Below, piece after piece: positions 1 through 62,756 of a stretch of DNA of 62,756 nt. The stretch is from a virus (lineage: Duplodnaviria; Caudoviricetes). Location of the stretch: positions 1 through 62,756 of IMG/VR virus record IMGVR_UViG_3300036793_000052; one strand, given 5' to 3'. Positions within the stretch are counted from its first letter, which is position 1. Every line of letters begins with the position of its first letter. The notes under the pieces were generated by a model. The model saw only the letters and a list, made by a program, of their open reading frames with translations, had not been told where the DNA came from and did no database searches. The translations under genes and the position numbers were made by a program.

Positions 1-7454: not shown

Positions 7455-7500
7455 AGGCCGGGCTATGACACGTAATGTGTTGTGGCTCGGCCTTTTTTGT
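7455..7500 (+). terminator. Intrinsic terminator between convergent operons
   Basis: AGGCCGGGCTATGACAC/GTGTTGTGGCTCGGCCT followed by a T-run. Confidence 0.85.
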
Positions 7501-7509
7501 TGCCCAAAA

Positions 7510-7722
7510 TCAGACTGTTTTGCATTTCGCTTCCCACACAACGCGGCCACTGAAATCGCGGTGCACAACCATCGCCTGACAAGGATGCGCTTGCCGCCAC
7601 AACACGGCACGGTCGTGGGCCACCGTAGCTGCCAGCATCAACGCCGCGACCGCCAGACTGATCGCCAATATCGAGATCACAAACGCCGCAACGGCTATCG
7701 CAAGCGGGCTAGTCGGCTTCAC
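7510..7722 (-). CDS. membrane protein
   Basis: Hydrophobic N-terminal helix. Confidence 0.65.
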   Translation of the reverse strand: MKPTSPLAIAVAAFVISILAISLAVAALMLAATVAHDRAVLWRQAHPCQAMVVHRDFSGRVVWEAKCKTV

Positions 7723-8620
7723 CGAAAACCTCCCGCAAGAGCTGGACCACAGCCCAGCCGTCGATCCCTTCCAACTGCTCAGCGGTCAGCGATGCTATAC
7801 GCTTGCATTCCTTTAGCTGCCAGTCTCGTTCCGCTATAAGCCATTTCGCGATATCAAGCGGCAAAGCTGTTTTGGCTTTGCGTTTCGCCTTCTTGTCCTC
7901 ATCAATCAGAAGCCCCGCGAGCCAATGATATTCGCGCTCGGACCACCTGCTGCCGCACGTCGAACACGTCACATCGGTTTCGCCGTTGGCAACACCAAGG
8001 GTTTGTGCGCCGCAGTCCAGCACTGGGCACGGCATTGCCAGCCTGGTGCGGGGGTTGGTTTCGCCGAGTAAAGATGTTACACGCCAATGGTTTTGCATGA
8101 GCTGCGCGCAAACATCAAGCCCGTCAACATCCACCGATGTGCGGGTTTCGTTGCTCCACAACGCTATTCGTCGGGTGGGCGCGTCGATGAGCCGATCCAA
8201 ATTGTCGGGTAGCACATTCATGGCCTGCCCGATTGGTGGGTATTCGTGTACCGGGTGCCCTTTGGCCTTCTGGCGTGCCTTCACGGCGATTCTAAGCTCG
8301 TCGGCCACCATCCACAGCGCCGCCTCAGCCCATTCGGTCAGTGTTGATCTGAGCCCGACTACGGCCATGTTGAGTGGTGCCGCCGGGGTGGGTGTGCCGG
8401 AGACGTGCTCGGTGCCGGTCGCGGCGAGGCCGTCCTGCGCCGCCGCACTGAGCCGGTGATAGTCGTTGCCCAGCTCTTCAATAGCACGCCGCAGCGCGGC
8501 CCTGCATCTTCTACATAGGCCGCGCTGGGATTCGATGATGGCGGGGTCACGGTGGCCGGTCGCCGCATTGATCTGCGGGTCGCGGCACAGTTTCCCCGCA
8601 CCGCAACGGTGATCGTCCAC
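7709..8620 (-). CDS. conserved Cys-rich actinophage protein (zinc ribbon, probable regulator)
   Basis: HRC..C..LCRRC and PCP..C..VTCSTCG..W motifs. Confidence 0.7.
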   Translation of the reverse strand: MDDHRCGAGKLCRDPQINAATGHRDPAIIESQRGLCRRCRAALRRAIEELGNDYHRLSAAAQDGLAATGTEHVSGTPTPAAPLNMAVVGLRSTLTEWAEAALWMVADELRIAVKARQKAKGHPVHEYPPIGQAMNVLPDNLDRLIDAPTRRIALWSNETRTSVDVDGLDVCAQLMQNHWRVTSLLGETNPRTRLAMPCPVLDCGAQTLGVANGETDVTCSTCGSRWSEREYHWLAGLLIDEDKKAKRKAKTALPLDIAKWLIAERDWQLKECKRIASLTAEQLEGIDGWAVVQLLREVFGEAD

Positions 8621-8625
8621 TGTGC

Positions 8626-9021
8626 CTAGCTGGTGGCGCTGTTGGGTGCCGCGCCGCCGCCTGCGTTCTGCAGTGCCGTAACCGAGTTCGCGGCGTTAGT
8701 GCGAGCTGTGTCGGCGTCGGCGAGTGCGGTGTTGAGAGCGTCAAGCTGAGCTGCCGGAATGTTCTGAGTGTTCAACCCTGTCAGGAAAGTCGTAACAGCC
8801 GATGCGAGATCGTTGGATGATTTCGCCAAAGCTTCGATGTCCGTTACCGCCGTGGTCAACACCGAATCATCTAACTGTACTGCGGCCATGATTTGCTCCA
8901 ATTGTGTTGCAATAGTTGATGTTTGCTTGTACTGCGCCTCAGCCGAAAGCCACAGCGCGTATGACAATTCGGCCAAGTTGTAGTTGCTCACGCCTGTCAC
9001 CTTACCCTTTACCTGCGACAC
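8626..9021 (-). CDS. hypothetical coiled-coil protein
   Basis: Ala-rich heptads; start could be 8889. Confidence 0.6.
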   Translation of the reverse strand: MSQVKGKVTGVSNYNLAELSYALWLSAEAQYKQTSTIATQLEQIMAAVQLDDSVLTTAVTDIEALAKSSNDLASAVTTFLTGLNTQNIPAAQLDALNTALADADTARTNAANSVTALQNAGGGAAPNSATS

Positions 9022-9146
9022 GGGCGCGGTGCACGCCTGCGCCGATCAGGGCGTTGTGCAGTGCGGTGCGGGAATGCTTACCGCACAGGCAGCCCGGCTC
9101 ACACGGTTTCGTCAGGCTGGGGTGCCAGCCGTGGCCGGGTGTCCAC

Positions 9147-9329
9147 TCACGCATGGCTCAACCAATGCAGCATGAACATTAAGGCTAGTGCGCCGCCGAG
9201 CGCGCCGATAGTGAACACGTTGGGGTTCAACCATTTCGGTTCACGCACAACCGCATACGTCACCGATGACAGGTACACGATCATCAGCACAGCCCACAAC
9301 CACCACCACTTAGCCATCGGACGCACCAA
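9147..9329 (-). CDS. small 2-TM membrane protein
   Basis: Two hydrophobic segments. Confidence 0.6.
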   Translation of the reverse strand: MVRPMAKWWWLWAVLMIVYLSSVTYAVVREPKWLNPNVFTIGALGGALALMFMLHWLSHA

Positions 9330-9951
9330 ACACGTTGCTCATCGTCTGCTCGCGGTCGTAAATCTTTTCAGCGCAACCAGAATAGCCACCCACATCAACG
9401 TACGAATCCCGGTGGTAGCCTTGGCGTTTGGTGCGCGCCAGTTTAAGCATAATCATCATATTCACCACGTCGTAGCGACTGACAGGCTTGTCAAGATACG
9501 CCGACCACAACGCGGCGATGTCACCGAAGTTCACATAGGCATGACCGTAATGTTGCTGACGGTCACCGTTAATCAACCGGTCCGCTTCCAACAGAATCGA
9601 ATCGAACCCGTCAACCGGCGGCCCGGGTGTACCGAGCGGTATCGTCATCTCCAGCAGCTCAGCCCCGCCGCCGCACACCTCACACTCATACTTAACCATC
9701 GGAGGCATGGTCGTAATAACCTGTGTGCCAACGCATTTGGGGCAATGCTTAAATCCGGCGTCTTCGGATTGTGGTGCACTGTGATAGATCAGCTCGCCGG
9801 GCTGCCCACCTTCAGTCATCCAACGAAAGCCATCGAAGACCCATGCCTTCTCGTCTTCACCATGCCCAACCGTGGCCATCACGTTCGCCGACACATCGAA
9901 TGGCAAATCATCCACCGTATCGGCGCGTATGATCGGATATTCTGGATTCAT
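9310..9951 (-). CDS. DUF6378-like (dNTP pyrophosphohydrolase-like) protein
   Basis: ILLEA..LINGDRQQHYG..NF..IA.LWSAYL...KLAR...HRDSYVD..GY. Confidence 0.75.
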   Translation of the reverse strand: MNPEYPIIRADTVDDLPFDVSANVMATVGHGEDEKAWVFDGFRWMTEGGQPGELIYHSAPQSEDAGFKHCPKCVGTQVITTMPPMVKYECEVCGGGAELLEMTIPLGTPGPPVDGFDSILLEADRLINGDRQQHYGHAYVNFGDIAALWSAYLDKPVSRYDVVNMMIMLKLARTKRQGYHRDSYVDVGGYSGCAEKIYDREQTMSNVFGASDG

Positions 9952-9980
9952 TCTCTAATCTCCTTTTCCCGCAACCTGTT

Positions 9981-10466
9981 TCAGGCCGCTAAGTCTCTCA
10001 GCACTTTTTGTGCTGGTGGTTCGGTTAGTACAATGATGGCCCGTACAAGAGCATCCACGTCGTAGCGGCCAAGCACAATTCGATTGCAAGTGTTGCAAGC
10101 AAGACAGCGCACGCAACGGCGGCAACCCATCTCGCGTGGATGCGGCGGTGGTGTCTCGCCGTCGTGGGCGTGGTGGTCGTGGTCGACTGCCAGGAATTTC
10201 TTTGCGCCCTTGGCTTTACGGCAGACAAAGCATCGCCCGTCTTGGCTTGCGAGGATGGCTGCATAGTCTTCTGGTGATAGTTCATAGGTTTTCGTTACGT
10301 GATTGTTGTGGGCTCGAATCCTGTTGCGGCGCTTCATCAGCCGATGGTGGGTTACACATCGCGGACCCGGTTGTAATCTCCCATCGGGGGTGGTGGCTAG
10401 CAGCCGTCTGCTCGTGATCCCTTCGGCTTTGCAGTCTTTGCATGGCTTCTCGGCGGTCGTCTGCAC
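9981..10466 (-). CDS. Endonuclease VII (Holliday junction resolvase)
   Basis: Y.LS.EDY..IL..Q.GRCFVC...LAVDHDH...VRCLACNTCN; start uncertain. Confidence 0.85.
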   Translation of the reverse strand: MQTTAEKPCKDCKAEGITSRRLLATTPDGRLQPGPRCVTHHRLMKRRNRIRAHNNHVTKTYELSPEDYAAILASQDGRCFVCRKAKGAKKFLAVDHDHHAHDGETPPPHPREMGCRRCVRCLACNTCNRIVLGRYDVDALVRAIIVLTEPPAQKVLRDLAA

Positions 10467-11469
10467 GGCGGGTGATGTCCTCCCGTAGAGCTGCCAGGTC
10501 AGCCAGAGTGTATCCCTCTGGGGGTGCGGTGTCGTGGTTGAGTAGGTGGCAGCGGATGCGGTCGCGGCGCTCACGATTCTCCCGCGCTGACTGTGTCATC
10601 TCCCGAACCGTTTCAAGTACCCGTTCAATGTTGTTGTCGGGTAAGAAGATTCCGCAGACTTCGCCGATCATCGCCACCACCGCATCTAGTAGCTCGGCGT
10701 AACGCGGGTCGACGAGCGCTGTAAAGCTTTGCCTGCTTTGACTTTCGGGGATGATAAACGCCGCCCCGGCGAGTGCTATGCGGTCGTCTTCATCTAGCGC
10801 GTCTACGTCGAATGCTTCCGCAAGCCCAATCGGCGCAAACGGCGGCACGCCGGTAAGCACGCATGGACCGCCAACAATCTCACTGTCCTCGGGAATGAGG
10901 GGGGTGAAGGTCACTTGCCCCGACACTGATTCGCCGAAGGTTTCACCGAAGCTAAAGCCAAACGGCGTCATCATCTGGCGCGGTATCGCGGTCCGCGCGG
11001 CCATCTCGGCCACCTGGTCGCGCGAATACTGCGCCGGATCGTAGCCGTATTCGACGCCGCTCACCTGATCGACGTAGGTCGCCATCTCGATTGCTTCGCC
11101 TTCAGCGAACGGTCCAACACAATACGGTGTCGCCAGGCCATGCCAATCACCGTGGCAGCGCGGGCACCGGTCGTAGCGGTCGGCGCAATAATCGTCCAAA
11201 GGACGCCCTGAAGCATCAACACCAGCCGCCATGGTCTCATCCACCAGCCGGTCGATTTCGTCTAGCACAGCGGCTTCCGGCCGCGCAGGCGTGGCCTCCG
11301 GTAGGTCACGCCGCCTACACACACACATTGGGTAGTCGGGATTGCATGGCGTCACACACTCCGGTGGCCCCGGTCGCGATGACTGGCAGTTCCAGCACTC
11401 GCCGCCACCTCTATCATTTTCGGCGTAGCCGCACTGGAAACAAGTCCACCAATCAGAACGGGCACTCAT
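10282..11469 (-). CDS. hypothetical multi-Cys protein
   Basis: Long ORF with RCPRCHGDWHGL motif. Confidence 0.65.
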   Translation of the reverse strand: MSARSDWWTCFQCGYAENDRGGGECWNCQSSRPGPPECVTPCNPDYPMCVCRRRDLPEATPARPEAAVLDEIDRLVDETMAAGVDASGRPLDDYCADRYDRCPRCHGDWHGLATPYCVGPFAEGEAIEMATYVDQVSGVEYGYDPAQYSRDQVAEMAARTAIPRQMMTPFGFSFGETFGESVSGQVTFTPLIPEDSEIVGGPCVLTGVPPFAPIGLAEAFDVDALDEDDRIALAGAAFIIPESQSRQSFTALVDPRYAELLDAVVAMIGEVCGIFLPDNNIERVLETVREMTQSARENRERRDRIRCHLLNHDTAPPEGYTLADLAALREDITRRADDRREAMQRLQSRRDHEQTAASHHPRWEITTGSAMCNPPSADEAPQQDSSPQQSRNENL

Positions 11470-11863
11470 CGGTCTGCTCACCTTCCCCAAATCGTCGCTC
11501 AATACACCTGGTATCCAAATCTGTTGGCGCAACCCATGTCACACCACAGCGGTGCGCCGGAACAATGTAGCTGTGTTTCGGTAGCCCCGACTTGATGTGA
11601 TACACGGCGCGGTTGAACGGGTGCCCGTCACCATGAATGGTCACGTTGTAAGTCCAAACACCCATCACCAAAGCTTTCGCTTCACCATGCAATGAAAGGT
11701 GGACGTTATCAAGGCTTGTCGGCTCACCGTGCACCATGCATTGCAAAACCATTGCATGGCATTTCGCGCAACGTCCACGTTTCGGCGTAGTAGTCACCAA
11801 ATGCCTTGGTATCGGCCGCTTTTTGCGGCGTGCCCGCCACTGGTCATTCCACGGTGCGGGCAT
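11453..11863 (-). CDS. hypothetical protein
   Basis: CAKC..HRC; ends ECPF. Confidence 0.65.
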   Translation of the reverse strand: MPAPWNDQWRARRKKRPIPRHLVTTTPKRGRCAKCHAMVLQCMVHGEPTSLDNVHLSLHGEAKALVMGVWTYNVTIHGDGHPFNRAVYHIKSGLPKHSYIVPAHRCGVTWVAPTDLDTRCIERRFGEGEQTDECPF

Positions 11864-12235
11864 TTACATCATCAACAATCCGAAAGGCAGCTGACGCAAT
11901 CTAATTCGGGTGCCCACGTCGGTGGCCTCCGCGATGCGGAACGCAACCAGCCAATTAAACAGCCGACCACCGGACTTCTCGGCATCCGACGCCTTTAGCG
12001 TGCCGATGGCGACGTCATGCGAATAACGTGCCTCACCGACACCATGGCTAATAACCACGCGGGCAAGCCAATTCACCTCAGCTAAATCCTGGCCGGTCCA
12101 ATTGCGTTCCAGCTGTTCGACCGCAGCCACCGTGAGGGGGGTGCCGTCAACGGCCAGATAGCGGGTGTCGGTCGGGATATTCAGTAGTGCAGTCACTTCC
12201 ATCTCCTTTGTTTGCTGCTCGCGAACCCAGGACAT
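11864..12235 (-). CDS. hypothetical protein
   Basis: ORF abutting next gene. Confidence 0.55.
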   Translation of the reverse strand: MSWVREQQTKEMEVTALLNIPTDTRYLAVDGTPLTVAAVEQLERNWTGQDLAEVNWLARVVISHGVGEARYSHDVAIGTLKASDAEKSGGRLFNWLVAFRIAEATDVGTRIRLRQLPFGLLMM

Positions 12236-12349
12236 CAGCGAGCGATTTTCCGGTATGACGCTCTAGGAAAAAATACAGCCGCAGGTCAGAGGCTATTTCG
12301 ATTGATACAATGGATGGTACACAACTCGTGTAGGGATACACATGCGGTT

Positions 12350-12450
12350 CCTGTCGTCCCTGTTGTCCCCTTGCCTGCTCAGGGCATGTTTTGTGATGTC
12401 CCTTATGTTGTCCCTTCTGATGTCCCCCTAATGTCCCTACCCAGGACATC
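12350..12450. repeat. Iteron-like TGTCCC repeats, candidate replication origin
   Basis: TGTCCC at 12364, 12397, 12409, 12421, 12432 plus inverted GGACA, just downstream of primase-helicase. Confidence 0.6.
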
Positions 12451-12468
12451 AGGGTTTTGTTTGCTGGC

Positions 12469-15042
12469 CTAGTGCTCATAGTGGGCCGTATCAAAAAGGT
12501 TAGTGGTGTAAGGCTTTTCGATCTGAATTCCGCGCAGAACACGAATTCTGCCGTCCGCGCGTTTCCCGAAAACGACACCTTGGGGTTTTAATCTGATGGA
12601 CAGTTCCTTTCCGAATATGCGGTTGTTCTTCGGCCGCGCGCGTTGTTGATTGCACCATGTTGTGTAGGTGTCGTACACCTCGGCGCTGTCGCACGGCGGC
12701 GCATCGGGGTCGATGACAATGCAATCAGCGATGAATTGACCTATCTCGTCTTCGGATTCGGCGTAGTCCTCGGTTGCGGCCAGCACAATATTCGGCTCGC
12801 TGGACTTTTCGTTGATGATCGAAACAGCGCCTTGGACAATCCAATTCAGAATGCCCGAACCTTCGGTCTCGAATAGCACCTGGTCTAGGTGTTCGATAAG
12901 CTCACCTTCCTGCACCTGGTGGTCGAACGGTATGAGCCGTAGACGTCGCCAAAAGGAATGGCCACCGGCACCGACGCGGGGCTGATGATTGCCCATCAGA
13001 AACAACGTATGGGTAGGTTTGAAGGTGAACAGGTCTTGGCGCATGAAGCGCGCTGACACCATATCGCCGCCGGTCAGCATTTTGATTTTCGCTTCATCGA
13101 ACTTGCTGTCTTGGTTGACTTCTGAGCAGGTGACGAATCTTGCCCCGGCCAAATTGGCGATCTCTGCGAGGTGGCGCTCCGATGTTCCAGCGAGTAGGAA
13201 ATTCAGTGGCGCACTGGTGGCGTATTCGCCCAATGTGCGGCGCACCACGTCCAATAGCACGCTTTTACCGTTGTTGCCTGCGCCGAAAAGGAAAGGCAGA
13301 ACGTGGTGGAACACGTCGCCGATCGCGGCGTAGCCGATCAACCGTTGCATGTAGCGGATCAGCTCAGCGTTGCCCTTGAACGTGGTATCCAGGAAAGCCG
13401 CCCAGCGTGGCGCATCCGCCGCCGGGTCATATGGCGCACCAGCAATCTTGGTGTGCCACTTAGCGGCGTCATGGGGCAGTAGCTGACCGGTGCGCAGGTC
13501 GACTGCGCCGTTGGGTGTGTTCAGCTCATAGCCATGCGTGTCGAGTAGCTCTAGCGGCACCTGTAGGTTCGCGTCGCCTTGCGCTAGGCGGATCATCGCG
13601 AGCACGCCGTTTTTCGACAGGGTTTTGTTTTTGTGGGCGACAGCCGTTTTATCTCCGGCGATCACCGGCAGTGTGCGCGCTATGTCCCGTGCCGCTTGTA
13701 GGGCCGGTGAGTCATCAGCGTGGCGTTTCCACTGTGCACCGTCCCAGCGCACCCAACAGCGTTGTTCGGGGACGTAGCGCAGCCGGTCGGCCCACTGCGC
13801 GACCATGCGTTGCGCGTTGCCGTCATCGGTCAGCGTGTAGTCCCGCTTAGGCTCCGGCTTAGCGTCGGCGCTGGGCAGCTGCGTCACGGTAGCGATTCCT
13901 GGCCCCGTGTCGCCTCCTGTCGGACTTTTGGCGGTGTTGCGGCCGGTGGGAAGCTGCCTGACGTTTCCGGCTTTCACGGCCGCATCTATCAGGGTTTCGT
14001 GCGGATGCGCGCCAAGCTCACTAGCCAGCCCGGCTGGGGTTTTCACCGAGGCGATGCGCTCAGCCTCACTGCAGATATCGCGCCATTCGTAGCGGTGCGG
14101 CTTCCGCGAAGGTTGTTGCGTGGCAAGCAGATTCAGGAAACGCTGCTGCACCATCTCCGAAATACCTTGGTACAGTTCACGACTCAGGCAGCCGTTGCGG
14201 CGGGCGCATTCGAGGCGAACCATGCAGCGCAGCGCCCACGGGTGACGGCCGTCAACATCCTCGGTCATCCACTGCCGGGCCATCGCGGTCGCATACCCGC
14301 ATGGTTTGTCGACATAATCCCAGCCCGCCGGGTCGGAGGACTCGTTTGCGTCAGTGTCGGCAGATGGGCTATCAAAAATTCCGGCTTCATCTAGCTTCTC
14401 GGCCAGCGTGTCCAAAGCCATCGGTGCGCCGACCCCGGCGGCGGCTGAAGTATCGGCGGGCACATCATCCTTGAAATTACGGGTACCAGGACAACGCAGA
14501 ATCCTAGCCAGGTCATAGACGCTATCGACTTTGGCACCGTGGGCGGCGGCGACAGCGCGCACCAACCGACCGAACCGCAGCAACACAGCTTCCATCTCTG
14601 TCGTGCTCAGCGCACCGTGACCGTCCGGTGTGATCTCGCCGTCGTCAGTGTCAATGGCCCAATAAGGTTGCAGCCCATGCCCGCTGAAAACCACCATCGT
14701 CGGATATTCGCCGATCACCGACGACACCTCATCCACGACCGCCTGAGCAACATCGAAGTCAGCGCAGCCGCCGGGCTTCACATCCAAATCCGCGAACACC
14801 GCCGACATGCGCGTGACATCTTCAGGCTTACCCCTGCCACCGGTCGAACGCGCCGGTCCCGCAACAGGATTCACGCCCAACCAAACATCATGGGCGGCTG
14901 ACATCAGATCAACATAGGATGGGACGGCTGCCGGGGGTAGGACAGAGTATTTGAAGTCGCCGGTAGTGTTGTGTTTGTGGCAGACAGCAACATACTCGTC
15001 GGCTGAAAAGCCAAGCGCGGCAATCCAATCCGATACATCCAT
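12469..15042 (-). CDS. DNA primase/helicase (AEP-type primase plus P4/D5 SF3 helicase)
   Basis: ADLD, SGHGLQPYW, RILRCPGTRN; TDDGNA, Walker A GAGNNGKS, LTGGD..SARF, FWRRL. Confidence 0.92.
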   Translation of the reverse strand: MDVSDWIAALGFSADEYVAVCHKHNTTGDFKYSVLPPAAVPSYVDLMSAAHDVWLGVNPVAGPARSTGGRGKPEDVTRMSAVFADLDVKPGGCADFDVAQAVVDEVSSVIGEYPTMVVFSGHGLQPYWAIDTDDGEITPDGHGALSTTEMEAVLLRFGRLVRAVAAAHGAKVDSVYDLARILRCPGTRNFKDDVPADTSAAAGVGAPMALDTLAEKLDEAGIFDSPSADTDANESSDPAGWDYVDKPCGYATAMARQWMTEDVDGRHPWALRCMVRLECARRNGCLSRELYQGISEMVQQRFLNLLATQQPSRKPHRYEWRDICSEAERIASVKTPAGLASELGAHPHETLIDAAVKAGNVRQLPTGRNTAKSPTGGDTGPGIATVTQLPSADAKPEPKRDYTLTDDGNAQRMVAQWADRLRYVPEQRCWVRWDGAQWKRHADDSPALQAARDIARTLPVIAGDKTAVAHKNKTLSKNGVLAMIRLAQGDANLQVPLELLDTHGYELNTPNGAVDLRTGQLLPHDAAKWHTKIAGAPYDPAADAPRWAAFLDTTFKGNAELIRYMQRLIGYAAIGDVFHHVLPFLFGAGNNGKSVLLDVVRRTLGEYATSAPLNFLLAGTSERHLAEIANLAGARFVTCSEVNQDSKFDEAKIKMLTGGDMVSARFMRQDLFTFKPTHTLFLMGNHQPRVGAGGHSFWRRLRLIPFDHQVQEGELIEHLDQVLFETEGSGILNWIVQGAVSIINEKSSEPNIVLAATEDYAESEDEIGQFIADCIVIDPDAPPCDSAEVYDTYTTWCNQQRARPKNNRIFGKELSIRLKPQGVVFGKRADGRIRVLRGIQIEKPYTTNLFDTAHYEH

Positions 15043-15230
15043 TACCGTGACCGCATCATGTCGGGGTCGGTGCTATAACTCGCTACGCATACTGGTGCGA
15101 ATTTATGGTTACCAACGTAGTGTGCGTCTAACCGGTCGGCGGTGCCGTTCGTTTCGATAGTCACGAGCGCCCAGCAGGCACCGCAGCGGCGCTTCATCTC
15201 GGTTGTCTCTTGCTTTGTGTGCCAATCCAT
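15042..15230 (-). CDS. hypothetical protein
   Basis: Coupled to primase start. Confidence 0.5.
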   Translation of the reverse strand: MDWHTKQETTEMKRRCGACWALVTIETNGTADRLDAHYVGNHKFAPVCVASYSTDPDMMRSR

Positions 15231-15405
15231 TTCGGTCTCGCCTTACAGGTAGTGGGGGTGCGGCTGGCGTGTGCTGACCTTTTGAACACGCGCCCGCGCA
15301 ACATCTCTCAAACAGTCAGCGCCGACGACCGACACCAGTTCGAACACTGCTCGCAGCCCGGCTAGCTCGCTGTCGTCTAGCCGGTTAAACCGGTTGGGGA
15401 TGAAG

Positions 15406-15654
15406 CTAGGCAACGAGCCGATCCCTGAGTTCTTCGATTTTGGATGGCCGGAAACCGGTCCACGAATTGCGGTAGTCTCCGGAGGTGACCTCAACGCGGG
15501 GTAGTTCTAGGGAGTTCATTTCCCGAAGGCGTTGCGCCGCATGATGATCTTGCGTTATGTCGATTTCGGTGTACGGGATTTCGTGCCGGTCAAGTGCGCG
15601 TTTGGTGGCCACGCAGCCTTGGCAGCCGGGCTTGCTGTAAACGGTGACGTTCAT
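15406..15654 (-). CDS. nrdH: NrdH-like glutaredoxin
   Basis: VTVYSKPGCQGCVATKRAL...P.V...WTGFRP. Confidence 0.9.
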   Translation of the reverse strand: MNVTVYSKPGCQGCVATKRALDRHEIPYTEIDITQDHHAAQRLREMNSLELPRVEVTSGDYRNSWTGFRPSKIEELRDRLVA

Positions 15655-15722
15655 CGAATCTCCTTTGATTGCAATAACTTTCCTTGACTCGCCGATAATC
15701 TGCGGAACGTCAGCTACGTTGC

Positions 15723-15977
15723 TCAGCGCCGGATTTCGATGCCGACGTTGACGTCGTGCGGGTGTTGGGTCGCCCAGCCGTCGCGCTGAGCGGCAGTACC
15801 GAACGGCATGATCATGTCGCCGCATTCGTGACACACGGCCAGGTGCCACACGTCCCATCTGCCAGCGAAGACTTGTCCTCCTGGAACGGCTCCCCATCCT
15901 CCGTCTTGGACGATTCGAGCTGTCGCGGCTATGCCGGTGAGGCTTGATCCGCTGACCCCGATTGGCTGATCCGTCAT
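15723..15977 (-). CDS. small zinc-finger-like protein
   Basis: CHEC..F....RD.WA..H. Confidence 0.6.
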   Translation of the reverse strand: MTDQPIGVSGSSLTGIAATARIVQDGGWGAVPGGQVFAGRWDVWHLAVCHECGDMIMPFGTAAQRDGWATQHPHDVNVGIEIRR

Positions 15978-16038
15978 GTTCTGTCCTCTCTTGACTCACC
16001 GATAATCGTTATTATGTAAGGCTTTTCGGAGGGGGGAC

Positions 16039-16078
16039 AGTGCCCGCCGAGGCGATTACGTCATCCCGGCGGGCACTG
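16039..16078 (-). terminator. GC-rich hairpin after SSB
   Basis: CAGTGCCCGCCG/CGGCGGGCACTG. Confidence 0.55.
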
Positions 16079-16087
16079 CTTGACCTT

Positions 16088-16735
16088 CTACCCTCCGATG
16101 TTGGCTAGGGCTTGCTGCGCTTCCGGCGACAACGACGCCCACACCTCGGGTGTCATACCTGCAGGCAGGTTCGCGGGTGCCGCTACCGTGGTTGCGGGGG
16201 CGGTGGCCCCGTTGCTACCCACTGGTTGAGCTGGTCCGCTAGCTGCTGCTGGCGCTGCCTGCGCTGCCGGATTCGTTGCAGCACTTGCTGTTCCGAGAAA
16301 CTGTCCGGACTGCCCACCCTGCGGGGGAACATATGTCGCGGTGTAGATTTTCGGTGCGTTGAAAGCCGGGTTGGTTTTCTCACCATCGGCGACGTACTGC
16401 ACAGTCAAAGTGCCGCCAACATCCAAACCCTTTGCACCCGAAGTGGATACAGCGCGCTGTACCGCTTCCCTCATGCCTTTGTTCGCGATGAACAGCCGTC
16501 GTTCGCCGTCGTCGTCTTCGATTTCGGCGTCACGGTACTGCGTCTTCATCGGAACAACCAATTGCAGCATCGGATCACCATTCTTCCACGTCTTCGGTGA
16601 GCCGTCCTTCGGGTCGGTCTGCTGCTGCACATACGGTTCTTCGGAGATGACACCGGAATGCGTTGTGCCAAGTTCCAGGAACTTGAGTGACGCCGCGCCG
16701 GACTGGAAGAAGCCGTACGAATCATTTGTGCTCAT
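16088..16735 (-). CDS. ssDNA-binding protein (actinophage type)
   Basis: QQTD..G.PKTW.NGDP.LQL, DDGERRLF, PKIYTATY; Ala/Pro tail. Confidence 0.75.
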   Translation of the reverse strand: MSTNDSYGFFQSGAASLKFLELGTTHSGVISEEPYVQQQTDPKDGSPKTWKNGDPMLQLVVPMKTQYRDAEIEDDDGERRLFIANKGMREAVQRAVSTSGAKGLDVGGTLTVQYVADGEKTNPAFNAPKIYTATYVPPQGGQSGQFLGTASAATNPAAQAAPAAASGPAQPVGSNGATAPATTVAAPANLPAGMTPEVWASLSPEAQQALANIGG

Positions 16736-16853
16736 CTTGTGTTCTCTCTTCTTGTGTTCTGAATTTGTTTCTCCCGCAACCGATTTGGTGCGAAAGCTCG
16801 TGGTGGTTCGGAACCGGCCACAAGTTTTGGGTGGAACCTTTGATCGTACCAGG

Positions 16854-17225
16854 TCAGGGCGTCAGGTCAACGGGTCCATCACCGGGGTATTTCCATTCGG
16901 TAATAAACGTCAACACGTCGCGCTCAACCACCTTGACTTCCCGTTCAATATTCATGCGCTCGTACAGGGATTGTGTTTTGTCCCTTGATCTTTCGGCTGG
17001 TTCTTCCATGTCGAAGATGGTTGGATGCCCATTATCGAAGCGTGCGAAATCACCGAAACCATCGAAGACGCATAACCCGTTGCCTTCGACTAGGACGGCA
17101 TAGTTTTTGTCGGTGCGGTCGGGCTCACCAGCGAAGGCGTGAACCTTGACTGCTGCGAATTGTGCTTCCATTGCTTTCTTCCATTCGTTTTCGTCGGTTT
17201 TTACTTGCCGTGGGTCGAATCCCAT
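16854..17225 (-). CDS. hypothetical protein
   Basis: AGAAAGGG RBS. Confidence 0.65.
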   Translation of the reverse strand: MGFDPRQVKTDENEWKKAMEAQFAAVKVHAFAGEPDRTDKNYAVLVEGNGLCVFDGFGDFARFDNGHPTIFDMEEPAERSRDKTQSLYERMNIEREVKVVERDVLTFITEWKYPGDGPVDLTP

Positions 17226-17249
17226 TGCATCCCTTTCTTAGTCACTTCA

Positions 17250-17597
17250 TTAGTCTGGCCATGCTCCTATCCACGAATTCCGTTGCGCATCATAATGTTT
17301 GATGACATACACAAACCTTTGGCTGCCATCTTCAATGGTGATCGTCCAGCCCATCCAGCAAGCGCCCCGGTGGCTGTGGTCATTGCAGAATGTCAGCTCA
17401 TCCGGCGGGCGCAGCTCGGTGAGATGTTGGCTCGGCCAATAGTTTTCACCTTCTAGCGCGCATTCCAGCACGAAGTCAGAGAACTGCACCACCGGGTCAG
17501 CACGCTTAATGACGCTCAGCCAGCCGGTCGAATCACCTTGTGTGATAACAACATCACCGGGCCTGGTCAGATCAACACTCATATCTCGTAACTCCAC
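17250..17597 (-). CDS. hypothetical protein
   Basis: ORF in operon. Confidence 0.6.
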   Translation of the reverse strand: MELRDMSVDLTRPGDVVITQGDSTGWLSVIKRADPVVQFSDFVLECALEGENYWPSQHLTELRPPDELTFCNDHSHRGACWMGWTITIEDGSQRFVYVIKHYDAQRNSWIGAWPD

Positions 17598-17815
17598 TTG
17601 AACATCTTGAAACCGTTGTTCGGGTTGTACCCCCAGAACCGATACACGTCGCGGCGCAACGGTTCAACGCTCAACGGCTTGGCCTCTTCTGTGAAATACC
17701 GTTGCGGTTCAATAGGTTTCGGTATATGGATTTCATGCGAGTCGGCCTGCATTGTGTACCGTTGGCCGTCGTGCGGCCCACCGTACAACTCGATTCGCTC
17801 CACTTCGGTGCCCAT
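17579..17815 (-). CDS. hypothetical protein
   Basis: LYGGPHDG motif common in small phage proteins. Confidence 0.6.
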   Translation of the reverse strand: MGTEVERIELYGGPHDGQRYTMQADSHEIHIPKPIEPQRYFTEEAKPLSVEPLRRDVYRFWGYNPNNGFKMFKWSYEI

Positions 17816-17816
17816 G

Positions 17817-18713
17817 TCAGACGACGATCGGTGTCGGTGCCGGGTCACGCTTCAACACGGCCACCGTGACGTGCGGATAGATCACACCATCGGCGAAGCG
17901 CAGCAACACCTCCTGCGTATACATAATCAAGTCCTGCGCCGGAACTAACCCCCACCAGGCCGGGTCCACTTTCATCACATAGAACGTTGACCGTTGCCGA
18001 ATGCATTCGGCGTTGGCCAGCGTGAACGCCGAATTGGTCACGCCGCCACCAGGTAACGCCGCAGTGCCCTGAGTATCGGTTTCGATGATGGTTGTTGAGA
18101 CGACTGTGTGTTTCGTTAATTCGTTGCGCAGCAGACTATTTGGGTCGGCTAGAACGGCTGCCGGGAATTTAGCCGCGTCAGCTGTCGACGCCGCCGGTGC
18201 CGGGTGCAGGATCGTGCCCAGCGCATCACTAGTGAACGGCTGGATACCGTTCGGCACCTGTGCGTCTGCGGTGTTCATCGGCGGAATCACCGGTGCCCCT
18301 TGAATATTCGTGATGTAGCCTTGCGCGTTGAACGCCACACCATGCGGAAGCGAGCCCAACCTTTGCACCGTAGCCGCCTCGGCTGGAACAGTAGAGGCCG
18401 GGTTGAGTAGGAACATGCCCGCTTCCTGATGCAGTACCCCGGCACCTGATGTCAGGTTGGTTGCGGTTTCGGGCACGTCGTCGTCGGCGACGTACTGGTC
18501 GTAGATGATTGGGAATATTGTGATGTCTTCGGCTGTGCCCCGGTTGACGGGTACGCCGATAAGTCCTTGTTGGGTAAGGAATTTGAACTCTTCCCTAATG
18601 CGATGGATTTTGAGTACCGGCCCGGTCGGTGTCGGTATGTAAATGGTGTTGATGCCTGAGCTGGTGTTGATTCCGCCGAAGGTGCCGGTGAAAGCACTGA
18701 GTGCGTTAGTCAT
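17817..18713 (-). CDS. heme-binding protein, FMP-type peroxidase-like
   Basis: G.NTI..P, NRG...DI, LHQEAGMFL, RLGSLPHG..NAQG, YTQEVLLRF..YPHVTVAVL. Confidence 0.65.
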   Translation of the reverse strand: MTNALSAFTGTFGGINTSSGINTIYIPTPTGPVLKIHRIREEFKFLTQQGLIGVPVNRGTAEDITIFPIIYDQYVADDDVPETATNLTSGAGVLHQEAGMFLLNPASTVPAEAATVQRLGSLPHGVAFNAQGYITNIQGAPVIPPMNTADAQVPNGIQPFTSDALGTILHPAPAASTADAAKFPAAVLADPNSLLRNELTKHTVVSTTIIETDTQGTAALPGGGVTNSAFTLANAECIRQRSTFYVMKVDPAWWGLVPAQDLIMYTQEVLLRFADGVIYPHVTVAVLKRDPAPTPIVV

Positions 18714-19525
18714 GCTGTGGTCGCTTTCGTTCGTTCAATCGGTCCGGCACCAGGACAGGCACACGGGTCACTGCTTTGCGAAACAACGAAATACGGGCAA
18801 TACGAACACATCGCCGCCGTGCGGGGGAAAAATTGCCACCGTTCGGGGTGGTTTTCGACGTCTAGCTCTTGCGCTAAAATCATCACGTTATCAATGTGGG
18901 CGAGCGTTGCATCCACGATGGCCTGGTCGTAATCCTCTTGCCACAGAAGGGATGTGGCGAGCTGCCCGCCGCGCGGCAAAAACCATATGCCAACCTTGTT
19001 GACCGGCAAGCCAAGCCGCTTGTACCCGGCACCGTAGAGGTGGGCTTGTACCCGGTAGGTTCTGGATGGTCCGTTTTTGCGGTATTCGGTCATGGATGTG
19101 GTGCCGGGGAATTTGTAGTCGATCACCGTTGCGGTTTCGATGTCGTACAAATCGCAAGTGCCACTTAAATCTTCGCGGATGGTGACGCGCTGCTCAGGTA
19201 TCCACCGGATCGGCTCGCCGCGCGCTGTTCGCTGCGCATTGTCGTAGCGGGCTGCGTCTTCCATTTTGGCGTGCGCCGCAACCCCGATGTAGGACGGCAG
19301 TGGATCATACTGCGGGTTGATGCGCGGCATACCAAGCAATCCTTGCGCCAGCTTGCGCGAGCAGGGGTGCCCGACTTCGCTTGGGCCCAACTGTATTTGA
19401 AGATGGCGGGGATGGCTTGATGCGTGCTGCCGGAGCATCGCTTTGAGGTCTTGCAGTAACGGTGTCGGGTCGTCCATGCGTGGCGCTAGGAACGATTCGG
19501 ATGCGTTACCCATATCAACCCACAA
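18710..19525 (-). CDS. Cas4-family / RecB-like PD-(D/E)XK exonuclease
   Basis: PSEVGHPCSRK, GTCD..IDYK, Q..LYG, CSYCPY..C. Confidence 0.85.
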   Translation of the reverse strand: MWVDMGNASESFLAPRMDDPTPLLQDLKAMLRQHASSHPRHLQIQLGPSEVGHPCSRKLAQGLLGMPRINPQYDPLPSYIGVAAHAKMEDAARYDNAQRTARGEPIRWIPEQRVTIREDLSGTCDLYDIETATVIDYKFPGTTSMTEYRKNGPSRTYRVQAHLYGAGYKRLGLPVNKVGIWFLPRGGQLATSLLWQEDYDQAIVDATLAHIDNVMILAQELDVENHPERWQFFPRTAAMCSYCPYFVVSQSSDPCACPGAGPIERTKATTA

Positions 19526-19671
19526 TCCTGATCGCTGCGTTGAAGCTGCGGATGATTTGTTCCATTATCAAATCGGTTGCGCGCCATTGATTTCCGTGGC
19601 CATCGTCGCGGTACCAGTAGCCGCCGCTACGGAAGAATGTTGGCCCCCGTTGCCGGGCGTGGTGTCGTGCG

Positions 19672-19968
19672 TTACCGGACTGTTCGCGCTCCAGCCCGCT
19701 GCCGTGCTTTGGCTGCTGCCATGATTTCATGGGCTGTCAATGCTCCTTCTTTGTTGCTGCAGTAGTGGCAGTGTACTCGGATGTTTGCGCGGCGGTAAGT
19801 GCCGCCTTTGTGCGCCGGGGTGATGCGGTCGACCACGATGGTGGTGTAGTCGACTTCGGCTCCGCATTCCCAGCACGGCGCTTTGATGCCGTCGCCGAAC
19901 TTGTTGAGCAGGAACAGTTTCCGTGCACGGCGGGCGTAACTGCTGCCGCGAGCATTCCCATTAGGCAT
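19672..19968 (-). CDS. HNH endonuclease-like protein
   Basis: CWECG..VDRI.P..GGTY...NI...CHYCSN. Confidence 0.8.
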   Translation of the reverse strand: MPNGNARGSSYARRARKLFLLNKFGDGIKAPCWECGAEVDYTTIVVDRITPAHKGGTYRRANIRVHCHYCSNKEGALTAHEIMAAAKARQRAGARTVR

Positions 19969-20045
19969 CCCAATCCCCTTCGTCCACAACAGGATCATGC
20001 GACGGGCCACCGTTGAATTCGGGGTGCATCGCCCGGCGCTTATCT

Positions 20046-20237
20046 CTAGTCGTCATCATTTGTTACTTCGATGTCCATGGTTTTGATGTCTTCGATAGTT
20101 ATTGCGCCGCTTGCTATTTGCTCTTCCAGGAACTCGCGCGCCTGCATCACACAATGCGTGCAGTGCATATGTTCGAAAGCGCGCAACTCGAACTCGTCTA
20201 GCGGGTCCATCAGCATTCCTGCCGTGAATACCAGCAC
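20046..20237 (-). CDS. hypothetical protein
   Basis: ORF in operon. Confidence 0.5.
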   Translation of the reverse strand: MLVFTAGMLMDPLDEFELRAFEHMHCTHCVMQAREFLEEQIASGAITIEDIKTMDIEVTNDDD

Positions 20238-20410
20238 CGATACCAGGTGTTCGGATCGTCACGACTGTACCCCGGCGGCAAATACTGCTGCACCCCTGCG
20301 CACCGGTCGTCGGTCGCGTGGCTAGGCTGGTAGCACATCAGTGGTGGGCGCTCGGGCGACGGCTGGAGTAGGTAGACGGCTGTGATCACCGTTGCGAGTA
20401 GGGTATTCAC
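20210..20410 (-). CDS. small secreted-type protein
   Basis: Hydrophobic N-terminus, four Cys. Confidence 0.5.
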   Translation of the reverse strand: MNTLLATVITAVYLLQPSPERPPLMCYQPSHATDDRCAGVQQYLPPGYSRDDPNTWYRCWYSRQEC

Positions 20411-20778
20411 GTCAGGTATTCTCCTTGCGTGGGTAGTGATTCGATAGCCCGCTCGTTGCGCTTGTATGCAGCGGCAGCCATTGCGGCCATGTTTCCGGTA
20501 TACATTGCGCGGCTGGTGAATTCAGATCCGCGTCGCCGGTCGACCAGGGTCAACACGATTTGCCGCCACGGTCGAACAAGTTCATGTTCGGTCGGCATGT
20601 TCCAGATCGTGCCCGGTGCCGCCGTGAAGGCGTCGGCGTAGCTCATGTTGGCTACTGACGTATCATTAAGCGGCCCATCATATATCGGCTGGCAGGGCTT
20701 ACCTCCACTATTGAAATGCAAACCGGGAGATGATGGTTCACCGCAGTAACAGTGCTCAAGGTCGCCAATGGCCATCAC
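20407..20778 (-). CDS. hypothetical protein
   Basis: Coupled overlaps. Confidence 0.6.
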   Translation of the reverse strand: MMAIGDLEHCYCGEPSSPGLHFNSGGKPCQPIYDGPLNDTSVANMSYADAFTAAPGTIWNMPTEHELVRPWRQIVLTLVDRRRGSEFTSRAMYTGNMAAMAAAAYKRNERAIESLPTQGEYLT

Positions 20779-21221
20779 TTCACCTCAGCCCATTCAATAT
20801 CTTTGATCCACGATGGCGGCAGGTCGCCGGGTTCACCGCCGAAATCAAACAACACCACAACATTATCCGGCCATTTGCGTATCTCAACGCGAATGATTCG
20901 TGTTGTGCGCCAATCCAATTCAGCAAGCACCTTATACACCGGCAACGTCCGGCCGTCGTGGCGTTCAGTTCCCGCAAAGTTGACTGCGCAAGGGATACGC
21001 AAACCATTCTCGGTGATGGCTGTAACGCCTTGCGGCACACCGATATCGTGGCGGCGTTTGCGCCGGTTGATTTCAACATCGCTAACCCTCGGGCCATGCT
21101 TGAGAATATCACCGAGATCCATTGTGTAAGCTCCGTTCTCGCCGCAGTCGGCGTGCCCGGCGAAGCTCGTTTTTGCGGAACGCTTCGCCGACCACATCAT
21201 CCTTGTTTCGTTTGCGTGCAC
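20775..21221 (-). CDS. hypothetical protein
   Basis: ORF; start may be ~21122. Confidence 0.55.
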   Translation of the reverse strand: MHANETRMMWSAKRSAKTSFAGHADCGENGAYTMDLGDILKHGPRVSDVEINRRKRRHDIGVPQGVTAITENGLRIPCAVNFAGTERHDGRTLPVYKVLAELDWRTTRIIRVEIRKWPDNVVVLFDFGGEPGDLPPSWIKDIEWAEVK

Positions 21222-21420
21222 GTTCGCCGCTGCCGCCGCAGCGCGGGTCGCCTGGCCCGGTCAGCCGAGCTGATCCGTAACTGTCGGTGTTGACAACGCG
21301 GCGCACCGGGGGCGGCACGAGATGCAGCGGTAGGGTGTTGTTGTTGGTGGGGAACAGGATTCGCCTGCACCTTGGGCACCTAGCCGGAATGTTCATGGAC
21401 ACATCCCTCACGCAATTCAT
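21109..21420 (-). CDS. hypothetical Cys-containing protein
   Basis: RCPRC..H..CGGSG. Confidence 0.5.
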   Translation of the reverse strand: MNCVRDVSMNIPARCPRCRRILFPTNNNTLPLHLVPPPVRRVVNTDSYGSARLTGPGDPRCGGSGERARKRNKDDVVGEAFRKNELRRARRLRRERSLHNGSR

Positions 21421-21503
21421 TGTAGTAATCCATTATTCCGGCCCATCCGAGCATCGCGTCCTCGGCGGCTTCTTCCGCCAGCACTAGGCAATCTAAGCAG
21501 TAG

Positions 21504-21797
21504 TCAGGTTCCATGACGTTCCAGCTCTTTGATGTCGCGCCACAGCTGGTCGGTCGTGTATCCTTTGACACCGTACTTGCGCAGGTACAAACCTGTTGCG
21601 TCAGTTATGTTTTCAAGGCACGCGCAGCTGTCGGTGTCGGGGTCGCATTCCCCGCACGGCAGCGGGGGGTCCAGTAAGTCCCCCCAACGACCCCTGCCGT
21701 CAGTCGGCGCGGGTGGTTGCGGTCCTTTGATGACGCCGCGTGTGAAGCCGATGGCGAATCCGATGACGTAGCCGACGGCGCGCGTTAGCCGGTTCAT
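21504..21797 (-). CDS. hypothetical membrane-anchored protein
   Basis: ATGA overlap. Confidence 0.55.
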   Translation of the reverse strand: MNRLTRAVGYVIGFAIGFTRGVIKGPQPPAPTDGRGRWGDLLDPPLPCGECDPDTDSCACLENITDATGLYLRKYGVKGYTTDQLWRDIKELERHGT

Positions 21798-21988
21798 GCT
21801 GTGTCCTTTAGTGTTTCGTTCAATAGTTCGTTGCCGTGGCGTTCGATTGCGCGGCGCTGGTCGACTGTCAGCTTGGCTGTTTCAATGATGACCAGGTGGC
21901 GTAGTAGGCATTCGATGCGGTGCATTGTGGCTGCCGTGTCGTCCAGCTTTCTAGTTAGCTCAGCTGGAATCGGTAGGTCAAGCTTCAC
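21794..21988 (-). CDS. hypothetical protein
   Basis: ORF in operon. Confidence 0.55.
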   Translation of the reverse strand: MKLDLPIPAELTRKLDDTAATMHRIECLLRHLVIIETAKLTVDQRRAIERHGNELLNETLKDTA

Positions 21989-22256
21989 TCCTGTTGCCCC
22001 CCTTCGTAATTGATATGAATGTGTAGATGGTTAGGTCGCGTAGCCAATGCCTTGGTGAGCCCAGCTCTTCGACCAGTCCGGCGTATATCGGTGAGGTCAG
22101 GCATGTTTCGGCGTGTATGCACATTGGTGGGCAATCGCAAAAGTTGTGTGACGATGGTAGGTTCCAGTAGTCGGTAGTCAAGGCTTCAGGGTGCGGTTTT
22201 GGTTCGCCCTTGATCCATCGCTTAGCGCGTGCGCTGCTCATCGGTCCTTCTCCCAT
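21978..22256 (-). CDS. hypothetical protein
   Basis: ORF in operon. Confidence 0.55.
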   Translation of the reverse strand: MGEGPMSSARAKRWIKGEPKPHPEALTTDYWNLPSSHNFCDCPPMCIHAETCLTSPIYAGLVEELGSPRHWLRDLTIYTFISITKGGNRSEA

Positions 22257-22549
22257 GGGTGTTGCCGCCGCACAATATCTTTCACCGGACCCTCATAGCT
22301 TGATCCGAACGCCGCCACCCTTGCGGTGCACAACGCTTCCACGTCACTGTCGGGGTCGGGGTCCGACACTGGGACGATGACCTTTTCGCCGCGCCGCAAA
22401 GGTCGGCTGCCCGTCCAACGATACGTGTACAAGGTGTGCGAGTTACCGAGGGTTACTCGTACGAGATGAGTCACGTTGTCCCCTAACACTTTTTCCCTGA
22501 AATATTCGGCTTCATCTACCACGACGTGCATGGCTTCGTGGCCCTTCAT
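22238..22549 (-). CDS. hypothetical protein
   Basis: YTY...L..G.KVIVP...YEGPVKDI; GGAGG RBS. Confidence 0.65.
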   Translation of the reverse strand: MKGHEAMHVVVDEAEYFREKVLGDNVTHLVRVTLGNSHTLYTYRWTGSRPLRRGEKVIVPVSDPDPDSDVEALCTARVAAFGSSYEGPVKDIVRRQHPWEKDR

Positions 22550-22703
22550 CCGCCGACCTCCTTGGTAGCAACAAGATGAGAGTTGATACCCGAAGGCCAG
22601 ACCTGCTGGTCGGGATCACCGTCACTTATGCGGTCGACTTCTTCAAGGAATTCGCTTAGTTCACGCCTTGATGCAGGCACACGTATTTCAACCTTGCGGG
22701 TAA

Positions 22704-23117
22704 TCATCTTTCGTTAACTCCTTGTCCACCAACAGCTTTCGCTGCCAGCTCGTCTATCGGGAACAGCGGCACACTGCTGGACCGTTTATCTTGCGCCGCC
22801 GACAGCGCATCACTAATCATCGCGAACAACAGCTTGTGTGCATGTTGCGCTTGCCGCTCAGTCATCGCGTTGTAGTTAAGTGACGCAATGATTTTCACTT
22901 GGTAGCCGTGCTCAGTCACGGCGGCTTTCAGGTCCGCGCTCGCCGGGTCGCCCGCACTGTAGGCGAGATCGTTCGCGCCAACCTTCTTGCGCCTGATCGG
23001 CCTCATTTGCCAATACACCTCGCCGTCGTATTGTATGCTTTGATGGCTTCTGCCCCGGTGTCGAAGTAGACCAGCGCCACATATCCGACGCGAACATGGT
23101 ACCGTGAGATGATCCAC
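22704..23117 (-). CDS. hypothetical protein
   Basis: ORF; start uncertain. Confidence 0.5.
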   Translation of the reverse strand: MDHLTVPCSRRICGAGLLRHRGRSHQSIQYDGEVYWQMRPIRRKKVGANDLAYSAGDPASADLKAAVTEHGYQVKIIASLNYNAMTERQAQHAHKLLFAMISDALSAAQDKRSSSVPLFPIDELAAKAVGGQGVNER

Positions 23118-23249
23118 TTAGTTCCGTTGCGCTGCTTACGAATACGCCATCTCGACGAGATCATCGCTTGCGCCACCATTCGACAGCCGCAACGACCGCC
23201 AGTGCGGCCAGTACCGCGATCACTGCACTGTGCCCACTGAAAGCCATGG

Positions 23250-23522
23250 CTACTTCACCTCGAATCGGCGTTCGGCCTTAGCCTCGGTGTACTCCGCGAC
23301 CACTTCGGGCCGCTCAGCTTTCAACGCCTTCTGATTCAACCGGCTGGTTTTGCCGTGCTTCCAGGTCACAACCAGTTCGCCGTCCAACTCTCCGGCCTCG
23401 TTGTCTCCCAACGCTTCTTCCACGGCGGCGCGGCTGGCCTCGGCCATCTCCTTCATCTCAGCTGTCACCTTTTTGGCGATCTGTAACCGGCGTACATGCT
23501 CTTCAACATGCTTAAGATCCAT
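23250..23522 (-). CDS. coiled-coil protein resembling C-terminus of YqaJ-type recombinases
   Basis: VTWK...RLNQKALKAERPEV...Y......RRF. Confidence 0.6.
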   Translation of the reverse strand: MDLKHVEEHVRRLQIAKKVTAEMKEMAEASRAAVEEALGDNEAGELDGELVVTWKHGKTSRLNQKALKAERPEVVAEYTEAKAERRFEVK

Positions 23523-23886
23523 CGGTCAGCCTCCTGATTTTTTTGTCAATGATGGTGTCTAAATAGGACATTCGAATGAACCTGCCGAACCCTCTGATGG
23601 TTTGAGCTTTGTCATGCATATCGCGTTTTAAGTCGGTAAGGAACTCAACGACGGGTTGCCTTCCCATGTCGAGCGCCTTTTCCCACCGACCGAGCGTTAC
23701 TTTGTATCGTGCTTCTTCCAAAAGCCAACGCTCACAATCCAAGTGCTGGTCAAGATCAGCAATACTGTCTCCGGTAAAAAAGCTGTCGCGTCGAGCGCGC
23801 CTGCGGACATCTTCGGTTTTGCGTATCGACTCGTCCAATGCGGCGCAACGATATTCCCAATGCGCCAACTCAGTAACATCCATCAC
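23512..23886 (-). CDS. hypothetical protein
   Basis: GGAGG RBS. Confidence 0.6.
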   Translation of the reverse strand: MMDVTELAHWEYRCAALDESIRKTEDVRRRARRDSFFTGDSIADLDQHLDCERWLLEEARYKVTLGRWEKALDMGRQPVVEFLTDLKRDMHDKAQTIRGFGRFIRMSYLDTIIDKKIRRLTDGS

Positions 23887-24293
23887 GCCACCTCCGATGA
23901 CGGGCTACCAAGGTCGCGCTGCGTCTGCTCAACCAACGGAATCCACTGTGGACACAACGTCTTCAACGCATCCCCGGCAATAGCACCAGCCACTTGTGGG
24001 CTCGTAGTCTGCAGCACCAGTTCGGCGGTTGCATTCCACACACCCTGTTCTGTCGGGTCACCGGCGATGCTGACACAGAAGTCGACCTCTTGGGAGTCAA
24101 TGTCGGCGTGGGCCACCGGAATAGTCAGCAACGACCCGATGACCACGCCGACTAGTACGCCGAGAATGATGACAGCCCAACGGATTTGGTGAACAAGTTT
24201 GACCAGTTCCGGCAGGCCATCCACCTGACCTTGTTTGATGCGAACTTCCATTAGGCCGTCTCGGTAACGTACGGGGATCATCATGTTGCGCAT
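23883..24293 (-). CDS. membrane or secreted DUF732-like protein
   Basis: TM then AHAD..C...AGAI...A...LCP. Confidence 0.6.
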   Translation of the reverse strand: MRNMMIPVRYRDGLMEVRIKQGQVDGLPELVKLVHQIRWAVIILGVLVGVVIGSLLTIPVAHADIDSQEVDFCVSIAGDPTEQGVWNATAELVLQTTSPQVAGAIAGDALKTLCPQWIPLVEQTQRDLGSPSSEVA

Positions 24294-24580
24294 TCCTTTC
24301 GTTCACGGCTGAAGTAGCCACGTTTGGTGTCGTACTCGTGAGCTGTGCAGGCGCACACCGAATACGTTGCTGCCACTTCGTCTTCCGGTTCGACGTCCAT
24401 GTCCCGGTGGCGTTGCACTGTGCGGTCGCTGAGGCCGAGCCGGTCCGCTATCTCGCCGACTGACCAGCCGCGCGCGATCAGAATGTGCACGGCACCGATG
24501 TAGTCCTCTCGTGTCGCGCCGGGTACCCGGTAGCGTTGTATCAGGGCGTCCGCGATGAGCGGATCATACGTTGCGCTCAT
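24281..24580 (-). CDS. HTH DNA-binding protein
   Basis: GWSVGEIADRLGLSDRTVQRHR. Confidence 0.8.
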   Translation of the reverse strand: MSATYDPLIADALIQRYRVPGATREDYIGAVHILIARGWSVGEIADRLGLSDRTVQRHRDMDVEPEDEVAATYSVCACTAHEYDTKRGYFSRERKECAT

Positions 24581-24782
24581 CGGTCTCATTCCCTTTAGCC
24601 GAAGTTGATGATTTGAATGCTTCAATGGCGTGGTCGATCCATGCGTTATATGTTCCAATTGGCATGCCGCACAAGCAGAATCCCGTCAGGTACTCGGGGA
24701 AGTGTTGCTTGAGTATTTCCTTGGCCTGATCGGTGTCGATCATCGTCGGCTGCACTTCATCGTATTCGTCGCTCATGCCCAA
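24564..24782 (-). CDS. small Cys/His protein
   Basis: QHFP..CLCG..W..H. Confidence 0.6.
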   Translation of the reverse strand: MGMSDEYDEVQPTMIDTDQAKEILKQHFPEYLTGFCLCGMPIGTYNAWIDHAIEAFKSSTSAKGNETDERNV

Positions 24783-24945
24783 AAGCTCCTATCCGGTTGT
24801 GACTCTTGATCTTCGGAGCCATGTTCGGCGCAGCGCCACTCGAAATAGGCGATGTGTCCGCTGAACGACTCCACCGTATTCAGCTGGTGCCAAAGCATAT
24901 TCGTGCCGCACCAGCACTGCGGCGGAACGTGCGGGGGGAACGATG

Positions 24946-25278
24946 TTATTGCTGCGGGCACAGTACCGCCTCCCACACCATCGCCGGACGGCCACTGTTG
25001 GTCACAACATAACGGGTTGTCCAGCGCACAAACCCCGCATAGTACAGCTCGGAGCGCCGGGTGCGGATACCTGAATCTGATTGCGGCACAACAACACCGG
25101 CGTCCGCTTCGGCCCGGTATAGGCGTTGCAGAATGAAGTCCGGCATCGGCCCATACTTGAGCATGGTCTGCCACACATCATTCTGCTTAGCTTTCAACAC
25201 GGCCGGGTTCAACGACTCAGCCGCAACATGGCTGGTGAGCGGGTCGGTGTTACGTGCCCTAGCCATCGTCATCTCCAA
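24946..25278 (-). CDS. winged-HTH DNA-binding protein
   Basis: ARNTDPLTSH.AA...SGIRTRRSEL...SGR.A.VW. Confidence 0.7.
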   Translation of the reverse strand: MEMTMARARNTDPLTSHVAAESLNPAVLKAKQNDVWQTMLKYGPMPDFILQRLYRAEADAGVVVPQSDSGIRTRRSELYYAGFVRWTTRYVVTNSGRPAMVWEAVLCPQQ

Positions 25279-25313
25279 TATTGTTGAGTCGCAGCAGGAA
25301 CGGTCGTAGTGAG

Positions 25314-25673
25314 TCAGTGTCGTTTTCGTCTCGGTTTTCGCGGTGAACGGCTTGAATCACGAACATCCGCACCTTGCTCGGCAGGTCGCGCAACAGTGAT
25401 CCCATCAGTGAATATCCTTCTACTCGGGTTGAGGTGCGCTTCAACGAATTTCGCGCGTTCCCGGTTACTCATCTGCTTGGAACGCACAAGCATCATTTCC
25501 GGTTTCCAGTCCGCTGGCGGTATCGGCACAAACGTTATTGCGGTGCAGCCGGTTCCGGCATCGTACTCGGCTGACACTGGCCGGTAGAATCCGCCGTCTA
25601 TGTCCGGTCCGACATATTCGGTTGGGTCGTAGTCTGTGCAGTCACCTCGGTAATGCAACTTCATTACATCCAC
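25314..25673 (-). CDS. hypothetical protein
   Basis: ORF in operon. Confidence 0.6.
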   Translation of the reverse strand: MDVMKLHYRGDCTDYDPTEYVGPDIDGGFYRPVSAEYDAGTGCTAITFVPIPPADWKPEMMLVRSKQMSNRERAKFVEAHLNPSRRIFTDGITVARPAEQGADVRDSSRSPRKPRRKRH

Positions 25674-25945
25674 TTCTTTACGTCGGGGGGAAGCTCAAAA
25701 GCGATCACGACACCTTCGGGTGTCAGCTCTTTAAGCATGCCGATCATCTCCAGGTACATCATCACACTGAAAGGCGGTACGTTGAAAGGAAATTCGCGGC
25801 CCTCCTTGTGGCAGTCGCGGATAGTGTCAGCAATCCATTTGCAGGCTTCCAACGCCATCACCGGTCGCCGCGCAATATAGTCAGGGAAAGCAACCCTTGT
25901 GCCCATCCCTTCGACTAGCATGGCGCGGTCGCTAACGTAAACCAC
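25664..25945 (-). CDS. hypothetical protein
   Basis: ORF in operon. Confidence 0.55.
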   Translation of the reverse strand: MVYVSDRAMLVEGMGTRVAFPDYIARRPVMALEACKWIADTIRDCHKEGREFPFNVPPFSVMMYLEMIGMLKELTPEGVVIAFELPPDVKKWM

Positions 25946-25994
25946 ACCACGAATGCAGCGTAAGTGAACAGCAGGGCATAGAACACTCGTAAGC

Positions 25995-26231
25995 TCATGG
26001 CTTCCACAACCTTTCGAGCGGGCACCCGAGAACGCTCGCGATAGCCTCCAGTTCGGCCACCGTGAACGGGATACGCCCGGTCATGCGCCGCCACAGGCGC
26101 GGCTTGGTGTAGCCGAGCTGACGTGCCAGCTCAGCTTGCGACAGCCGCCGCCGAGCTAACTCAGCGCGTACCGCGTCAGCTATGCGCCGGTTATTTGCGT
26201 GTGAAATCGCCGACGTCTCAAGGGCTTTCAT
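25995..26231 (-). CDS. XRE/Cro-like (BetR-type) HTH protein
   Basis: VRAELARRRLSQAELARQLG......RRMTG.IPFTVAEL. Confidence 0.8.
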   Translation of the reverse strand: MKALETSAISHANNRRIADAVRAELARRRLSQAELARQLGYTKPRLWRRMTGRIPFTVAELEAIASVLGCPLERLWKP

Positions 26232-26327
26232 CGTCGCCGCCTTCTTTAATGGGCAGGCCGAGCGCGTACGGCGGCGCAAGTAGTTGCCCAATGATTTGGT
26301 TGGTGATCGCGCCGATTAGTTGTCCGA

Positions 26328-26516
26328 TCATTTAACTGTCACCTCCTGTACGTGCTCCGGCGGGTAGGTCTCTTCAGTGCCGTCGATATAGATGACGTCG
26401 ATAACCCCGCTGTGCGCGACGATGACGCTTTGAACGCCGCGCACCTTGCCGTCTTTGCACCGGAAGTTGTCGCCTTCCACGGGAAAAGCTGTGACGGTCA
26501 CCCCTGGTGCGGTCAT
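26328..26516 (-). CDS. hypothetical protein
   Basis: ATGA overlap. Confidence 0.55.
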   Translation of the reverse strand: MTAPGVTVTAFPVEGDNFRCKDGKVRGVQSVIVAHSGVIDVIYIDGTEETYPPEHVQEVTVK

Positions 26517-27694
26517 TTTTTGCCGCCCTTCTCGCCGGACAGCTTGGCCGCAATCTCGTTGAGCCGGTTGAGAATCGCCACCATCTCTTGCCCGTTGGCC
26601 TCCCACAGCTTCGCACCGGACCGCGCGGCCCGCGAGTCCTGCGATAGCCGCACAACGTCGTCGGCTGCTTTGCTGAGCTTGGTCACGGCTTTGGCGAAGT
26701 CGTCGTGAATCGTCGGCTTCGGCGCGGTCTTGTTCTTCACCACCTTCTCGGCTGGCTTCCCTGCCTTCAACGTTTTACGCACCCGGTTGACGGTCGCTTT
26801 CGGTGCACCGATCCTTTTCGCGATGTCGGCGTCGGTTGCGTCGGGTGTATCTGTGTGTGCGTCAACGATTTTGCGGCGCTGCTGCTCGGTTGGCGTCAAC
26901 ACCTCCGGCGGCGCAGGCGGATCATTACCGTCATCATCGGCGGATGGGTCGGGGACGTGCTTCTCCGCATCCTTGCGCACGTTACGCAGCGACGTCTCCG
27001 GCGTCTCACCCAACTCCTTGGCCACCTCGGCCACCGGGCGTCCTTCGACCACGATCTTCTGCCAGCGGATCTCCGCTTTCTGCTCAGGCGACATTTGCCG
27101 CCGCGCCCGGTTCAATTCCCAAGCCAGGGCGCGCTTTTCGGCGTCGGTCTCCAGGTCGACGGTCAGGAACGGAATGGGTAGGTCGTTGTCGACGGCGATG
27201 TTCACACGGTTGTGCCCGTCCAACACCATGCCATCGGTGTCGATGATGACTGGGACCATGATTCCGTTGGCCAGCACCGACTTTCGCAGGGCTTCCATGT
27301 CGTCGGTGGCCAAGGGCTCGCACACCTGGTAGTGGGTGTTTTGTTTGCGGAGTTCGGTTTTGGCGGCGCGGGTGCGGCGGATGGGTTCGGTGCGGCTGGT
27401 GACCAGCTCGCCGACAACCTCACCTTCCAGCTCATCGGGTTCAGCGGTCGCCACTTCGGTGCCGTTGGTTTCGGAAGCCTCTTCGGAAGTGATCGGCTCC
27501 GGCTTAACCGGCGCACTGCCGTTGTTGTGTTCATTGCCGGACCATGTTGCCGGTGTGGCAAGGTCTTCTTCGATGTGCGGATCATCTTGCGGCACAGTAG
27601 GTTTCGTTTGAGCTTTCGCCAAAGCCTTTTCAACTCTTGCTCTTTGGGCTTCTGACAGATCCTTGTACGGGTCTGCCTTGGTGGGTGCAGTCAC
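26513..27694 (-). CDS. ParB/Srx-like N-domain protein with HTH motifs
   Basis: LRKSVLANGIMVPVII....VLDGHNR...N..RRQMS; DADIAKRIGAPKATVNRVR. Confidence 0.8.
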   Translation of the reverse strand: MTAPTKADPYKDLSEAQRARVEKALAKAQTKPTVPQDDPHIEEDLATPATWSGNEHNNGSAPVKPEPITSEEASETNGTEVATAEPDELEGEVVGELVTSRTEPIRRTRAAKTELRKQNTHYQVCEPLATDDMEALRKSVLANGIMVPVIIDTDGMVLDGHNRVNIAVDNDLPIPFLTVDLETDAEKRALAWELNRARRQMSPEQKAEIRWQKIVVEGRPVAEVAKELGETPETSLRNVRKDAEKHVPDPSADDDGNDPPAPPEVLTPTEQQRRKIVDAHTDTPDATDADIAKRIGAPKATVNRVRKTLKAGKPAEKVVKNKTAPKPTIHDDFAKAVTKLSKAADDVVRLSQDSRAARSGAKLWEANGQEMVAILNRLNEIAAKLSGEKGGKK

Positions 27695-27751
27695 GTCCAC
27701 TCCTTTTCGGATGGTGATATGTATGTTGCTGCGGGTTACGCAGTGGTGTTC

Positions 27752-27779
27752 ACCATACGCGCCGCCGCGCACCCGTCAA
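27752..27779 (-). promoter_or_regulatory. SigA-type promoter of leftward early operon
   Basis: TTGACG-N16-TATGGT upstream of ParB-like gene. Confidence 0.6.
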
Positions 27780-27838
27780 GTGCTAACATCGGCGTTGCGC
27801 ATATCGGCCCGAATCTCCGGCTTGCGCGCAGTGGGGAA

Positions 27839-27941
27839 GAATGGCCCGGTCCATAGGTTGTGCAGCCAGCCGCAGACCGGGCCATTCTGTGTCCTGACAT
27901 GCGAAAGCACCCCACCCCGGCACACTGTGGCCAGGGTGGGG
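27839..27941 (-). terminator. Tandem hairpins ending the late operon
   Basis: GAATGGCCCGGTC/GACCGGGCCATTC and CCCCACCC/GGGTGGGG. Confidence 0.6.
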
Positions 27942-28001
27942 CTTAGACGCTTAGGGGGCCGCTCAGGGCCATGTCACACACAAGCGATCACGCGCCGTAA
28001 A

Positions 28002-28544
28002 TTACGGCACCTCTTGGACTGGTCCGACAGGTCCACCAGTCTGCGCAGGCGTCGGCGGCAACGGCGGTCCAACAATGCCGCCGGGCTCATCCGGTCGCGG
28101 CAACGGATCACCCACACTGCGGCACTTCACACCGTTGTAGCCCCGGCCCTGAGACAGCCACATACTCGGCGGGTTCGGCATCAACTCTTCAGCCTGCGCA
28201 TTATTTGGGCAGCGGTAACTACAGCCGCCGACGAGACCACCAACCGGTGCACTGACCTGCGCGGAAAACATCAGAAAACTAAGCCCACCGGTGAATTGTG
28301 TTACAGCGCCACCGTATTCGCAGTGCCGGTGGCTGCCGTTGATCTCAGTCGGCTCATCAGAGAAAAACCAATACATCGCGGCAACACCGCCACCGGCCAT
28401 ACCCGACACGCAGATCGCCGGATAGTCACACAACCCCGGCCCGATACCACCCGCCGGGTTACCCATATCAGCGCGAGCAACACCGCAAGCGAAGAGAACA
28501 GCTGCGACGATAAACCCTAGCGCCATAACGAATTTCGGTATCAT
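28002..28544 (-). CDS. secreted Cys/Pro-rich protein
   Basis: Signal peptide ending ARAD; six further Cys; Pro tail. Confidence 0.7.
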   Translation of the reverse strand: MIPKFVMALGFIVAAVLFACGVARADMGNPAGGIGPGLCDYPAICVSGMAGGGVAAMYWFFSDEPTEINGSHRHCEYGGAVTQFTGGLSFLMFSAQVSAPVGGLVGGCSYRCPNNAQAEELMPNPPSMWLSQGRGYNGVKCRSVGDPLPRPDEPGGIVGPPLPPTPAQTGGPVGPVQEVP

Positions 28545-28918
28545 TCCAATAAACCTTCTTCTTCTTTGTCGATGACCATGCGCACTTCATGCGCTGTCTC
28601 CAAAACAGAAAAGTCATCGTCAACATCGAAGTCCGGCACAGAGATTCCGCAACGTTCGAAGTCTTCACGATTGGCGCGGATGAATCGGTGAAACTGTTTT
28701 ATCACTTCATCTCTGGAATCAAGCAGACGGTACACCCTGTCTAATTCGCGTCGGGTGCGCCGCAAAATAACGTCGGTAGTTTCTTCTTCAATTTTGCGGC
28801 GATCAGCGTTGCGTTCCATACGATCCTTGCCGGTGCGCAACGCGGCGTAAACCGTCAAGAGCGCGGTGATGATGACGCCGCCCAGCGTTAACGCCGCAGC
28901 GGTGGTGCTACTGTCCAT
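28541..28918 (-). CDS. 1-TM coiled-coil lysis-region protein
   Basis: N-terminal TM plus charged helix. Confidence 0.7.
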   Translation of the reverse strand: MDSSTTAAALTLGGVIITALLTVYAALRTGKDRMERNADRRKIEEETTDVILRRTRRELDRVYRLLDSRDEVIKQFHRFIRANREDFERCGISVPDFDVDDDFSVLETAHEVRMVIDKEEEGLLE

Positions 28919-29855
28919 GCCGTGGCCCAGTCTCCGCTTCTTCCGAAATCACTTCTGCTCCAAGGGAATCCGCTGTAGTCGGCCTGCCGGTTGGGTTGAG
29001 CGCGTGAATCATGCGGCGCTCCAAATTGCCCCGATTGGAGTAGCGCGCCCACACCAGCGTGACTGTCTGTATGCCGCGATGCAGGGTGGCGAACACAAAC
29101 GCCTCAGGCATCGCGAAACCCAACGTGGTCCCGGCCAAAGGTGATCGGCTGAGCACCGATGCGCAATACCAGCCGAGCGTGGCCAGCAGCGAAAACGAAC
29201 CGGCCAACTCATACATCAAACCCTGTTCTTTGTCGCGCAAGTGAAGCCCAAACATGACCACCACTGCACCGAAAAGGTTACCCACACCTACGGTCAGCGC
29301 GGCTGGGCGTTCAATCTCGCTCAGCACACTGACCGGGGCAATCCCAATAATGACTTGCGACAGCGACGCCAGCATCAGAAACGTTACGGACCACAGCTGG
29401 TATGGGTGGGTGTTCCAGCGGTCGCCGCTGAACACGTTGGCGTACACAATGACTCGTGACAGGTACATGCAGGCGGCGAAGAATGCTACCAGCGGCCACA
29501 AATCGGTGATCCTGGTTGGCTCTTCATAAACCATGCGGGACATACAGATCGCCATGGCCAGCCACCACGTCGCGCACAGGGATGCGCCGATGATGATGAG
29601 TTTTCCGCGCCAATGGTTGTCGTGTTTAAGCACGTAGCCGATGTTGAAGATGAATGTTGAAAGGGCCAGGACGAGCGCCCACGAGAACGGCGTGTAGGGT
29701 ACCCGGCGCACAGTGTTAAACACCGGGTCGCCCCAACCGGATTGATCAATCGCCATGCCCATCGCCACGAAATAGCCGAACAGCGTCAGCAACCATGCGG
29801 TTACTCGTTCGGCTCCACGGAACTCGGCTTCGGTCAGTCGGTTGAGAAACGGCAT
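28908..29855 (-). CDS. polytopic membrane protein (~8 TM)
   Basis: Many hydrophobic segments, downstream of holin. Confidence 0.8.
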   Translation of the reverse strand: MPFLNRLTEAEFRGAERVTAWLLTLFGYFVAMGMAIDQSGWGDPVFNTVRRVPYTPFSWALVLALSTFIFNIGYVLKHDNHWRGKLIIIGASLCATWWLAMAICMSRMVYEEPTRITDLWPLVAFFAACMYLSRVIVYANVFSGDRWNTHPYQLWSVTFLMLASLSQVIIGIAPVSVLSEIERPAALTVGVGNLFGAVVVMFGLHLRDKEQGLMYELAGSFSLLATLGWYCASVLSRSPLAGTTLGFAMPEAFVFATLHRGIQTVTLVWARYSNRGNLERRMIHALNPTGRPTTADSLGAEVISEEAETGPRHGQ

Positions 29856-29890
29856 CTGGTCCCGGCCCCTTCAAATGAAATGCGTTGAGC

Positions 29891-30163
29891 TTAGACTGAA
29901 TTGACCCAAGCTTGATACTTTTTGAGCAACGCCACAGCACCAGCCACAAAGCTTAGGGCGGCGGTAACGTAATGCTTGTCTTGGCCGGGCAGAAAATTGA
30001 GAACCGGCGTCAATTCGTTGACGACCGCCAGGAACGATGTCAGCACAACAATAATCTTGCCGTACCACACTTTGAGGTTCCCGACGAACCCCGGTGGAAT
30101 CACCGAGGTCTCAAGTACCTCTTGGCGTCCACTCGGGTGGTATGCGATACGCTTGTAAGACAT
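29891..30163 (-). CDS. holin (putative)
   Basis: 2 TM segments, directly after lysin B. Confidence 0.6.
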   Translation of the reverse strand: MSYKRIAYHPSGRQEVLETSVIPPGFVGNLKVWYGKIIVVLTSFLAVVNELTPVLNFLPGQDKHYVTAALSFVAGAVALLKKYQAWVNSV

Positions 30164-30183
30164 GATGAATCTCCTTCTGTGAC

Positions 30184-31020
30184 TTAGATTCTCGAAAGAA
30201 TCCAGTTGATGGCCGGTCCCACGAACGGACCGTATTGCCAGTGCGGCGCGTTCATTCCCGCACTCGCAAATTTCAGGGCGTTGTAGATCGCTTCCACCGT
30301 GCCGACCGGTGCGCCCACGTCGAGCGCGATTTTCAGGAAGTCCAGTATCGAACCGGACTCCACAAAGTTATACACGCTAGTCTCCACCTTACCGGCGGAA
30401 GACTCTGCCGCCCAAGGGTTATCACCGATAGGGCAGCTCGCGTACAAGTCACCATCCAAGGCGCAGGATAGATACCAGTCCGGTGTTTGCTCAGGATGCA
30501 GCACCAGCGGGCCACCGATACCCCCGGTATCGACACCGTCAAGTGTGGACGGCATCATAAACCCTAACTCTTTGTTGCCGTTGGCGATTCCGGGCGCGCG
30601 TAGGGGGTCGCCGAAGTTGATGATGCCGCCGCGCGCAAGGTCAGGCAACAAATCGTGTTGAGACCCGTTGGGAGACAGCACGTTCTGCAGATAGTACATT
30701 CCTATCACGATGGCACCTTGGCTGTAGCCGCCGAGGAACAGCGGGTTACCCGGTGTGTGCCACTGGTCGACTTGTGCAGCCACACTGATGATGCCTTGTT
30801 TGACGCTGGTCATCATCGGGAACACCGCCGCCGGGTAGGCTGCCGGGGCCCAAAACACCGGGGGCGGATCAGGTGGTTCGATACCATCTATGTCGCAGGC
30901 GATCTGCGCATAGGGGTTCGGCTGGAAGAAGCGCCCAATGTCGGCGTCGAAACCAGGGCCGAACGGATCAGCAACCCCGGTCCCGTTGACGGAGACGAAT
31001 ATCGGTGTGCTACTTGGCAT
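30184..31020 (-). CDS. lysB: lysin B (cutinase-like esterase)
   Basis: VNGTG, YPAAVFPM..SV..G, GYSQGA, FGDP.R, GDLYA, H..Y. Confidence 0.92.
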   Translation of the reverse strand: MPSSTPIFVSVNGTGVADPFGPGFDADIGRFFQPNPYAQIACDIDGIEPPDPPPVFWAPAAYPAAVFPMMTSVKQGIISVAAQVDQWHTPGNPLFLGGYSQGAIVIGMYYLQNVLSPNGSQHDLLPDLARGGIINFGDPLRAPGIANGNKELGFMMPSTLDGVDTGGIGGPLVLHPEQTPDWYLSCALDGDLYASCPIGDNPWAAESSAGKVETSVYNFVESGSILDFLKIALDVGAPVGTVEAIYNALKFASAGMNAPHWQYGPFVGPAINWILSRI

Positions 31021-31582
31021 CTGATTCGCCACCAAGGAACGGCGGAAGCGGGTCACCAGTCAGCTCTTCGATGCCGAGCTGTTCGGTCAGCGGCGGCTTC
31101 ACGTAATCCGGTGACAGTACTTCATCCTTCATCAGGTCAGGGTAGGTACGTAACGCCGCCTTAGCCGCAACAACGAGCATGTCCCAAGCGTCATGCTGTG
31201 CTTTGTTTTGCAGAGTCTTCTTGCGCCCGAACAGTTTCGCCAGCGAGGTTGCCGCATCACCCAAGGATGCCGAAACGTTCTGGCCTTCGGGGTATGCGTA
31301 GTCCACACTAAGCCCGTACGGGTGTGCCTCGTATCCCCAAGCGTACAAACGGTATTGAAGCGCCTTACCGGTGGAACCGTCAACACCGTCGAACTTGTTG
31401 GCGATGTCGGCTGGCCCGGCGGCGTCATTGGGACCGGCACCGAAGAGCAAGCTACGCAAGCTGCGTCGCGGTGGCCGGATGCGGGCCGGATGGTATGAGC
31501 TGAGCCGGGCCGCGCGGTGCGCCTGGTATCCGGCGAACGTTGCGATCAGCGCCGAAACAATGCTGATAATGTTTGGGATCAT
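31010..31582 (-). CDS. membrane-anchored hypothetical protein
   Basis: N-terminal TM; ATGA-coupled to lysin A. Confidence 0.65.
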   Translation of the reverse strand: MIPNIISIVSALIATFAGYQAHRAARLSSYHPARIRPPRRSLRSLLFGAGPNDAAGPADIANKFDGVDGSTGKALQYRLYAWGYEAHPYGLSVDYAYPEGQNVSASLGDAATSLAKLFGRKKTLQNKAQHDAWDMLVVAAKAALRTYPDLMKDEVLSPDYVKPPLTEQLGIEELTGDPLPPFLGGESDAK

Positions 31583-32976
31583 GCTGTAGTGCCTCCTGAA
31601 CCTATAATGCTCCACACCTTGTCGCGCAGAGTCGAACCTGTTGATGGCCAGCCGGATTCACCCGGTCCCATCTGCTGACATAGCCAAGTCAGTTTGTCGT
31701 CTGTGCTCGCTGCTGAAAGCCATTGATCGAACTCGGCCACCGGGTCAACGGGCGTCGGTGCTGGTGCCGGTGCTGGTGCCGGTGCCGGTACGGCGTCGGG
31801 GATGAAAGCCCCAATGTCGTCGGCGTGCGCCTCGTCCACGTCGCATTGCACCCCGGCGTAGGTCACGTAGCCAACATCGTTGCGCTGCATGACCGCGATA
31901 GCGGAGTCAATGTTGCCGCCGGACCAGGCTTCGGTCTGCCACAGGTAGTCGGCGTGGCCGGATTGGTTGGCGCGCATCAAAATCCAGTACGCACCATAGA
32001 TAGCGGCGCAGCTTTTACCCGAACCGTTAACACCCAGAACACCTTTCGCGGCGTCAAGGAACGCTTCAATCGGGCTGTCATCTTCGGGTGGTTCATCGAA
32101 GTCAGCTGAGAAGTAGATGACCGGCCGGTATCCGGCGACGTTCACCTCGGCTGCGGCGGCTGCCGACAGTAGCCCGTTGACGTAGGCGAGCGCGGCGGCA
32201 GCATCATCTGCCCCGTTGTCGGACAACATGAACGTGGCTGTGGTCTCATAGTTGAAGACAACCTGAATACCGTTCTGGCACAAGTCAACGAATTCGTCAG
32301 CTGTCAACAGTTTCTTCGGTAAGCCGGTGCCGCCGTCGTTGATGTAGCGGCAGACGAACGTAACTCCGGCCTGCGCGAGTACAGCGCCCGGTATCTGGCC
32401 TCCGGCGTAGTCGAGTCCTTGCGGGTATCCCATGGGTTGCCTCCACTTTGTGTCTTCACTGATTGGTTCGCCGTCCCAAACCCACCAGTCGTTCCAGTAA
32501 TCGCTTGCAACACCAGTGATTTCGGGTGGTGCGGTGCAGACGCCGGAGTCGCCGTTGGATTCCATGTTCCAGCCGTCGATCCACGCGGCCATGTGGCTGT
32601 CCGGCCCCCCGCCGCCGTGCATAATCATCACCTTGACGGGATAGTTGCCGTTCACAAGGTCGGCTTGCGTGGTTTGCCGCCAGCTGCCGTTGCTGGCAGC
32701 CCAGCCCGCGAATGTTTCAGTGCTGAAGAGACGCTGGTATCCGCGCCCAATCCAGTAGTCGAAGCCATACAATGCGGTTGCGATGACAACCCCGGCGAGC
32801 CCTGAGCAGTCGAAGGACACACCGAAGTTGTTTGAATCCCCCACGCCCGCATAGGCATACGGGTCGCCCGGTCCTTCATCAATGCTGTCGTGTTGTAGTA
32901 GTGGCTGTTGGCCGGTGGTGAGCCGGTCAAGGAATAGTCGTTTGGCGGCTTCAACATTGCTGCGTAGTAAGTTCAT
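31579..32976 (-). CDS. lysA: lysin A (Cys/His peptidase plus DUF1906/GH25-like domain)
   Basis: FDCSGL...SHM...ES; LDYA..VCRY..K.L..E, IYFSADFD, IYG, WQT.AWS. Confidence 0.88.
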   Translation of the reverse strand: MNLLRSNVEAAKRLFLDRLTTGQQPLLQHDSIDEGPGDPYAYAGVGDSNNFGVSFDCSGLAGVVIATALYGFDYWIGRGYQRLFSTETFAGWAASNGSWRQTTQADLVNGNYPVKVMIMHGGGGPDSHMAAWIDGWNMESNGDSGVCTAPPEITGVASDYWNDWWVWDGEPISEDTKWRQPMGYPQGLDYAGGQIPGAVLAQAGVTFVCRYINDGGTGLPKKLLTADEFVDLCQNGIQVVFNYETTATFMLSDNGADDAAAALAYVNGLLSAAAAAEVNVAGYRPVIYFSADFDEPPEDDSPIEAFLDAAKGVLGVNGSGKSCAAIYGAYWILMRANQSGHADYLWQTEAWSGGNIDSAIAVMQRNDVGYVTYAGVQCDVDEAHADDIGAFIPDAVPAPAPAPAPAPTPVDPVAEFDQWLSAASTDDKLTWLCQQMGPGESGWPSTGSTLRDKVWSIIGSGGTTA

Positions 32977-33518
32977 TTCGCCGCCTTCGCCAACATATGC
33001 CGGTGAATCTCCGCGACACGCAACCGTGCCTCGGCCGCTCGGGCCGGATGCAAAGATATCGTTAACTCGTTGTCCTGCAAATGTTCCGCCGCATCAGACC
33101 AGTTCGTTGAACCGGTAACCAACACGGTGCCATCAATGACCATCACCTTCATATGCATGATGCGCCCATGCTCCGATGAGCCGATAGCTACCGATGAATT
33201 AGGATACTTTTCCTGCGCGAGCAACGTTCGTTCGTGCACGCCACCGGCTTGGGATTTGTCGAGTGTGAGTTGTACGTGAATGCTCGGGTTGGCCATCTGC
33301 GTTTTCAGTGCGGCGGCGAGTACGTCATCATCGAACCCGAACATCGCTACTAGCACTTCATGTTTCGCGTTGGCGATGCAGTAGGCCAGCGCGCCGCGCA
33401 GATCATCTATCGGAGAGTAGAACGTGCGCACGTCGCCGGGGTATCCCGGTGGGAACGGTGTTGTTTTGAACTGGTCGAGTACCGACAGATCGGCTAGCGG
33501 ATGCGCGGTCATGGTCAA
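32973..33518 (-). CDS. phospholipase D-family (single HKD) protein
   Basis: HMKVMVIDGTVLVTGSTNWS = HxK(x4)D(x6)GSxN. Confidence 0.9.
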   Translation of the reverse strand: MTMTAHPLADLSVLDQFKTTPFPPGYPGDVRTFYSPIDDLRGALAYCIANAKHEVLVAMFGFDDDVLAAALKTQMANPSIHVQLTLDKSQAGGVHERTLLAQEKYPNSSVAIGSSEHGRIMHMKVMVIDGTVLVTGSTNWSDAAEHLQDNELTISLHPARAAEARLRVAEIHRHMLAKAAK

Positions 33519-33529
33519 TTCACCCCCTA

Positions 33530-34378
33530 TTATGCCGTCACTGCCGCGAGGTCGCCGAGCAGCAACACGTCGTTGAAGCCTTCAAGGCTGACATTCTTAA
33601 TCAGCCCTTCGGCGCTGAAGTTCACCACAGCCTCGTCGGCCTGCTCAACGATGAAGCGCGGCTGCACCGGATGGAGCTTGCCCCACGTCACCACATAGAA
33701 CAGGCCATCCTTGCGCCCAACGATCGGGATATAGTGTCCGCCAAGTTCTTTGGAGTTCGCGACGTAATCCCACGGCTGACCGGCGGCGAACTGTTCCATC
33801 TGCGCCTCGGTCATAATGACACCGAGACCCGTTGCGCCGTAAAGGTATGTTGTCACCGCCAGCTCAGCGAGATTGTTGTACTGCACCGACGTGTACGCCA
33901 CGGTGCGGTGGTAGTTGCCGCTAGCGTCGACTAGGCCGTGCCGCCGCCGTACACGGGCAGCGTATTCCATGTCGGAGCCCTGATCGGATTCGGGGGTGCC
34001 GTCGTAGTGGCCGATAAGCGAATAGTTGATGACCGTCGACTGGTCATCGAAGACGACATGATTTCCGGCCTCGGCGGCGAACATCATAGTCTCGTGCTCG
34101 CCACCAGACACCACGCAGCAACCGAGCTGGTCGTTCATCAACATGCCCCAGCTGGGACCGTTGGCGTCGATCAAATCGTAGTGGCCGAAATCGGCTGGCG
34201 GCGTTGGCAGCTCAGGGATTTTGGCGTAACGGTTGTACGCCATCTTGAACGCGCCCGGTCGGGCCGGTTTCTTACCGAGCTTCAGCGAATCCAAATCGAT
34301 TGGGCCGGTAGGCTTTTCGGCCGGTGGCCTGTTCGGCGGGGTGCGTTTAGCCTGGCGGGACTGGGATGGTTGAGGCAT
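33530..34378 (-). CDS. papain-like cysteine peptidase
   Basis: NDQLGCCV..., GGHYIPIVG, VVTWG. Confidence 0.65.
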   Translation of the reverse strand: MPQPSQSRQAKRTPPNRPPAEKPTGPIDLDSLKLGKKPARPGAFKMAYNRYAKIPELPTPPADFGHYDLIDANGPSWGMLMNDQLGCCVVSGGEHETMMFAAEAGNHVVFDDQSTVINYSLIGHYDGTPESDQGSDMEYAARVRRRHGLVDASGNYHRTVAYTSVQYNNLAELAVTTYLYGATGLGVIMTEAQMEQFAAGQPWDYVANSKELGGHYIPIVGRKDGLFYVVTWGKLHPVQPRFIVEQADEAVVNFSAEGLIKNVSLEGFNDVLLLGDLAAVTA

Positions 34379-34544
34379 TGTCGAGTCCTATCTTCTGTCC
34401 GATGCTGTTAAACCACGGGGTGGATACGCGGTTGTGCCACATGACTGCCTTATAGATTTTCCAGCCCAGCACCGCAAGTGCGATGAGCGCGGCGAAGATC
34501 AACAAGAGCAATACGGCTATGACGATACTCAACATGGGCGTCAA
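34347..34544 (-). CDS. small membrane protein
   Basis: Single long TM. Confidence 0.6.
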   Translation of the reverse strand: MTPMLSIVIAVLLLLIFAALIALAVLGWKIYKAVMWHNRVSTPWFNSIGQKIGLDNASTIPVPPG

Positions 34545-34861
34545 GCCTCAGCCTTGTCGGTTTGTCCCGGCGGCTGTGGGGGCTCCTGCGCCGCGTTCAC
34601 CGCATCTTCGGGTGGCTGCGGCTGAAGCCCTTCGGTGATCTGCTGCGGGGGCATTGTGGGCCGCAAAAGCAATGCGATCACCTGACCGTAGTGGCGCTGC
34701 TGATCGAAGTACATTTGCTTCCAAAGCATAGCTTCGATGGCGAGCTTCTGCGCCTCGGTCATCGGCGGCTGCTGTGGTTGGTTGTTCACTTCGAATCCTC
34801 TTGCGTCTCTTCGGTTTTGGCGGGCGGCTGCTTGGGGGTTGGGCTGGTTGCGGCGTCCCAA
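34541..34861 (-). CDS. hypothetical Gln/Pro-rich protein
   Basis: ORF in operon. Confidence 0.5.
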   Translation of the reverse strand: MGRRNQPNPQAAARQNRRDARGFEVNNQPQQPPMTEAQKLAIEAMLWKQMYFDQQRHYGQVIALLLRPTMPPQQITEGLQPQPPEDAVNAAQEPPQPPGQTDKAEA

Positions 34862-35037
34862 TCTGCGACGTCGGCGTCAGTGGCCCAGTGCCCACCATTG
34901 GTGGGGTTGGCCACCATCCAACGATTCGGCCCAGCCGCCGTGGCTGTCGCGCCGAACTGCCGGTCACCAATCGTGTTGCACTGCTTGACTTCCGGCAACA
35001 CCGGAGCGTCGGCTTTTCTTTTCGCTGCCATTCTCAA
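34786..35037 (-). CDS. hypothetical protein
   Basis: W......GGHWATD.DV..W, typical after minor tails. Confidence 0.6.
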   Translation of the reverse strand: MRMAAKRKADAPVLPEVKQCNTIGDRQFGATATAAGPNRWMVANPTNGGHWATDADVADWDAATSPTPKQPPAKTEETQEDSK

Positions 35038-35046
35038 TTCCCTTTT

Positions 35047-37230
35047 CTAGTTAGCAAGCGTGACTTCGAAATAGGTTTGGCTGCCAGAGGATTCCCCGGT
35101 AAATGATAGTGCCGACATTGCGCCGGTCCCGGCTGGGCCGGGGCTGAGGAAGTATCCTGGTATGAGAATGTCTCCTGCTTGGCAGGCGATGGCTTCGGTG
35201 CCGCCGAAGAATCCGGTGTTGTATTGCCCGCCGAATCCGTTGCTGAAGAAGCCGGGGCTGCCGAAGAAGCGTTCTTCTTGAAGCGTGCCCGCACTGTTGT
35301 ATCGGGAGACGACGGGGCAGATAGATACTGCGCCGCTGCTGCAGGTCGCAGCTGAGATGATCGACCGTATGCCTACGATGTAGCGGTCGGCGTTAGCAAC
35401 CTGAATAGCGTTTAACCCGACGCCTGATACGCCGCTAATCAGTCCGGTGAATTGTGTTACGTCGGGGCTGTTTTCGGAGGCGGCGTCGAAGAATGCGCCG
35501 CTGCCGCCATTAGAGAAGAGAGAGACGCCTCCTGTGGCAGTGTTTTGTGTTATTGATGCGGTGCCGGTGCGGTACGTGCGGATACCGGAACCCGGCACCG
35601 ACGGCGGGGTGTTGTCTGCGCAACCAACATAGGATGCGGGCGCAGGCGTCACCTGCCCGTTGTTGTAAGTGTCGGAACGGAAGCCCCAGTAGCGGTGCGA
35701 TGAATCAATCGGGAATATGGCCTCGCCGTGGCTGCCGTCGTTGATGAAGTCGAAAACTTGTGTGTCCCCCGAATACCCTTGGTATCTGGCTGGATTGTTA
35801 CCGACACCGGCATCCATGGTGAAGTTAAGGTTTAGGACGCTGACAGGGCCGGTCGCCCAAACGTGTTGCACGCCACTGATATAACAGCCGATCTCATATT
35901 GCAGGGCGAGGCCGCTGTTGAGGAACACGACACCGTAAACGTAGTCGCTCGGATTGGTGATCGCGTTAGCGCGCAGGAGCGCAAAGTTTTTGGAGCCAGC
36001 ACCGTTCGGGAATCCGGCGAGGCTTGCATACAATTTTTGGTAGTCGGTGTTTGTGAACGCTTGCCCACCAGCACCGTTGAAGATTGAGATGGCCGACACG
36101 TCACCGTCGTTGACTTCGCTCCACGCCGCATCGCCGTTGCTGATGACGAAATGCCCCGACCCGTGGGAGCTGGCACCGGGAATGTTGCCGTAGGTTGTGT
36201 TGACCGGTACCGCAGACCAAGTTGAGTACTGGTTGAAGTTGATGTTCAACGATTGACCGTTGTTGGTTGCCCCGGTGGACTGTGTTGCGTTCTGCTGCAT
36301 TTGAGCGGCTAAAGCGTTCAAGGTGCTGGCGATCAGATCAATGCCCTGATTGGCTGCGCCGAGCGGGCTAGACCCGACGCTTCCGGCGGCTGCGCTGACC
36401 GCGTTGAAATGTGTTAGCAGGTCAGCGGATTGGCCCGGCCCGGTACCGGCAGTAATGTTCGGTATCAGCGATGAACCGAATAGTCCGGTGTTGACTTTGC
36501 TTGCATCCAACAGTGGGACGGCGGCGGGCTGCACTGTGGTGGCGATGGTGGTGCCGCCGAAAAGCGCGGTCAATAGGCCGTTGTAGTTGCCGGTGGTGAC
36601 CGCGTTGTATGCCGCCGTGTCAACCCCGTTGAGCCACGACACCAAGGCGTTGTAGTCCCCGGCTGTTCCGCCGACAACATCGTTGATGAACGCCTGCCAC
36701 GTCGAAGTTGGCAGCAGCGCACCAAGACTCGTTTCCAGGTTTGTGATCTGCGTTTGCGGGATCATCGGCAACAGTGTTGGGCTCAGTGTGCCGCTACCAA
36801 TTTTGGAGGCGTCTATCAGCGGCACCGCGCCCGGCCATATCGTGTCAAGCGCCGTCGCGGTCTCGTTGTACAAAGAGGTCAACAGGTTCGACCAGTCGCC
36901 GCTAGAGACGGCCTGCTCAAACGTGGCCGCATACTCGGCTAAAAGGTTTGTGGCACTAGAGTTCCCGCCGCCAGCACCGATTAGCTGAGCTAGGATAGAT
37001 GACAGGCTACTGAAGCCGCCGAGCTGTGTTTGAACGTTCGGCAGGAATGTTGACGGGTCGATACCGATAGCTGCGTCGAACGCTTCAACAGTGTATTGCC
37101 AAAAGTTTTGCAAACCCTGCTGGAACGCTGCCGCCGCCTGCTTAGCAATCGAAGACGTATCATAAGTCATCTTCGACGCAAGCGGATTATAGTCCGGCTG
37201 CGGCAAACTGGAATCGTAACCTCTTGGCAT
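35047..37230 (-). CDS. minor tail protein
   Basis: LIDASKI.SG repeats, TNTDYQ, beta-rich C-terminus. Confidence 0.8.
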   Translation of the reverse strand: MPRGYDSSLPQPDYNPLASKMTYDTSSIAKQAAAAFQQGLQNFWQYTVEAFDAAIGIDPSTFLPNVQTQLGGFSSLSSILAQLIGAGGGNSSATNLLAEYAATFEQAVSSGDWSNLLTSLYNETATALDTIWPGAVPLIDASKIGSGTLSPTLLPMIPQTQITNLETSLGALLPTSTWQAFINDVVGGTAGDYNALVSWLNGVDTAAYNAVTTGNYNGLLTALFGGTTIATTVQPAAVPLLDASKVNTGLFGSSLIPNITAGTGPGQSADLLTHFNAVSAAAGSVGSSPLGAANQGIDLIASTLNALAAQMQQNATQSTGATNNGQSLNINFNQYSTWSAVPVNTTYGNIPGASSHGSGHFVISNGDAAWSEVNDGDVSAISIFNGAGGQAFTNTDYQKLYASLAGFPNGAGSKNFALLRANAITNPSDYVYGVVFLNSGLALQYEIGCYISGVQHVWATGPVSVLNLNFTMDAGVGNNPARYQGYSGDTQVFDFINDGSHGEAIFPIDSSHRYWGFRSDTYNNGQVTPAPASYVGCADNTPPSVPGSGIRTYRTGTASITQNTATGGVSLFSNGGSGAFFDAASENSPDVTQFTGLISGVSGVGLNAIQVANADRYIVGIRSIISAATCSSGAVSICPVVSRYNSAGTLQEERFFGSPGFFSNGFGGQYNTGFFGGTEAIACQAGDILIPGYFLSPGPAGTGAMSALSFTGESSGSQTYFEVTLAN

Positions 37231-37233
37231 AAG

Positions 37234-38367
37234 CTAGCTTTGAGTCGGAACCGGCACCACGCCGATAAGCATGCCGCTACCGGCCGGGTTGTAGGTGAAC
37301 GCACCAATCGCCCCATCATTGGCCAGCACAACATAGATGGTGCCCTGCGCAGGGTCAGTATGGTTGGGCGGCACATAAGCCAGCGCGTTGGTTGGTGTGA
37401 CAGCCGCACCAGGACTACCCGACGTAGCGTACTCAGCTTCAATGCTGGTGCGCTGCAACGGTGTCCCGTAGCCGCGCCCAATCTGCGTGCCAGCCGAAGG
37501 GCTGCCCAACAAAACCTGGCAACCCACCTGAATAATGTTGAACAGGTTAGTCGGATCAAGTTCCGCGCCAAGCACATTGATATGCCCGCTGAGCACAACG
37601 GGTTTCCACGCGAACGGTCTCGGCGGAATCGGGAACGCGCAAATCTGCTGACCGGTGACAGCCGCACCGGACGCCTCAGTGAAATACGTTGACGGCACCG
37701 AATAAACTTCCATGCCAAGCAATTCCAGGTCTTCGGGCGTAAACTTTTGCGTGGTCGCATTCCACACCGGCACCTGACCACCAAGCGTGCCACCGCTGTT
37801 GTCATAGTCGGCCGCGTCACGAATAGGTCCGCTCGGCCCGGCCTCGCCCCTGATGGAGTCCTGGTCGAACTGGAACAGCAAACTAACGTTTAACCCGCTG
37901 TTGGATATACTCGGCGTGACCTCAATTGGCTGCGTGAGACTGTCGGACTGGCCGGACGGTACAAGCTCGGCGCTGGCCGCTATGAGCGGTGGTGGACCGA
38001 CAGGACCGGGTGTGCCCATCTGCTTCGAATACCACGTCGAGCCAGACCACATCCACACGACATTGCCTATCCACCAAGCCTTCCCAATGTCGGCGTCAAT
38101 GTTCTCAAGGTTCTGCGGCAACTGAGTCGGGTCGGTGAAGTCGTCCTCATACTGCATTTTGACGATATCGGATGGCTCACCGGGGTCACCCTGGTCGCCC
38201 TTGATGGCGTCGAGAACGATTGCGCCTTCATTGTCGTGCAGCTCAAATGAGCCGATCACACCCGAAGGCACGTTCAAATCGCTTGCATAACCCCAGAAGT
38301 GGAGTGTGGCCATCATCGAACCGAAATAGGTGTTAGCCCCAGCGGGTGCCTGCACGGGTGCGGTCAT
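37234..38367 (-). CDS. minor tail protein
   Basis: Short collagen-like GxxG segments; IPP.PFAWKPVV. Confidence 0.8.
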   Translation of the reverse strand: MTAPVQAPAGANTYFGSMMATLHFWGYASDLNVPSGVIGSFELHDNEGAIVLDAIKGDQGDPGEPSDIVKMQYEDDFTDPTQLPQNLENIDADIGKAWWIGNVVWMWSGSTWYSKQMGTPGPVGPPPLIAASAELVPSGQSDSLTQPIEVTPSISNSGLNVSLLFQFDQDSIRGEAGPSGPIRDAADYDNSGGTLGGQVPVWNATTQKFTPEDLELLGMEVYSVPSTYFTEASGAAVTGQQICAFPIPPRPFAWKPVVLSGHINVLGAELDPTNLFNIIQVGCQVLLGSPSAGTQIGRGYGTPLQRTSIEAEYATSGSPGAAVTPTNALAYVPPNHTDPAQGTIYVVLANDGAIGAFTYNPAGSGMLIGVVPVPTQS

Positions 38368-38894
38368 TTAGTGTACTGCCTTCCGGTCCAATAGTTTCCG
38401 TCGTTGACATCCGGCTCATCTTGAATCTGAATGTTGGTTTGAACATGCCAGCCGGGATTCGGCGGCAAATCAGGTGTTTCGGGTCCACCCAAGGCGCGCA
38501 TCGCAATCGCGCGCTGGCGGGGCTCCAGGGAACGGATTTCCGCCATCGTCATCGAAGCATAATCCAGTTCATCGGGTTCGTTGATGTCAACCCACTCAAC
38601 AGCATCCGGTGCCAAACCTTTAGCGATCAGCCGCCGGGGTTTGATCTCCCGCTTAGATTCATCAATGCGCCAACCGCAGCGCACCAAATGCCACGCGATG
38701 ATCGTGGAGAAGAATGAAATGTCAAGTGTTGAACCATCTTTGGATTCGGGATAGGTCAAGTCCCGCATCAGCTCAAGCATGGTGGTGTTCTTCTCCGATA
38801 CTGCCACCGCCGACGTGATAGCCTCCTGCATAGCTGACGGCCGCTGTGGTGTCCCATCTTCGTCATCTGAAGCAAATGCGTTGTCACTCATCAC
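38364..38894 (-). CDS. minor tail protein (DUF2744-like)
   Basis: AWHL..CGW...IK.R...WVDINEPD. Confidence 0.7.
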   Translation of the reverse strand: MMSDNAFASDDEDGTPQRPSAMQEAITSAVAVSEKNTTMLELMRDLTYPESKDGSTLDISFFSTIIAWHLVRCGWRIDESKREIKPRRLIAKGLAPDAVEWVDINEPDELDYASMTMAEIRSLEPRQRAIAMRALGGPETPDLPPNPGWHVQTNIQIQDEPDVNDGNYWTGRQYTK

Positions 38895-38907
38895 GTTTCC
38901 CTTGAAG

Positions 38908-41655
38908 TTAAAATAATTCCGAGCTTCCCATCCACATGCCGAACATATTCCATATACCAGCGATTGATCGCATGGCCTTACTCACCGGGTCGACGTCACC
39001 CCAATCGGTTCCGATTGAAACTTCCCACCGTAGCGGATTGTCTTTGTCCCAGCTGTACTTATAGCTTGACACCTGGTCGACAAAAATCAAGTTACCCATC
39101 TGGAAGCCGACACGATCCCCCAGGAAATAATCGCGGAAAAGGCAGTACGGGTAGCCCATCGCAACAGTGGTTTTGTAAACGCTGTACGGTCTCGTTTTCC
39201 ATTGTGCTGCACGCAATCCCAGCACACCGCTGACTGTCCACGCCGCCCCAGTGCCGGGTTCCATCTGCTCTAGGAAACCGGCGTCACCAGTCCAGAACGC
39301 GCGGGCCGGATCAGTCCACACCTGGAAGGCCGCGACGGTATCGTCCAGCTCTCCCTGGTACAGCTCGTCTAGTCCTGCACCGATGGGTGGCCCACCGGCG
39401 GAACCGAAAAGCCCTGCGACAATTACGGTTTGGAGCTGAGACAACCCGAACTTGATGCCGAAGGTAATCAAATCGTTGATCCAGCCAGGCGACTTACCGC
39501 CTACGGCAACGGTTTTCGCCATCGTCGTATGCTGAATGCGTTCTGCCTCAATCATTCCCGAATGCTCGGTGTCCATGTAGACAGCCCACGGCGGCTGCGG
39601 CGCGGTCTCAAACCACCGGTCAATCGTCGGGGTGTCAGCGTCGACAAGCTTCTGGCCGTCACTGCTCAGGTAGTAGGTGTCACCTTCGGCGTCGTACTGC
39701 GGCAATAGGACGCTGGTCACCAAATCCGTTGCGGTAGCAGAGATCATCTTGATAGGGCCATCAAGGGCGGTGCCCGTCCAACCGGTGGTGCCCGACTTGT
39801 CTTCGACGGCAAGGATGACTGCGTTTCGTGTCGGCCTTGTCATCTGGTCGGTGACCTCACCGAGCGCTGGGGTGGTGCCGAAGAAGTTACCCAACCCGGC
39901 CAGCTCAGGGTTAGGGCTGGTGAGGTCACCCTTCATGTAAAGGTAAGCGCGCCAAATGCATCCGGCGTCTTCAAGGATCGTTTGGCTTGATGCGTGCAAG
40001 TCCTGCCACCGGGACGTGAACACTTCGAACCGGCTGGTATCGAACACCGGGTTAAGCCATTGGGGCTGCACGGGCCAGGAGAGCGGGTTTATATATCCGA
40101 GGTTGAAATCAACGTTCTGCCCAAGCCACGCAACAGGATTCAGTAAGTTAGCGAACAGCGACAAGCCGGGCTCGTAGGCTCGCGCAAGGTTGGCGATCAG
40201 CGAAAGGGTAAGTGCTGTACGGCAATTCCACGGCAGAATCCACATTTTCGGGATCTGCAGTTCCGGTGGGAACAGCGGATTCGCGCGAGCGGTTATGTGC
40301 TTCAAATGCTCCCGATTTGACACAGCCGTCAATTCCACTGTGTGGACACCACGACTGTCCCGCTTACCGTTGATAGTGGTGATTTTACCGCCCCAACGGT
40401 ACGGCCAATCCAGCATGGTCGGAATCGGATCGAACGCAATATTCAAATCCTGCTCGGCGCGGCGATCGTATTGGATGAAGTCGCTGAGCCAGTTGTCTTT
40501 TCGGATAACCATGTTAGCTGTGCCGGAGTCAAGCATCTGCTCTTCGACGCTCGCTGAAATCTCCTGCGCCAACGTACCTATCACATTGTTGTTGCCGTCC
40601 AAAAGCCTCGCCATCGGCCGCTGATGGTATTCGGCCACGACGGCTTGCCGCCGGGCGTCCAAGTACCGGTACATCGCTAGCGGGTCTTTAGCCGGGTCCG
40701 GTGGCCCGCCAGCACCGATCTGCGCGAAGCTGTTCGCAAAGTCCTGATAGTTGAGGACACCGTTGCTGACTTGCCGATAGTTGGGCTGCATAAGGGAATT
40801 CAGGTAATCCACTGCGAGCTGCACTGCCGTCTCGGTGGTCCCCGGCAGGCCTTGGTATGGTTGGCTTCCATAGTTGCCGTGCCCGGTGGTGTTGTCGTTG
40901 GGCGACAGGAACGGGAAAAACATTTCGGTAAGCTCAGTCCAAATGGCTGGTATCTGGGCGGCGAGATCGGGTTGCAGACTTTGAAGTAGCGCAACAACTT
41001 CCGAGAAGTATGTGAACTCTGTTCCGGTCAAAACTATGTCGGCGACGGCGGTCGAGTCCTGCCCGGCTGTGTCGTCGCCGGTTGTTGTGAACGGGTCCAA
41101 CGGGTTTGAGTCCGCGAAGTCCCACCACGAGGTAGGTGTGCCGGTCATCCGGTATTGTGCGCCGAAGCAACCGTGCCCGCCGGGGTCGGTGCCACCCGGT
41201 ATGGTGTGCCCGGCCTCGCGAACACTTGAGCCAAACGTTACCGCCCCAAGGAAATCGCCTGCCCGGTCAGCTAATTGGCCACCGGGCAGCAGAGCCTTGT
41301 AGACGAGCGAAGCGACGACTGAGCCTAGACTGTACGCTGAGAACGCGAATTTGCCTGGTGTGGCGGCGATTAAATCTATGCAGTGGTTTGCGCCCTCTTG
41401 GCAGCCCGCCAGGATGGTGTAGCCCGGCAGGAAAGCCTCGTTGCCGACGCCGTCCCACGCCATGTGTGCGCCAGGGTAATCAATCGCCTCTACTTGATAT
41501 TTCGCCGGGTCGACCTGTTCGCCGACCTGCATGTCGAACTGTCCGCCGAAGCTACCAATGTAGGGCCGGAATGTCGCCGCCGTGGTCGCGGCGAACGTGT
41601 ACAGTGTGGCCTGCGGGGCCGGGATGATGCTGGAGTTGACGTTACCGGCGGGCAT
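38908..41655 (-). CDS. tail hub minor tail protein with N-terminal LysB-like alpha/beta hydrolase
   Basis: N-terminal ~290 aa: DYPG, AYSLGS, TFGS..R, DPFT, GHGNY; rest: RLLD.N, RWGG, VGGKSP.WIN, DYFLGDRVGF. Confidence 0.85.
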   Translation of the reverse strand: MPAGNVNSSIIPAPQATLYTFAATTAATFRPYIGSFGGQFDMQVGEQVDPAKYQVEAIDYPGAHMAWDGVGNEAFLPGYTILAGCQEGANHCIDLIAATPGKFAFSAYSLGSVVASLVYKALLPGGQLADRAGDFLGAVTFGSSVREAGHTIPGGTDPGGHGCFGAQYRMTGTPTSWWDFADSNPLDPFTTTGDDTAGQDSTAVADIVLTGTEFTYFSEVVALLQSLQPDLAAQIPAIWTELTEMFFPFLSPNDNTTGHGNYGSQPYQGLPGTTETAVQLAVDYLNSLMQPNYRQVSNGVLNYQDFANSFAQIGAGGPPDPAKDPLAMYRYLDARRQAVVAEYHQRPMARLLDGNNNVIGTLAQEISASVEEQMLDSGTANMVIRKDNWLSDFIQYDRRAEQDLNIAFDPIPTMLDWPYRWGGKITTINGKRDSRGVHTVELTAVSNREHLKHITARANPLFPPELQIPKMWILPWNCRTALTLSLIANLARAYEPGLSLFANLLNPVAWLGQNVDFNLGYINPLSWPVQPQWLNPVFDTSRFEVFTSRWQDLHASSQTILEDAGCIWRAYLYMKGDLTSPNPELAGLGNFFGTTPALGEVTDQMTRPTRNAVILAVEDKSGTTGWTGTALDGPIKMISATATDLVTSVLLPQYDAEGDTYYLSSDGQKLVDADTPTIDRWFETAPQPPWAVYMDTEHSGMIEAERIQHTTMAKTVAVGGKSPGWINDLITFGIKFGLSQLQTVIVAGLFGSAGGPPIGAGLDELYQGELDDTVAAFQVWTDPARAFWTGDAGFLEQMEPGTGAAWTVSGVLGLRAAQWKTRPYSVYKTTVAMGYPYCLFRDYFLGDRVGFQMGNLIFVDQVSSYKYSWDKDNPLRWEVSIGTDWGDVDPVSKAMRSIAGIWNMFGMWMGSSELF

Positions 41656-41840
41656 TAGTCGGGCACCGATACAGCGTTGTGGGAGTACGTGTGTGATCCT
41701 CTGCCGGTGGACTTTGCGACCGGTCGGCACCAGCACATCGGCACGGTATGAATACGGCTATCACATACCGGTGTTGTATGAACCTCGCGGGTGAAGCAAC
41801 CATCATCACCATAGTCGAGAATGATGTTCTGCCAGGCCAT
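41655..41840 (-). CDS. small Cys/His protein (61 aa)
   Basis: TAATG overlaps on both sides; H..P..D...H....CWC.P...H. Confidence 0.6.
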   Translation of the reverse strand: MAWQNIILDYGDDGCFTREVHTTPVCDSRIHTVPMCWCRPVAKSTGRGSHTYSHNAVSVPD

Positions 41841-41992
41841 TACGCTTCCCTGTCTATCTTGTCGAGTGCATGTGTAGCCCACATTCGCATGGTCGGAAAC
41901 TGGCGTTGACACAGGCAGCGTACTTGTTCGCCCCAGCCGACCCGACTCGGAAAATGTTGGCACAAAACATATTCGCGCTGCATCACAATCAT
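41840..41992 (-). CDS. small Cys/His protein (50 aa)
   Basis: ATGA overlap; QHFP..CLC..W..H. Confidence 0.55.
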   Translation of the reverse strand: MIVMQREYVLCQHFPSRVGWGEQVRCLCQRQFPTMRMWATHALDKIDREA

Positions 41993-43119
41993 CCATAGCC
42001 CATGTAGAACTGTTGCGGCATCAAAAGCTGTACAGTGCCATCGTTTTGGGAGTGGTACACCTTGTATGTGCAGAGTGTTCGCTTCGGGGCCGGTACAAAG
42101 AAGTGGCCGGAGAACTGTTTCCACAGCGGTTCTTTTTGTGTGGTGAAGTCTCCCATGATGAGATCCAAAAAGCCTGAGTTGTTTAGGATTTGGTAGAACA
42201 GCGGATTAACCGGGTCGGTCATTTCGGTGATGGTCTGCTGCTGTGGGTCGGTATCAACCATATAAGTGCCGCGCGTCGTGTCGGTTAACGGCATGGCTAT
42301 CATATTGCCGGTGCCGGGGCCGTCTTCAATCCAACAGCGCCCCGGCGAGGACACCAGGAACTTCGGCCACTGCGTCATATCGCTGTTGTTCCACGTCGTA
42401 ACATGGCCGCTGCCAACATCTTTACCCGGCACCAAGGTTCCACCGGCACCCTGTAGGACGTCACCGAGAAACTGATTGATGGTGTTCTCAAGCTGGTACA
42501 GAATCTCATCCCACGGCGTGGCCGTCGCTGAAGTGTTGGCCCATCCGGCGGTGTTGGTTACTTTGCCGTAGTACGGCTGCCCGGCGGCAATAACCATGTC
42601 CCAGCGGAAATAGTTGTTTTCGTAAGCTGTCGGGTCCAATTCCATTGGCGTCATTGGTGCTTCAGCCAACCTGACTTTAAGCCACCGCCAGCCGTGCGTT
42701 TTGGTGTAGATACCGAGCCACGAGTCTTGGTCGACAGCCCAAGCGCGCCACCATCTTTGCTCCTGCATCATGTATTGCATCGAGCCGGGCGCACCGAAAG
42801 TGTCTACGCCAACGTCTATTCCGAGGTTGATGGTGCGTTTGTCCCAGTCGGTGCGTTCATAGTATGCGCCGATCTGGTATGGCCCGTCAGTCCATAGCGA
42901 TTTGAACTGTGAAAGCATAAGCCCGACAAGGTGGTTGGACATAGACAAGCCTTGTTTACCTGCGTATGGCCCGGCCAAGTCCCACCATGATCCGTCGACG
43001 CCGATCAGTACGGCCTGAATGCCGGTGAAACCGATGTAGGGGTTGTTCTCAAGGATGGTTGATGATGGTCCACGCACATAGGCTGGGACGCCGACGTTGA
43101 AAGGATATGGCAGTGTCAT
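41989..43119 (-). CDS. minor tail protein (Dit-like)
   Basis: IGVDGSWWDLAG..AG.QG, GWRWLKVRL; follows tape measure. Confidence 0.85.
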   Translation of the reverse strand: MTLPYPFNVGVPAYVRGPSSTILENNPYIGFTGIQAVLIGVDGSWWDLAGPYAGKQGLSMSNHLVGLMLSQFKSLWTDGPYQIGAYYERTDWDKRTINLGIDVGVDTFGAPGSMQYMMQEQRWWRAWAVDQDSWLGIYTKTHGWRWLKVRLAEAPMTPMELDPTAYENNYFRWDMVIAAGQPYYGKVTNTAGWANTSATATPWDEILYQLENTINQFLGDVLQGAGGTLVPGKDVGSGHVTTWNNSDMTQWPKFLVSSPGRCWIEDGPGTGNMIAMPLTDTTRGTYMVDTDPQQQTITEMTDPVNPLFYQILNNSGFLDLIMGDFTTQKEPLWKQFSGHFFVPAPKRTLCTYKVYHSQNDGTVQLLMPQQFYMGYG

Positions 43120-46100
43120 GTTCCGTAAACCCTTGAAGAGTCGATTGTTCCAGTGGAGCGCAGTGTTGCTGTCTTAGCGTGTTGAATCACTGGGGCAATC
43201 GCCTCGTTGCTGTGTCCAAAGCTAGCTCCTTCGAAGTGCTGGCTGGCGTCAATCATCGGGCCACCACCACCCATGCCGCCACCGCCGCCTGCAGCGCTTG
43301 GCATTTCGCCACGGGGCACCAGCTGACCCTGACTGTTCACAGCATAGTTACCGGCACCGGCACCAACCATGTTGCTTCCCCGGCCGGACATCAACGCGCC
43401 AGCCATGTTCGATCCCTTACCGGACATCAGCGCGCCAAGGAAACTGAAAATCACCGAGCCCGCATGCATCGCCGTGGTGCCGAACGGGTTGATGAACCCT
43501 TCGGGCAGGAATGATTGCATGATCCCGTTAGTGCCAATGTCGGCAAGCGATTTCAGCGAATCGTCGCCGCCCTGTGCGCCGAATAGCCCAGCAAGACCAC
43601 CCTTGCCGCCGCGTCCACCACCCCCGGCTTGCGCTTCACCAAGGTCCGACTTCGCTTCCCCGAGTTCACGATTCAGCTTAGCGAGACGATCATTAAGTAC
43701 ATCGGTTTGCTGTTGTGTGCGCGGCTTCTTCCCAGTCGGATGGTCAATCTTGTCTTGAGTTTCTTTGATTTTCGTTGTAAGGTCAGCAATTTTATCGTTC
43801 AGCTCGCGAATTTTGTGACCGCCGCGACCGCCGCCGACGCCCATGCCTTCGCCGCCGTCGCCCGCGCTCAGGCCGTCACCGACACCAGCCATGTAGGTTT
43901 TCGCGTCTCCGAGGTGTTGGGAGATCCAGTCCGGCCCGTAGCCGCCGCCTTCGACGCCGCCTTGTGCTGGTGTCTTCGAGATGCGGTCGCCGATGGACAT
44001 ATCGGAGCTTGTCTTGTCCAGCCGGTCATAGAATCCGGACACCTGGCCTTGCAGCGTGTCTCGGTTTTTGTAGCTGGCGTCCTGCTGGAACAGTCCTTTG
44101 TGGTCGCCGTTCGCTGCAGTGGTTGACAGGCCGGATTCGCCGATGGAGTCCGCGAGCACCCATTGGATTTGTTCGTCGGTGTAGCCGCGCCGTTTGCCTT
44201 CGGCGATGATGGCTGCCGCCGCCTGCTGCTTGGAGTCGCCGCCGGACGGGGCACCGGACGGGGCTGAGATTCCCGGTGAGCTGCCAGCACCCACGCCGCT
44301 ACCTGATCCGCCGCCGATGTCCACGCCACCGCTGGAACCGCCGCTTGTGTCGCCAGCGTTGGCGGGGTCGGATGAGTAGTCGGTGCCGTCGCCGACGATG
44401 CCGCTGCTGTCCGGACCGTCATCGCCACCACCGCCACCGCCGGAGTCGCCGCCACCGGAGCCACTGAATAGCCCGCCGCCACCGCCGCCGGAGCTGGGGG
44501 TTGCCCAGCCGCCGCCAGCGAACCACGAACCGGTTTTACCACCCGAAACGTCAAGGTACATATGGTGATCGAATTCGCTGGCATCGGCCCCGGCGGCTTT
44601 CGACCCGACACGCGCACCCGAAATGCCGTTGCTTGTAGTGGATTCCGCGTTTAACCCGTTAGGTAGGGTCAGGGCTGTGTGGCCTGCGCCGCCGCCGCCG
44701 TGGTCGTACCAGGCGACACGCAGTGAGCCGGAAGGGCCGGTGCCGGTTTTGAATCCACGCTTGCCGAGCCAATCGGCCTCATTGGTGGTGTTCATTCGCG
44801 AGCTGAGCGGCGACATGCCCAGGTAGGCGTTGACGACTGCACTGACAAGTCCTGAGCAGTCGATTCCGCTCGGCCCGAAACCGCCCATCTGGTATTGGGC
44901 GCGGTTACCGCCAGTCCCCCCGGTCAGCTGGGAGAGAATCGCCTCAGCGGAGCTTAGCCCGCCAGCGCCACGAAAACCGCCGTCATCAAATTTCATGCCA
45001 TGCGAGGGAACACCGCTCCACTTTTTGTCGCTATACATTCCTTCATGACCTTCAACACCCAACAGTTTCCCGGTTTGGTGCCAAAGTTTAAGGGAGCGTG
45101 CACGTTTCGCCGGATGCAACGGTATGAACGCTTCACCACCGGTTGATGGTTCGGCCCATTGCACCAAGCCGCCGGGGCGCGCTGAAGCGATGGTGGCCTG
45201 TTGCGGCAGGTTGTAGCCGCCATCGGCGAAGCCGGGAATGTGCGGTAAGTGTATGTGGCTGAGAGCCCCCTTGATTGCATCACCAATGTCTTTGCCCAGG
45301 TTGCCGATACCAGCGATGATCTTCTGCGGTAGGTGTTCGAAGAATTCGATGACCTTGATACCCTCGTTGGCGAGGTCGCGGAGAAAGTGCCCGGCGTCGG
45401 CGAGCGCGGGCTTCACATCTTTTTGGATGAAGTCGCCTACGTCGTGGAATGCGCTGCCAACACTCTTAAGTGGGCCGCTTATGGCGTCGGTGAACGAATG
45501 CCACAGCTCTGTGACGATATGCCACAAGCCTTCAGCCGCATGCCAAAGTCCTTCTAGGACATGCCATACCGCCGTAACGGTAGTAAGTCCTAAATCAAAT
45601 GCGGCTTTAAGGGTGGTGCCGATTAGACCGGCTAGTATGTCAAACCCTAAGGCGTGGAAGATGTTTCCGAAGGCGTGGCCGATGTTCCCGAAGGCGTGCA
45701 TGACGTTTCCGATGGCGTGACCGATGTTACCGAAGGCGTGCACAACGTTTCGGACCGCATGCCCACCGTTTAAGAAGGCGTGGTTGACGTTTAGGGCCGC
45801 GTGTTCAACATTGCTGAAGGCATGCATGATGTTGGACCCGGCGTGTTCAACGTTCAGGAATGCGTGCTGCACGTTTCCGATGGCGTGTCCGAAAGCTTCA
45901 CCGTAGGAACGGATTTGGTCGGAGTGAGTTTTGAGCCAAGTTCCGGCCGTCTTGATGGCGTTGACGAATGATGAGACGGCGGTGCCCATTCCGCTCGCCA
46001 TGTTCTCGTGTGAATCTTTGACCCCGGCGACTGTTCCCTTGGCGAATGATCCGACGCCGGAGACCACGCCGGAGATCAGCCCGCCGATAGGGCCGAAGAC

Positions 46101-47306
46101 GCCGTGCACAAACGAGCTGATCTGCTTGGCGTGCGCCTGCAGGAAAGCGTCGAACTGTTCAAGCTTGGCGTTGATGGCCTGCAAACCTTTCGGGATGGAA
46201 CCGAAAAACGGTGCAACCAAATCACTCCCGATGGCCTTAAGGTTCTCGCCCATCTTATGTGTCTGTGCGCCAAGGGATTCCGACATACGTTCCGCGCCGT
46301 CGTGGGTGTGCTTGGCCAGCTCATCCATGAAAAGCTGATATGTCACGCCGTGGTGCTTCACGAAATCTTGGAACTGCTCTTGCGTTAGGTTGAGATCCTT
46401 TTTAATCCACGTCGCGATAGGTAATCCCTGCCGGGTGAAGCTCATCATTTCACGCATGGTCGCGGTGCCACGGGTGCGCAGGCGGTCCATCATGCCCGCG
46501 ACGGCTTCGACTGGTGCGCCGGTCAACGCGGCGGCGTTCTGAATCTCCTTGAGATAATTAACCATATCTTGGCCGGGTTTGATGCCCTGCAGGAGAGCGC
46601 CTTTCATCACCCCGGCCATCTCCTCCATGCCGAACTGTGTGCCCTTAACGGACTCCTGCATGTCTTTGAAGACGGCGTTCACCTGTTGGCCGGAGTAGCC
46701 CATCGCTTCAAGCTGTTCCCTGGTGTGCTGCAACGTTTCCAGGCGTTCCATACCACCTTTGAGCACTTCGAACGCGCCCGCGATGGTGGTCACTGCCGCG
46801 CCGAGCGCAAGCATCGGACCGGACACCAAACCCATTATGCCGCCGGACATTGCGGAGGTGGTCTCTTTAGCTTTGGTTTCCATCTTCTCGAAACCAGCAA
46901 CCCCGGCCGTACCGATCGCGCCGACACCAGTTAATGCGGCTTCGACGCCGCCGCTGAGGCCGCGCCCAATCTTGTTGCCGACAGCGGACATTCGATCAGT
47001 GGAGCGCAACAGCCCGTTAGTGAACCGTTGACCCATGATGGCACCGGCTTTGTCGATGTCGCCGCCAGCTTCGTCAAGAATTTTTTGGCTGTAGTTGCGG
47101 AAGGTGCGGGCCGGATGTACTGCGGCACCGAACTTGTCCGAGAACCTCATACCGGCGGCTTCGCCTGCTACACCAGCCTTCTGTTTGGTGTCGGCAAGGT
47201 CTTTGTCGACTTGGGACATGGCGCTGCCGTACTTAACGGACAGCGAAATATAGCCCCGCGCAAGCTCTGCGCCTTCAGCTACGCCATTGCCGCCGGTTGA
47301 GGTCAC
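43116..47306 (-). CDS. tape measure protein with peptidoglycan-hydrolase-like domains
   Basis: ELARGYISL, tape-measure domain (SVKGTQFGMEE), WAEP.TGGEAFIP, IDCSG..GHT, GESGL..GLFQQ. Confidence 0.92.
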   Translation of the reverse strand: MTSTGGNGVAEGAELARGYISLSVKYGSAMSQVDKDLADTKQKAGVAGEAAGMRFSDKFGAAVHPARTFRNYSQKILDEAGGDIDKAGAIMGQRFTNGLLRSTDRMSAVGNKIGRGLSGGVEAALTGVGAIGTAGVAGFEKMETKAKETTSAMSGGIMGLVSGPMLALGAAVTTIAGAFEVLKGGMERLETLQHTREQLEAMGYSGQQVNAVFKDMQESVKGTQFGMEEMAGVMKGALLQGIKPGQDMVNYLKEIQNAAALTGAPVEAVAGMMDRLRTRGTATMREMMSFTRQGLPIATWIKKDLNLTQEQFQDFVKHHGVTYQLFMDELAKHTHDGAERMSESLGAQTHKMGENLKAIGSDLVAPFFGSIPKGLQAINAKLEQFDAFLQAHAKQISSFVHGVFGPIGGLISGVVSGVGSFAKGTVAGVKDSHENMASGMGTAVSSFVNAIKTAGTWLKTHSDQIRSYGEAFGHAIGNVQHAFLNVEHAGSNIMHAFSNVEHAALNVNHAFLNGGHAVRNVVHAFGNIGHAIGNVMHAFGNIGHAFGNIFHALGFDILAGLIGTTLKAAFDLGLTTVTAVWHVLEGLWHAAEGLWHIVTELWHSFTDAISGPLKSVGSAFHDVGDFIQKDVKPALADAGHFLRDLANEGIKVIEFFEHLPQKIIAGIGNLGKDIGDAIKGALSHIHLPHIPGFADGGYNLPQQATIASARPGGLVQWAEPSTGGEAFIPLHPAKRARSLKLWHQTGKLLGVEGHEGMYSDKKWSGVPSHGMKFDDGGFRGAGGLSSAEAILSQLTGGTGGNRAQYQMGGFGPSGIDCSGLVSAVVNAYLGMSPLSSRMNTTNEADWLGKRGFKTGTGPSGSLRVAWYDHGGGGAGHTALTLPNGLNAESTTSNGISGARVGSKAAGADASEFDHHMYLDVSGGKTGSWFAGGGWATPSSGGGGGGLFSGSGGGDSGGGGGGDDGPDSSGIVGDGTDYSSDPANAGDTSGGSSGGVDIGGGSGSGVGAGSSPGISAPSGAPSGGDSKQQAAAAIIAEGKRRGYTDEQIQWVLADSIGESGLSTTAANGDHKGLFQQDASYKNRDTLQGQVSGFYDRLDKTSSDMSIGDRISKTPAQGGVEGGGYGPDWISQHLGDAKTYMAGVGDGLSAGDGGEGMGVGGGRGGHKIRELNDKIADLTTKIKETQDKIDHPTGKKPRTQQQTDVLNDRLAKLNRELGEAKSDLGEAQAGGGGRGGKGGLAGLFGAQGGDDSLKSLADIGTNGIMQSFLPEGFINPFGTTAMHAGSVIFSFLGALMSGKGSNMAGALMSGRGSNMVGAGAGNYAVNSQGQLVPRGEMPSAAGGGGGMGGGGPMIDASQHFEGASFGHSNEAIAPVIQHAKTATLRSTGTIDSSRVYGT

Positions 47307-47309
47307 GGG

Positions 47310-47636
47310 TTACTTCCCTTCGCCGTCTTCCAGCTCGTCTTCGGATTCCTGCCAGGCACGATACATTTTGGTGATGATGCGCTGCGGGATCACATCAAAG
47401 ATCAAGTGCCCCGGCACCTCTGAATCCACCGGCCAATGCTTCGGTTCGATCAAACCCCACTCAAGATATGCCCAAACTTGGCGTTCAACGTTGCCGACGT
47501 TGCGGCGCGAAATTCGGCCGGGCGCGTCGCCGTATCGCCGGAACGTTAAAGTGACTGGCTCAGTGACGGTTTCGCGTCCCTCTTCGCCGTCAATCTCGCG
47601 CTTAACGTCAACCTTGTATTCGAAACTGCTTTCCAT
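47310..47636 (-). CDS. tail assembly chaperone, G-like
   Basis: Position; ends WQ....GEGK; QVWAYLEWGL shared with 47649-48344. Confidence 0.65.
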   Translation of the reverse strand: MESSFEYKVDVKREIDGEEGRETVTEPVTLTFRRYGDAPGRISRRNVGNVERQVWAYLEWGLIEPKHWPVDSEVPGHLIFDVIPQRIITKMYRAWQESEDELEDGEGK

Positions 47637-47648
47637 TTCCTTCTCCTC

Positions 47649-48344
47649 TTAACGGAACACGGCCTCTAGCTGGCGCTGTCGGCTTAGTAAATCTTGATTA
47701 GCGTGTCGCTCATCAAGCTTGTAAATCTCTTTGATTTTACTGATTGGCTGCGGTTTAACCTTACTACCCTTGCGCGCCTCGGCGGGCATGACACCTGGTC
47801 GCGGTCTGCGCTCCGGCGGTGTAGCGCCACGCTCTTGCGCCGCCTTGGTTTTCGCCCACACAAGCCAATCAGTGTTGTCGGCAACATCGGCCATCAACAG
47901 TTCAAGTCGACCCCAACCGGCGCGGTCAGGATTATCTGCGGCCACCACATTGGAGTACACGTCGGCGTAGGTGACGATGATCCACAAGTCGCGCCAATTG
48001 AATTCGGGCGACGGACAGTTGCGGAGACGCAGGCCTGGCGGAATGTGGATGAGGTCAGCTTCAAGCGGGGCGCGATGCTTCTCGATAGTCGCTATTACGG
48101 AACGGATTTCGTTAATCGTTATGTGCGAGTCGGCTTCCCAAAACTCGATCATGTCCCAAATGTGCCGCATCGGCATCGCTTCAATGGCCTGCATCTGGTC
48201 GGCGTCAAGCAGCCCCCACGACAGCAGCGCCCAAACTTGGGACTCTGCGGTACCGGTGACCAGGATCTCTTGCGGCACTTCGGCCAGCGGCCGGAAATCG
48301 AACTCATGCCACTGGCGTTTAACCTTTACGCGGTACGCGAACAC
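47649..48344 (-). CDS. tail assembly chaperone, in-frame GT-like
   Basis: G-like N-terminus then H...LEADL..GLRL..F.WRDL, LMADVAD...L.WAKT..P..PRPGV. Confidence 0.75.
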   Translation of the reverse strand: MFAYRVKVKRQWHEFDFRPLAEVPQEILVTGTAESQVWALLSWGLLDADQMQAIEAMPMRHIWDMIEFWEADSHITINEIRSVIATIEKHRAPLEADLIHIPPGLRLRNCPSPEFNWRDLWIIVTYADVYSNVVAADNPDRAGWGRLELLMADVADNTDWLVWAKTKAAQERGATPPERRPRPGVMPAEARKGSKVKPQPISKIKEIYKLDERHANQDLLSRQRQLEAVFR

Positions 48345-48442
48345 GTTGTCCTACATCACTTTTCGGGTTGAGCCGACCAGGGAGATGAGGCCGGTTCCGT
48401 TCGACAAACACGCTCCCTGGTCGGTCAAATCCATTGTGCCAC

Positions 48443-49033
48443 TTACGAGCTGGCGAACTGGCCGTCGTCGGTGAGTGTGATGATGTTGTCATTACCGGCC
48501 TCGGTTTCGAAGCACTCAATCGTGATCCGGTATTCGATGACGTCGGAGTGAACAACCTTGATGTCCGCAACCGTGGTGATTTGGCCGTCACTGACCCAGT
48601 TACGGTACTTCGCGCCGGTCTCTTCATCAGTGGTATCAATGCACCACGCCTGATGCGGCAGCTTACGGCCATTCTTCAACACACGAACCTGCGCGCCATG
48701 CGAAACGGTTGCCGCCGTGAGAGTGACGTTCGCGGTGCCGAAGATCGCCTTCAACACGAGGCCGTTGAGCGATTCCATCAGCGTGAAGTCCAAGCTCGCG
48801 CTGTACTCGGTCTGGACGACCTTAACAACCTTGCCGCCGAAGCTGCGCTTCAGATCAGTTCTGCGGTCATTCTTTTCAGTGAAGCCATCGGTGCCGGTGT
48901 AGCCGAGGTCAACCATCGCGACGTCTACCGCCGTAACGGCATCGGTAGGCGCAGCTGTGCCCAGCGGGCCGACGAAAGCGACACCGGTTGCCAGCGGTTC
49001 GGCTGCGTAAATGTTTTTGTTGTTGTTAGTCAT
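48443..49033 (-). CDS. major tail protein
   Basis: GPLGT..P..A, LGY...DG, FGG..V..VQ, Y..TIECF. Confidence 0.9.
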   Translation of the reverse strand: MTNNNKNIYAAEPLATGVAFVGPLGTAAPTDAVTAVDVAMVDLGYTGTDGFTEKNDRRTDLKRSFGGKVVKVVQTEYSASLDFTLMESLNGLVLKAIFGTANVTLTAATVSHGAQVRVLKNGRKLPHQAWCIDTTDEETGAKYRNWVSDGQITTVADIKVVHSDVIEYRITIECFETEAGNDNIITLTDDGQFASS

Positions 49034-49070
49034 GTTTGATTACCTCCGAAATGTATTGGAACCGGCCTGA

Positions 49071-49538
49071 TTACGGTGTTACTGACGGGCCATAAGCGGA
49101 GTACCGGGCACGCAACAGAATATCCACTGTCAGTTGCGCGCGCGGCGTCTTCGCCGGGTCAGCGGGTTCGGGGAAGAAGAACACATCACCAATGATCTTC
49201 AACCCTCGGTAGCCGCTGCCCTTCGCCCGCCATCCATCTACCATGTATCCGCGCACCATTTCGGCGAAACGTACTGATAGAGCTTCGGTTTCGGCATAGA
49301 CGTGAATGATGTTGCGCCGCCATCCGAGGATGGTTGCGGCATCACTGTTGTCTGTGTCGCTTGATGTTGTCGCCCCCGTGACCACGATAAGCCTGGTCGG
49401 CCTCGGGTTGGGAACATTCGACTCAATCGGCCAGCCTTGCGGCACTTTGGTTTTCAGCCAATTGATAGTGACATACACGCCAGACTCAAAGTAGCCGGTA
49501 TCCGGCACAGTGAACCCTGTTGTGGGATCAACGCTCAC
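49071..49538 (-). CDS. tail terminator
   Basis: VPNPRP.RLI.V; synteny. Confidence 0.7.
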   Translation of the reverse strand: MSVDPTTGFTVPDTGYFESGVYVTINWLKTKVPQGWPIESNVPNPRPTRLIVVTGATTSSDTDNSDAATILGWRRNIIHVYAETEALSVRFAEMVRGYMVDGWRAKGSGYRGLKIIGDVFFFPEPADPAKTPRAQLTVDILLRARYSAYGPSVTP

Positions 49539-49858
49539 CGGTCCTGGCCTTCCGCTAGGTGGAAGTTCTCGACCATGCGGTTATGGCGGGCGTTGTCGGC
49601 CATCGCGGGTACGGTGGCTGTTATCACGGTGGCGTGGTAATCGTGTTTGCGGAGAGGCTTTGCGCCTTCGGTGCCCACACGGTAGCCGCGCTTTTCGTCG
49701 TCGGTGGTGTCTGGCTGGTGGTCCTCGGATGCCGCTGACTGCTCATTGCAAGCGTCGGCGATGGCGGTTGCGCGGGGCACGAGAACGTTTTTAACGATAC
49801 CCTTGAGCATTTCGTCAAGGTTGCTTTCGTTCCATTCGATCTCGCCGTCGCGTGCCAT
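49535..49858 (-). CDS. neck protein
   Basis: A..IA..CN, V.T....A..DNARHN; synteny. Confidence 0.7.
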   Translation of the reverse strand: MARDGEIEWNESNLDEMLKGIVKNVLVPRATAIADACNEQSAASEDHQPDTTDDEKRGYRVGTEGAKPLRKHDYHATVITATVPAMADNARHNRMVENFHLAEGQDR

Positions 49859-50292
49859 TATCCTTCAACCAACTTAAGTAATGTCACATTGCCCGGTGTC
49901 CAGAATTGCGGCCCGTAGCTTTCGATATCGTGACCCACCACCACAAAGATACCGCTGTTCAACGTGACGCCGTCGGAGGCGTAAAACGTTGTCGGGGCGG
50001 TCATCCCGTTTTCCGGCAGCGGCAACGCAACACGGTCGCGAAGCGCCAACCAGGTGTCTACCGGCGTTAGCAGGAAAGCATCGAAGTCCTCTTCTGCTGC
50101 GGCCTCGGCCAGCTTCTCACTCGTCATCATGTCCCAACCCTGCACCGGGATCATTTGGGCCGCAAGCCATTCCGGCTTATCGTTTCCCAACTCATCCTTG
50201 GCTGTGCTGTCGTACTTGAAGAACGGCAGCGAGTACGGCGCGGGAATGGGTGCCTGCCAAGGTGCTTCCCACGGTGCCAGCGGATTCGTCAT
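49858..50292 (-). CDS. head-to-tail stopper
   Basis: DELGN, F.VVG, GP..W.PG...L..VEG. Confidence 0.75.
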   Translation of the reverse strand: MTNPLAPWEAPWQAPIPAPYSLPFFKYDSTAKDELGNDKPEWLAAQMIPVQGWDMMTSEKLAEAAAEEDFDAFLLTPVDTWLALRDRVALPLPENGMTAPTTFYASDGVTLNSGIFVVVGHDIESYGPQFWTPGNVTLLKLVEG

Positions 50293-50293
50293 G

Positions 50294-51085
50294 TCACCAC
50301 GAGCTATCCGACAGGAAAAAACTAGACGGGGACGTGTCGGTTGTTGCCATGTTCGCGACGATCATCGGCGGTGCCGGATACCGATAGGCTCGCGCTGCGG
50401 CGATATCCTCATCAGTGAACGAAACATTACCGGCCCCAACCCAATCCGAGAACTCTTGCCTGTAATGCCTGGTCATAATCGCTTTCGACTGAGCAACCGC
50501 ACTCATCGGGTCGACTGTGAGGTTGCGCCCCACAATAGCCGATACCGTGTCGATAACATCTTCAGACACGGGTTCATTCGCCGCGTACGTCACCTGACAT
50601 AAGCGGCCGGACAAACGCCACCGCTCCCAGTCGTTCCAGTAAAGCCAGTTTCCGGCGACGGTGAAACGCGGACCTATCGGCTGCAGATCACCTACCGCAA
50701 TGTCGGAACCGCCTGGCATTTCAATGAATTCGCTGTCCTGCCACTCATCGTCCGCAACCCATAGGCCGGGGAACGTGTCAGACGGGGTTTCGCACCATGG
50801 TGCCTGCTCCACACCCTGCACAGCGACACGGATTATGGCGTAAGGCTTTTCGGGTAACCGAGCTGCCCCTCCTTGTATCCGTACGGTGTGCGTGTAGGTG
50901 CCGGGCGTGAAGATCCGCTGAGCTTCGAAGCGAAACCTGCGCGACACCCGGCGCAGGGTCCGATCCATACGTACAGTCATGGTTGTTGGAAGCTTCGAAA
51001 CATCGTTAACGCCAAGGGCTGTCGCCACATCAGTGTTAACGGCCAGCGGCGCAAGCTCTGTGAGCTGCGTGTCAGGCTGAGTCAT
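50294..51085 (-). CDS. head-to-tail adaptor
   Basis: LA...DV..ALG..S.RFR..A...FTPG; follows capsid. Confidence 0.75.
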   Translation of the reverse strand: MTQPDTQLTELAPLAVNTDVATALGVNDVSKLPTTMTVRMDRTLRRVSRRFRFEAQRIFTPGTYTHTVRIQGGAARLPEKPYAIIRVAVQGVEQAPWCETPSDTFPGLWVADDEWQDSEFIEMPGGSDIAVGDLQPIGPRFTVAGNWLYWNDWERWRLSGRLCQVTYAANEPVSEDVIDTVSAIVGRNLTVDPMSAVAQSKAIMTRHYRQEFSDWVGAGNVSFTDEDIAAARAYRYPAPPMIVANMATTDTSPSSFFLSDSSW

Positions 51086-51093
51086 GGTTTGGG

Positions 51094-51915
51094 TTACGCG
51101 CCGTTCGGGTTGTAAACCACAACACCCTGTGGGCGAACGACCTTGCCGCCGTAGACGTGCAAGGCGCGCACGCGGTCGGCGAACTTGTCCTGGCTGCGCA
51201 GGGCTTCCACCTGGTCGATTTGGGACACGAACGCGGCGGCGCGCATGTTCCATGCGACGAACTGCGGGGTGTTCACTGCCGGAAGGTGATTGGTGGTCAC
51301 GATACGGAAACCCAACAGCTGCCCAACGGTCGCGTTACGCAGACCGGCGGTGTCGTTCACCTCGTAGAAGGTGGTCAGCTTCGAATTTGCGCCCAGCAGA
51401 AGGGCTTCAAACTCGGCGTTGACCGCGATCACGCGGTTATCGTTGGGCACGTTCGCCTTGTTCAGCGCCTTACGCGCATCGCGGAACAAGTCAAACGCTG
51501 TGTCACCATCGGTGGGTAGCGTTCCGGCCAGTGTGGTACCTTCCGACACAAGCATGTTCGCGATGAACTGGTCGGTGTCGGCCACCATCGCGTATGCCGC
51601 CGCGTCGGTGAACGGGGTCAAAGAGCCCGCCGCCTGCGCCCGGTCGATGTCATCGACGTAAAAGTCTGTTGACTTCTCCTGGTCAATGAGCAGATCAATC
51701 CCGGTGTCCGAGATTGCGTCCGCGCTCGTGACTCGCCCTGCGGCCTTGTAGTCGTGAACCTGCGGGATCACAACGCCGGTGATATGAACGGTGTTACCGC
51801 GTGTCGCGATACCCTCATACTCCCGGTTGACGAGCGATGGGAACACGTTTTGCGCGACCCAAAGCTCCATCATGGCTGCGCTCCACAGCTCTGGAATGAA
51901 ATTGGTTATTGACAT
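51094..51915 (-). CDS. major capsid protein
   Basis: NFIPELWSA, NREYEG..GNTV.I, VDDID..Q, FADRVRALHVYG.KV.RP. Confidence 0.92.
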   Translation of the reverse strand: MSITNFIPELWSAAMMELWVAQNVFPSLVNREYEGIATRGNTVHITGVVIPQVHDYKAAGRVTSADAISDTGIDLLIDQEKSTDFYVDDIDRAQAAGSLTPFTDAAAYAMVADTDQFIANMLVSEGTTLAGTLPTDGDTAFDLFRDARKALNKANVPNDNRVIAVNAEFEALLLGANSKLTTFYEVNDTAGLRNATVGQLLGFRIVTTNHLPAVNTPQFVAWNMRAAAFVSQIDQVEALRSQDKFADRVRALHVYGGKVVRPQGVVVYNPNGA

Positions 51916-51933
51916 CGAAATGCCCTCCTATGC

Positions 51934-52650
51934 TTACTGTTTGCCGAGCAATTTGTCGCAGCGTCCCTCGCGGAAAGCTTTCATGCGCTCGGGTGGACTT
52001 AACTTCGCCAGCTCATCTCGTGATTCAATCTGCGCTGGCCCACCATCATTGGGGCCTGCTGGACTATTCACGACCGAAGCTGGTACTGCTGCAGGAACAT
52101 TGGCCTGCTGGAGCAATCCATTGACCCAAGCCAACGCATCCTGCGCGCTCGCCTGCATCTCTTCAACCGTCTTACCTTGGATTTGGCCGACAGGCACATT
52201 GGTTGTGTGCGCGATCTGCTCGCGTGCACGCTCAGTGCGCTCGTCTTCCACGTCCTGACGCAGCTTCTCGATTTCGGCCTTGGGGTCGAATTCGGTTTTC
52301 TGCTCAGGCGTCACACCTAGCCCCTTCAGCATCTCCCGGTAAGCGCGGGCATCAGCCTCATTCTGCCGGGCGATCTGCTGCACAGCCTTAAACCGTTCCA
52401 TCTCGACCGTTTCAGCCGGGGTTGGCGGATTCTGTTGCTGCGGCGGGGTTTCCGGCGGCTTCGGCGGCGTCGGCTGCTGTTGCGGCGGCGTCGGCTGCTG
52501 AGGTGTGGCGTCCACGATCCCGTTCTGCGGAGAACGCGAATCTGGGTCGACCACTGCCGGGGTGGTGTTCTGGCGTGCACCCGGTAGCTCTGCCGCATTA
52601 GGTGCGACGGTGAGCGGGGTGCTGGCCGGTGGGTTAGCGGGTTGGGTCAT
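51934..52650 (-). CDS. scaffolding protein
   Basis: Pro/Gln-rich then coiled coil, G.T.EE...SA; precedes capsid. Confidence 0.8.
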   Translation of the reverse strand: MTQPANPPASTPLTVAPNAAELPGARQNTTPAVVDPDSRSPQNGIVDATPQQPTPPQQQPTPPKPPETPPQQQNPPTPAETVEMERFKAVQQIARQNEADARAYREMLKGLGVTPEQKTEFDPKAEIEKLRQDVEDERTERAREQIAHTTNVPVGQIQGKTVEEMQASAQDALAWVNGLLQQANVPAAVPASVVNSPAGPNDGGPAQIESRDELAKLSPPERMKAFREGRCDKLLGKQ

Positions 52651-52725
52651 TTCTTGCTCCTTGTTAGCATTTCGCTTGCTTGCGCACCCTTACGGTACAC
52701 AAATCCTGCTGTGTTGCAGGAAGTT

Positions 52726-53739
52726 TCAACTCGCACGTTGTGCGATACGCGCATTTATAGCATCCAAATGCGCTCTGGCGCGGGCATATACAGACGCCGG
52801 AACACCGGGTCCGCGCCGCTCACCGCCTGACGCTGACGCGATAACGTCGGGTGGATTCGGCAAGTCAGCCGGTCCGGTGAAATTCTGGTGAGCCCAAGTC
52901 AACACCGGGCCAATCTCGCCATGCTCACGAATCGCCAAATAATCTTTTAGCTCGTCGGGGTCCACGCCTTGACGGCGTACCGCATCAAGCTCGGCTTGCT
53001 GCTCATCGTCCGTTGACCATTTGTCCTTACTGGCGACGAGCTGTTGCGCCTCTTTGGTTTCCGGCTTCTGTGGCTTAGGTATATTGTCGATAATCTCTTG
53101 CGCCTGCTCTGGGCTCATTGGCTCAATAGATTCGTCGTCGGGTTCAACGTCGCACTGGCAGCCGGGGTTGCCTTGATGTATCGGCATCAAATCATCGGTG
53201 TAGTAGATTTGGGTTGCTGCGATTTGGCATAGCTCGCAAGGATTTTCGCTGGTCGTCACCCGGCGGTATGTTTTGCGTCCACCAGCCCTCAAAGTGATGC
53301 GCGCCTGACGCACCTTGGCCATCTGTAAATCTGTTGCAGTCAGGTTCGTTAAACGCTGCTGCCCCAACGCAATTGCCTGTTCCTGGCTCTTGCCCGTACG
53401 CACTGCTTGTAGCGCGGTGAAGAATGGGCGCGAGTACTCGGTTGTCTTATCGACACCAGGACGCTCAAAGACTTGCGGCGAAACTGTTGGGGTGGAAGCT
53501 AATCCAAGCTGTTTGGAAAGTTTGTCGTTGAAGTGGGTTACGAGTAGCTGTTGCGCGCTGTGCACCACTTGGCCGATCAGACCGGCCCGAATCGGAATCA
53601 CATTGGTGTCTTCGAAGAATGAAGTGTCGTGATAGATCCGCTGCGTCATATCATCCACGCGCCCGTGTAGCACCTTTTGAATATTGCGGCGTGCCTGAGC
53701 AATTCGGTGATCGGCTTCGGTCCACGCCGGGGCAGTCAC
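52726..53739 (-). CDS. MuF-like / capsid maturation protein
   Basis: Y.RPF, TDLQ, YRRV....C.LC.IA.TQ.Y...LMPIH..C.C, HGEIGP. Confidence 0.8.
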   Translation of the reverse strand: MTAPAWTEADHRIAQARRNIQKVLHGRVDDMTQRIYHDTSFFEDTNVIPIRAGLIGQVVHSAQQLLVTHFNDKLSKQLGLASTPTVSPQVFERPGVDKTTEYSRPFFTALQAVRTGKSQEQAIALGQQRLTNLTATDLQMAKVRQARITLRAGGRKTYRRVTTSENPCELCQIAATQIYYTDDLMPIHQGNPGCQCDVEPDDESIEPMSPEQAQEIIDNIPKPQKPETKEAQQLVASKDKWSTDDEQQAELDAVRRQGVDPDELKDYLAIREHGEIGPVLTWAHQNFTGPADLPNPPDVIASASGGERRGPGVPASVYARARAHLDAINARIAQRAS

Positions 53740-53906
53740 GCCGCCACCTCATGGGCTAGCCGGAGACCAAGCTTAGCAACGTATCCACGATGTATAACGC
53801 AGGCGATGCGATAGAAAACCATGTACGGCCTACTCAAGTTGTCCAGCCACCAGAACGTGACACAACCACACTCGTGTTCCTTGTCCGGCGTGCAGGGCCG
53901 GATCAT
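53736..53906 (-). CDS. small hypothetical protein (56 aa, not in track)
   Basis: ATGA and GTGA overlaps with portal and next gene. Confidence 0.55.
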   Translation of the reverse strand: MIRPCTPDKEHECGCVTFWWLDNLSRPYMVFYRIACVIHRGYVAKLGLRLAHEVAA

Positions 53907-55540
53907 CGCCCAGCCCTCGCGGGGGCTCTACCGTTGCCGCCGGGTTGCGCACCGCCTGGAGGATTAGGCGAAGGTTGGCGCGGCCCACCGGGTGTGCGTT
54001 GCGGTGGCTGCGGCTGCGGTTGCTGCCCGTTCGGTGCGGGTTGACCGTTGGGGCCACCCATTGGTGCGGTGCCCGGCGCTTGCCCTTCCAGCCGCTCAGT
54101 GACTTGCGTGGGCTGCGGTGCAATCGTCTGCGATAGCAGGGCTTCCGCAATGCGGTCTAGCTTGTCCTGTTCGATTTGTTCGGGGCTGTAGCCCAGCACG
54201 TTGCGGCAGATACTCGACCAGCTTTCACCGGCGTTGTGCGCGGCAAGTGCGGCGGTGTACTTTTCGGCGAAAGTGACCCGGTCGACTTCTTCGAAGTTGA
54301 CTTCAACGAATTCGTCGTCATCGAAAACCTCACCGGCCACCTGGCATGCCATCGTCATTCCGGCTTCGATACCGAACTTGGCTTCACTCAGGCGGTCTGC
54401 GCAGCGGAAGATGTGACCGGCCTCGGTGGCTTGCGCGCCTTCGGCGCTGATGTTCGCGTTGTCGGGCATCAACATTGGCAGCGGTGTGCGCGTGACCGCG
54501 GAAAGCTGCCTGATGCTTTCCTTACTGCCGAGCAGTAGTCCGGTGATGTCGGCGGGCTGTGTTTCCTTGAGTGTCAAGTCTTTCGGCAGGTTCCACAGCG
54601 CGCCCGGCGCGGGTGCAAAAACCTTGGTGTAATCGACTGCTTGGCCGTGCTCGTCGCGCTCGGGCAGCATTCCGCCTTCGATGATGCGCTGGCGGAACGC
54701 TTGCATCGCCGTAATCACCAGGCGTTCAAGGGTTTCCAGGTTGATTCGGTTTATCAGGTCAAGGTGGGTTTCGAAGTCGCCGTGCCCACCGGGATTGTTG
54801 TAGACCACGACCGGTATTGGCGCGCTTGTGGTTTCGCTTGTGAAGTTGTTTACCGTCATGGCCACCCACGCGCCCTCGGCGAGGTTGACCAGCCACTTGC
54901 TCTCAATAACTTTGGTTTCGACCCGCACATACGACGCGCGCCGGAACAGCGTCGGCGTATTGCCCTGGCTCCACACCATCGCGTAGTCGTGACCGTTCTG
55001 GATGTCACGCCAAACCTTAAGCGCCGCAGTTGGTTTCCAATGCTGCAACGGATCGGTGATGACGCACATTGTCTCGGGTGAGTCGGCGGTGATGACGGGC
55101 GTTTCTCCGGTCGCCGCATTGCCCGGCTTCCAAACAGTCAGATAACTCTGGCCGTAGATCAACCCGAAGCGAAGCCACGAGTTGAAGACGCTTTTCATCC
55201 GGTTGTCACGCCAAATCTTTTGCGCCACCTTAGCTTTCGGGCTTTTGATGTCTCCACCAATCGAAATACCGTTAGGTACGCACCGGTCCACGACGCTGTC
55301 GCAGATCAGTTCGCCCCAGTTCGTTCTGGCCCGGCGCTGGAACGCTGCCCATGACTCCCGCGTGTCAGCGGTCATTTCGGGTAGCGGCGAGTTACCGTCC
55401 ACGTAGCTTTTCAGCATGAGGACGGTCAGCCTTCGCAAATCCATGCGCCGGGTCAGGACGTCTAGGTAATCCCTCGGCGTCGAAGGACTAGTAGGGGCAT
55501 CGCCATTGGACGCGCCAGCAGGTCCGGCTGGTTGAGTCAT
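53903..55540 (-). CDS. portal protein (SPP1 gp6-like)
   Basis: ARTNW..LI.D...DR, IWRDN, PVV.Y.N, MQAFRQR, PGALW. Confidence 0.92.
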   Translation of the reverse strand: MTQPAGPAGASNGDAPTSPSTPRDYLDVLTRRMDLRRLTVLMLKSYVDGNSPLPEMTADTRESWAAFQRRARTNWGELICDSVVDRCVPNGISIGGDIKSPKAKVAQKIWRDNRMKSVFNSWLRFGLIYGQSYLTVWKPGNAATGETPVITADSPETMCVITDPLQHWKPTAALKVWRDIQNGHDYAMVWSQGNTPTLFRRASYVRVETKVIESKWLVNLAEGAWVAMTVNNFTSETTSAPIPVVVYNNPGGHGDFETHLDLINRINLETLERLVITAMQAFRQRIIEGGMLPERDEHGQAVDYTKVFAPAPGALWNLPKDLTLKETQPADITGLLLGSKESIRQLSAVTRTPLPMLMPDNANISAEGAQATEAGHIFRCADRLSEAKFGIEAGMTMACQVAGEVFDDDEFVEVNFEEVDRVTFAEKYTAALAAHNAGESWSSICRNVLGYSPEQIEQDKLDRIAEALLSQTIAPQPTQVTERLEGQAPGTAPMGGPNGQPAPNGQQPQPQPPQRTPGGPRQPSPNPPGGAQPGGNGRAPARAGR

Positions 55541-55588
55541 ATTGTGCCCCTTAAGGTCTCATTGACGCTACGTGAAGTTAATGAGACC

Positions 55589-55912
55589 TTAGATGACGCC
55601 GCCGTGCACGCCGGAGCCACCCTCTTGGATCGGCGCACCGTTGGCACCTCTTGCGACGCCGCCCTTTTCGGGGGTCACTAGCTTGATCTTGGAGTTGGCT
55701 TCCTTCTGCTCGTCGGCGGTCAGCACGGCACCGAACTGCGCCTGCTGCGCTTCGGCGGCGCGAACTTCGCTGACTGCCTGAGTCTTACGACCGGCGTTGA
55801 TGTCCACGTTGCTGCCCGACGCGCTAGCGACGTGGCTCTCGTCGGCCTGCACGTCGTTGGCCGGGTCTACCGCTGCGGTCTTGTCGGTTGTGGTGTTTTT
55901 GTTCACTGCCAT
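55589..55912 (-). CDS. hypothetical low-complexity protein
   Basis: AAAGGAG RBS; between terminase and portal. Confidence 0.65.
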   Translation of the reverse strand: MAVNKNTTTDKTAAVDPANDVQADESHVASASGSNVDINAGRKTQAVSEVRAAEAQQAQFGAVLTADEQKEANSKIKLVTPEKGGVARGANGAPIQEGGSGVHGGVI

Positions 55913-55940
55913 GATTGGTTCTCCTTTTTTGCGTTGTGAC

Positions 55941-57620
55941 TCAATACAATCGGCGCGGTGCGCCCACCTTCTGCCGTGGTTGTGCACCAGCGGCGATGGC
56001 GTCTAATCGCGCTTGCCATGACAGCACACCGGCCATGCAAGCATCAAACTTGTTCTGTTCCTGATTGTTTAGCTTCTGCAAAATCCACAACGGTTTACCC
56101 TGGTCGTCAACGATATTCAAATCCTTGCGCCCCGCATGCCCGATGTGCTGGACAAGCTTATCGCGTTTCTCTTGCGGCCCAACATATTTAATCGTTTCAC
56201 CGTCGATGGCCTCATTGTATGCGCGACAGGTAAAGGCCATCGGTTTGAGCCGGTTCGTCCACCACTCGATCACCTGGTCGGGCCACTTGCCTGCCCAATT
56301 GGCAACCACCTCAGTCCAGTACGGGGGATCGCAGTAGCCGCGCCACACATCGTAGGTCTCATAGACTTGAGCCATGGTTTCGCTCAGCTCTTGGGAGTCG
56401 ACCTCCCACAACGCATCCGGCGGCAGCTCTAATGGCCGTTCCCAGATGGCATGCAATTGTTGTTTGCCGGTTAGGATCTCGGTTAACACGATGGCTGTGG
56501 AGTCGCGGAACTTAGCGCCGTCGAAACCGACTGCGACGAATGCGCCCTTCATAAGCTGGTCGCGGTATCCGGTCTTAAGTTCCAAATCTGTTGGCGTGGC
56601 AAGCTTTTTGACTTTCACTGAGTCGAATGCAGCCGCCCCGCTTTTGCGCCACCGGTTGAGCCAAACCCGCTCCCAGTACATGCGGTCGGTGCCTTTGTTG
56701 TCGTATCCCTTTGCTATGCGGATGAATTGGCCTTTGCCCCACTCGCCTATCGGCCCAGTGGCTTCTTCGATCGCCGCGACCCGCTTCTCAACGGTGTCTA
56801 AGTCTTTGTGCCGCTTCTCGTCTGCCCACCGGCTGAAAAAGAACAGCGACGTGGTTTTGCGTTGGCCGTCGCCCATCTCTTCAGCCTCAGAACGCAAGTC
56901 CTCTTGGATGCTGCCCTGACCGGGCGCTCCGGCAGTCGACGTGTACAGCGACCAAGGATCTTCAAGCTGACGTTTGTTGAGGTTTTCGTTCATCGTCTGG
57001 TGAGCTTCACGCTGGCGCGGCAGATAGATTCGGTGTGGTTCATCGAAATGCTGGCATGTTGTGCGCGCACCATCACGGGCGTTCGGTGCAACCGAAACCG
57101 GCACAGCCATACCATCTTCCCGACCGTACTTGTCCAGCCGCACTATGCGCTCTTTTGAGCAGTCGAATAGATGCGCGTCTTCGCAGTGCTCAACAATGTA
57201 TTTCAGCACCCCGAATGCCAGCTCGGTTACCTGCTCTTCGGTGCTGGCCATCATCGGAATGTATGGTGCGACAACGGGTCTGCCGACCGGTCTGCCCCAC
57301 GCATCCCAGCCGTCGAAACGCACCGGCCCCTCGGGGTGCAACTCGCAGAACATGATCCACGCCGCCCACTCCGTCTTGGCTAACCCTTTTCGCAGCTCGA
57401 CGCCGCAGCGGTCAAAGTGCCGGTTACCTTCCAGCGGGTGGCCTTTGGGCTGCACCTCATAGCAGCGGTAGGTTAATCCGGTTTTCTCGGCGTCCAGCTT
57501 GGCCGGTTGCTCCTGCAGCGAACCGGGGCCGAACACGCATTTGGCTTCGATGAATTCGCAGACCTCCTTACCCAATGACGGGTAAGTCAGGTCAAGTTCG
57601 GGAACGACGAGCGTGGCCAC
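55941..57620 (-). CDS. terL: terminase large subunit
   Basis: RKGLAKTE, HFDEPH, GFDG...DSTA, DPPYW, KFDACMA. Confidence 0.93.
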   Translation of the reverse strand: MATLVVPELDLTYPSLGKEVCEFIEAKCVFGPGSLQEQPAKLDAEKTGLTYRCYEVQPKGHPLEGNRHFDRCGVELRKGLAKTEWAAWIMFCELHPEGPVRFDGWDAWGRPVGRPVVAPYIPMMASTEEQVTELAFGVLKYIVEHCEDAHLFDCSKERIVRLDKYGREDGMAVPVSVAPNARDGARTTCQHFDEPHRIYLPRQREAHQTMNENLNKRQLEDPWSLYTSTAGAPGQGSIQEDLRSEAEEMGDGQRKTTSLFFFSRWADEKRHKDLDTVEKRVAAIEEATGPIGEWGKGQFIRIAKGYDNKGTDRMYWERVWLNRWRKSGAAAFDSVKVKKLATPTDLELKTGYRDQLMKGAFVAVGFDGAKFRDSTAIVLTEILTGKQQLHAIWERPLELPPDALWEVDSQELSETMAQVYETYDVWRGYCDPPYWTEVVANWAGKWPDQVIEWWTNRLKPMAFTCRAYNEAIDGETIKYVGPQEKRDKLVQHIGHAGRKDLNIVDDQGKPLWILQKLNNQEQNKFDACMAGVLSWQARLDAIAAGAQPRQKVGAPRRLY

Positions 57621-57628
57621 CGGGGCGG

Positions 57629-58186
57629 CTAGCCGCTAGCCGGTTTGGGAAACTCGACTACGTTGTCGCCCAACGCGATACGAGGATCTTTGGCCGGATT
57701 CGTTTCGTCCGAGGTTGGCGGCTGCGCGCTCTTGACGTCTGCTGCGCGCCGCTTCTCGCCCTTCGCCTTCGCCTCGTCGGCCTGCTCAAATGTCCATTCC
57801 AGCCGACGCCGATCCATCGGAGTCAAGCCGTAATCCTTTTGCGCTAGACGAACTTCCGCGTGCGTATCGGAGCGGGGGTTCATCCAAAAGTTGTCGATCA
57901 GCGCGGCCAGCCGGTATAGGCCATGCCGGTCCGATGGCTGGAATTCATCAGACATCGGCGATTCCCAAAGATCAACCCACCACTCTAAAGTCAAAGGATT
58001 CCAAGGCTTTTCGACGTAGACTGGTTCGTCTTCGCCCTTCTTCTTAACTAGGACATGGCGCGGTGGAAGTGGCGGAATCTCAACAGCTTCCAGCTCTTCT
58101 TCGGTGCGCTCTTTGAGTGTAGCCCGCGTCGAACTTTTGTTGGCGCGCGCACGAACACTCGGATGCTTCGCGGGTGGTCCTGACAT
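57629..58186 (-). CDS. terS: terminase small subunit
   Basis: GPP.K...R.R.N, WW..LW.SPM..E, AEVRL....GLTP.DRRRL.W. Confidence 0.85.
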   Translation of the reverse strand: MSGPPAKHPSVRARANKSSTRATLKERTEEELEAVEIPPLPPRHVLVKKKGEDEPVYVEKPWNPLTLEWWVDLWESPMSDEFQPSDRHGLYRLAALIDNFWMNPRSDTHAEVRLAQKDYGLTPMDRRRLEWTFEQADEAKAKGEKRRAADVKSAQPPTSDETNPAKDPRIALGDNVVEFPKPASG

Positions 58187-58189
58187 GGT

Positions 58190-58336
58190 TCACTCCTTTT
58201 CGGTTGCGGCACGGTGCTTTTCGCCTTCGCGCCACTTGAAGTACAAAACCCCTGCGAGCGTAGCCACCAGCAGAAGCGTCACAAGCACAAGTAATGTGCC
58301 GGACACTCCTGCCAGAAGCCAAGCCCACCAGGGCAT
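58190..58336 (-). CDS. small membrane protein
   Basis: MPWWAWLL...TM. Confidence 0.6.
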   Translation of the reverse strand: MPWWAWLLAGVSGTLLVLVTLLLVATLAGVLYFKWREGEKHRAATEKE

Positions 58337-58401
58337 TAGAGGAAATACACCAGCAGGAGCACAATCACGATGATGGCGAGGACGCCGCCGCCGACGTACA
58401 T
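58336..58401 (-). CDS. 21-aa hydrophobic micropeptide
   Basis: MYVGGGVLAIIVIVLLLVYFL, with TGATG and TAATG overlaps. Confidence 0.5.
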   Translation of the reverse strand: MYVGGGVLAIIVIVLLLVYFL

Positions 58402-58847
58402 CAGCCGAGCGCCTTACCGGCACCAGTCTGGTCACCGGAGTCGCCATCACCGGAAGTGCTGAAACCGTCAGAACCAGCAATGGTTTTCATCGGGGTTCCC
58501 TGGTTCGGTGCGTCGGCGTCCTGGTCGCCGTGACCGCCGTCGCCGCCGCCGAGCACCAAAGGTGACTGCTCGCCGATTACCATGCCTGCGCCGGACTGGT
58601 CGCCCGGTACAGCCCGTCCAGCCTCGCGCGCCTGAGCTGCCTTGTGGTCCTGCACGATCCCTGCATGCCGTGCGGTTGTGTTGTCGTCCACGCCTGTCTC
58701 TCCCATCGGATCGTTACTTGCTGCCGGGTATGCGCCCGGCCCGGTGTCGTCCACAGTGCCGAACGGACCCGTTACAGACCTACCATTCGGGTCAGTCTCT
58801 TGTGCTGCGGCACTAGGGCCGAAAATGTTGCGCCGCTGCACACCCAT
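58401..58847 (-). CDS. hypothetical Gly/Asp-rich protein
   Basis: TAATG overlap. Confidence 0.6.
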   Translation of the reverse strand: MGVQRRNIFGPSAAAQETDPNGRSVTGPFGTVDDTGPGAYPAASNDPMGETGVDDNTTARHAGIVQDHKAAQAREAGRAVPGDQSGAGMVIGEQSPLVLGGGDGGHGDQDADAPNQGTPMKTIAGSDGFSTSGDGDSGDQTGAGKALG

Positions 58848-59065
58848 TACTTCGCCGCCTTACTACGCGGCGCACGGCCTGCCTTCTTCGCCGGGGCCGC
58901 AACAGGCGGTGCCACCGGGGACGGACTCGGAGTGGGCTGCGGGACGTCGTCTGCCTTGACGGCGAAACCTTGGTCAAGCAACCAATTCGCTTGCGCCGCT
59001 GAAACAGTGACGGTTTCACCGTCCTTGCCCAGGTCGGCTACGTTGATTCGAAGAGTTACCTTCAT
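58847..59065 (-). CDS. small protein with L9 N-terminus-like start
   Basis: MKVTL..VADLGKDGETVTVS...ANWL...GFA; AAGGAG RBS. Confidence 0.6.
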   Translation of the reverse strand: MKVTLRINVADLGKDGETVTVSAAQANWLLDQGFAVKADDVPQPTPSPSPVAPPVAAPAKKAGRAPRSKAAK

Positions 59066-59092
59066 CGCTCAATCTCCTTGCGATAGTACGGC

Positions 59093-59431
59093 TTAGGTGT
59101 GGTATCCGAAGGTGTAAACAGTGTTCGCGGCGGGCTGCGCTGTCGGGATGATCGCAAAGCCAGCATCAAGGCGCAACACGGTGAACGTCAAAGTGGGTCC
59201 AGCGATCTGCGTGACCGTGAACGTACCAGCTACCTGGCCGGGGTCAATGGCGAAGGTCACCTTGACCAAGGCCATAGTGCCTTCTGATTCGTCGGCTCCG
59301 GCACCTGCGGTCGGCGCGACCGTTTCGGCACCGGTACCAACCGACACCGCGCCCAAGGCGACGGTGCCCTTAGCGAGTGCGTGCGCCCCGTCTCCTGCGA
59401 CGAATCCTGGTGCTGCTTCTGCTGTTGCCAT
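59093..59431 (-). CDS. hypothetical (possible virion) protein
   Basis: GAAAGG RBS; Ala/Thr beta-rich. Confidence 0.65.
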   Translation of the reverse strand: MATAEAAPGFVAGDGAHALAKGTVALGAVSVGTGAETVAPTAGAGADESEGTMALVKVTFAIDPGQVAGTFTVTQIAGPTLTFTVLRLDAGFAIIPTAQPAANTVYTFGYHT

Positions 59432-59476
59432 TTTGTGTTTACCTTTCCTGTTGTGTCACAACACTTTTGCGTTGTA

Positions 59477-62400
59477 TTAAGAGACCGCAGCCCAGAACGC
59501 GGTTGCGTTCGCGGTAAAGGATGCGGGCGTGTGGAACGCCGTGGTCAGGCCGGTGTGTGCAATGTCGATCGCGAATCGCAGAGAAGGTCCAGAGTTAGCG
59601 CCGTTGGCGGTAGCGGTGGCAGCGTTGAAGCTGAACTTCGGCCCGGTTGTGCCGTTCCAGAAGAATCCAACGTAATACAACCCGGCGGCTACCAGTTGCG
59701 CTGTAGCCAATGGCATCACTTTGAGCCCGGCCGTCTGCCAGTTGGTCGACTGGTCGGCGGTCGCCGCCAGTAGGTTACCGGAGTGGTCGAACAGTCCCGC
59801 GAAACATTGTCCAGCCGTGAGGGTTGCGCCCGCTGTCTGCACGTCCAGTATGACGTTTGTGATGGTGGTGGCTGCCCTGATCGGCAGAAGTGTGAAGAAC
59901 GCATCACCCGCCGTAGGGATAGATGACGAATATGCCAGAAGCGGATCGAAAGCCCAAGAGATCCAACTGTAATCGGCGGGACAGAACGTCGGCGGAAGCG
60001 CCCCAAGGTAGCGGCTATCGAAAACCGATTCAAGGTTTACCGCACGGTTTGTGAGAAGCTCTGCGTACCACTTACTTTCTGATGGGTAGTACGTCATCCG
60101 CACTTTATCGACCGCGCCGTTCACGGTGGACAGGGTGCTGAATCCGTTGGCCCACACCACGTTACTTGGCCACACAATTGTTCCTGGTGCACCAGATGCG
60201 GGTTGCGGAATGAGGATTTCTAGCGTCCGCGATGCCAGGTAGGGGGCGTTGGCGAAGCTTGTGATGGTGGTGACGCCGTTCTGTAGCTTCCATTTCTGCA
60301 CATCCCCCAACTGGGGGTATGCGATGAAGCTGGTGGGGATTTGTGCGCCGCCGTTGTTCCACACGACTCGCTGTGTGCCGCCTTGGTAGACGGCGCAGTC
60401 GTTCAAAGTCATTGCGGCTAGGGTGGGTTCGACTAGCCGTCCTTCGAAGGCGAAGATGTTACCGGTCGGCACTACTGCACCTTGGAACGTGTAGCCGGGT
60501 GCGTCGCCGAATTCCAGTTTGCCGTTTCCAGTGAAGCTCGCCACCGGGAGGGTGCCACCCATGACCAGCGTTTTGTGTCCAAGCAAGCCGCCATCGTATT
60601 CAACGATCGAGTCGAATTCCATTTCGGTTACTGAGCTGGCGTAGTAGGCGCTGGACCCGGCCGGGTCAACACCGTAGACCCATCCGGTGTTGGTCGATGA
60701 CGCCGACGAGAATGTGCCGCGCAGAACGAATCTGCCACCGCCGACGTTGCCGCCGTTTTGGACTGTCACACCACATTGATTGGTGCGCGCGATGATTGAG
60801 AACTGGAAATTAGAGTAGCTGAAGTCGCCGACTGTGGAGCCGGAAGAAACACCACCGTCGAAGACGACTCCGGTTGTGTTGTACCGCAGCGAGATTCGGG
60901 TCCAGTCCATGTTGTTGACGACGGGTAGGGCACCGTAGTTTTTGAACAGCATTCCCATTCCGCCTGCGGTGGCGAAGTTTTGGAAGCACAGGTCGTTGCC
61001 GCGCGAGTTGAATAGGTTACCGATTTGCAAACCGACAGCACCTACACCGGACGATGTGCCGTCAACAGTGAAACCTTCGAACGCACAAGGTGTCGGTAGG
61101 CCGGTCGGTGAACCACCGTTGCTGGTGAGTTGAGCGTTGATGCATGGGCCGGTGCCGGTGTAGTTGATGGTGGTGACACCCATGCCGTCGCCGATAAGGC
61201 CTTGGAACTGAACGAAATTCAGTGTGCTACTGATCTTGTAGATACCAGATGGCGCTAGGATCATGCCGCCGGTGAGTGGGTTAAGTGCGGCGATGGCGGC
61301 GTTGAAGGCTGCGGTGGAGTCGGCTACGCCAGTCGGGTCTGCGCCTGCGAAGTCTAGGACGTTGACGCGGTGTGGTCGGGCGTAGTCGGTGCCGCTGATC
61401 GCGGCGGCGAAACCGCTTGACCCGTTGTCTTTTAAAATGGCTGTGCCGAGCCCGGCGAGCGCCGAGGTTTGGAGTGCGGTGGATGCGAGGCCTAGCGCTG
61501 TTTGCGCCGCACTCGACAAGGCCACGGTGTTTCCGGTGACGCTGATATCTGCGCCCGGCACGATGGACTGTAACGCGGTGTTCGCGAGGCCTAGCGCGGT
61601 CTGCGCCGCGCCCGATAGCGACACCTGATTTCCGGACACGGCGATGTCTGTTCCGGCCGTGAGGGATTGCAGGGCGGTGGCGGCTTCGGCGAGCGCGGTC
61701 TGCGCCGCACTTGACAGCGCGACCTGGTTGCCGCTGACCGTGATATCGGTACCGGCCGACAATGATTGGAGCGCGGTCGCGGCAAGGTTCAAGTCTGTTT
61801 GTACCGCCGTCGCTAGTTCGGCTTCGGTGACCGGCGCGCTTAAGCCGGTGATGTTGGTGACCCAATTCGATAACGTCGTAGCAGGTAAGGCTTCTAGGTA
61901 GTAGAACTGGCCGACGTCGGTGCGGCGGCAGTAGTCACCGGGGTTTCCGGTGAGCGCAAGCATTTCCGCGTCTGAGGCCGCAGGTCCGAGCCAGCATGCC
62001 GCGTCGATAGTGTTCCTGGCGGCGGTGGCCGATGCCGCTGTTATCAGCGCCCGCCCAACACCGGTGGCGTCGGTGATGCCGCCTGATGCGACAGTCGGAA
62101 GCTGCGCCGCCACCACTCCGGCGCTCGGCGAAACAGCCGATAAGTCGATCGGTGTCGCATCGGCGGATGCGCGGAAAGGGATGCTGGGTAGCGTGATCGG
62201 CTTGCTGATGCGTTCAGCTTCGTTGACGTAGTAAGCGTTCGAGAAGGTCGCCAGGTAATGCAACGGACCGTTCAAGTTGAGGTCCGGCGTGTCCGAAGGC
62301 AATTGGACTGCGCCGAGCTTGCCGCCGATGATCTTGCCGTCAACGGTCACCGGCACAACGATCTTCGACTGAGCAGGCACAGCGAGCACGCCGCCCTGGT

Positions 62401-62488
62401 CAACAAGCATTTCGAATTCGACGTCGGCCACGATGTTGCCAACAGGCGCGACCGGTGTCCATGTTCCGGTTACCGGGAAACGTTGCAA
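59477..62488 (-). CDS. tailspike/depolymerase-like minor tail protein (pectate-lyase-like beta-helix)
   Basis: ITDATGVGRALITAA..ARN, three 33-aa repeats, VNVLDF.GADPTGVADSTAAFNAAI..G.Y.IS. Confidence 0.8.
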   Translation of the reverse strand: MQRFPVTGTWTPVAPVGNIVADVEFEMLVDQGGVLAVPAQSKIVVPVTVDGKIIGGKLGAVQLPSDTPDLNLNGPLHYLATFSNAYYVNEAERISKPITLPSIPFRASADATPIDLSAVSPSAGVVAAQLPTVASGGITDATGVGRALITAASATAARNTIDAACWLGPAASDAEMLALTGNPGDYCRRTDVGQFYYLEALPATTLSNWVTNITGLSAPVTEAELATAVQTDLNLAATALQSLSAGTDITVSGNQVALSSAAQTALAEAATALQSLTAGTDIAVSGNQVSLSGAAQTALGLANTALQSIVPGADISVTGNTVALSSAAQTALGLASTALQTSALAGLGTAILKDNGSSGFAAAISGTDYARPHRVNVLDFAGADPTGVADSTAAFNAAIAALNPLTGGMILAPSGIYKISSTLNFVQFQGLIGDGMGVTTINYTGTGPCINAQLTSNGGSPTGLPTPCAFEGFTVDGTSSGVGAVGLQIGNLFNSRGNDLCFQNFATAGGMGMLFKNYGALPVVNNMDWTRISLRYNTTGVVFDGGVSSGSTVGDFSYSNFQFSIIARTNQCGVTVQNGGNVGGGRFVLRGTFSSASSTNTGWVYGVDPAGSSAYYASSVTEMEFDSIVEYDGGLLGHKTLVMGGTLPVASFTGNGKLEFGDAPGYTFQGAVVPTGNIFAFEGRLVEPTLAAMTLNDCAVYQGGTQRVVWNNGGAQIPTSFIAYPQLGDVQKWKLQNGVTTITSFANAPYLASRTLEILIPQPASGAPGTIVWPSNVVWANGFSTLSTVNGAVDKVRMTYYPSESKWYAELLTNRAVNLESVFDSRYLGALPPTFCPADYSWISWAFDPLLAYSSSIPTAGDAFFTLLPIRAATTITNVILDVQTAGATLTAGQCFAGLFDHSGNLLAATADQSTNWQTAGLKVMPLATAQLVAAGLYYVGFFWNGTTGPKFSFNAATATANGANSGPSLRFAIDIAHTGLTTAFHTPASFTANATAFWAAVS

Positions 62489-62756
62489 GTCAATCAGCTC
62501 CTTAAGTGTTTGCTAGTCAGTCGGTCTGCGCCCCGGTTGACCTGCGCGGTTGCCACCGGGTGGCGATGCTGGCCTAGCTTTGGGAGCTGATTCGTTGGTG
62601 TCGGCGAGATACGTTGTCGCACACCGGGTTTCAGTGGGCGGCTGGATGCGAAAAGCGTTGCGGCACAACAGGTTTGCCGTGTTTGCTGTGGGCGGCTGCG
62701 CGTGGTAGCGTCAGTGCAGGTCAATCCCCTGCAACCCGTAGCCAGCAAAATCTGCT

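Follow-up and report, generated by a model that had tools for sequence, protein, structure and literature searches.

A LysB-type esterase module fused to the baseplate hub of a tailed phage, and its possible role in crossing the mycomembrane

Introduction

Tailspike esterases deacetylate O-antigen, the parvovirus VP1 protein has an N-terminal phospholipase A2 domain, and tail lysins of the Tal type place cell-wall hydrolases on tail-tip proteins. The tape measure protein of mycobacteriophage TM4 has been described as containing a peptidoglycan-hydrolase motif (Piuri and Hatfull, 2006, cited in PMC13314858, partial text). The crossing of the mycolic-acid outer membrane by mycobacteriophages at entry is nonetheless regarded as poorly defined (bioRxiv 10.64898/2026.10.09.757826, partial text). 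In the accessible text of two reviews, lysin B (LysB) is given a role in lysis only, with entry credited to the peptidoglycan-hydrolase motifs of tape measure proteins (PMC6116005, PMC13314858). The LysB of phage D29 (gp12, PDB 3HC7), a mycolylarabinogalactan esterase, has a catalytic triad of Ser82, Asp166 and His240. A G-N-P (GXP) motif is conserved in LysB enzymes and cutinases and is regarded as important, LysB pentapeptides with Ala in the first position occur, and a LysB-specific linker domain comprises 83 residues in D29 as opposed to 12 in cutinases (all from the accessible text of PMC7022511). On the structural side, cryo-ET of phage Douge has shown a core of Dit, hub and BppU attached to the outer membrane as the genome is ejected, and a hole measuring about 3.7 nm where the two meet (PMC13033339, partial text).

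The window analyzed here, which is the whole 62,756-nucleotide stretch of the virus record IMGVR_UViG_3300036793_000052 (Duplodnaviria; Caudoviricetes), comes from an uncultured soil phage. It contains a tail gene that a first-pass annotation had described as a LysB-like esterase joined to the tail hub protein, in parallel with a separate LysB, which lies in the lysis cassette. This fusion architecture is fully supported by profiles and alignment, and the translated gene has an enzymatic-type domain covalently joined to a structural protein of the tail tip. The host is probably a mycolic-acid-containing actinobacterium of the Mycobacteriaceae. In what follows the fusion protein is referred to as P0001, the free LysB of the same phage as P0002, an orthologue of the fusion as P0003 and an unfused homologue of the hub as P0004.

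The Fusion Gene and Its Surroundings

As listed in Table 1, the fusion gene lies within the tail gene block, in contrast to the free LysB of D29, which belongs to a lysis cassette. Its reading frame extends from an ATG at 41655 to a stop codon at 38908 with no internal stops, and the boundaries originally proposed for it are indeed those of a single unbroken gene. Two observations back the start, namely the N-terminus of P0003 and the TAATG in which the gene overlaps the ORF that precedes it. An in-frame internal start at Met289, which would also yield an unfused hub, was considered and dropped because no Shine-Dalgarno-like sequence occurs upstream of it.

Table 1. Features of the fusion gene and of neighboring tail and lysis genes, with positions in the window.
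Feature	Position	Strand	Basis
Esterase-hub fusion protein P0001, 915 aa	38908..41655 (including stop codon)	(-)	ORF list and translation
LysB-like esterase module of cutinase fold, N-terminal (aa 1-297; folded core ~aa 10-290)	40765..41655	(-)	
Ser109, predicted nucleophile in AYSLG (aa 107-111)	codon 41329..41331	(-)	aligns to D29 Ser82 (A2, hhalign)
Asp187 (DPFT), predicted triad acid	codon 41095..41097	(-)	aligns to D29 Asp166 (A2, hhalign)
His259 (GHGNY, from aa 258), predicted triad base	codon 40879..40881	(-)	aligns to D29 His240 (A2)
Linker, aa 291-324	40684..40785	(-)	low pLDDT, start of unfused homologue, low conservation
Baseplate hub module (Sipho_Gp37 / gp27-like), aa 325-915	38911..40683	(-)	Pfam, PHROG, phmmer, Foldseek
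113-aa Cys-rich ORF between Dit and hub genes	41655..41996	(-)	start overlaps Dit stop, stop overlaps hub start
Distal tail protein (Dit-type minor tail protein)	41989..43119	(-)	PHROG 106, E 7.6e-66
Tape measure protein with cell-wall-hydrolase-like segments	43116..47306	(-)	several tape-measure PHROGs, Pfam TMP_3
Three minor tail genes downstream of the hub	38364-38894, 37234-38367, 35047-37230	(-)	PHROGs 1697, 1565, 737 ('tail')
Canonical lysin B P0002, lysis cassette	30184..31020	(-)	PHROG 102, E 1.5e-30; phmmer 3hc7, E 1.2e-17
Lysin A (endolysin)	31579..32976	(-)	PHROGs 13480, 6707; Pfam Rv2525c_GlyHyd-like, E 2.8e-10

The genes are arranged in the order tape measure protein, Dit, 113-aa ORF and hub, followed by more minor tail genes, and the succession of tape measure protein, Dit and hub is shared with phages of the Bxb1 and Douge hub type. 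The 113-aa ORF has a weak match to PHROG 2864 (E 7e-4) and no match in Pfam, and an Rfam search of positions 41500-42200, covering the interval between the Dit and hub genes, found nothing. Of the hydrolase-like segments in the tape measure protein, aa 1025-1103 match PHROG 700 ('endolysin'), and the NlpC/P60 similarity of aa 804-840 falls below the Pfam threshold (E 0.0012). In the lysis cassette, P0002 has the GYSQG pentapeptide plus the Asp and the His. The parallel that had been drawn between the fused and the free enzyme is borne out, since both match the LysB family PHROG 102, P0001 through its aa 11-290 (E 5e-30) and P0002 with an E-value of 1.5e-30; between the two, identity amounts to only about 24%.

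The Esterase Module

By several tests on its sequence and its predicted structure, the N-terminal module of P0001 is a LysB-type cutinase-fold esterase. An hhalign comparison with D29 LysB gave a probability of 99.5% (E 1.7e-22). An AF2 model of the module reached a pLDDT of 85.9, and its top PDB match in Foldseek was 3hc7, the D29 LysB structure (E 2.2e-7, TMt 0.68). The comparison of a predicted structure with D29 LysB had been put forward as a check on the original proposal, and in VIA the best PDB match was likewise D29 LysB, with a Z-score of 20.8, an rmsd of 4.0 and 231 of 252 residues aligned. The second-best structural matches were the mycobacterial cutinase-like proteins Rv3802c and MSMEG_6394 (PDB 5W95 and 3AJA; Z 20.0 and 18.5), which share the cutinase-like fold but are enzymes of the host cell envelope, with an identity to the module of only 14% and no link to phage tails.

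The module shares with D29 LysB the cutinase-like alpha/beta-hydrolase fold, an aligned triad and a long helical insertion between Asp and His, whereas the identity between the two is only about 20%. When the first 330 aa were compared with the sequences of the PDB by phmmer, 3hc7 was not found, the LysB identity having come from profile and fold, and a Pfam search of P0001 with E-values of up to 1 revealed no Cutinase or PE-PPE domain. The proteasome subunits and the pertussis toxin S5 chain that did appear among the phmmer matches were set aside as chance (E near 1). With tblastn, 301 phage records match, and all of the 60 rows sampled were annotated as lysin B, endolysin or hypothetical.

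Every motif named in the first-pass annotation is present, with AYSLG at aa 107-111, TFGSS..R at 140-146, DPFT at 187 and GHGNY at 258. Alignment with Ser82, Asp166 and His240 of the D29 enzyme predicts that the Ser-Asp-His triad is intact. The Asp of DPFT, previously a candidate for the triad acid, falls in the same column as D29 Asp166 and is conserved at a level of at least 90% in alignments A2 and A3, while His259 is invariant in alignment A1, the hhalign alignment stopping before this residue. Asp187 and His259 are separated by 71 mostly helical residues (helices predicted for 196-210, 217-227 and 235-243), and an insertion of this kind matches the LysB-specific linker domain.

Other positions differ from the D29 enzyme. 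The nucleophile pentapeptide reads A-Y-S-L-G as opposed to GYSQG, the LysB consensus being G/A/D-Y/F-S-Q-G and the substitution of Leu for Gln being typical of the module's own clade. The conserved G-N-P motif is absent and is replaced in P0001 by G142-S143-S144; P0003 and P0066 also have G-S-S, and close relatives have G-S-P or G-N-P. The module additionally bears the motif GHTIPGGTDPGGHG of its own clade, which is distant from D29 LysB.

The Hub Module and the Linker

On the grounds of sequence comparison and modeling, the region from about aa 325 to 915 is a siphophage baseplate hub. Pfam PF14594 (Sipho_Gp37) covers aa 350-883 with a score of 142.2 bits (cut-off 26.2), PHROG 110 matches the module with an E-value of 1.8e-162, and phmmer finds the PDB entry 9d93, 'Baseplate hub, gp25' (E 7.2e-37). 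In Foldseek, the module matches 9d93_Oa of the Bxb1 tail tip (E 9.2e-38) and 8zdo_s of the Douge baseplate (E 3.7e-30), with hubs of the gp27 and VgrG types ranking after these two. This part of the protein had been described as the conserved minor tail protein that follows Dit; the tail assignment stands, in the more specific form of a hub, but the position does not hold strictly, given that the 113-aa ORF intervenes after Dit.

The hubs of Bxb1 (gp25, 9D93) and Douge (BHP, 8ZDO) are homologous and structurally similar to aa 325-915 of P0001. These solved hubs are about 590-600 aa long and begin with an N-helix, whereas P0001 has an extra enzyme module of 300 aa before the N-helix. By analogy with Douge, the hub is expected to form a trimer under the Dit ring at the tail tip.

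In the full-length model the two modules look tethered by a flexible linker some 30 residues long, with pLDDT below 50 at aa 293-310 and a pTM of 0.57 despite both modules being confidently predicted. The linker is also the least conserved stretch in the comparison with P0003, with 21 of 35 positions identical. Aligned with P0001 (469 of 618 alignment columns identical), the unfused homologue P0004 has its first residue opposite aa 301, which places the join with the native hub N-terminus at about aa 298-301, where unfused hubs begin.

Relatives and Recurrence of the Fusion

The same esterase-hub architecture is found in P0003, a protein of 909 aa which is recorded on five contigs and is 82% identical to P0001, with 215 of 290 positions identical in the esterase and 511 of 590 in the hub. 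A second hub lineage is represented by L003 (855 aa), in which the esterase has an intact triad and the hub is 67% identical to those of Che9d and Yoshi. The same esterase lineage occurs in fused form in many metagenomic phages, joined not only to the hub but also to Dit (L006, P0076) and to other minor tail families (P0080, P0082, P0087, P0090, P0101, P0103, L019), and in the relative L002 an esterase ORF directly follows Dit. The fusions in L002, L003 and P0062-P0073 are independent. All 53 of the long relatives scanned match PHROG 102, and minor tail PHROGs 746, 346 and 2840 match 13, 13 and 10 of them, respectively, these families overlapping on the same proteins.

In a FastTree phylogeny built from 151 copies of the esterase domain, the P0001 domain is placed in a clade composed almost wholly of fused proteins, and D29 LysB and P0002 in a distant, mostly free-standing clade. 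Both this phage and the contig that bears L006 and L007 encode a second, free esterase besides the tail-borne one. Five fused queries found no fused form among 50,697 deposited phage records. Among viral contigs, no relative was found with the esterase domain as a single-protein query or with P0004, and alignment A1 found none among genome contigs. A metagenome scan yielded three loci only, one of which is a duplicate of L006.

The triad Ser, Asp and His are all kept in the copies of P0001, P0003, L002, L003 and L006. The Ser is lacking in 18 of 140 complete domain copies, and 13 of these 18 belong to proteins of at least 500 aa, including the single-copy proteins P0078 and P0101, where Gly replaces Ser while the rest of the fold is kept and the domain is still fused to tail proteins. 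The same Ser-to-Gly change affects second copies in P0067, P0070, P0089 and P0094. It follows that a catalytic function cannot apply to every tail-borne copy, which raises a different view of the module, in which an esterase-derived domain would serve mainly to bind lipids or glycolipids in receptor recognition or anchoring, holding the baseplate on mycolate lipids, with hydrolysis dispensable or incidental. The replacement of G-N-P by G-S-S in P0001 itself would be consistent with such a role. We nonetheless consider it unlikely for P0001, as 52 of the 68 complete copies in proteins of at least 500 aa, like the five copies named above, retain all three residues, as opposed to 13 copies without the Ser, and the Ser-less copies of the tandem proteins P0067 and P0070 accompany an intact one.

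Proposed Role at Entry and Alternatives

The analysis establishes how the domains are arranged, their homology and fold, the conservation of the triad as judged by alignment, the order of the genes and the repeated occurrence of the fusion. On this basis, the best-supported interpretation is the one already suggested by the first reading of the gene, namely a virion-borne mycolyl esterase that would open the mycomembrane at infection. It draws on the covalent link of the module to an essential tail-tip protein, on the repeated fusions to tail-tip proteins and on the Douge cryo-ET. More specifically, we judge it moderately likely that P0001 is a trimeric hub with a tethered esterase that attacks mycolyl esters when the baseplate docks; here we infer the presence in virions, the catalysis, the substrate and the action at entry.

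According to this model, a LysB-type serine esterase would have been added to the native N-terminus of the hub through a flexible linker. Being joined to a structural protein that is essential, the esterase would be expected in three copies per virion, located at the tail tip. When the baseplate docks on the mycomembrane, mycolyl esters would be hydrolyzed by the tethered enzymes. Trehalose mycolates, in the outer leaflet, would be the first substrates in reach; the mycolyl-arabinogalactan links are found below that leaflet, so that the classical LysB substrate would not be the first one reached from outside. The lipid barrier would thereby be locally loosened, allowing the central fiber and the tape measure protein to reach the peptidoglycan, to which the latter would bring its own cell-wall-hydrolase-like segments. 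At lysis, the LysB of the lysis cassette would catalyze this reaction too, from the inner side. The points that run against an esterase acting at entry are the G-S-S motif, the AYSLG elbow, the misses of phmmer and Pfam and the existence of Ser-less relatives.

The proposal has the same logic as the TM4 tape measure motif and the Tal-type lysins, in that a tail-tip protein incorporates an enzyme that degrades the envelope and would act locally at entry. Those enzymes cut peptidoglycan, however, whereas the module of P0001 is a predicted lipid or mycolyl esterase located at the hub N-terminus and aimed at the outer membrane. Tailspike esterases and the parvovirus VP1 phospholipase A2 likewise represent virion-borne lipid or ester hydrolases used in entry, but with unrelated folds, substrates and hosts, and the resemblance is one of analogy only.

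Receptor-destroying enzymes exist in other viruses, and by analogy with them the module might act as a release enzyme that strips lipid receptors off debris and lysed cells and perhaps blocks superinfection, with no opening of the envelope. LysB-deficient phages have been described as leaving progeny trapped in poorly lysed cells (PMC6116005, partial text), which indicates that mycolate-rich debris can hinder phage release. Such a function appears improbable here, given that the phage already encodes a free LysB for lysis and that the fusions are specific to tail-tip proteins (hub, Dit and minor tail proteins) touching the membrane at ejection.

Phage tail genes are expressed late, and the membership of the module in the LysB family could also be taken to mean that unassembled hub protein adds LysB activity at lysis, its tail location being incidental. 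This second lysis role is highly improbable: a canonical LysB is already present in the lysis cassette, the two esterases are distant in both sequence and clade, and a lysis role leaves unexplained the repeated fusion of the tail-borne clade to different virion proteins. Finally, the record is a metagenome-derived virus contig and the fusion junction is present in a single DNA sequencing run (a soil metagenome, probably the source sample, and not independent; no RNA runs containing the junction are listed), but a chimeric assembly or a merging of adjacent genes through sequencing error is hardly credible in view of the continuous frame, the identical architecture of P0003 on other contigs, the independent fusions and unfused hubs that begin exactly at the join, and the fusion is, as far as these sequences tell, real.

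Significance for Phages of Mycolic-Acid-Containing Hosts

In the accessible literature, searches found no tail protein described as having a LysB or cutinase domain. Esterase, LysB and cutinase are unmentioned in the papers on Douge and on Claus, Corndog and Mysterious. Word searches for esterase and LysB terms found none in PMC13033339 and PMC13252515, nor in the accessible text of 10.64898/2026.10.09.757826 and PMC13419713. In the accessible text of PMC6116005, PMC13732428, PMC5773508 and PMC13314858, terms for LysB or cutinase-like proteins are used for lysis enzymes only and never for a tail protein. An esterase of the LysB type borne on the tail hub would provide a concrete and testable entry mechanism.

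The distribution of the domain allows a broader, still tentative proposal, according to which this dedicated lineage of LysB-like esterases is a mobile tail-tip module of environmental mycobacteriophages that breaches or grips the mycomembrane, is swapped among hub, Dit and fiber-like proteins and has in some cases become a Ser-less lipid-binding domain. Its absence from the thousands of phages isolated on M. smegmatis mc2 155 would then mean that the module is needed for, and helps decide, the infection of wild hosts, the outer lipid layers of which would differ from those of this laboratory host.

The finding defines a family of natural tail-tip modules, which may serve as a source of esterases evolved to attack the mycomembrane from outside, a property that is wanted in LysB enzymes added as antimycobacterial agents. 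For the phages themselves, the hub-borne LysB-type esterase suggests how they may cut the waxy outer membrane of their hosts at infection.

Organization of the tail region

The fusion of an esterase to the tail hub is real and recurrent. The coordinates proposed in the first-pass annotation hold, with P0001 being encoded by a single gene on the minus strand, reading from an ATG at 41655 to a stop codon at 38908 with no internal stops. The start site is supported by the overlap of this ATG with the stop codon of the upstream ORF (TAATG) and by the same N-terminal start point in the fused orthologue P0003, a 909 aa protein of the same architecture recorded on 5 contigs. The two are 82% identical; by region, identical residues number 215/290 (esterase), 21/35 (linker) and 511/590 (hub). 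The closest unfused hub, P0004 (614 aa, 469/618 alignment columns identical to P0001), begins at the column aligned to residue 301 of P0001, in which the hub N-helix spans residues 325-343; the esterase has therefore been added where the hub natively begins, just ahead of this helix. No ribosome-binding site was found upstream of the internal Met289. Full-length modelling gave a confident prediction of each module, with a pLDDT below 50 at residues 293-310 and a pTM of 0.57, so that the model sets no fixed mutual orientation of esterase and hub.

Genes of the tail and lysis region of the window
Feature	Position	Strand	Location and remarks
Tape measure protein	43116-47306	-	Upstream of hub; hydrolase-like segments
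Dit (distal tail protein)			Upstream of hub
113-aa Cys-rich ORF	41655-41996	-	Upstream of hub; occupies the 330 nt separating Dit from hub
Esterase-hub fusion (P0001)	38908-41655	-	915 aa
Three minor tail proteins			Downstream of hub
Lysin A			Downstream of hub, after the minor tail genes
201-aa ORF	31010-31615	-	Between lysin A and LysB; no family match
LysB (P0002)	30184-31020	-	Downstream of hub
315-aa ORF	28908-29855	-	Just downstream of LysB; multi-pass hydrophobic look from translation; no family match

Overlaps at both ends of the 113-aa ORF, of its ATG with the Dit stop codon (ATGGATGA) and of its stop codon with the ATG of the hub gene, suggest a genuine, translationally coupled gene. 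Its sole family match is a weak one to PHROG 2864 (E 7e-4), with nothing found in Pfam or Rfam. In the relative L002 the esterase ORF directly follows Dit, whereas in the window the 113-aa ORF lies between them. The tape measure protein matches NlpC/P60 below threshold at aa 804-840 (E 0.0012) and contains a segment assigned to the 'endolysin' PHROG 700 (aa 1025-1103), as well as a run of His-Ala-Phe-x-Asn-type short repeats at about aa 490-570 and long Gly-rich stretches. The 201-aa or the 315-aa ORF could be a holin or other lysis accessory protein.

A LysB-type esterase joined to a baseplate hub

The N-terminal module of P0001 is a predicted LysB-type esterase. The first-pass annotation had seen a cutinase-type pattern parallel to the separate LysB, and residues 11-290 indeed match the LysB family PHROG 102 (E 5e-30), to which P0002 also belongs (E 1.5e-30). 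All motifs it had listed were found, namely AYSLG (Ser109), TFGSS..R (140-146), DPFT (Asp187) and GHGNY (His259). A profile of 54 relatives aligned with mycobacteriophage D29 LysB (PDB 3hc7) at 99.5% probability (E 1.7e-22), pairing Ser109 with Ser82 and Asp187 with Asp166, and a 28-sequence alignment additionally pairs His259 with His240, so that the whole proposed Ser-Asp-His set falls, by alignment, on the D29 triad as numbered in PMC7022511. An AlphaFold2 model of residues 1-330 (pLDDT 85.9, pTM 0.85) had D29 LysB as its best PDB match (Foldseek E 2.2e-7; by VIA, Z 20.8, rmsd 4.0, 231/252 residues aligned), followed by Rv3802c, MSMEG_6394 and then fungal cutinases. Most of the 71-residue stretch separating Asp187 from His259 is modelled as helix, which matches the long linker domain by which, according to PMC7022511, LysB differs from cutinases. 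Unlike canonical LysB, P0001 has G-S-S at the G-N-P motif and the elbow AYSLG. No cutinase domain was seen by Pfam in P0001, and phmmer of the single N-terminal sequence against the PDB did not reach 3hc7. The two esterases of the window phage are only ~24% identical, so the one in the tail did not arise by recent duplication of the lysis gene.

The C-terminal module is a baseplate hub, in agreement with the earlier reading of the remainder of the gene. It matches Sipho_Gp37 (142 bits, cut-off 26.2), PHROG 110 (E 1.8e-162) and, by phmmer against the PDB, 9d93 'Baseplate hub, gp25' (E 7e-37). Structural matches of the full-length model are led by the tail tip of Bxb1 (9d93, E 9e-38) and the baseplate of Douge (8zdo, E 4e-30), with gp27-/VgrG-type hubs next.

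Recurrence of esterase fusions

Exhaustive searching for the esterase module (E <=0.001) returned 264 representative proteins; among the 150 listed, 62 have at least 500 aa, 8 have 400-499 and 80 fewer than 400. PHROG 102 was matched by all 53 of the 62 long proteins that were scanned in one batch, together with minor tail PHROGs 746 (n=13), 346 (13), 2840 (10), 3493 (9), 1885 (8) and 737 (7), the 'virion structural protein' PHROG 2813 (4), Dit PHROG 106 (2) and endolysin PHROG 317 (5), counts which are not additive because the families overlap on the same proteins. Proteins scanned singly carry as partner a hub (L003, P0072), Dit (L006, P0076) or another minor tail protein (P0080, P0082, P0087, P0090, P0101, P0103, L019), and precomputed annotation places the hub domain PF14594 on P0062 and P0066/67/70. 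The hub of L003 shares 67% identity with those of Che9d and Yoshi, whereas the window hub is closest to Gaia (51.5%); the module is therefore carried by two different hub lineages. In a FastTree phylogeny of 151 domain copies (LG+gamma, midpoint root, read without support values, leaving out 32 matches covering fewer than 200/300 model positions), the window module lies in a clade consisting almost wholly of fused proteins, far from the mostly free-standing clade that holds D29 LysB and P0002. Alongside the tail-borne copy there is also a free esterase in the window, on the contig of L006 and L007, and in L011.

Other relatives show further arrangements. Two IMG/VR loci (L004:5964-9833 and L005:6969-9896) carry one or two LysB-like modules fused to PHROG 2813, which belongs to the head-and-packaging category; the esterase is therefore also found on virion proteins not annotated as tail. 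PHROG 3329/282 (Pfam DUF7172), a phage family of unknown function, is the fusion partner in P0078 (module N-terminal, Ser-less copy) and P0124 (module C-terminal), a hint that DUF7172, too, may form part of the virion or tail. The free-standing P0088 (315 aa) and P0092 (328 aa) share a GHTxPGGxDPGGHG motif, and each has a long N-terminal extension that ends in a lipobox-like L-x-A-C. This points to secreted lipoprotein esterases, possibly of bacterial and not phage origin.

In a tblastn comparison of five fused proteins with 50,697 deposited phage records, a collection which may omit the window's genome or very near relatives, no record covered at least 80% of any query (records matched: P0001, 2891; L003, 2546; P0101, 989; P0087, 1193; L006, 1004). 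Annotations in 60/60 rows evenly sampled from 301 esterase matches read lysin B, endolysin or hypothetical. In the literature covered, no tail protein is described as containing a LysB or cutinase domain, and the words esterase, LysB and cutinase are absent from the Douge and Claus/Corndog/Mysterious baseplate papers.

Host and putative role

The window corresponds to a complete virus record of IMG/VR (62,756 bp, CheckV estimate 100%, GC 0.58). Mycobacterium phages account for 298/301 phage records matched by the esterase in tblastn, and relatives in bacterial assemblies come from Mycobacterium sp., Mycolicibacterium frederiksbergense, unclassified Actinomycetota MAGs and a Mycobacteriaceae MAG holding a 759-aa esterase-minor-tail fusion. 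By inference, the host is placed in Mycobacteriaceae.

In 140 domain copies all three triad columns are occupied, and another 47 are partial. Of the 140, 110 read Ser-Asp-His and 7 Ser-Glu-His, 18 lack Ser and 5 differ in another way. Proteins of at least 500 aa hold 13 of the 18 Ser-less copies. A Ser-less copy often stands second in a tandem pair (P0067, P0070), and in P0078 and P0101 the sole copy is Ser-less. The metagenomic hub proteins P0066, P0067 and P0070 (1114-1116 aa) have two tandem modules; in the latter two the second, most window-like copy has Gly at the nucleophile position and the first keeps Ser, which P0066 keeps in both. A metagenome contig (L011:5677-11442) encodes a 1922-aa ORF with a Ser-less module (GHGLG) near its N-terminus, directly followed by a free 278-aa esterase-like ORF with the elbow GTLQG (L011:11723-12556).

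A binding-only or receptor module, an unlikely reading that is still the foremost of the alternatives, draws support from the relatives without Ser and from the window copy's G-S-S motif. A receptor-destroying or release role is improbable, a second lysis enzyme more improbable still, and an assembly artefact scarcely credible. Local mycolyl-ester hydrolysis at entry is probably the function, for which we infer virion presence, activity, substrate and timing. Cryo-ET of Douge (PMC13033339) showed that the central fibre penetrates the outer membrane, that the Dit-hub-BppU core afterwards remains on it, and that a ~3.7 nm hole forms at the junction. On that basis, an esterase anchored to the N-terminus of the hub would lie at the mycomembrane surface, where each particle, if the protein is present in virions, would hold three tethered copies.
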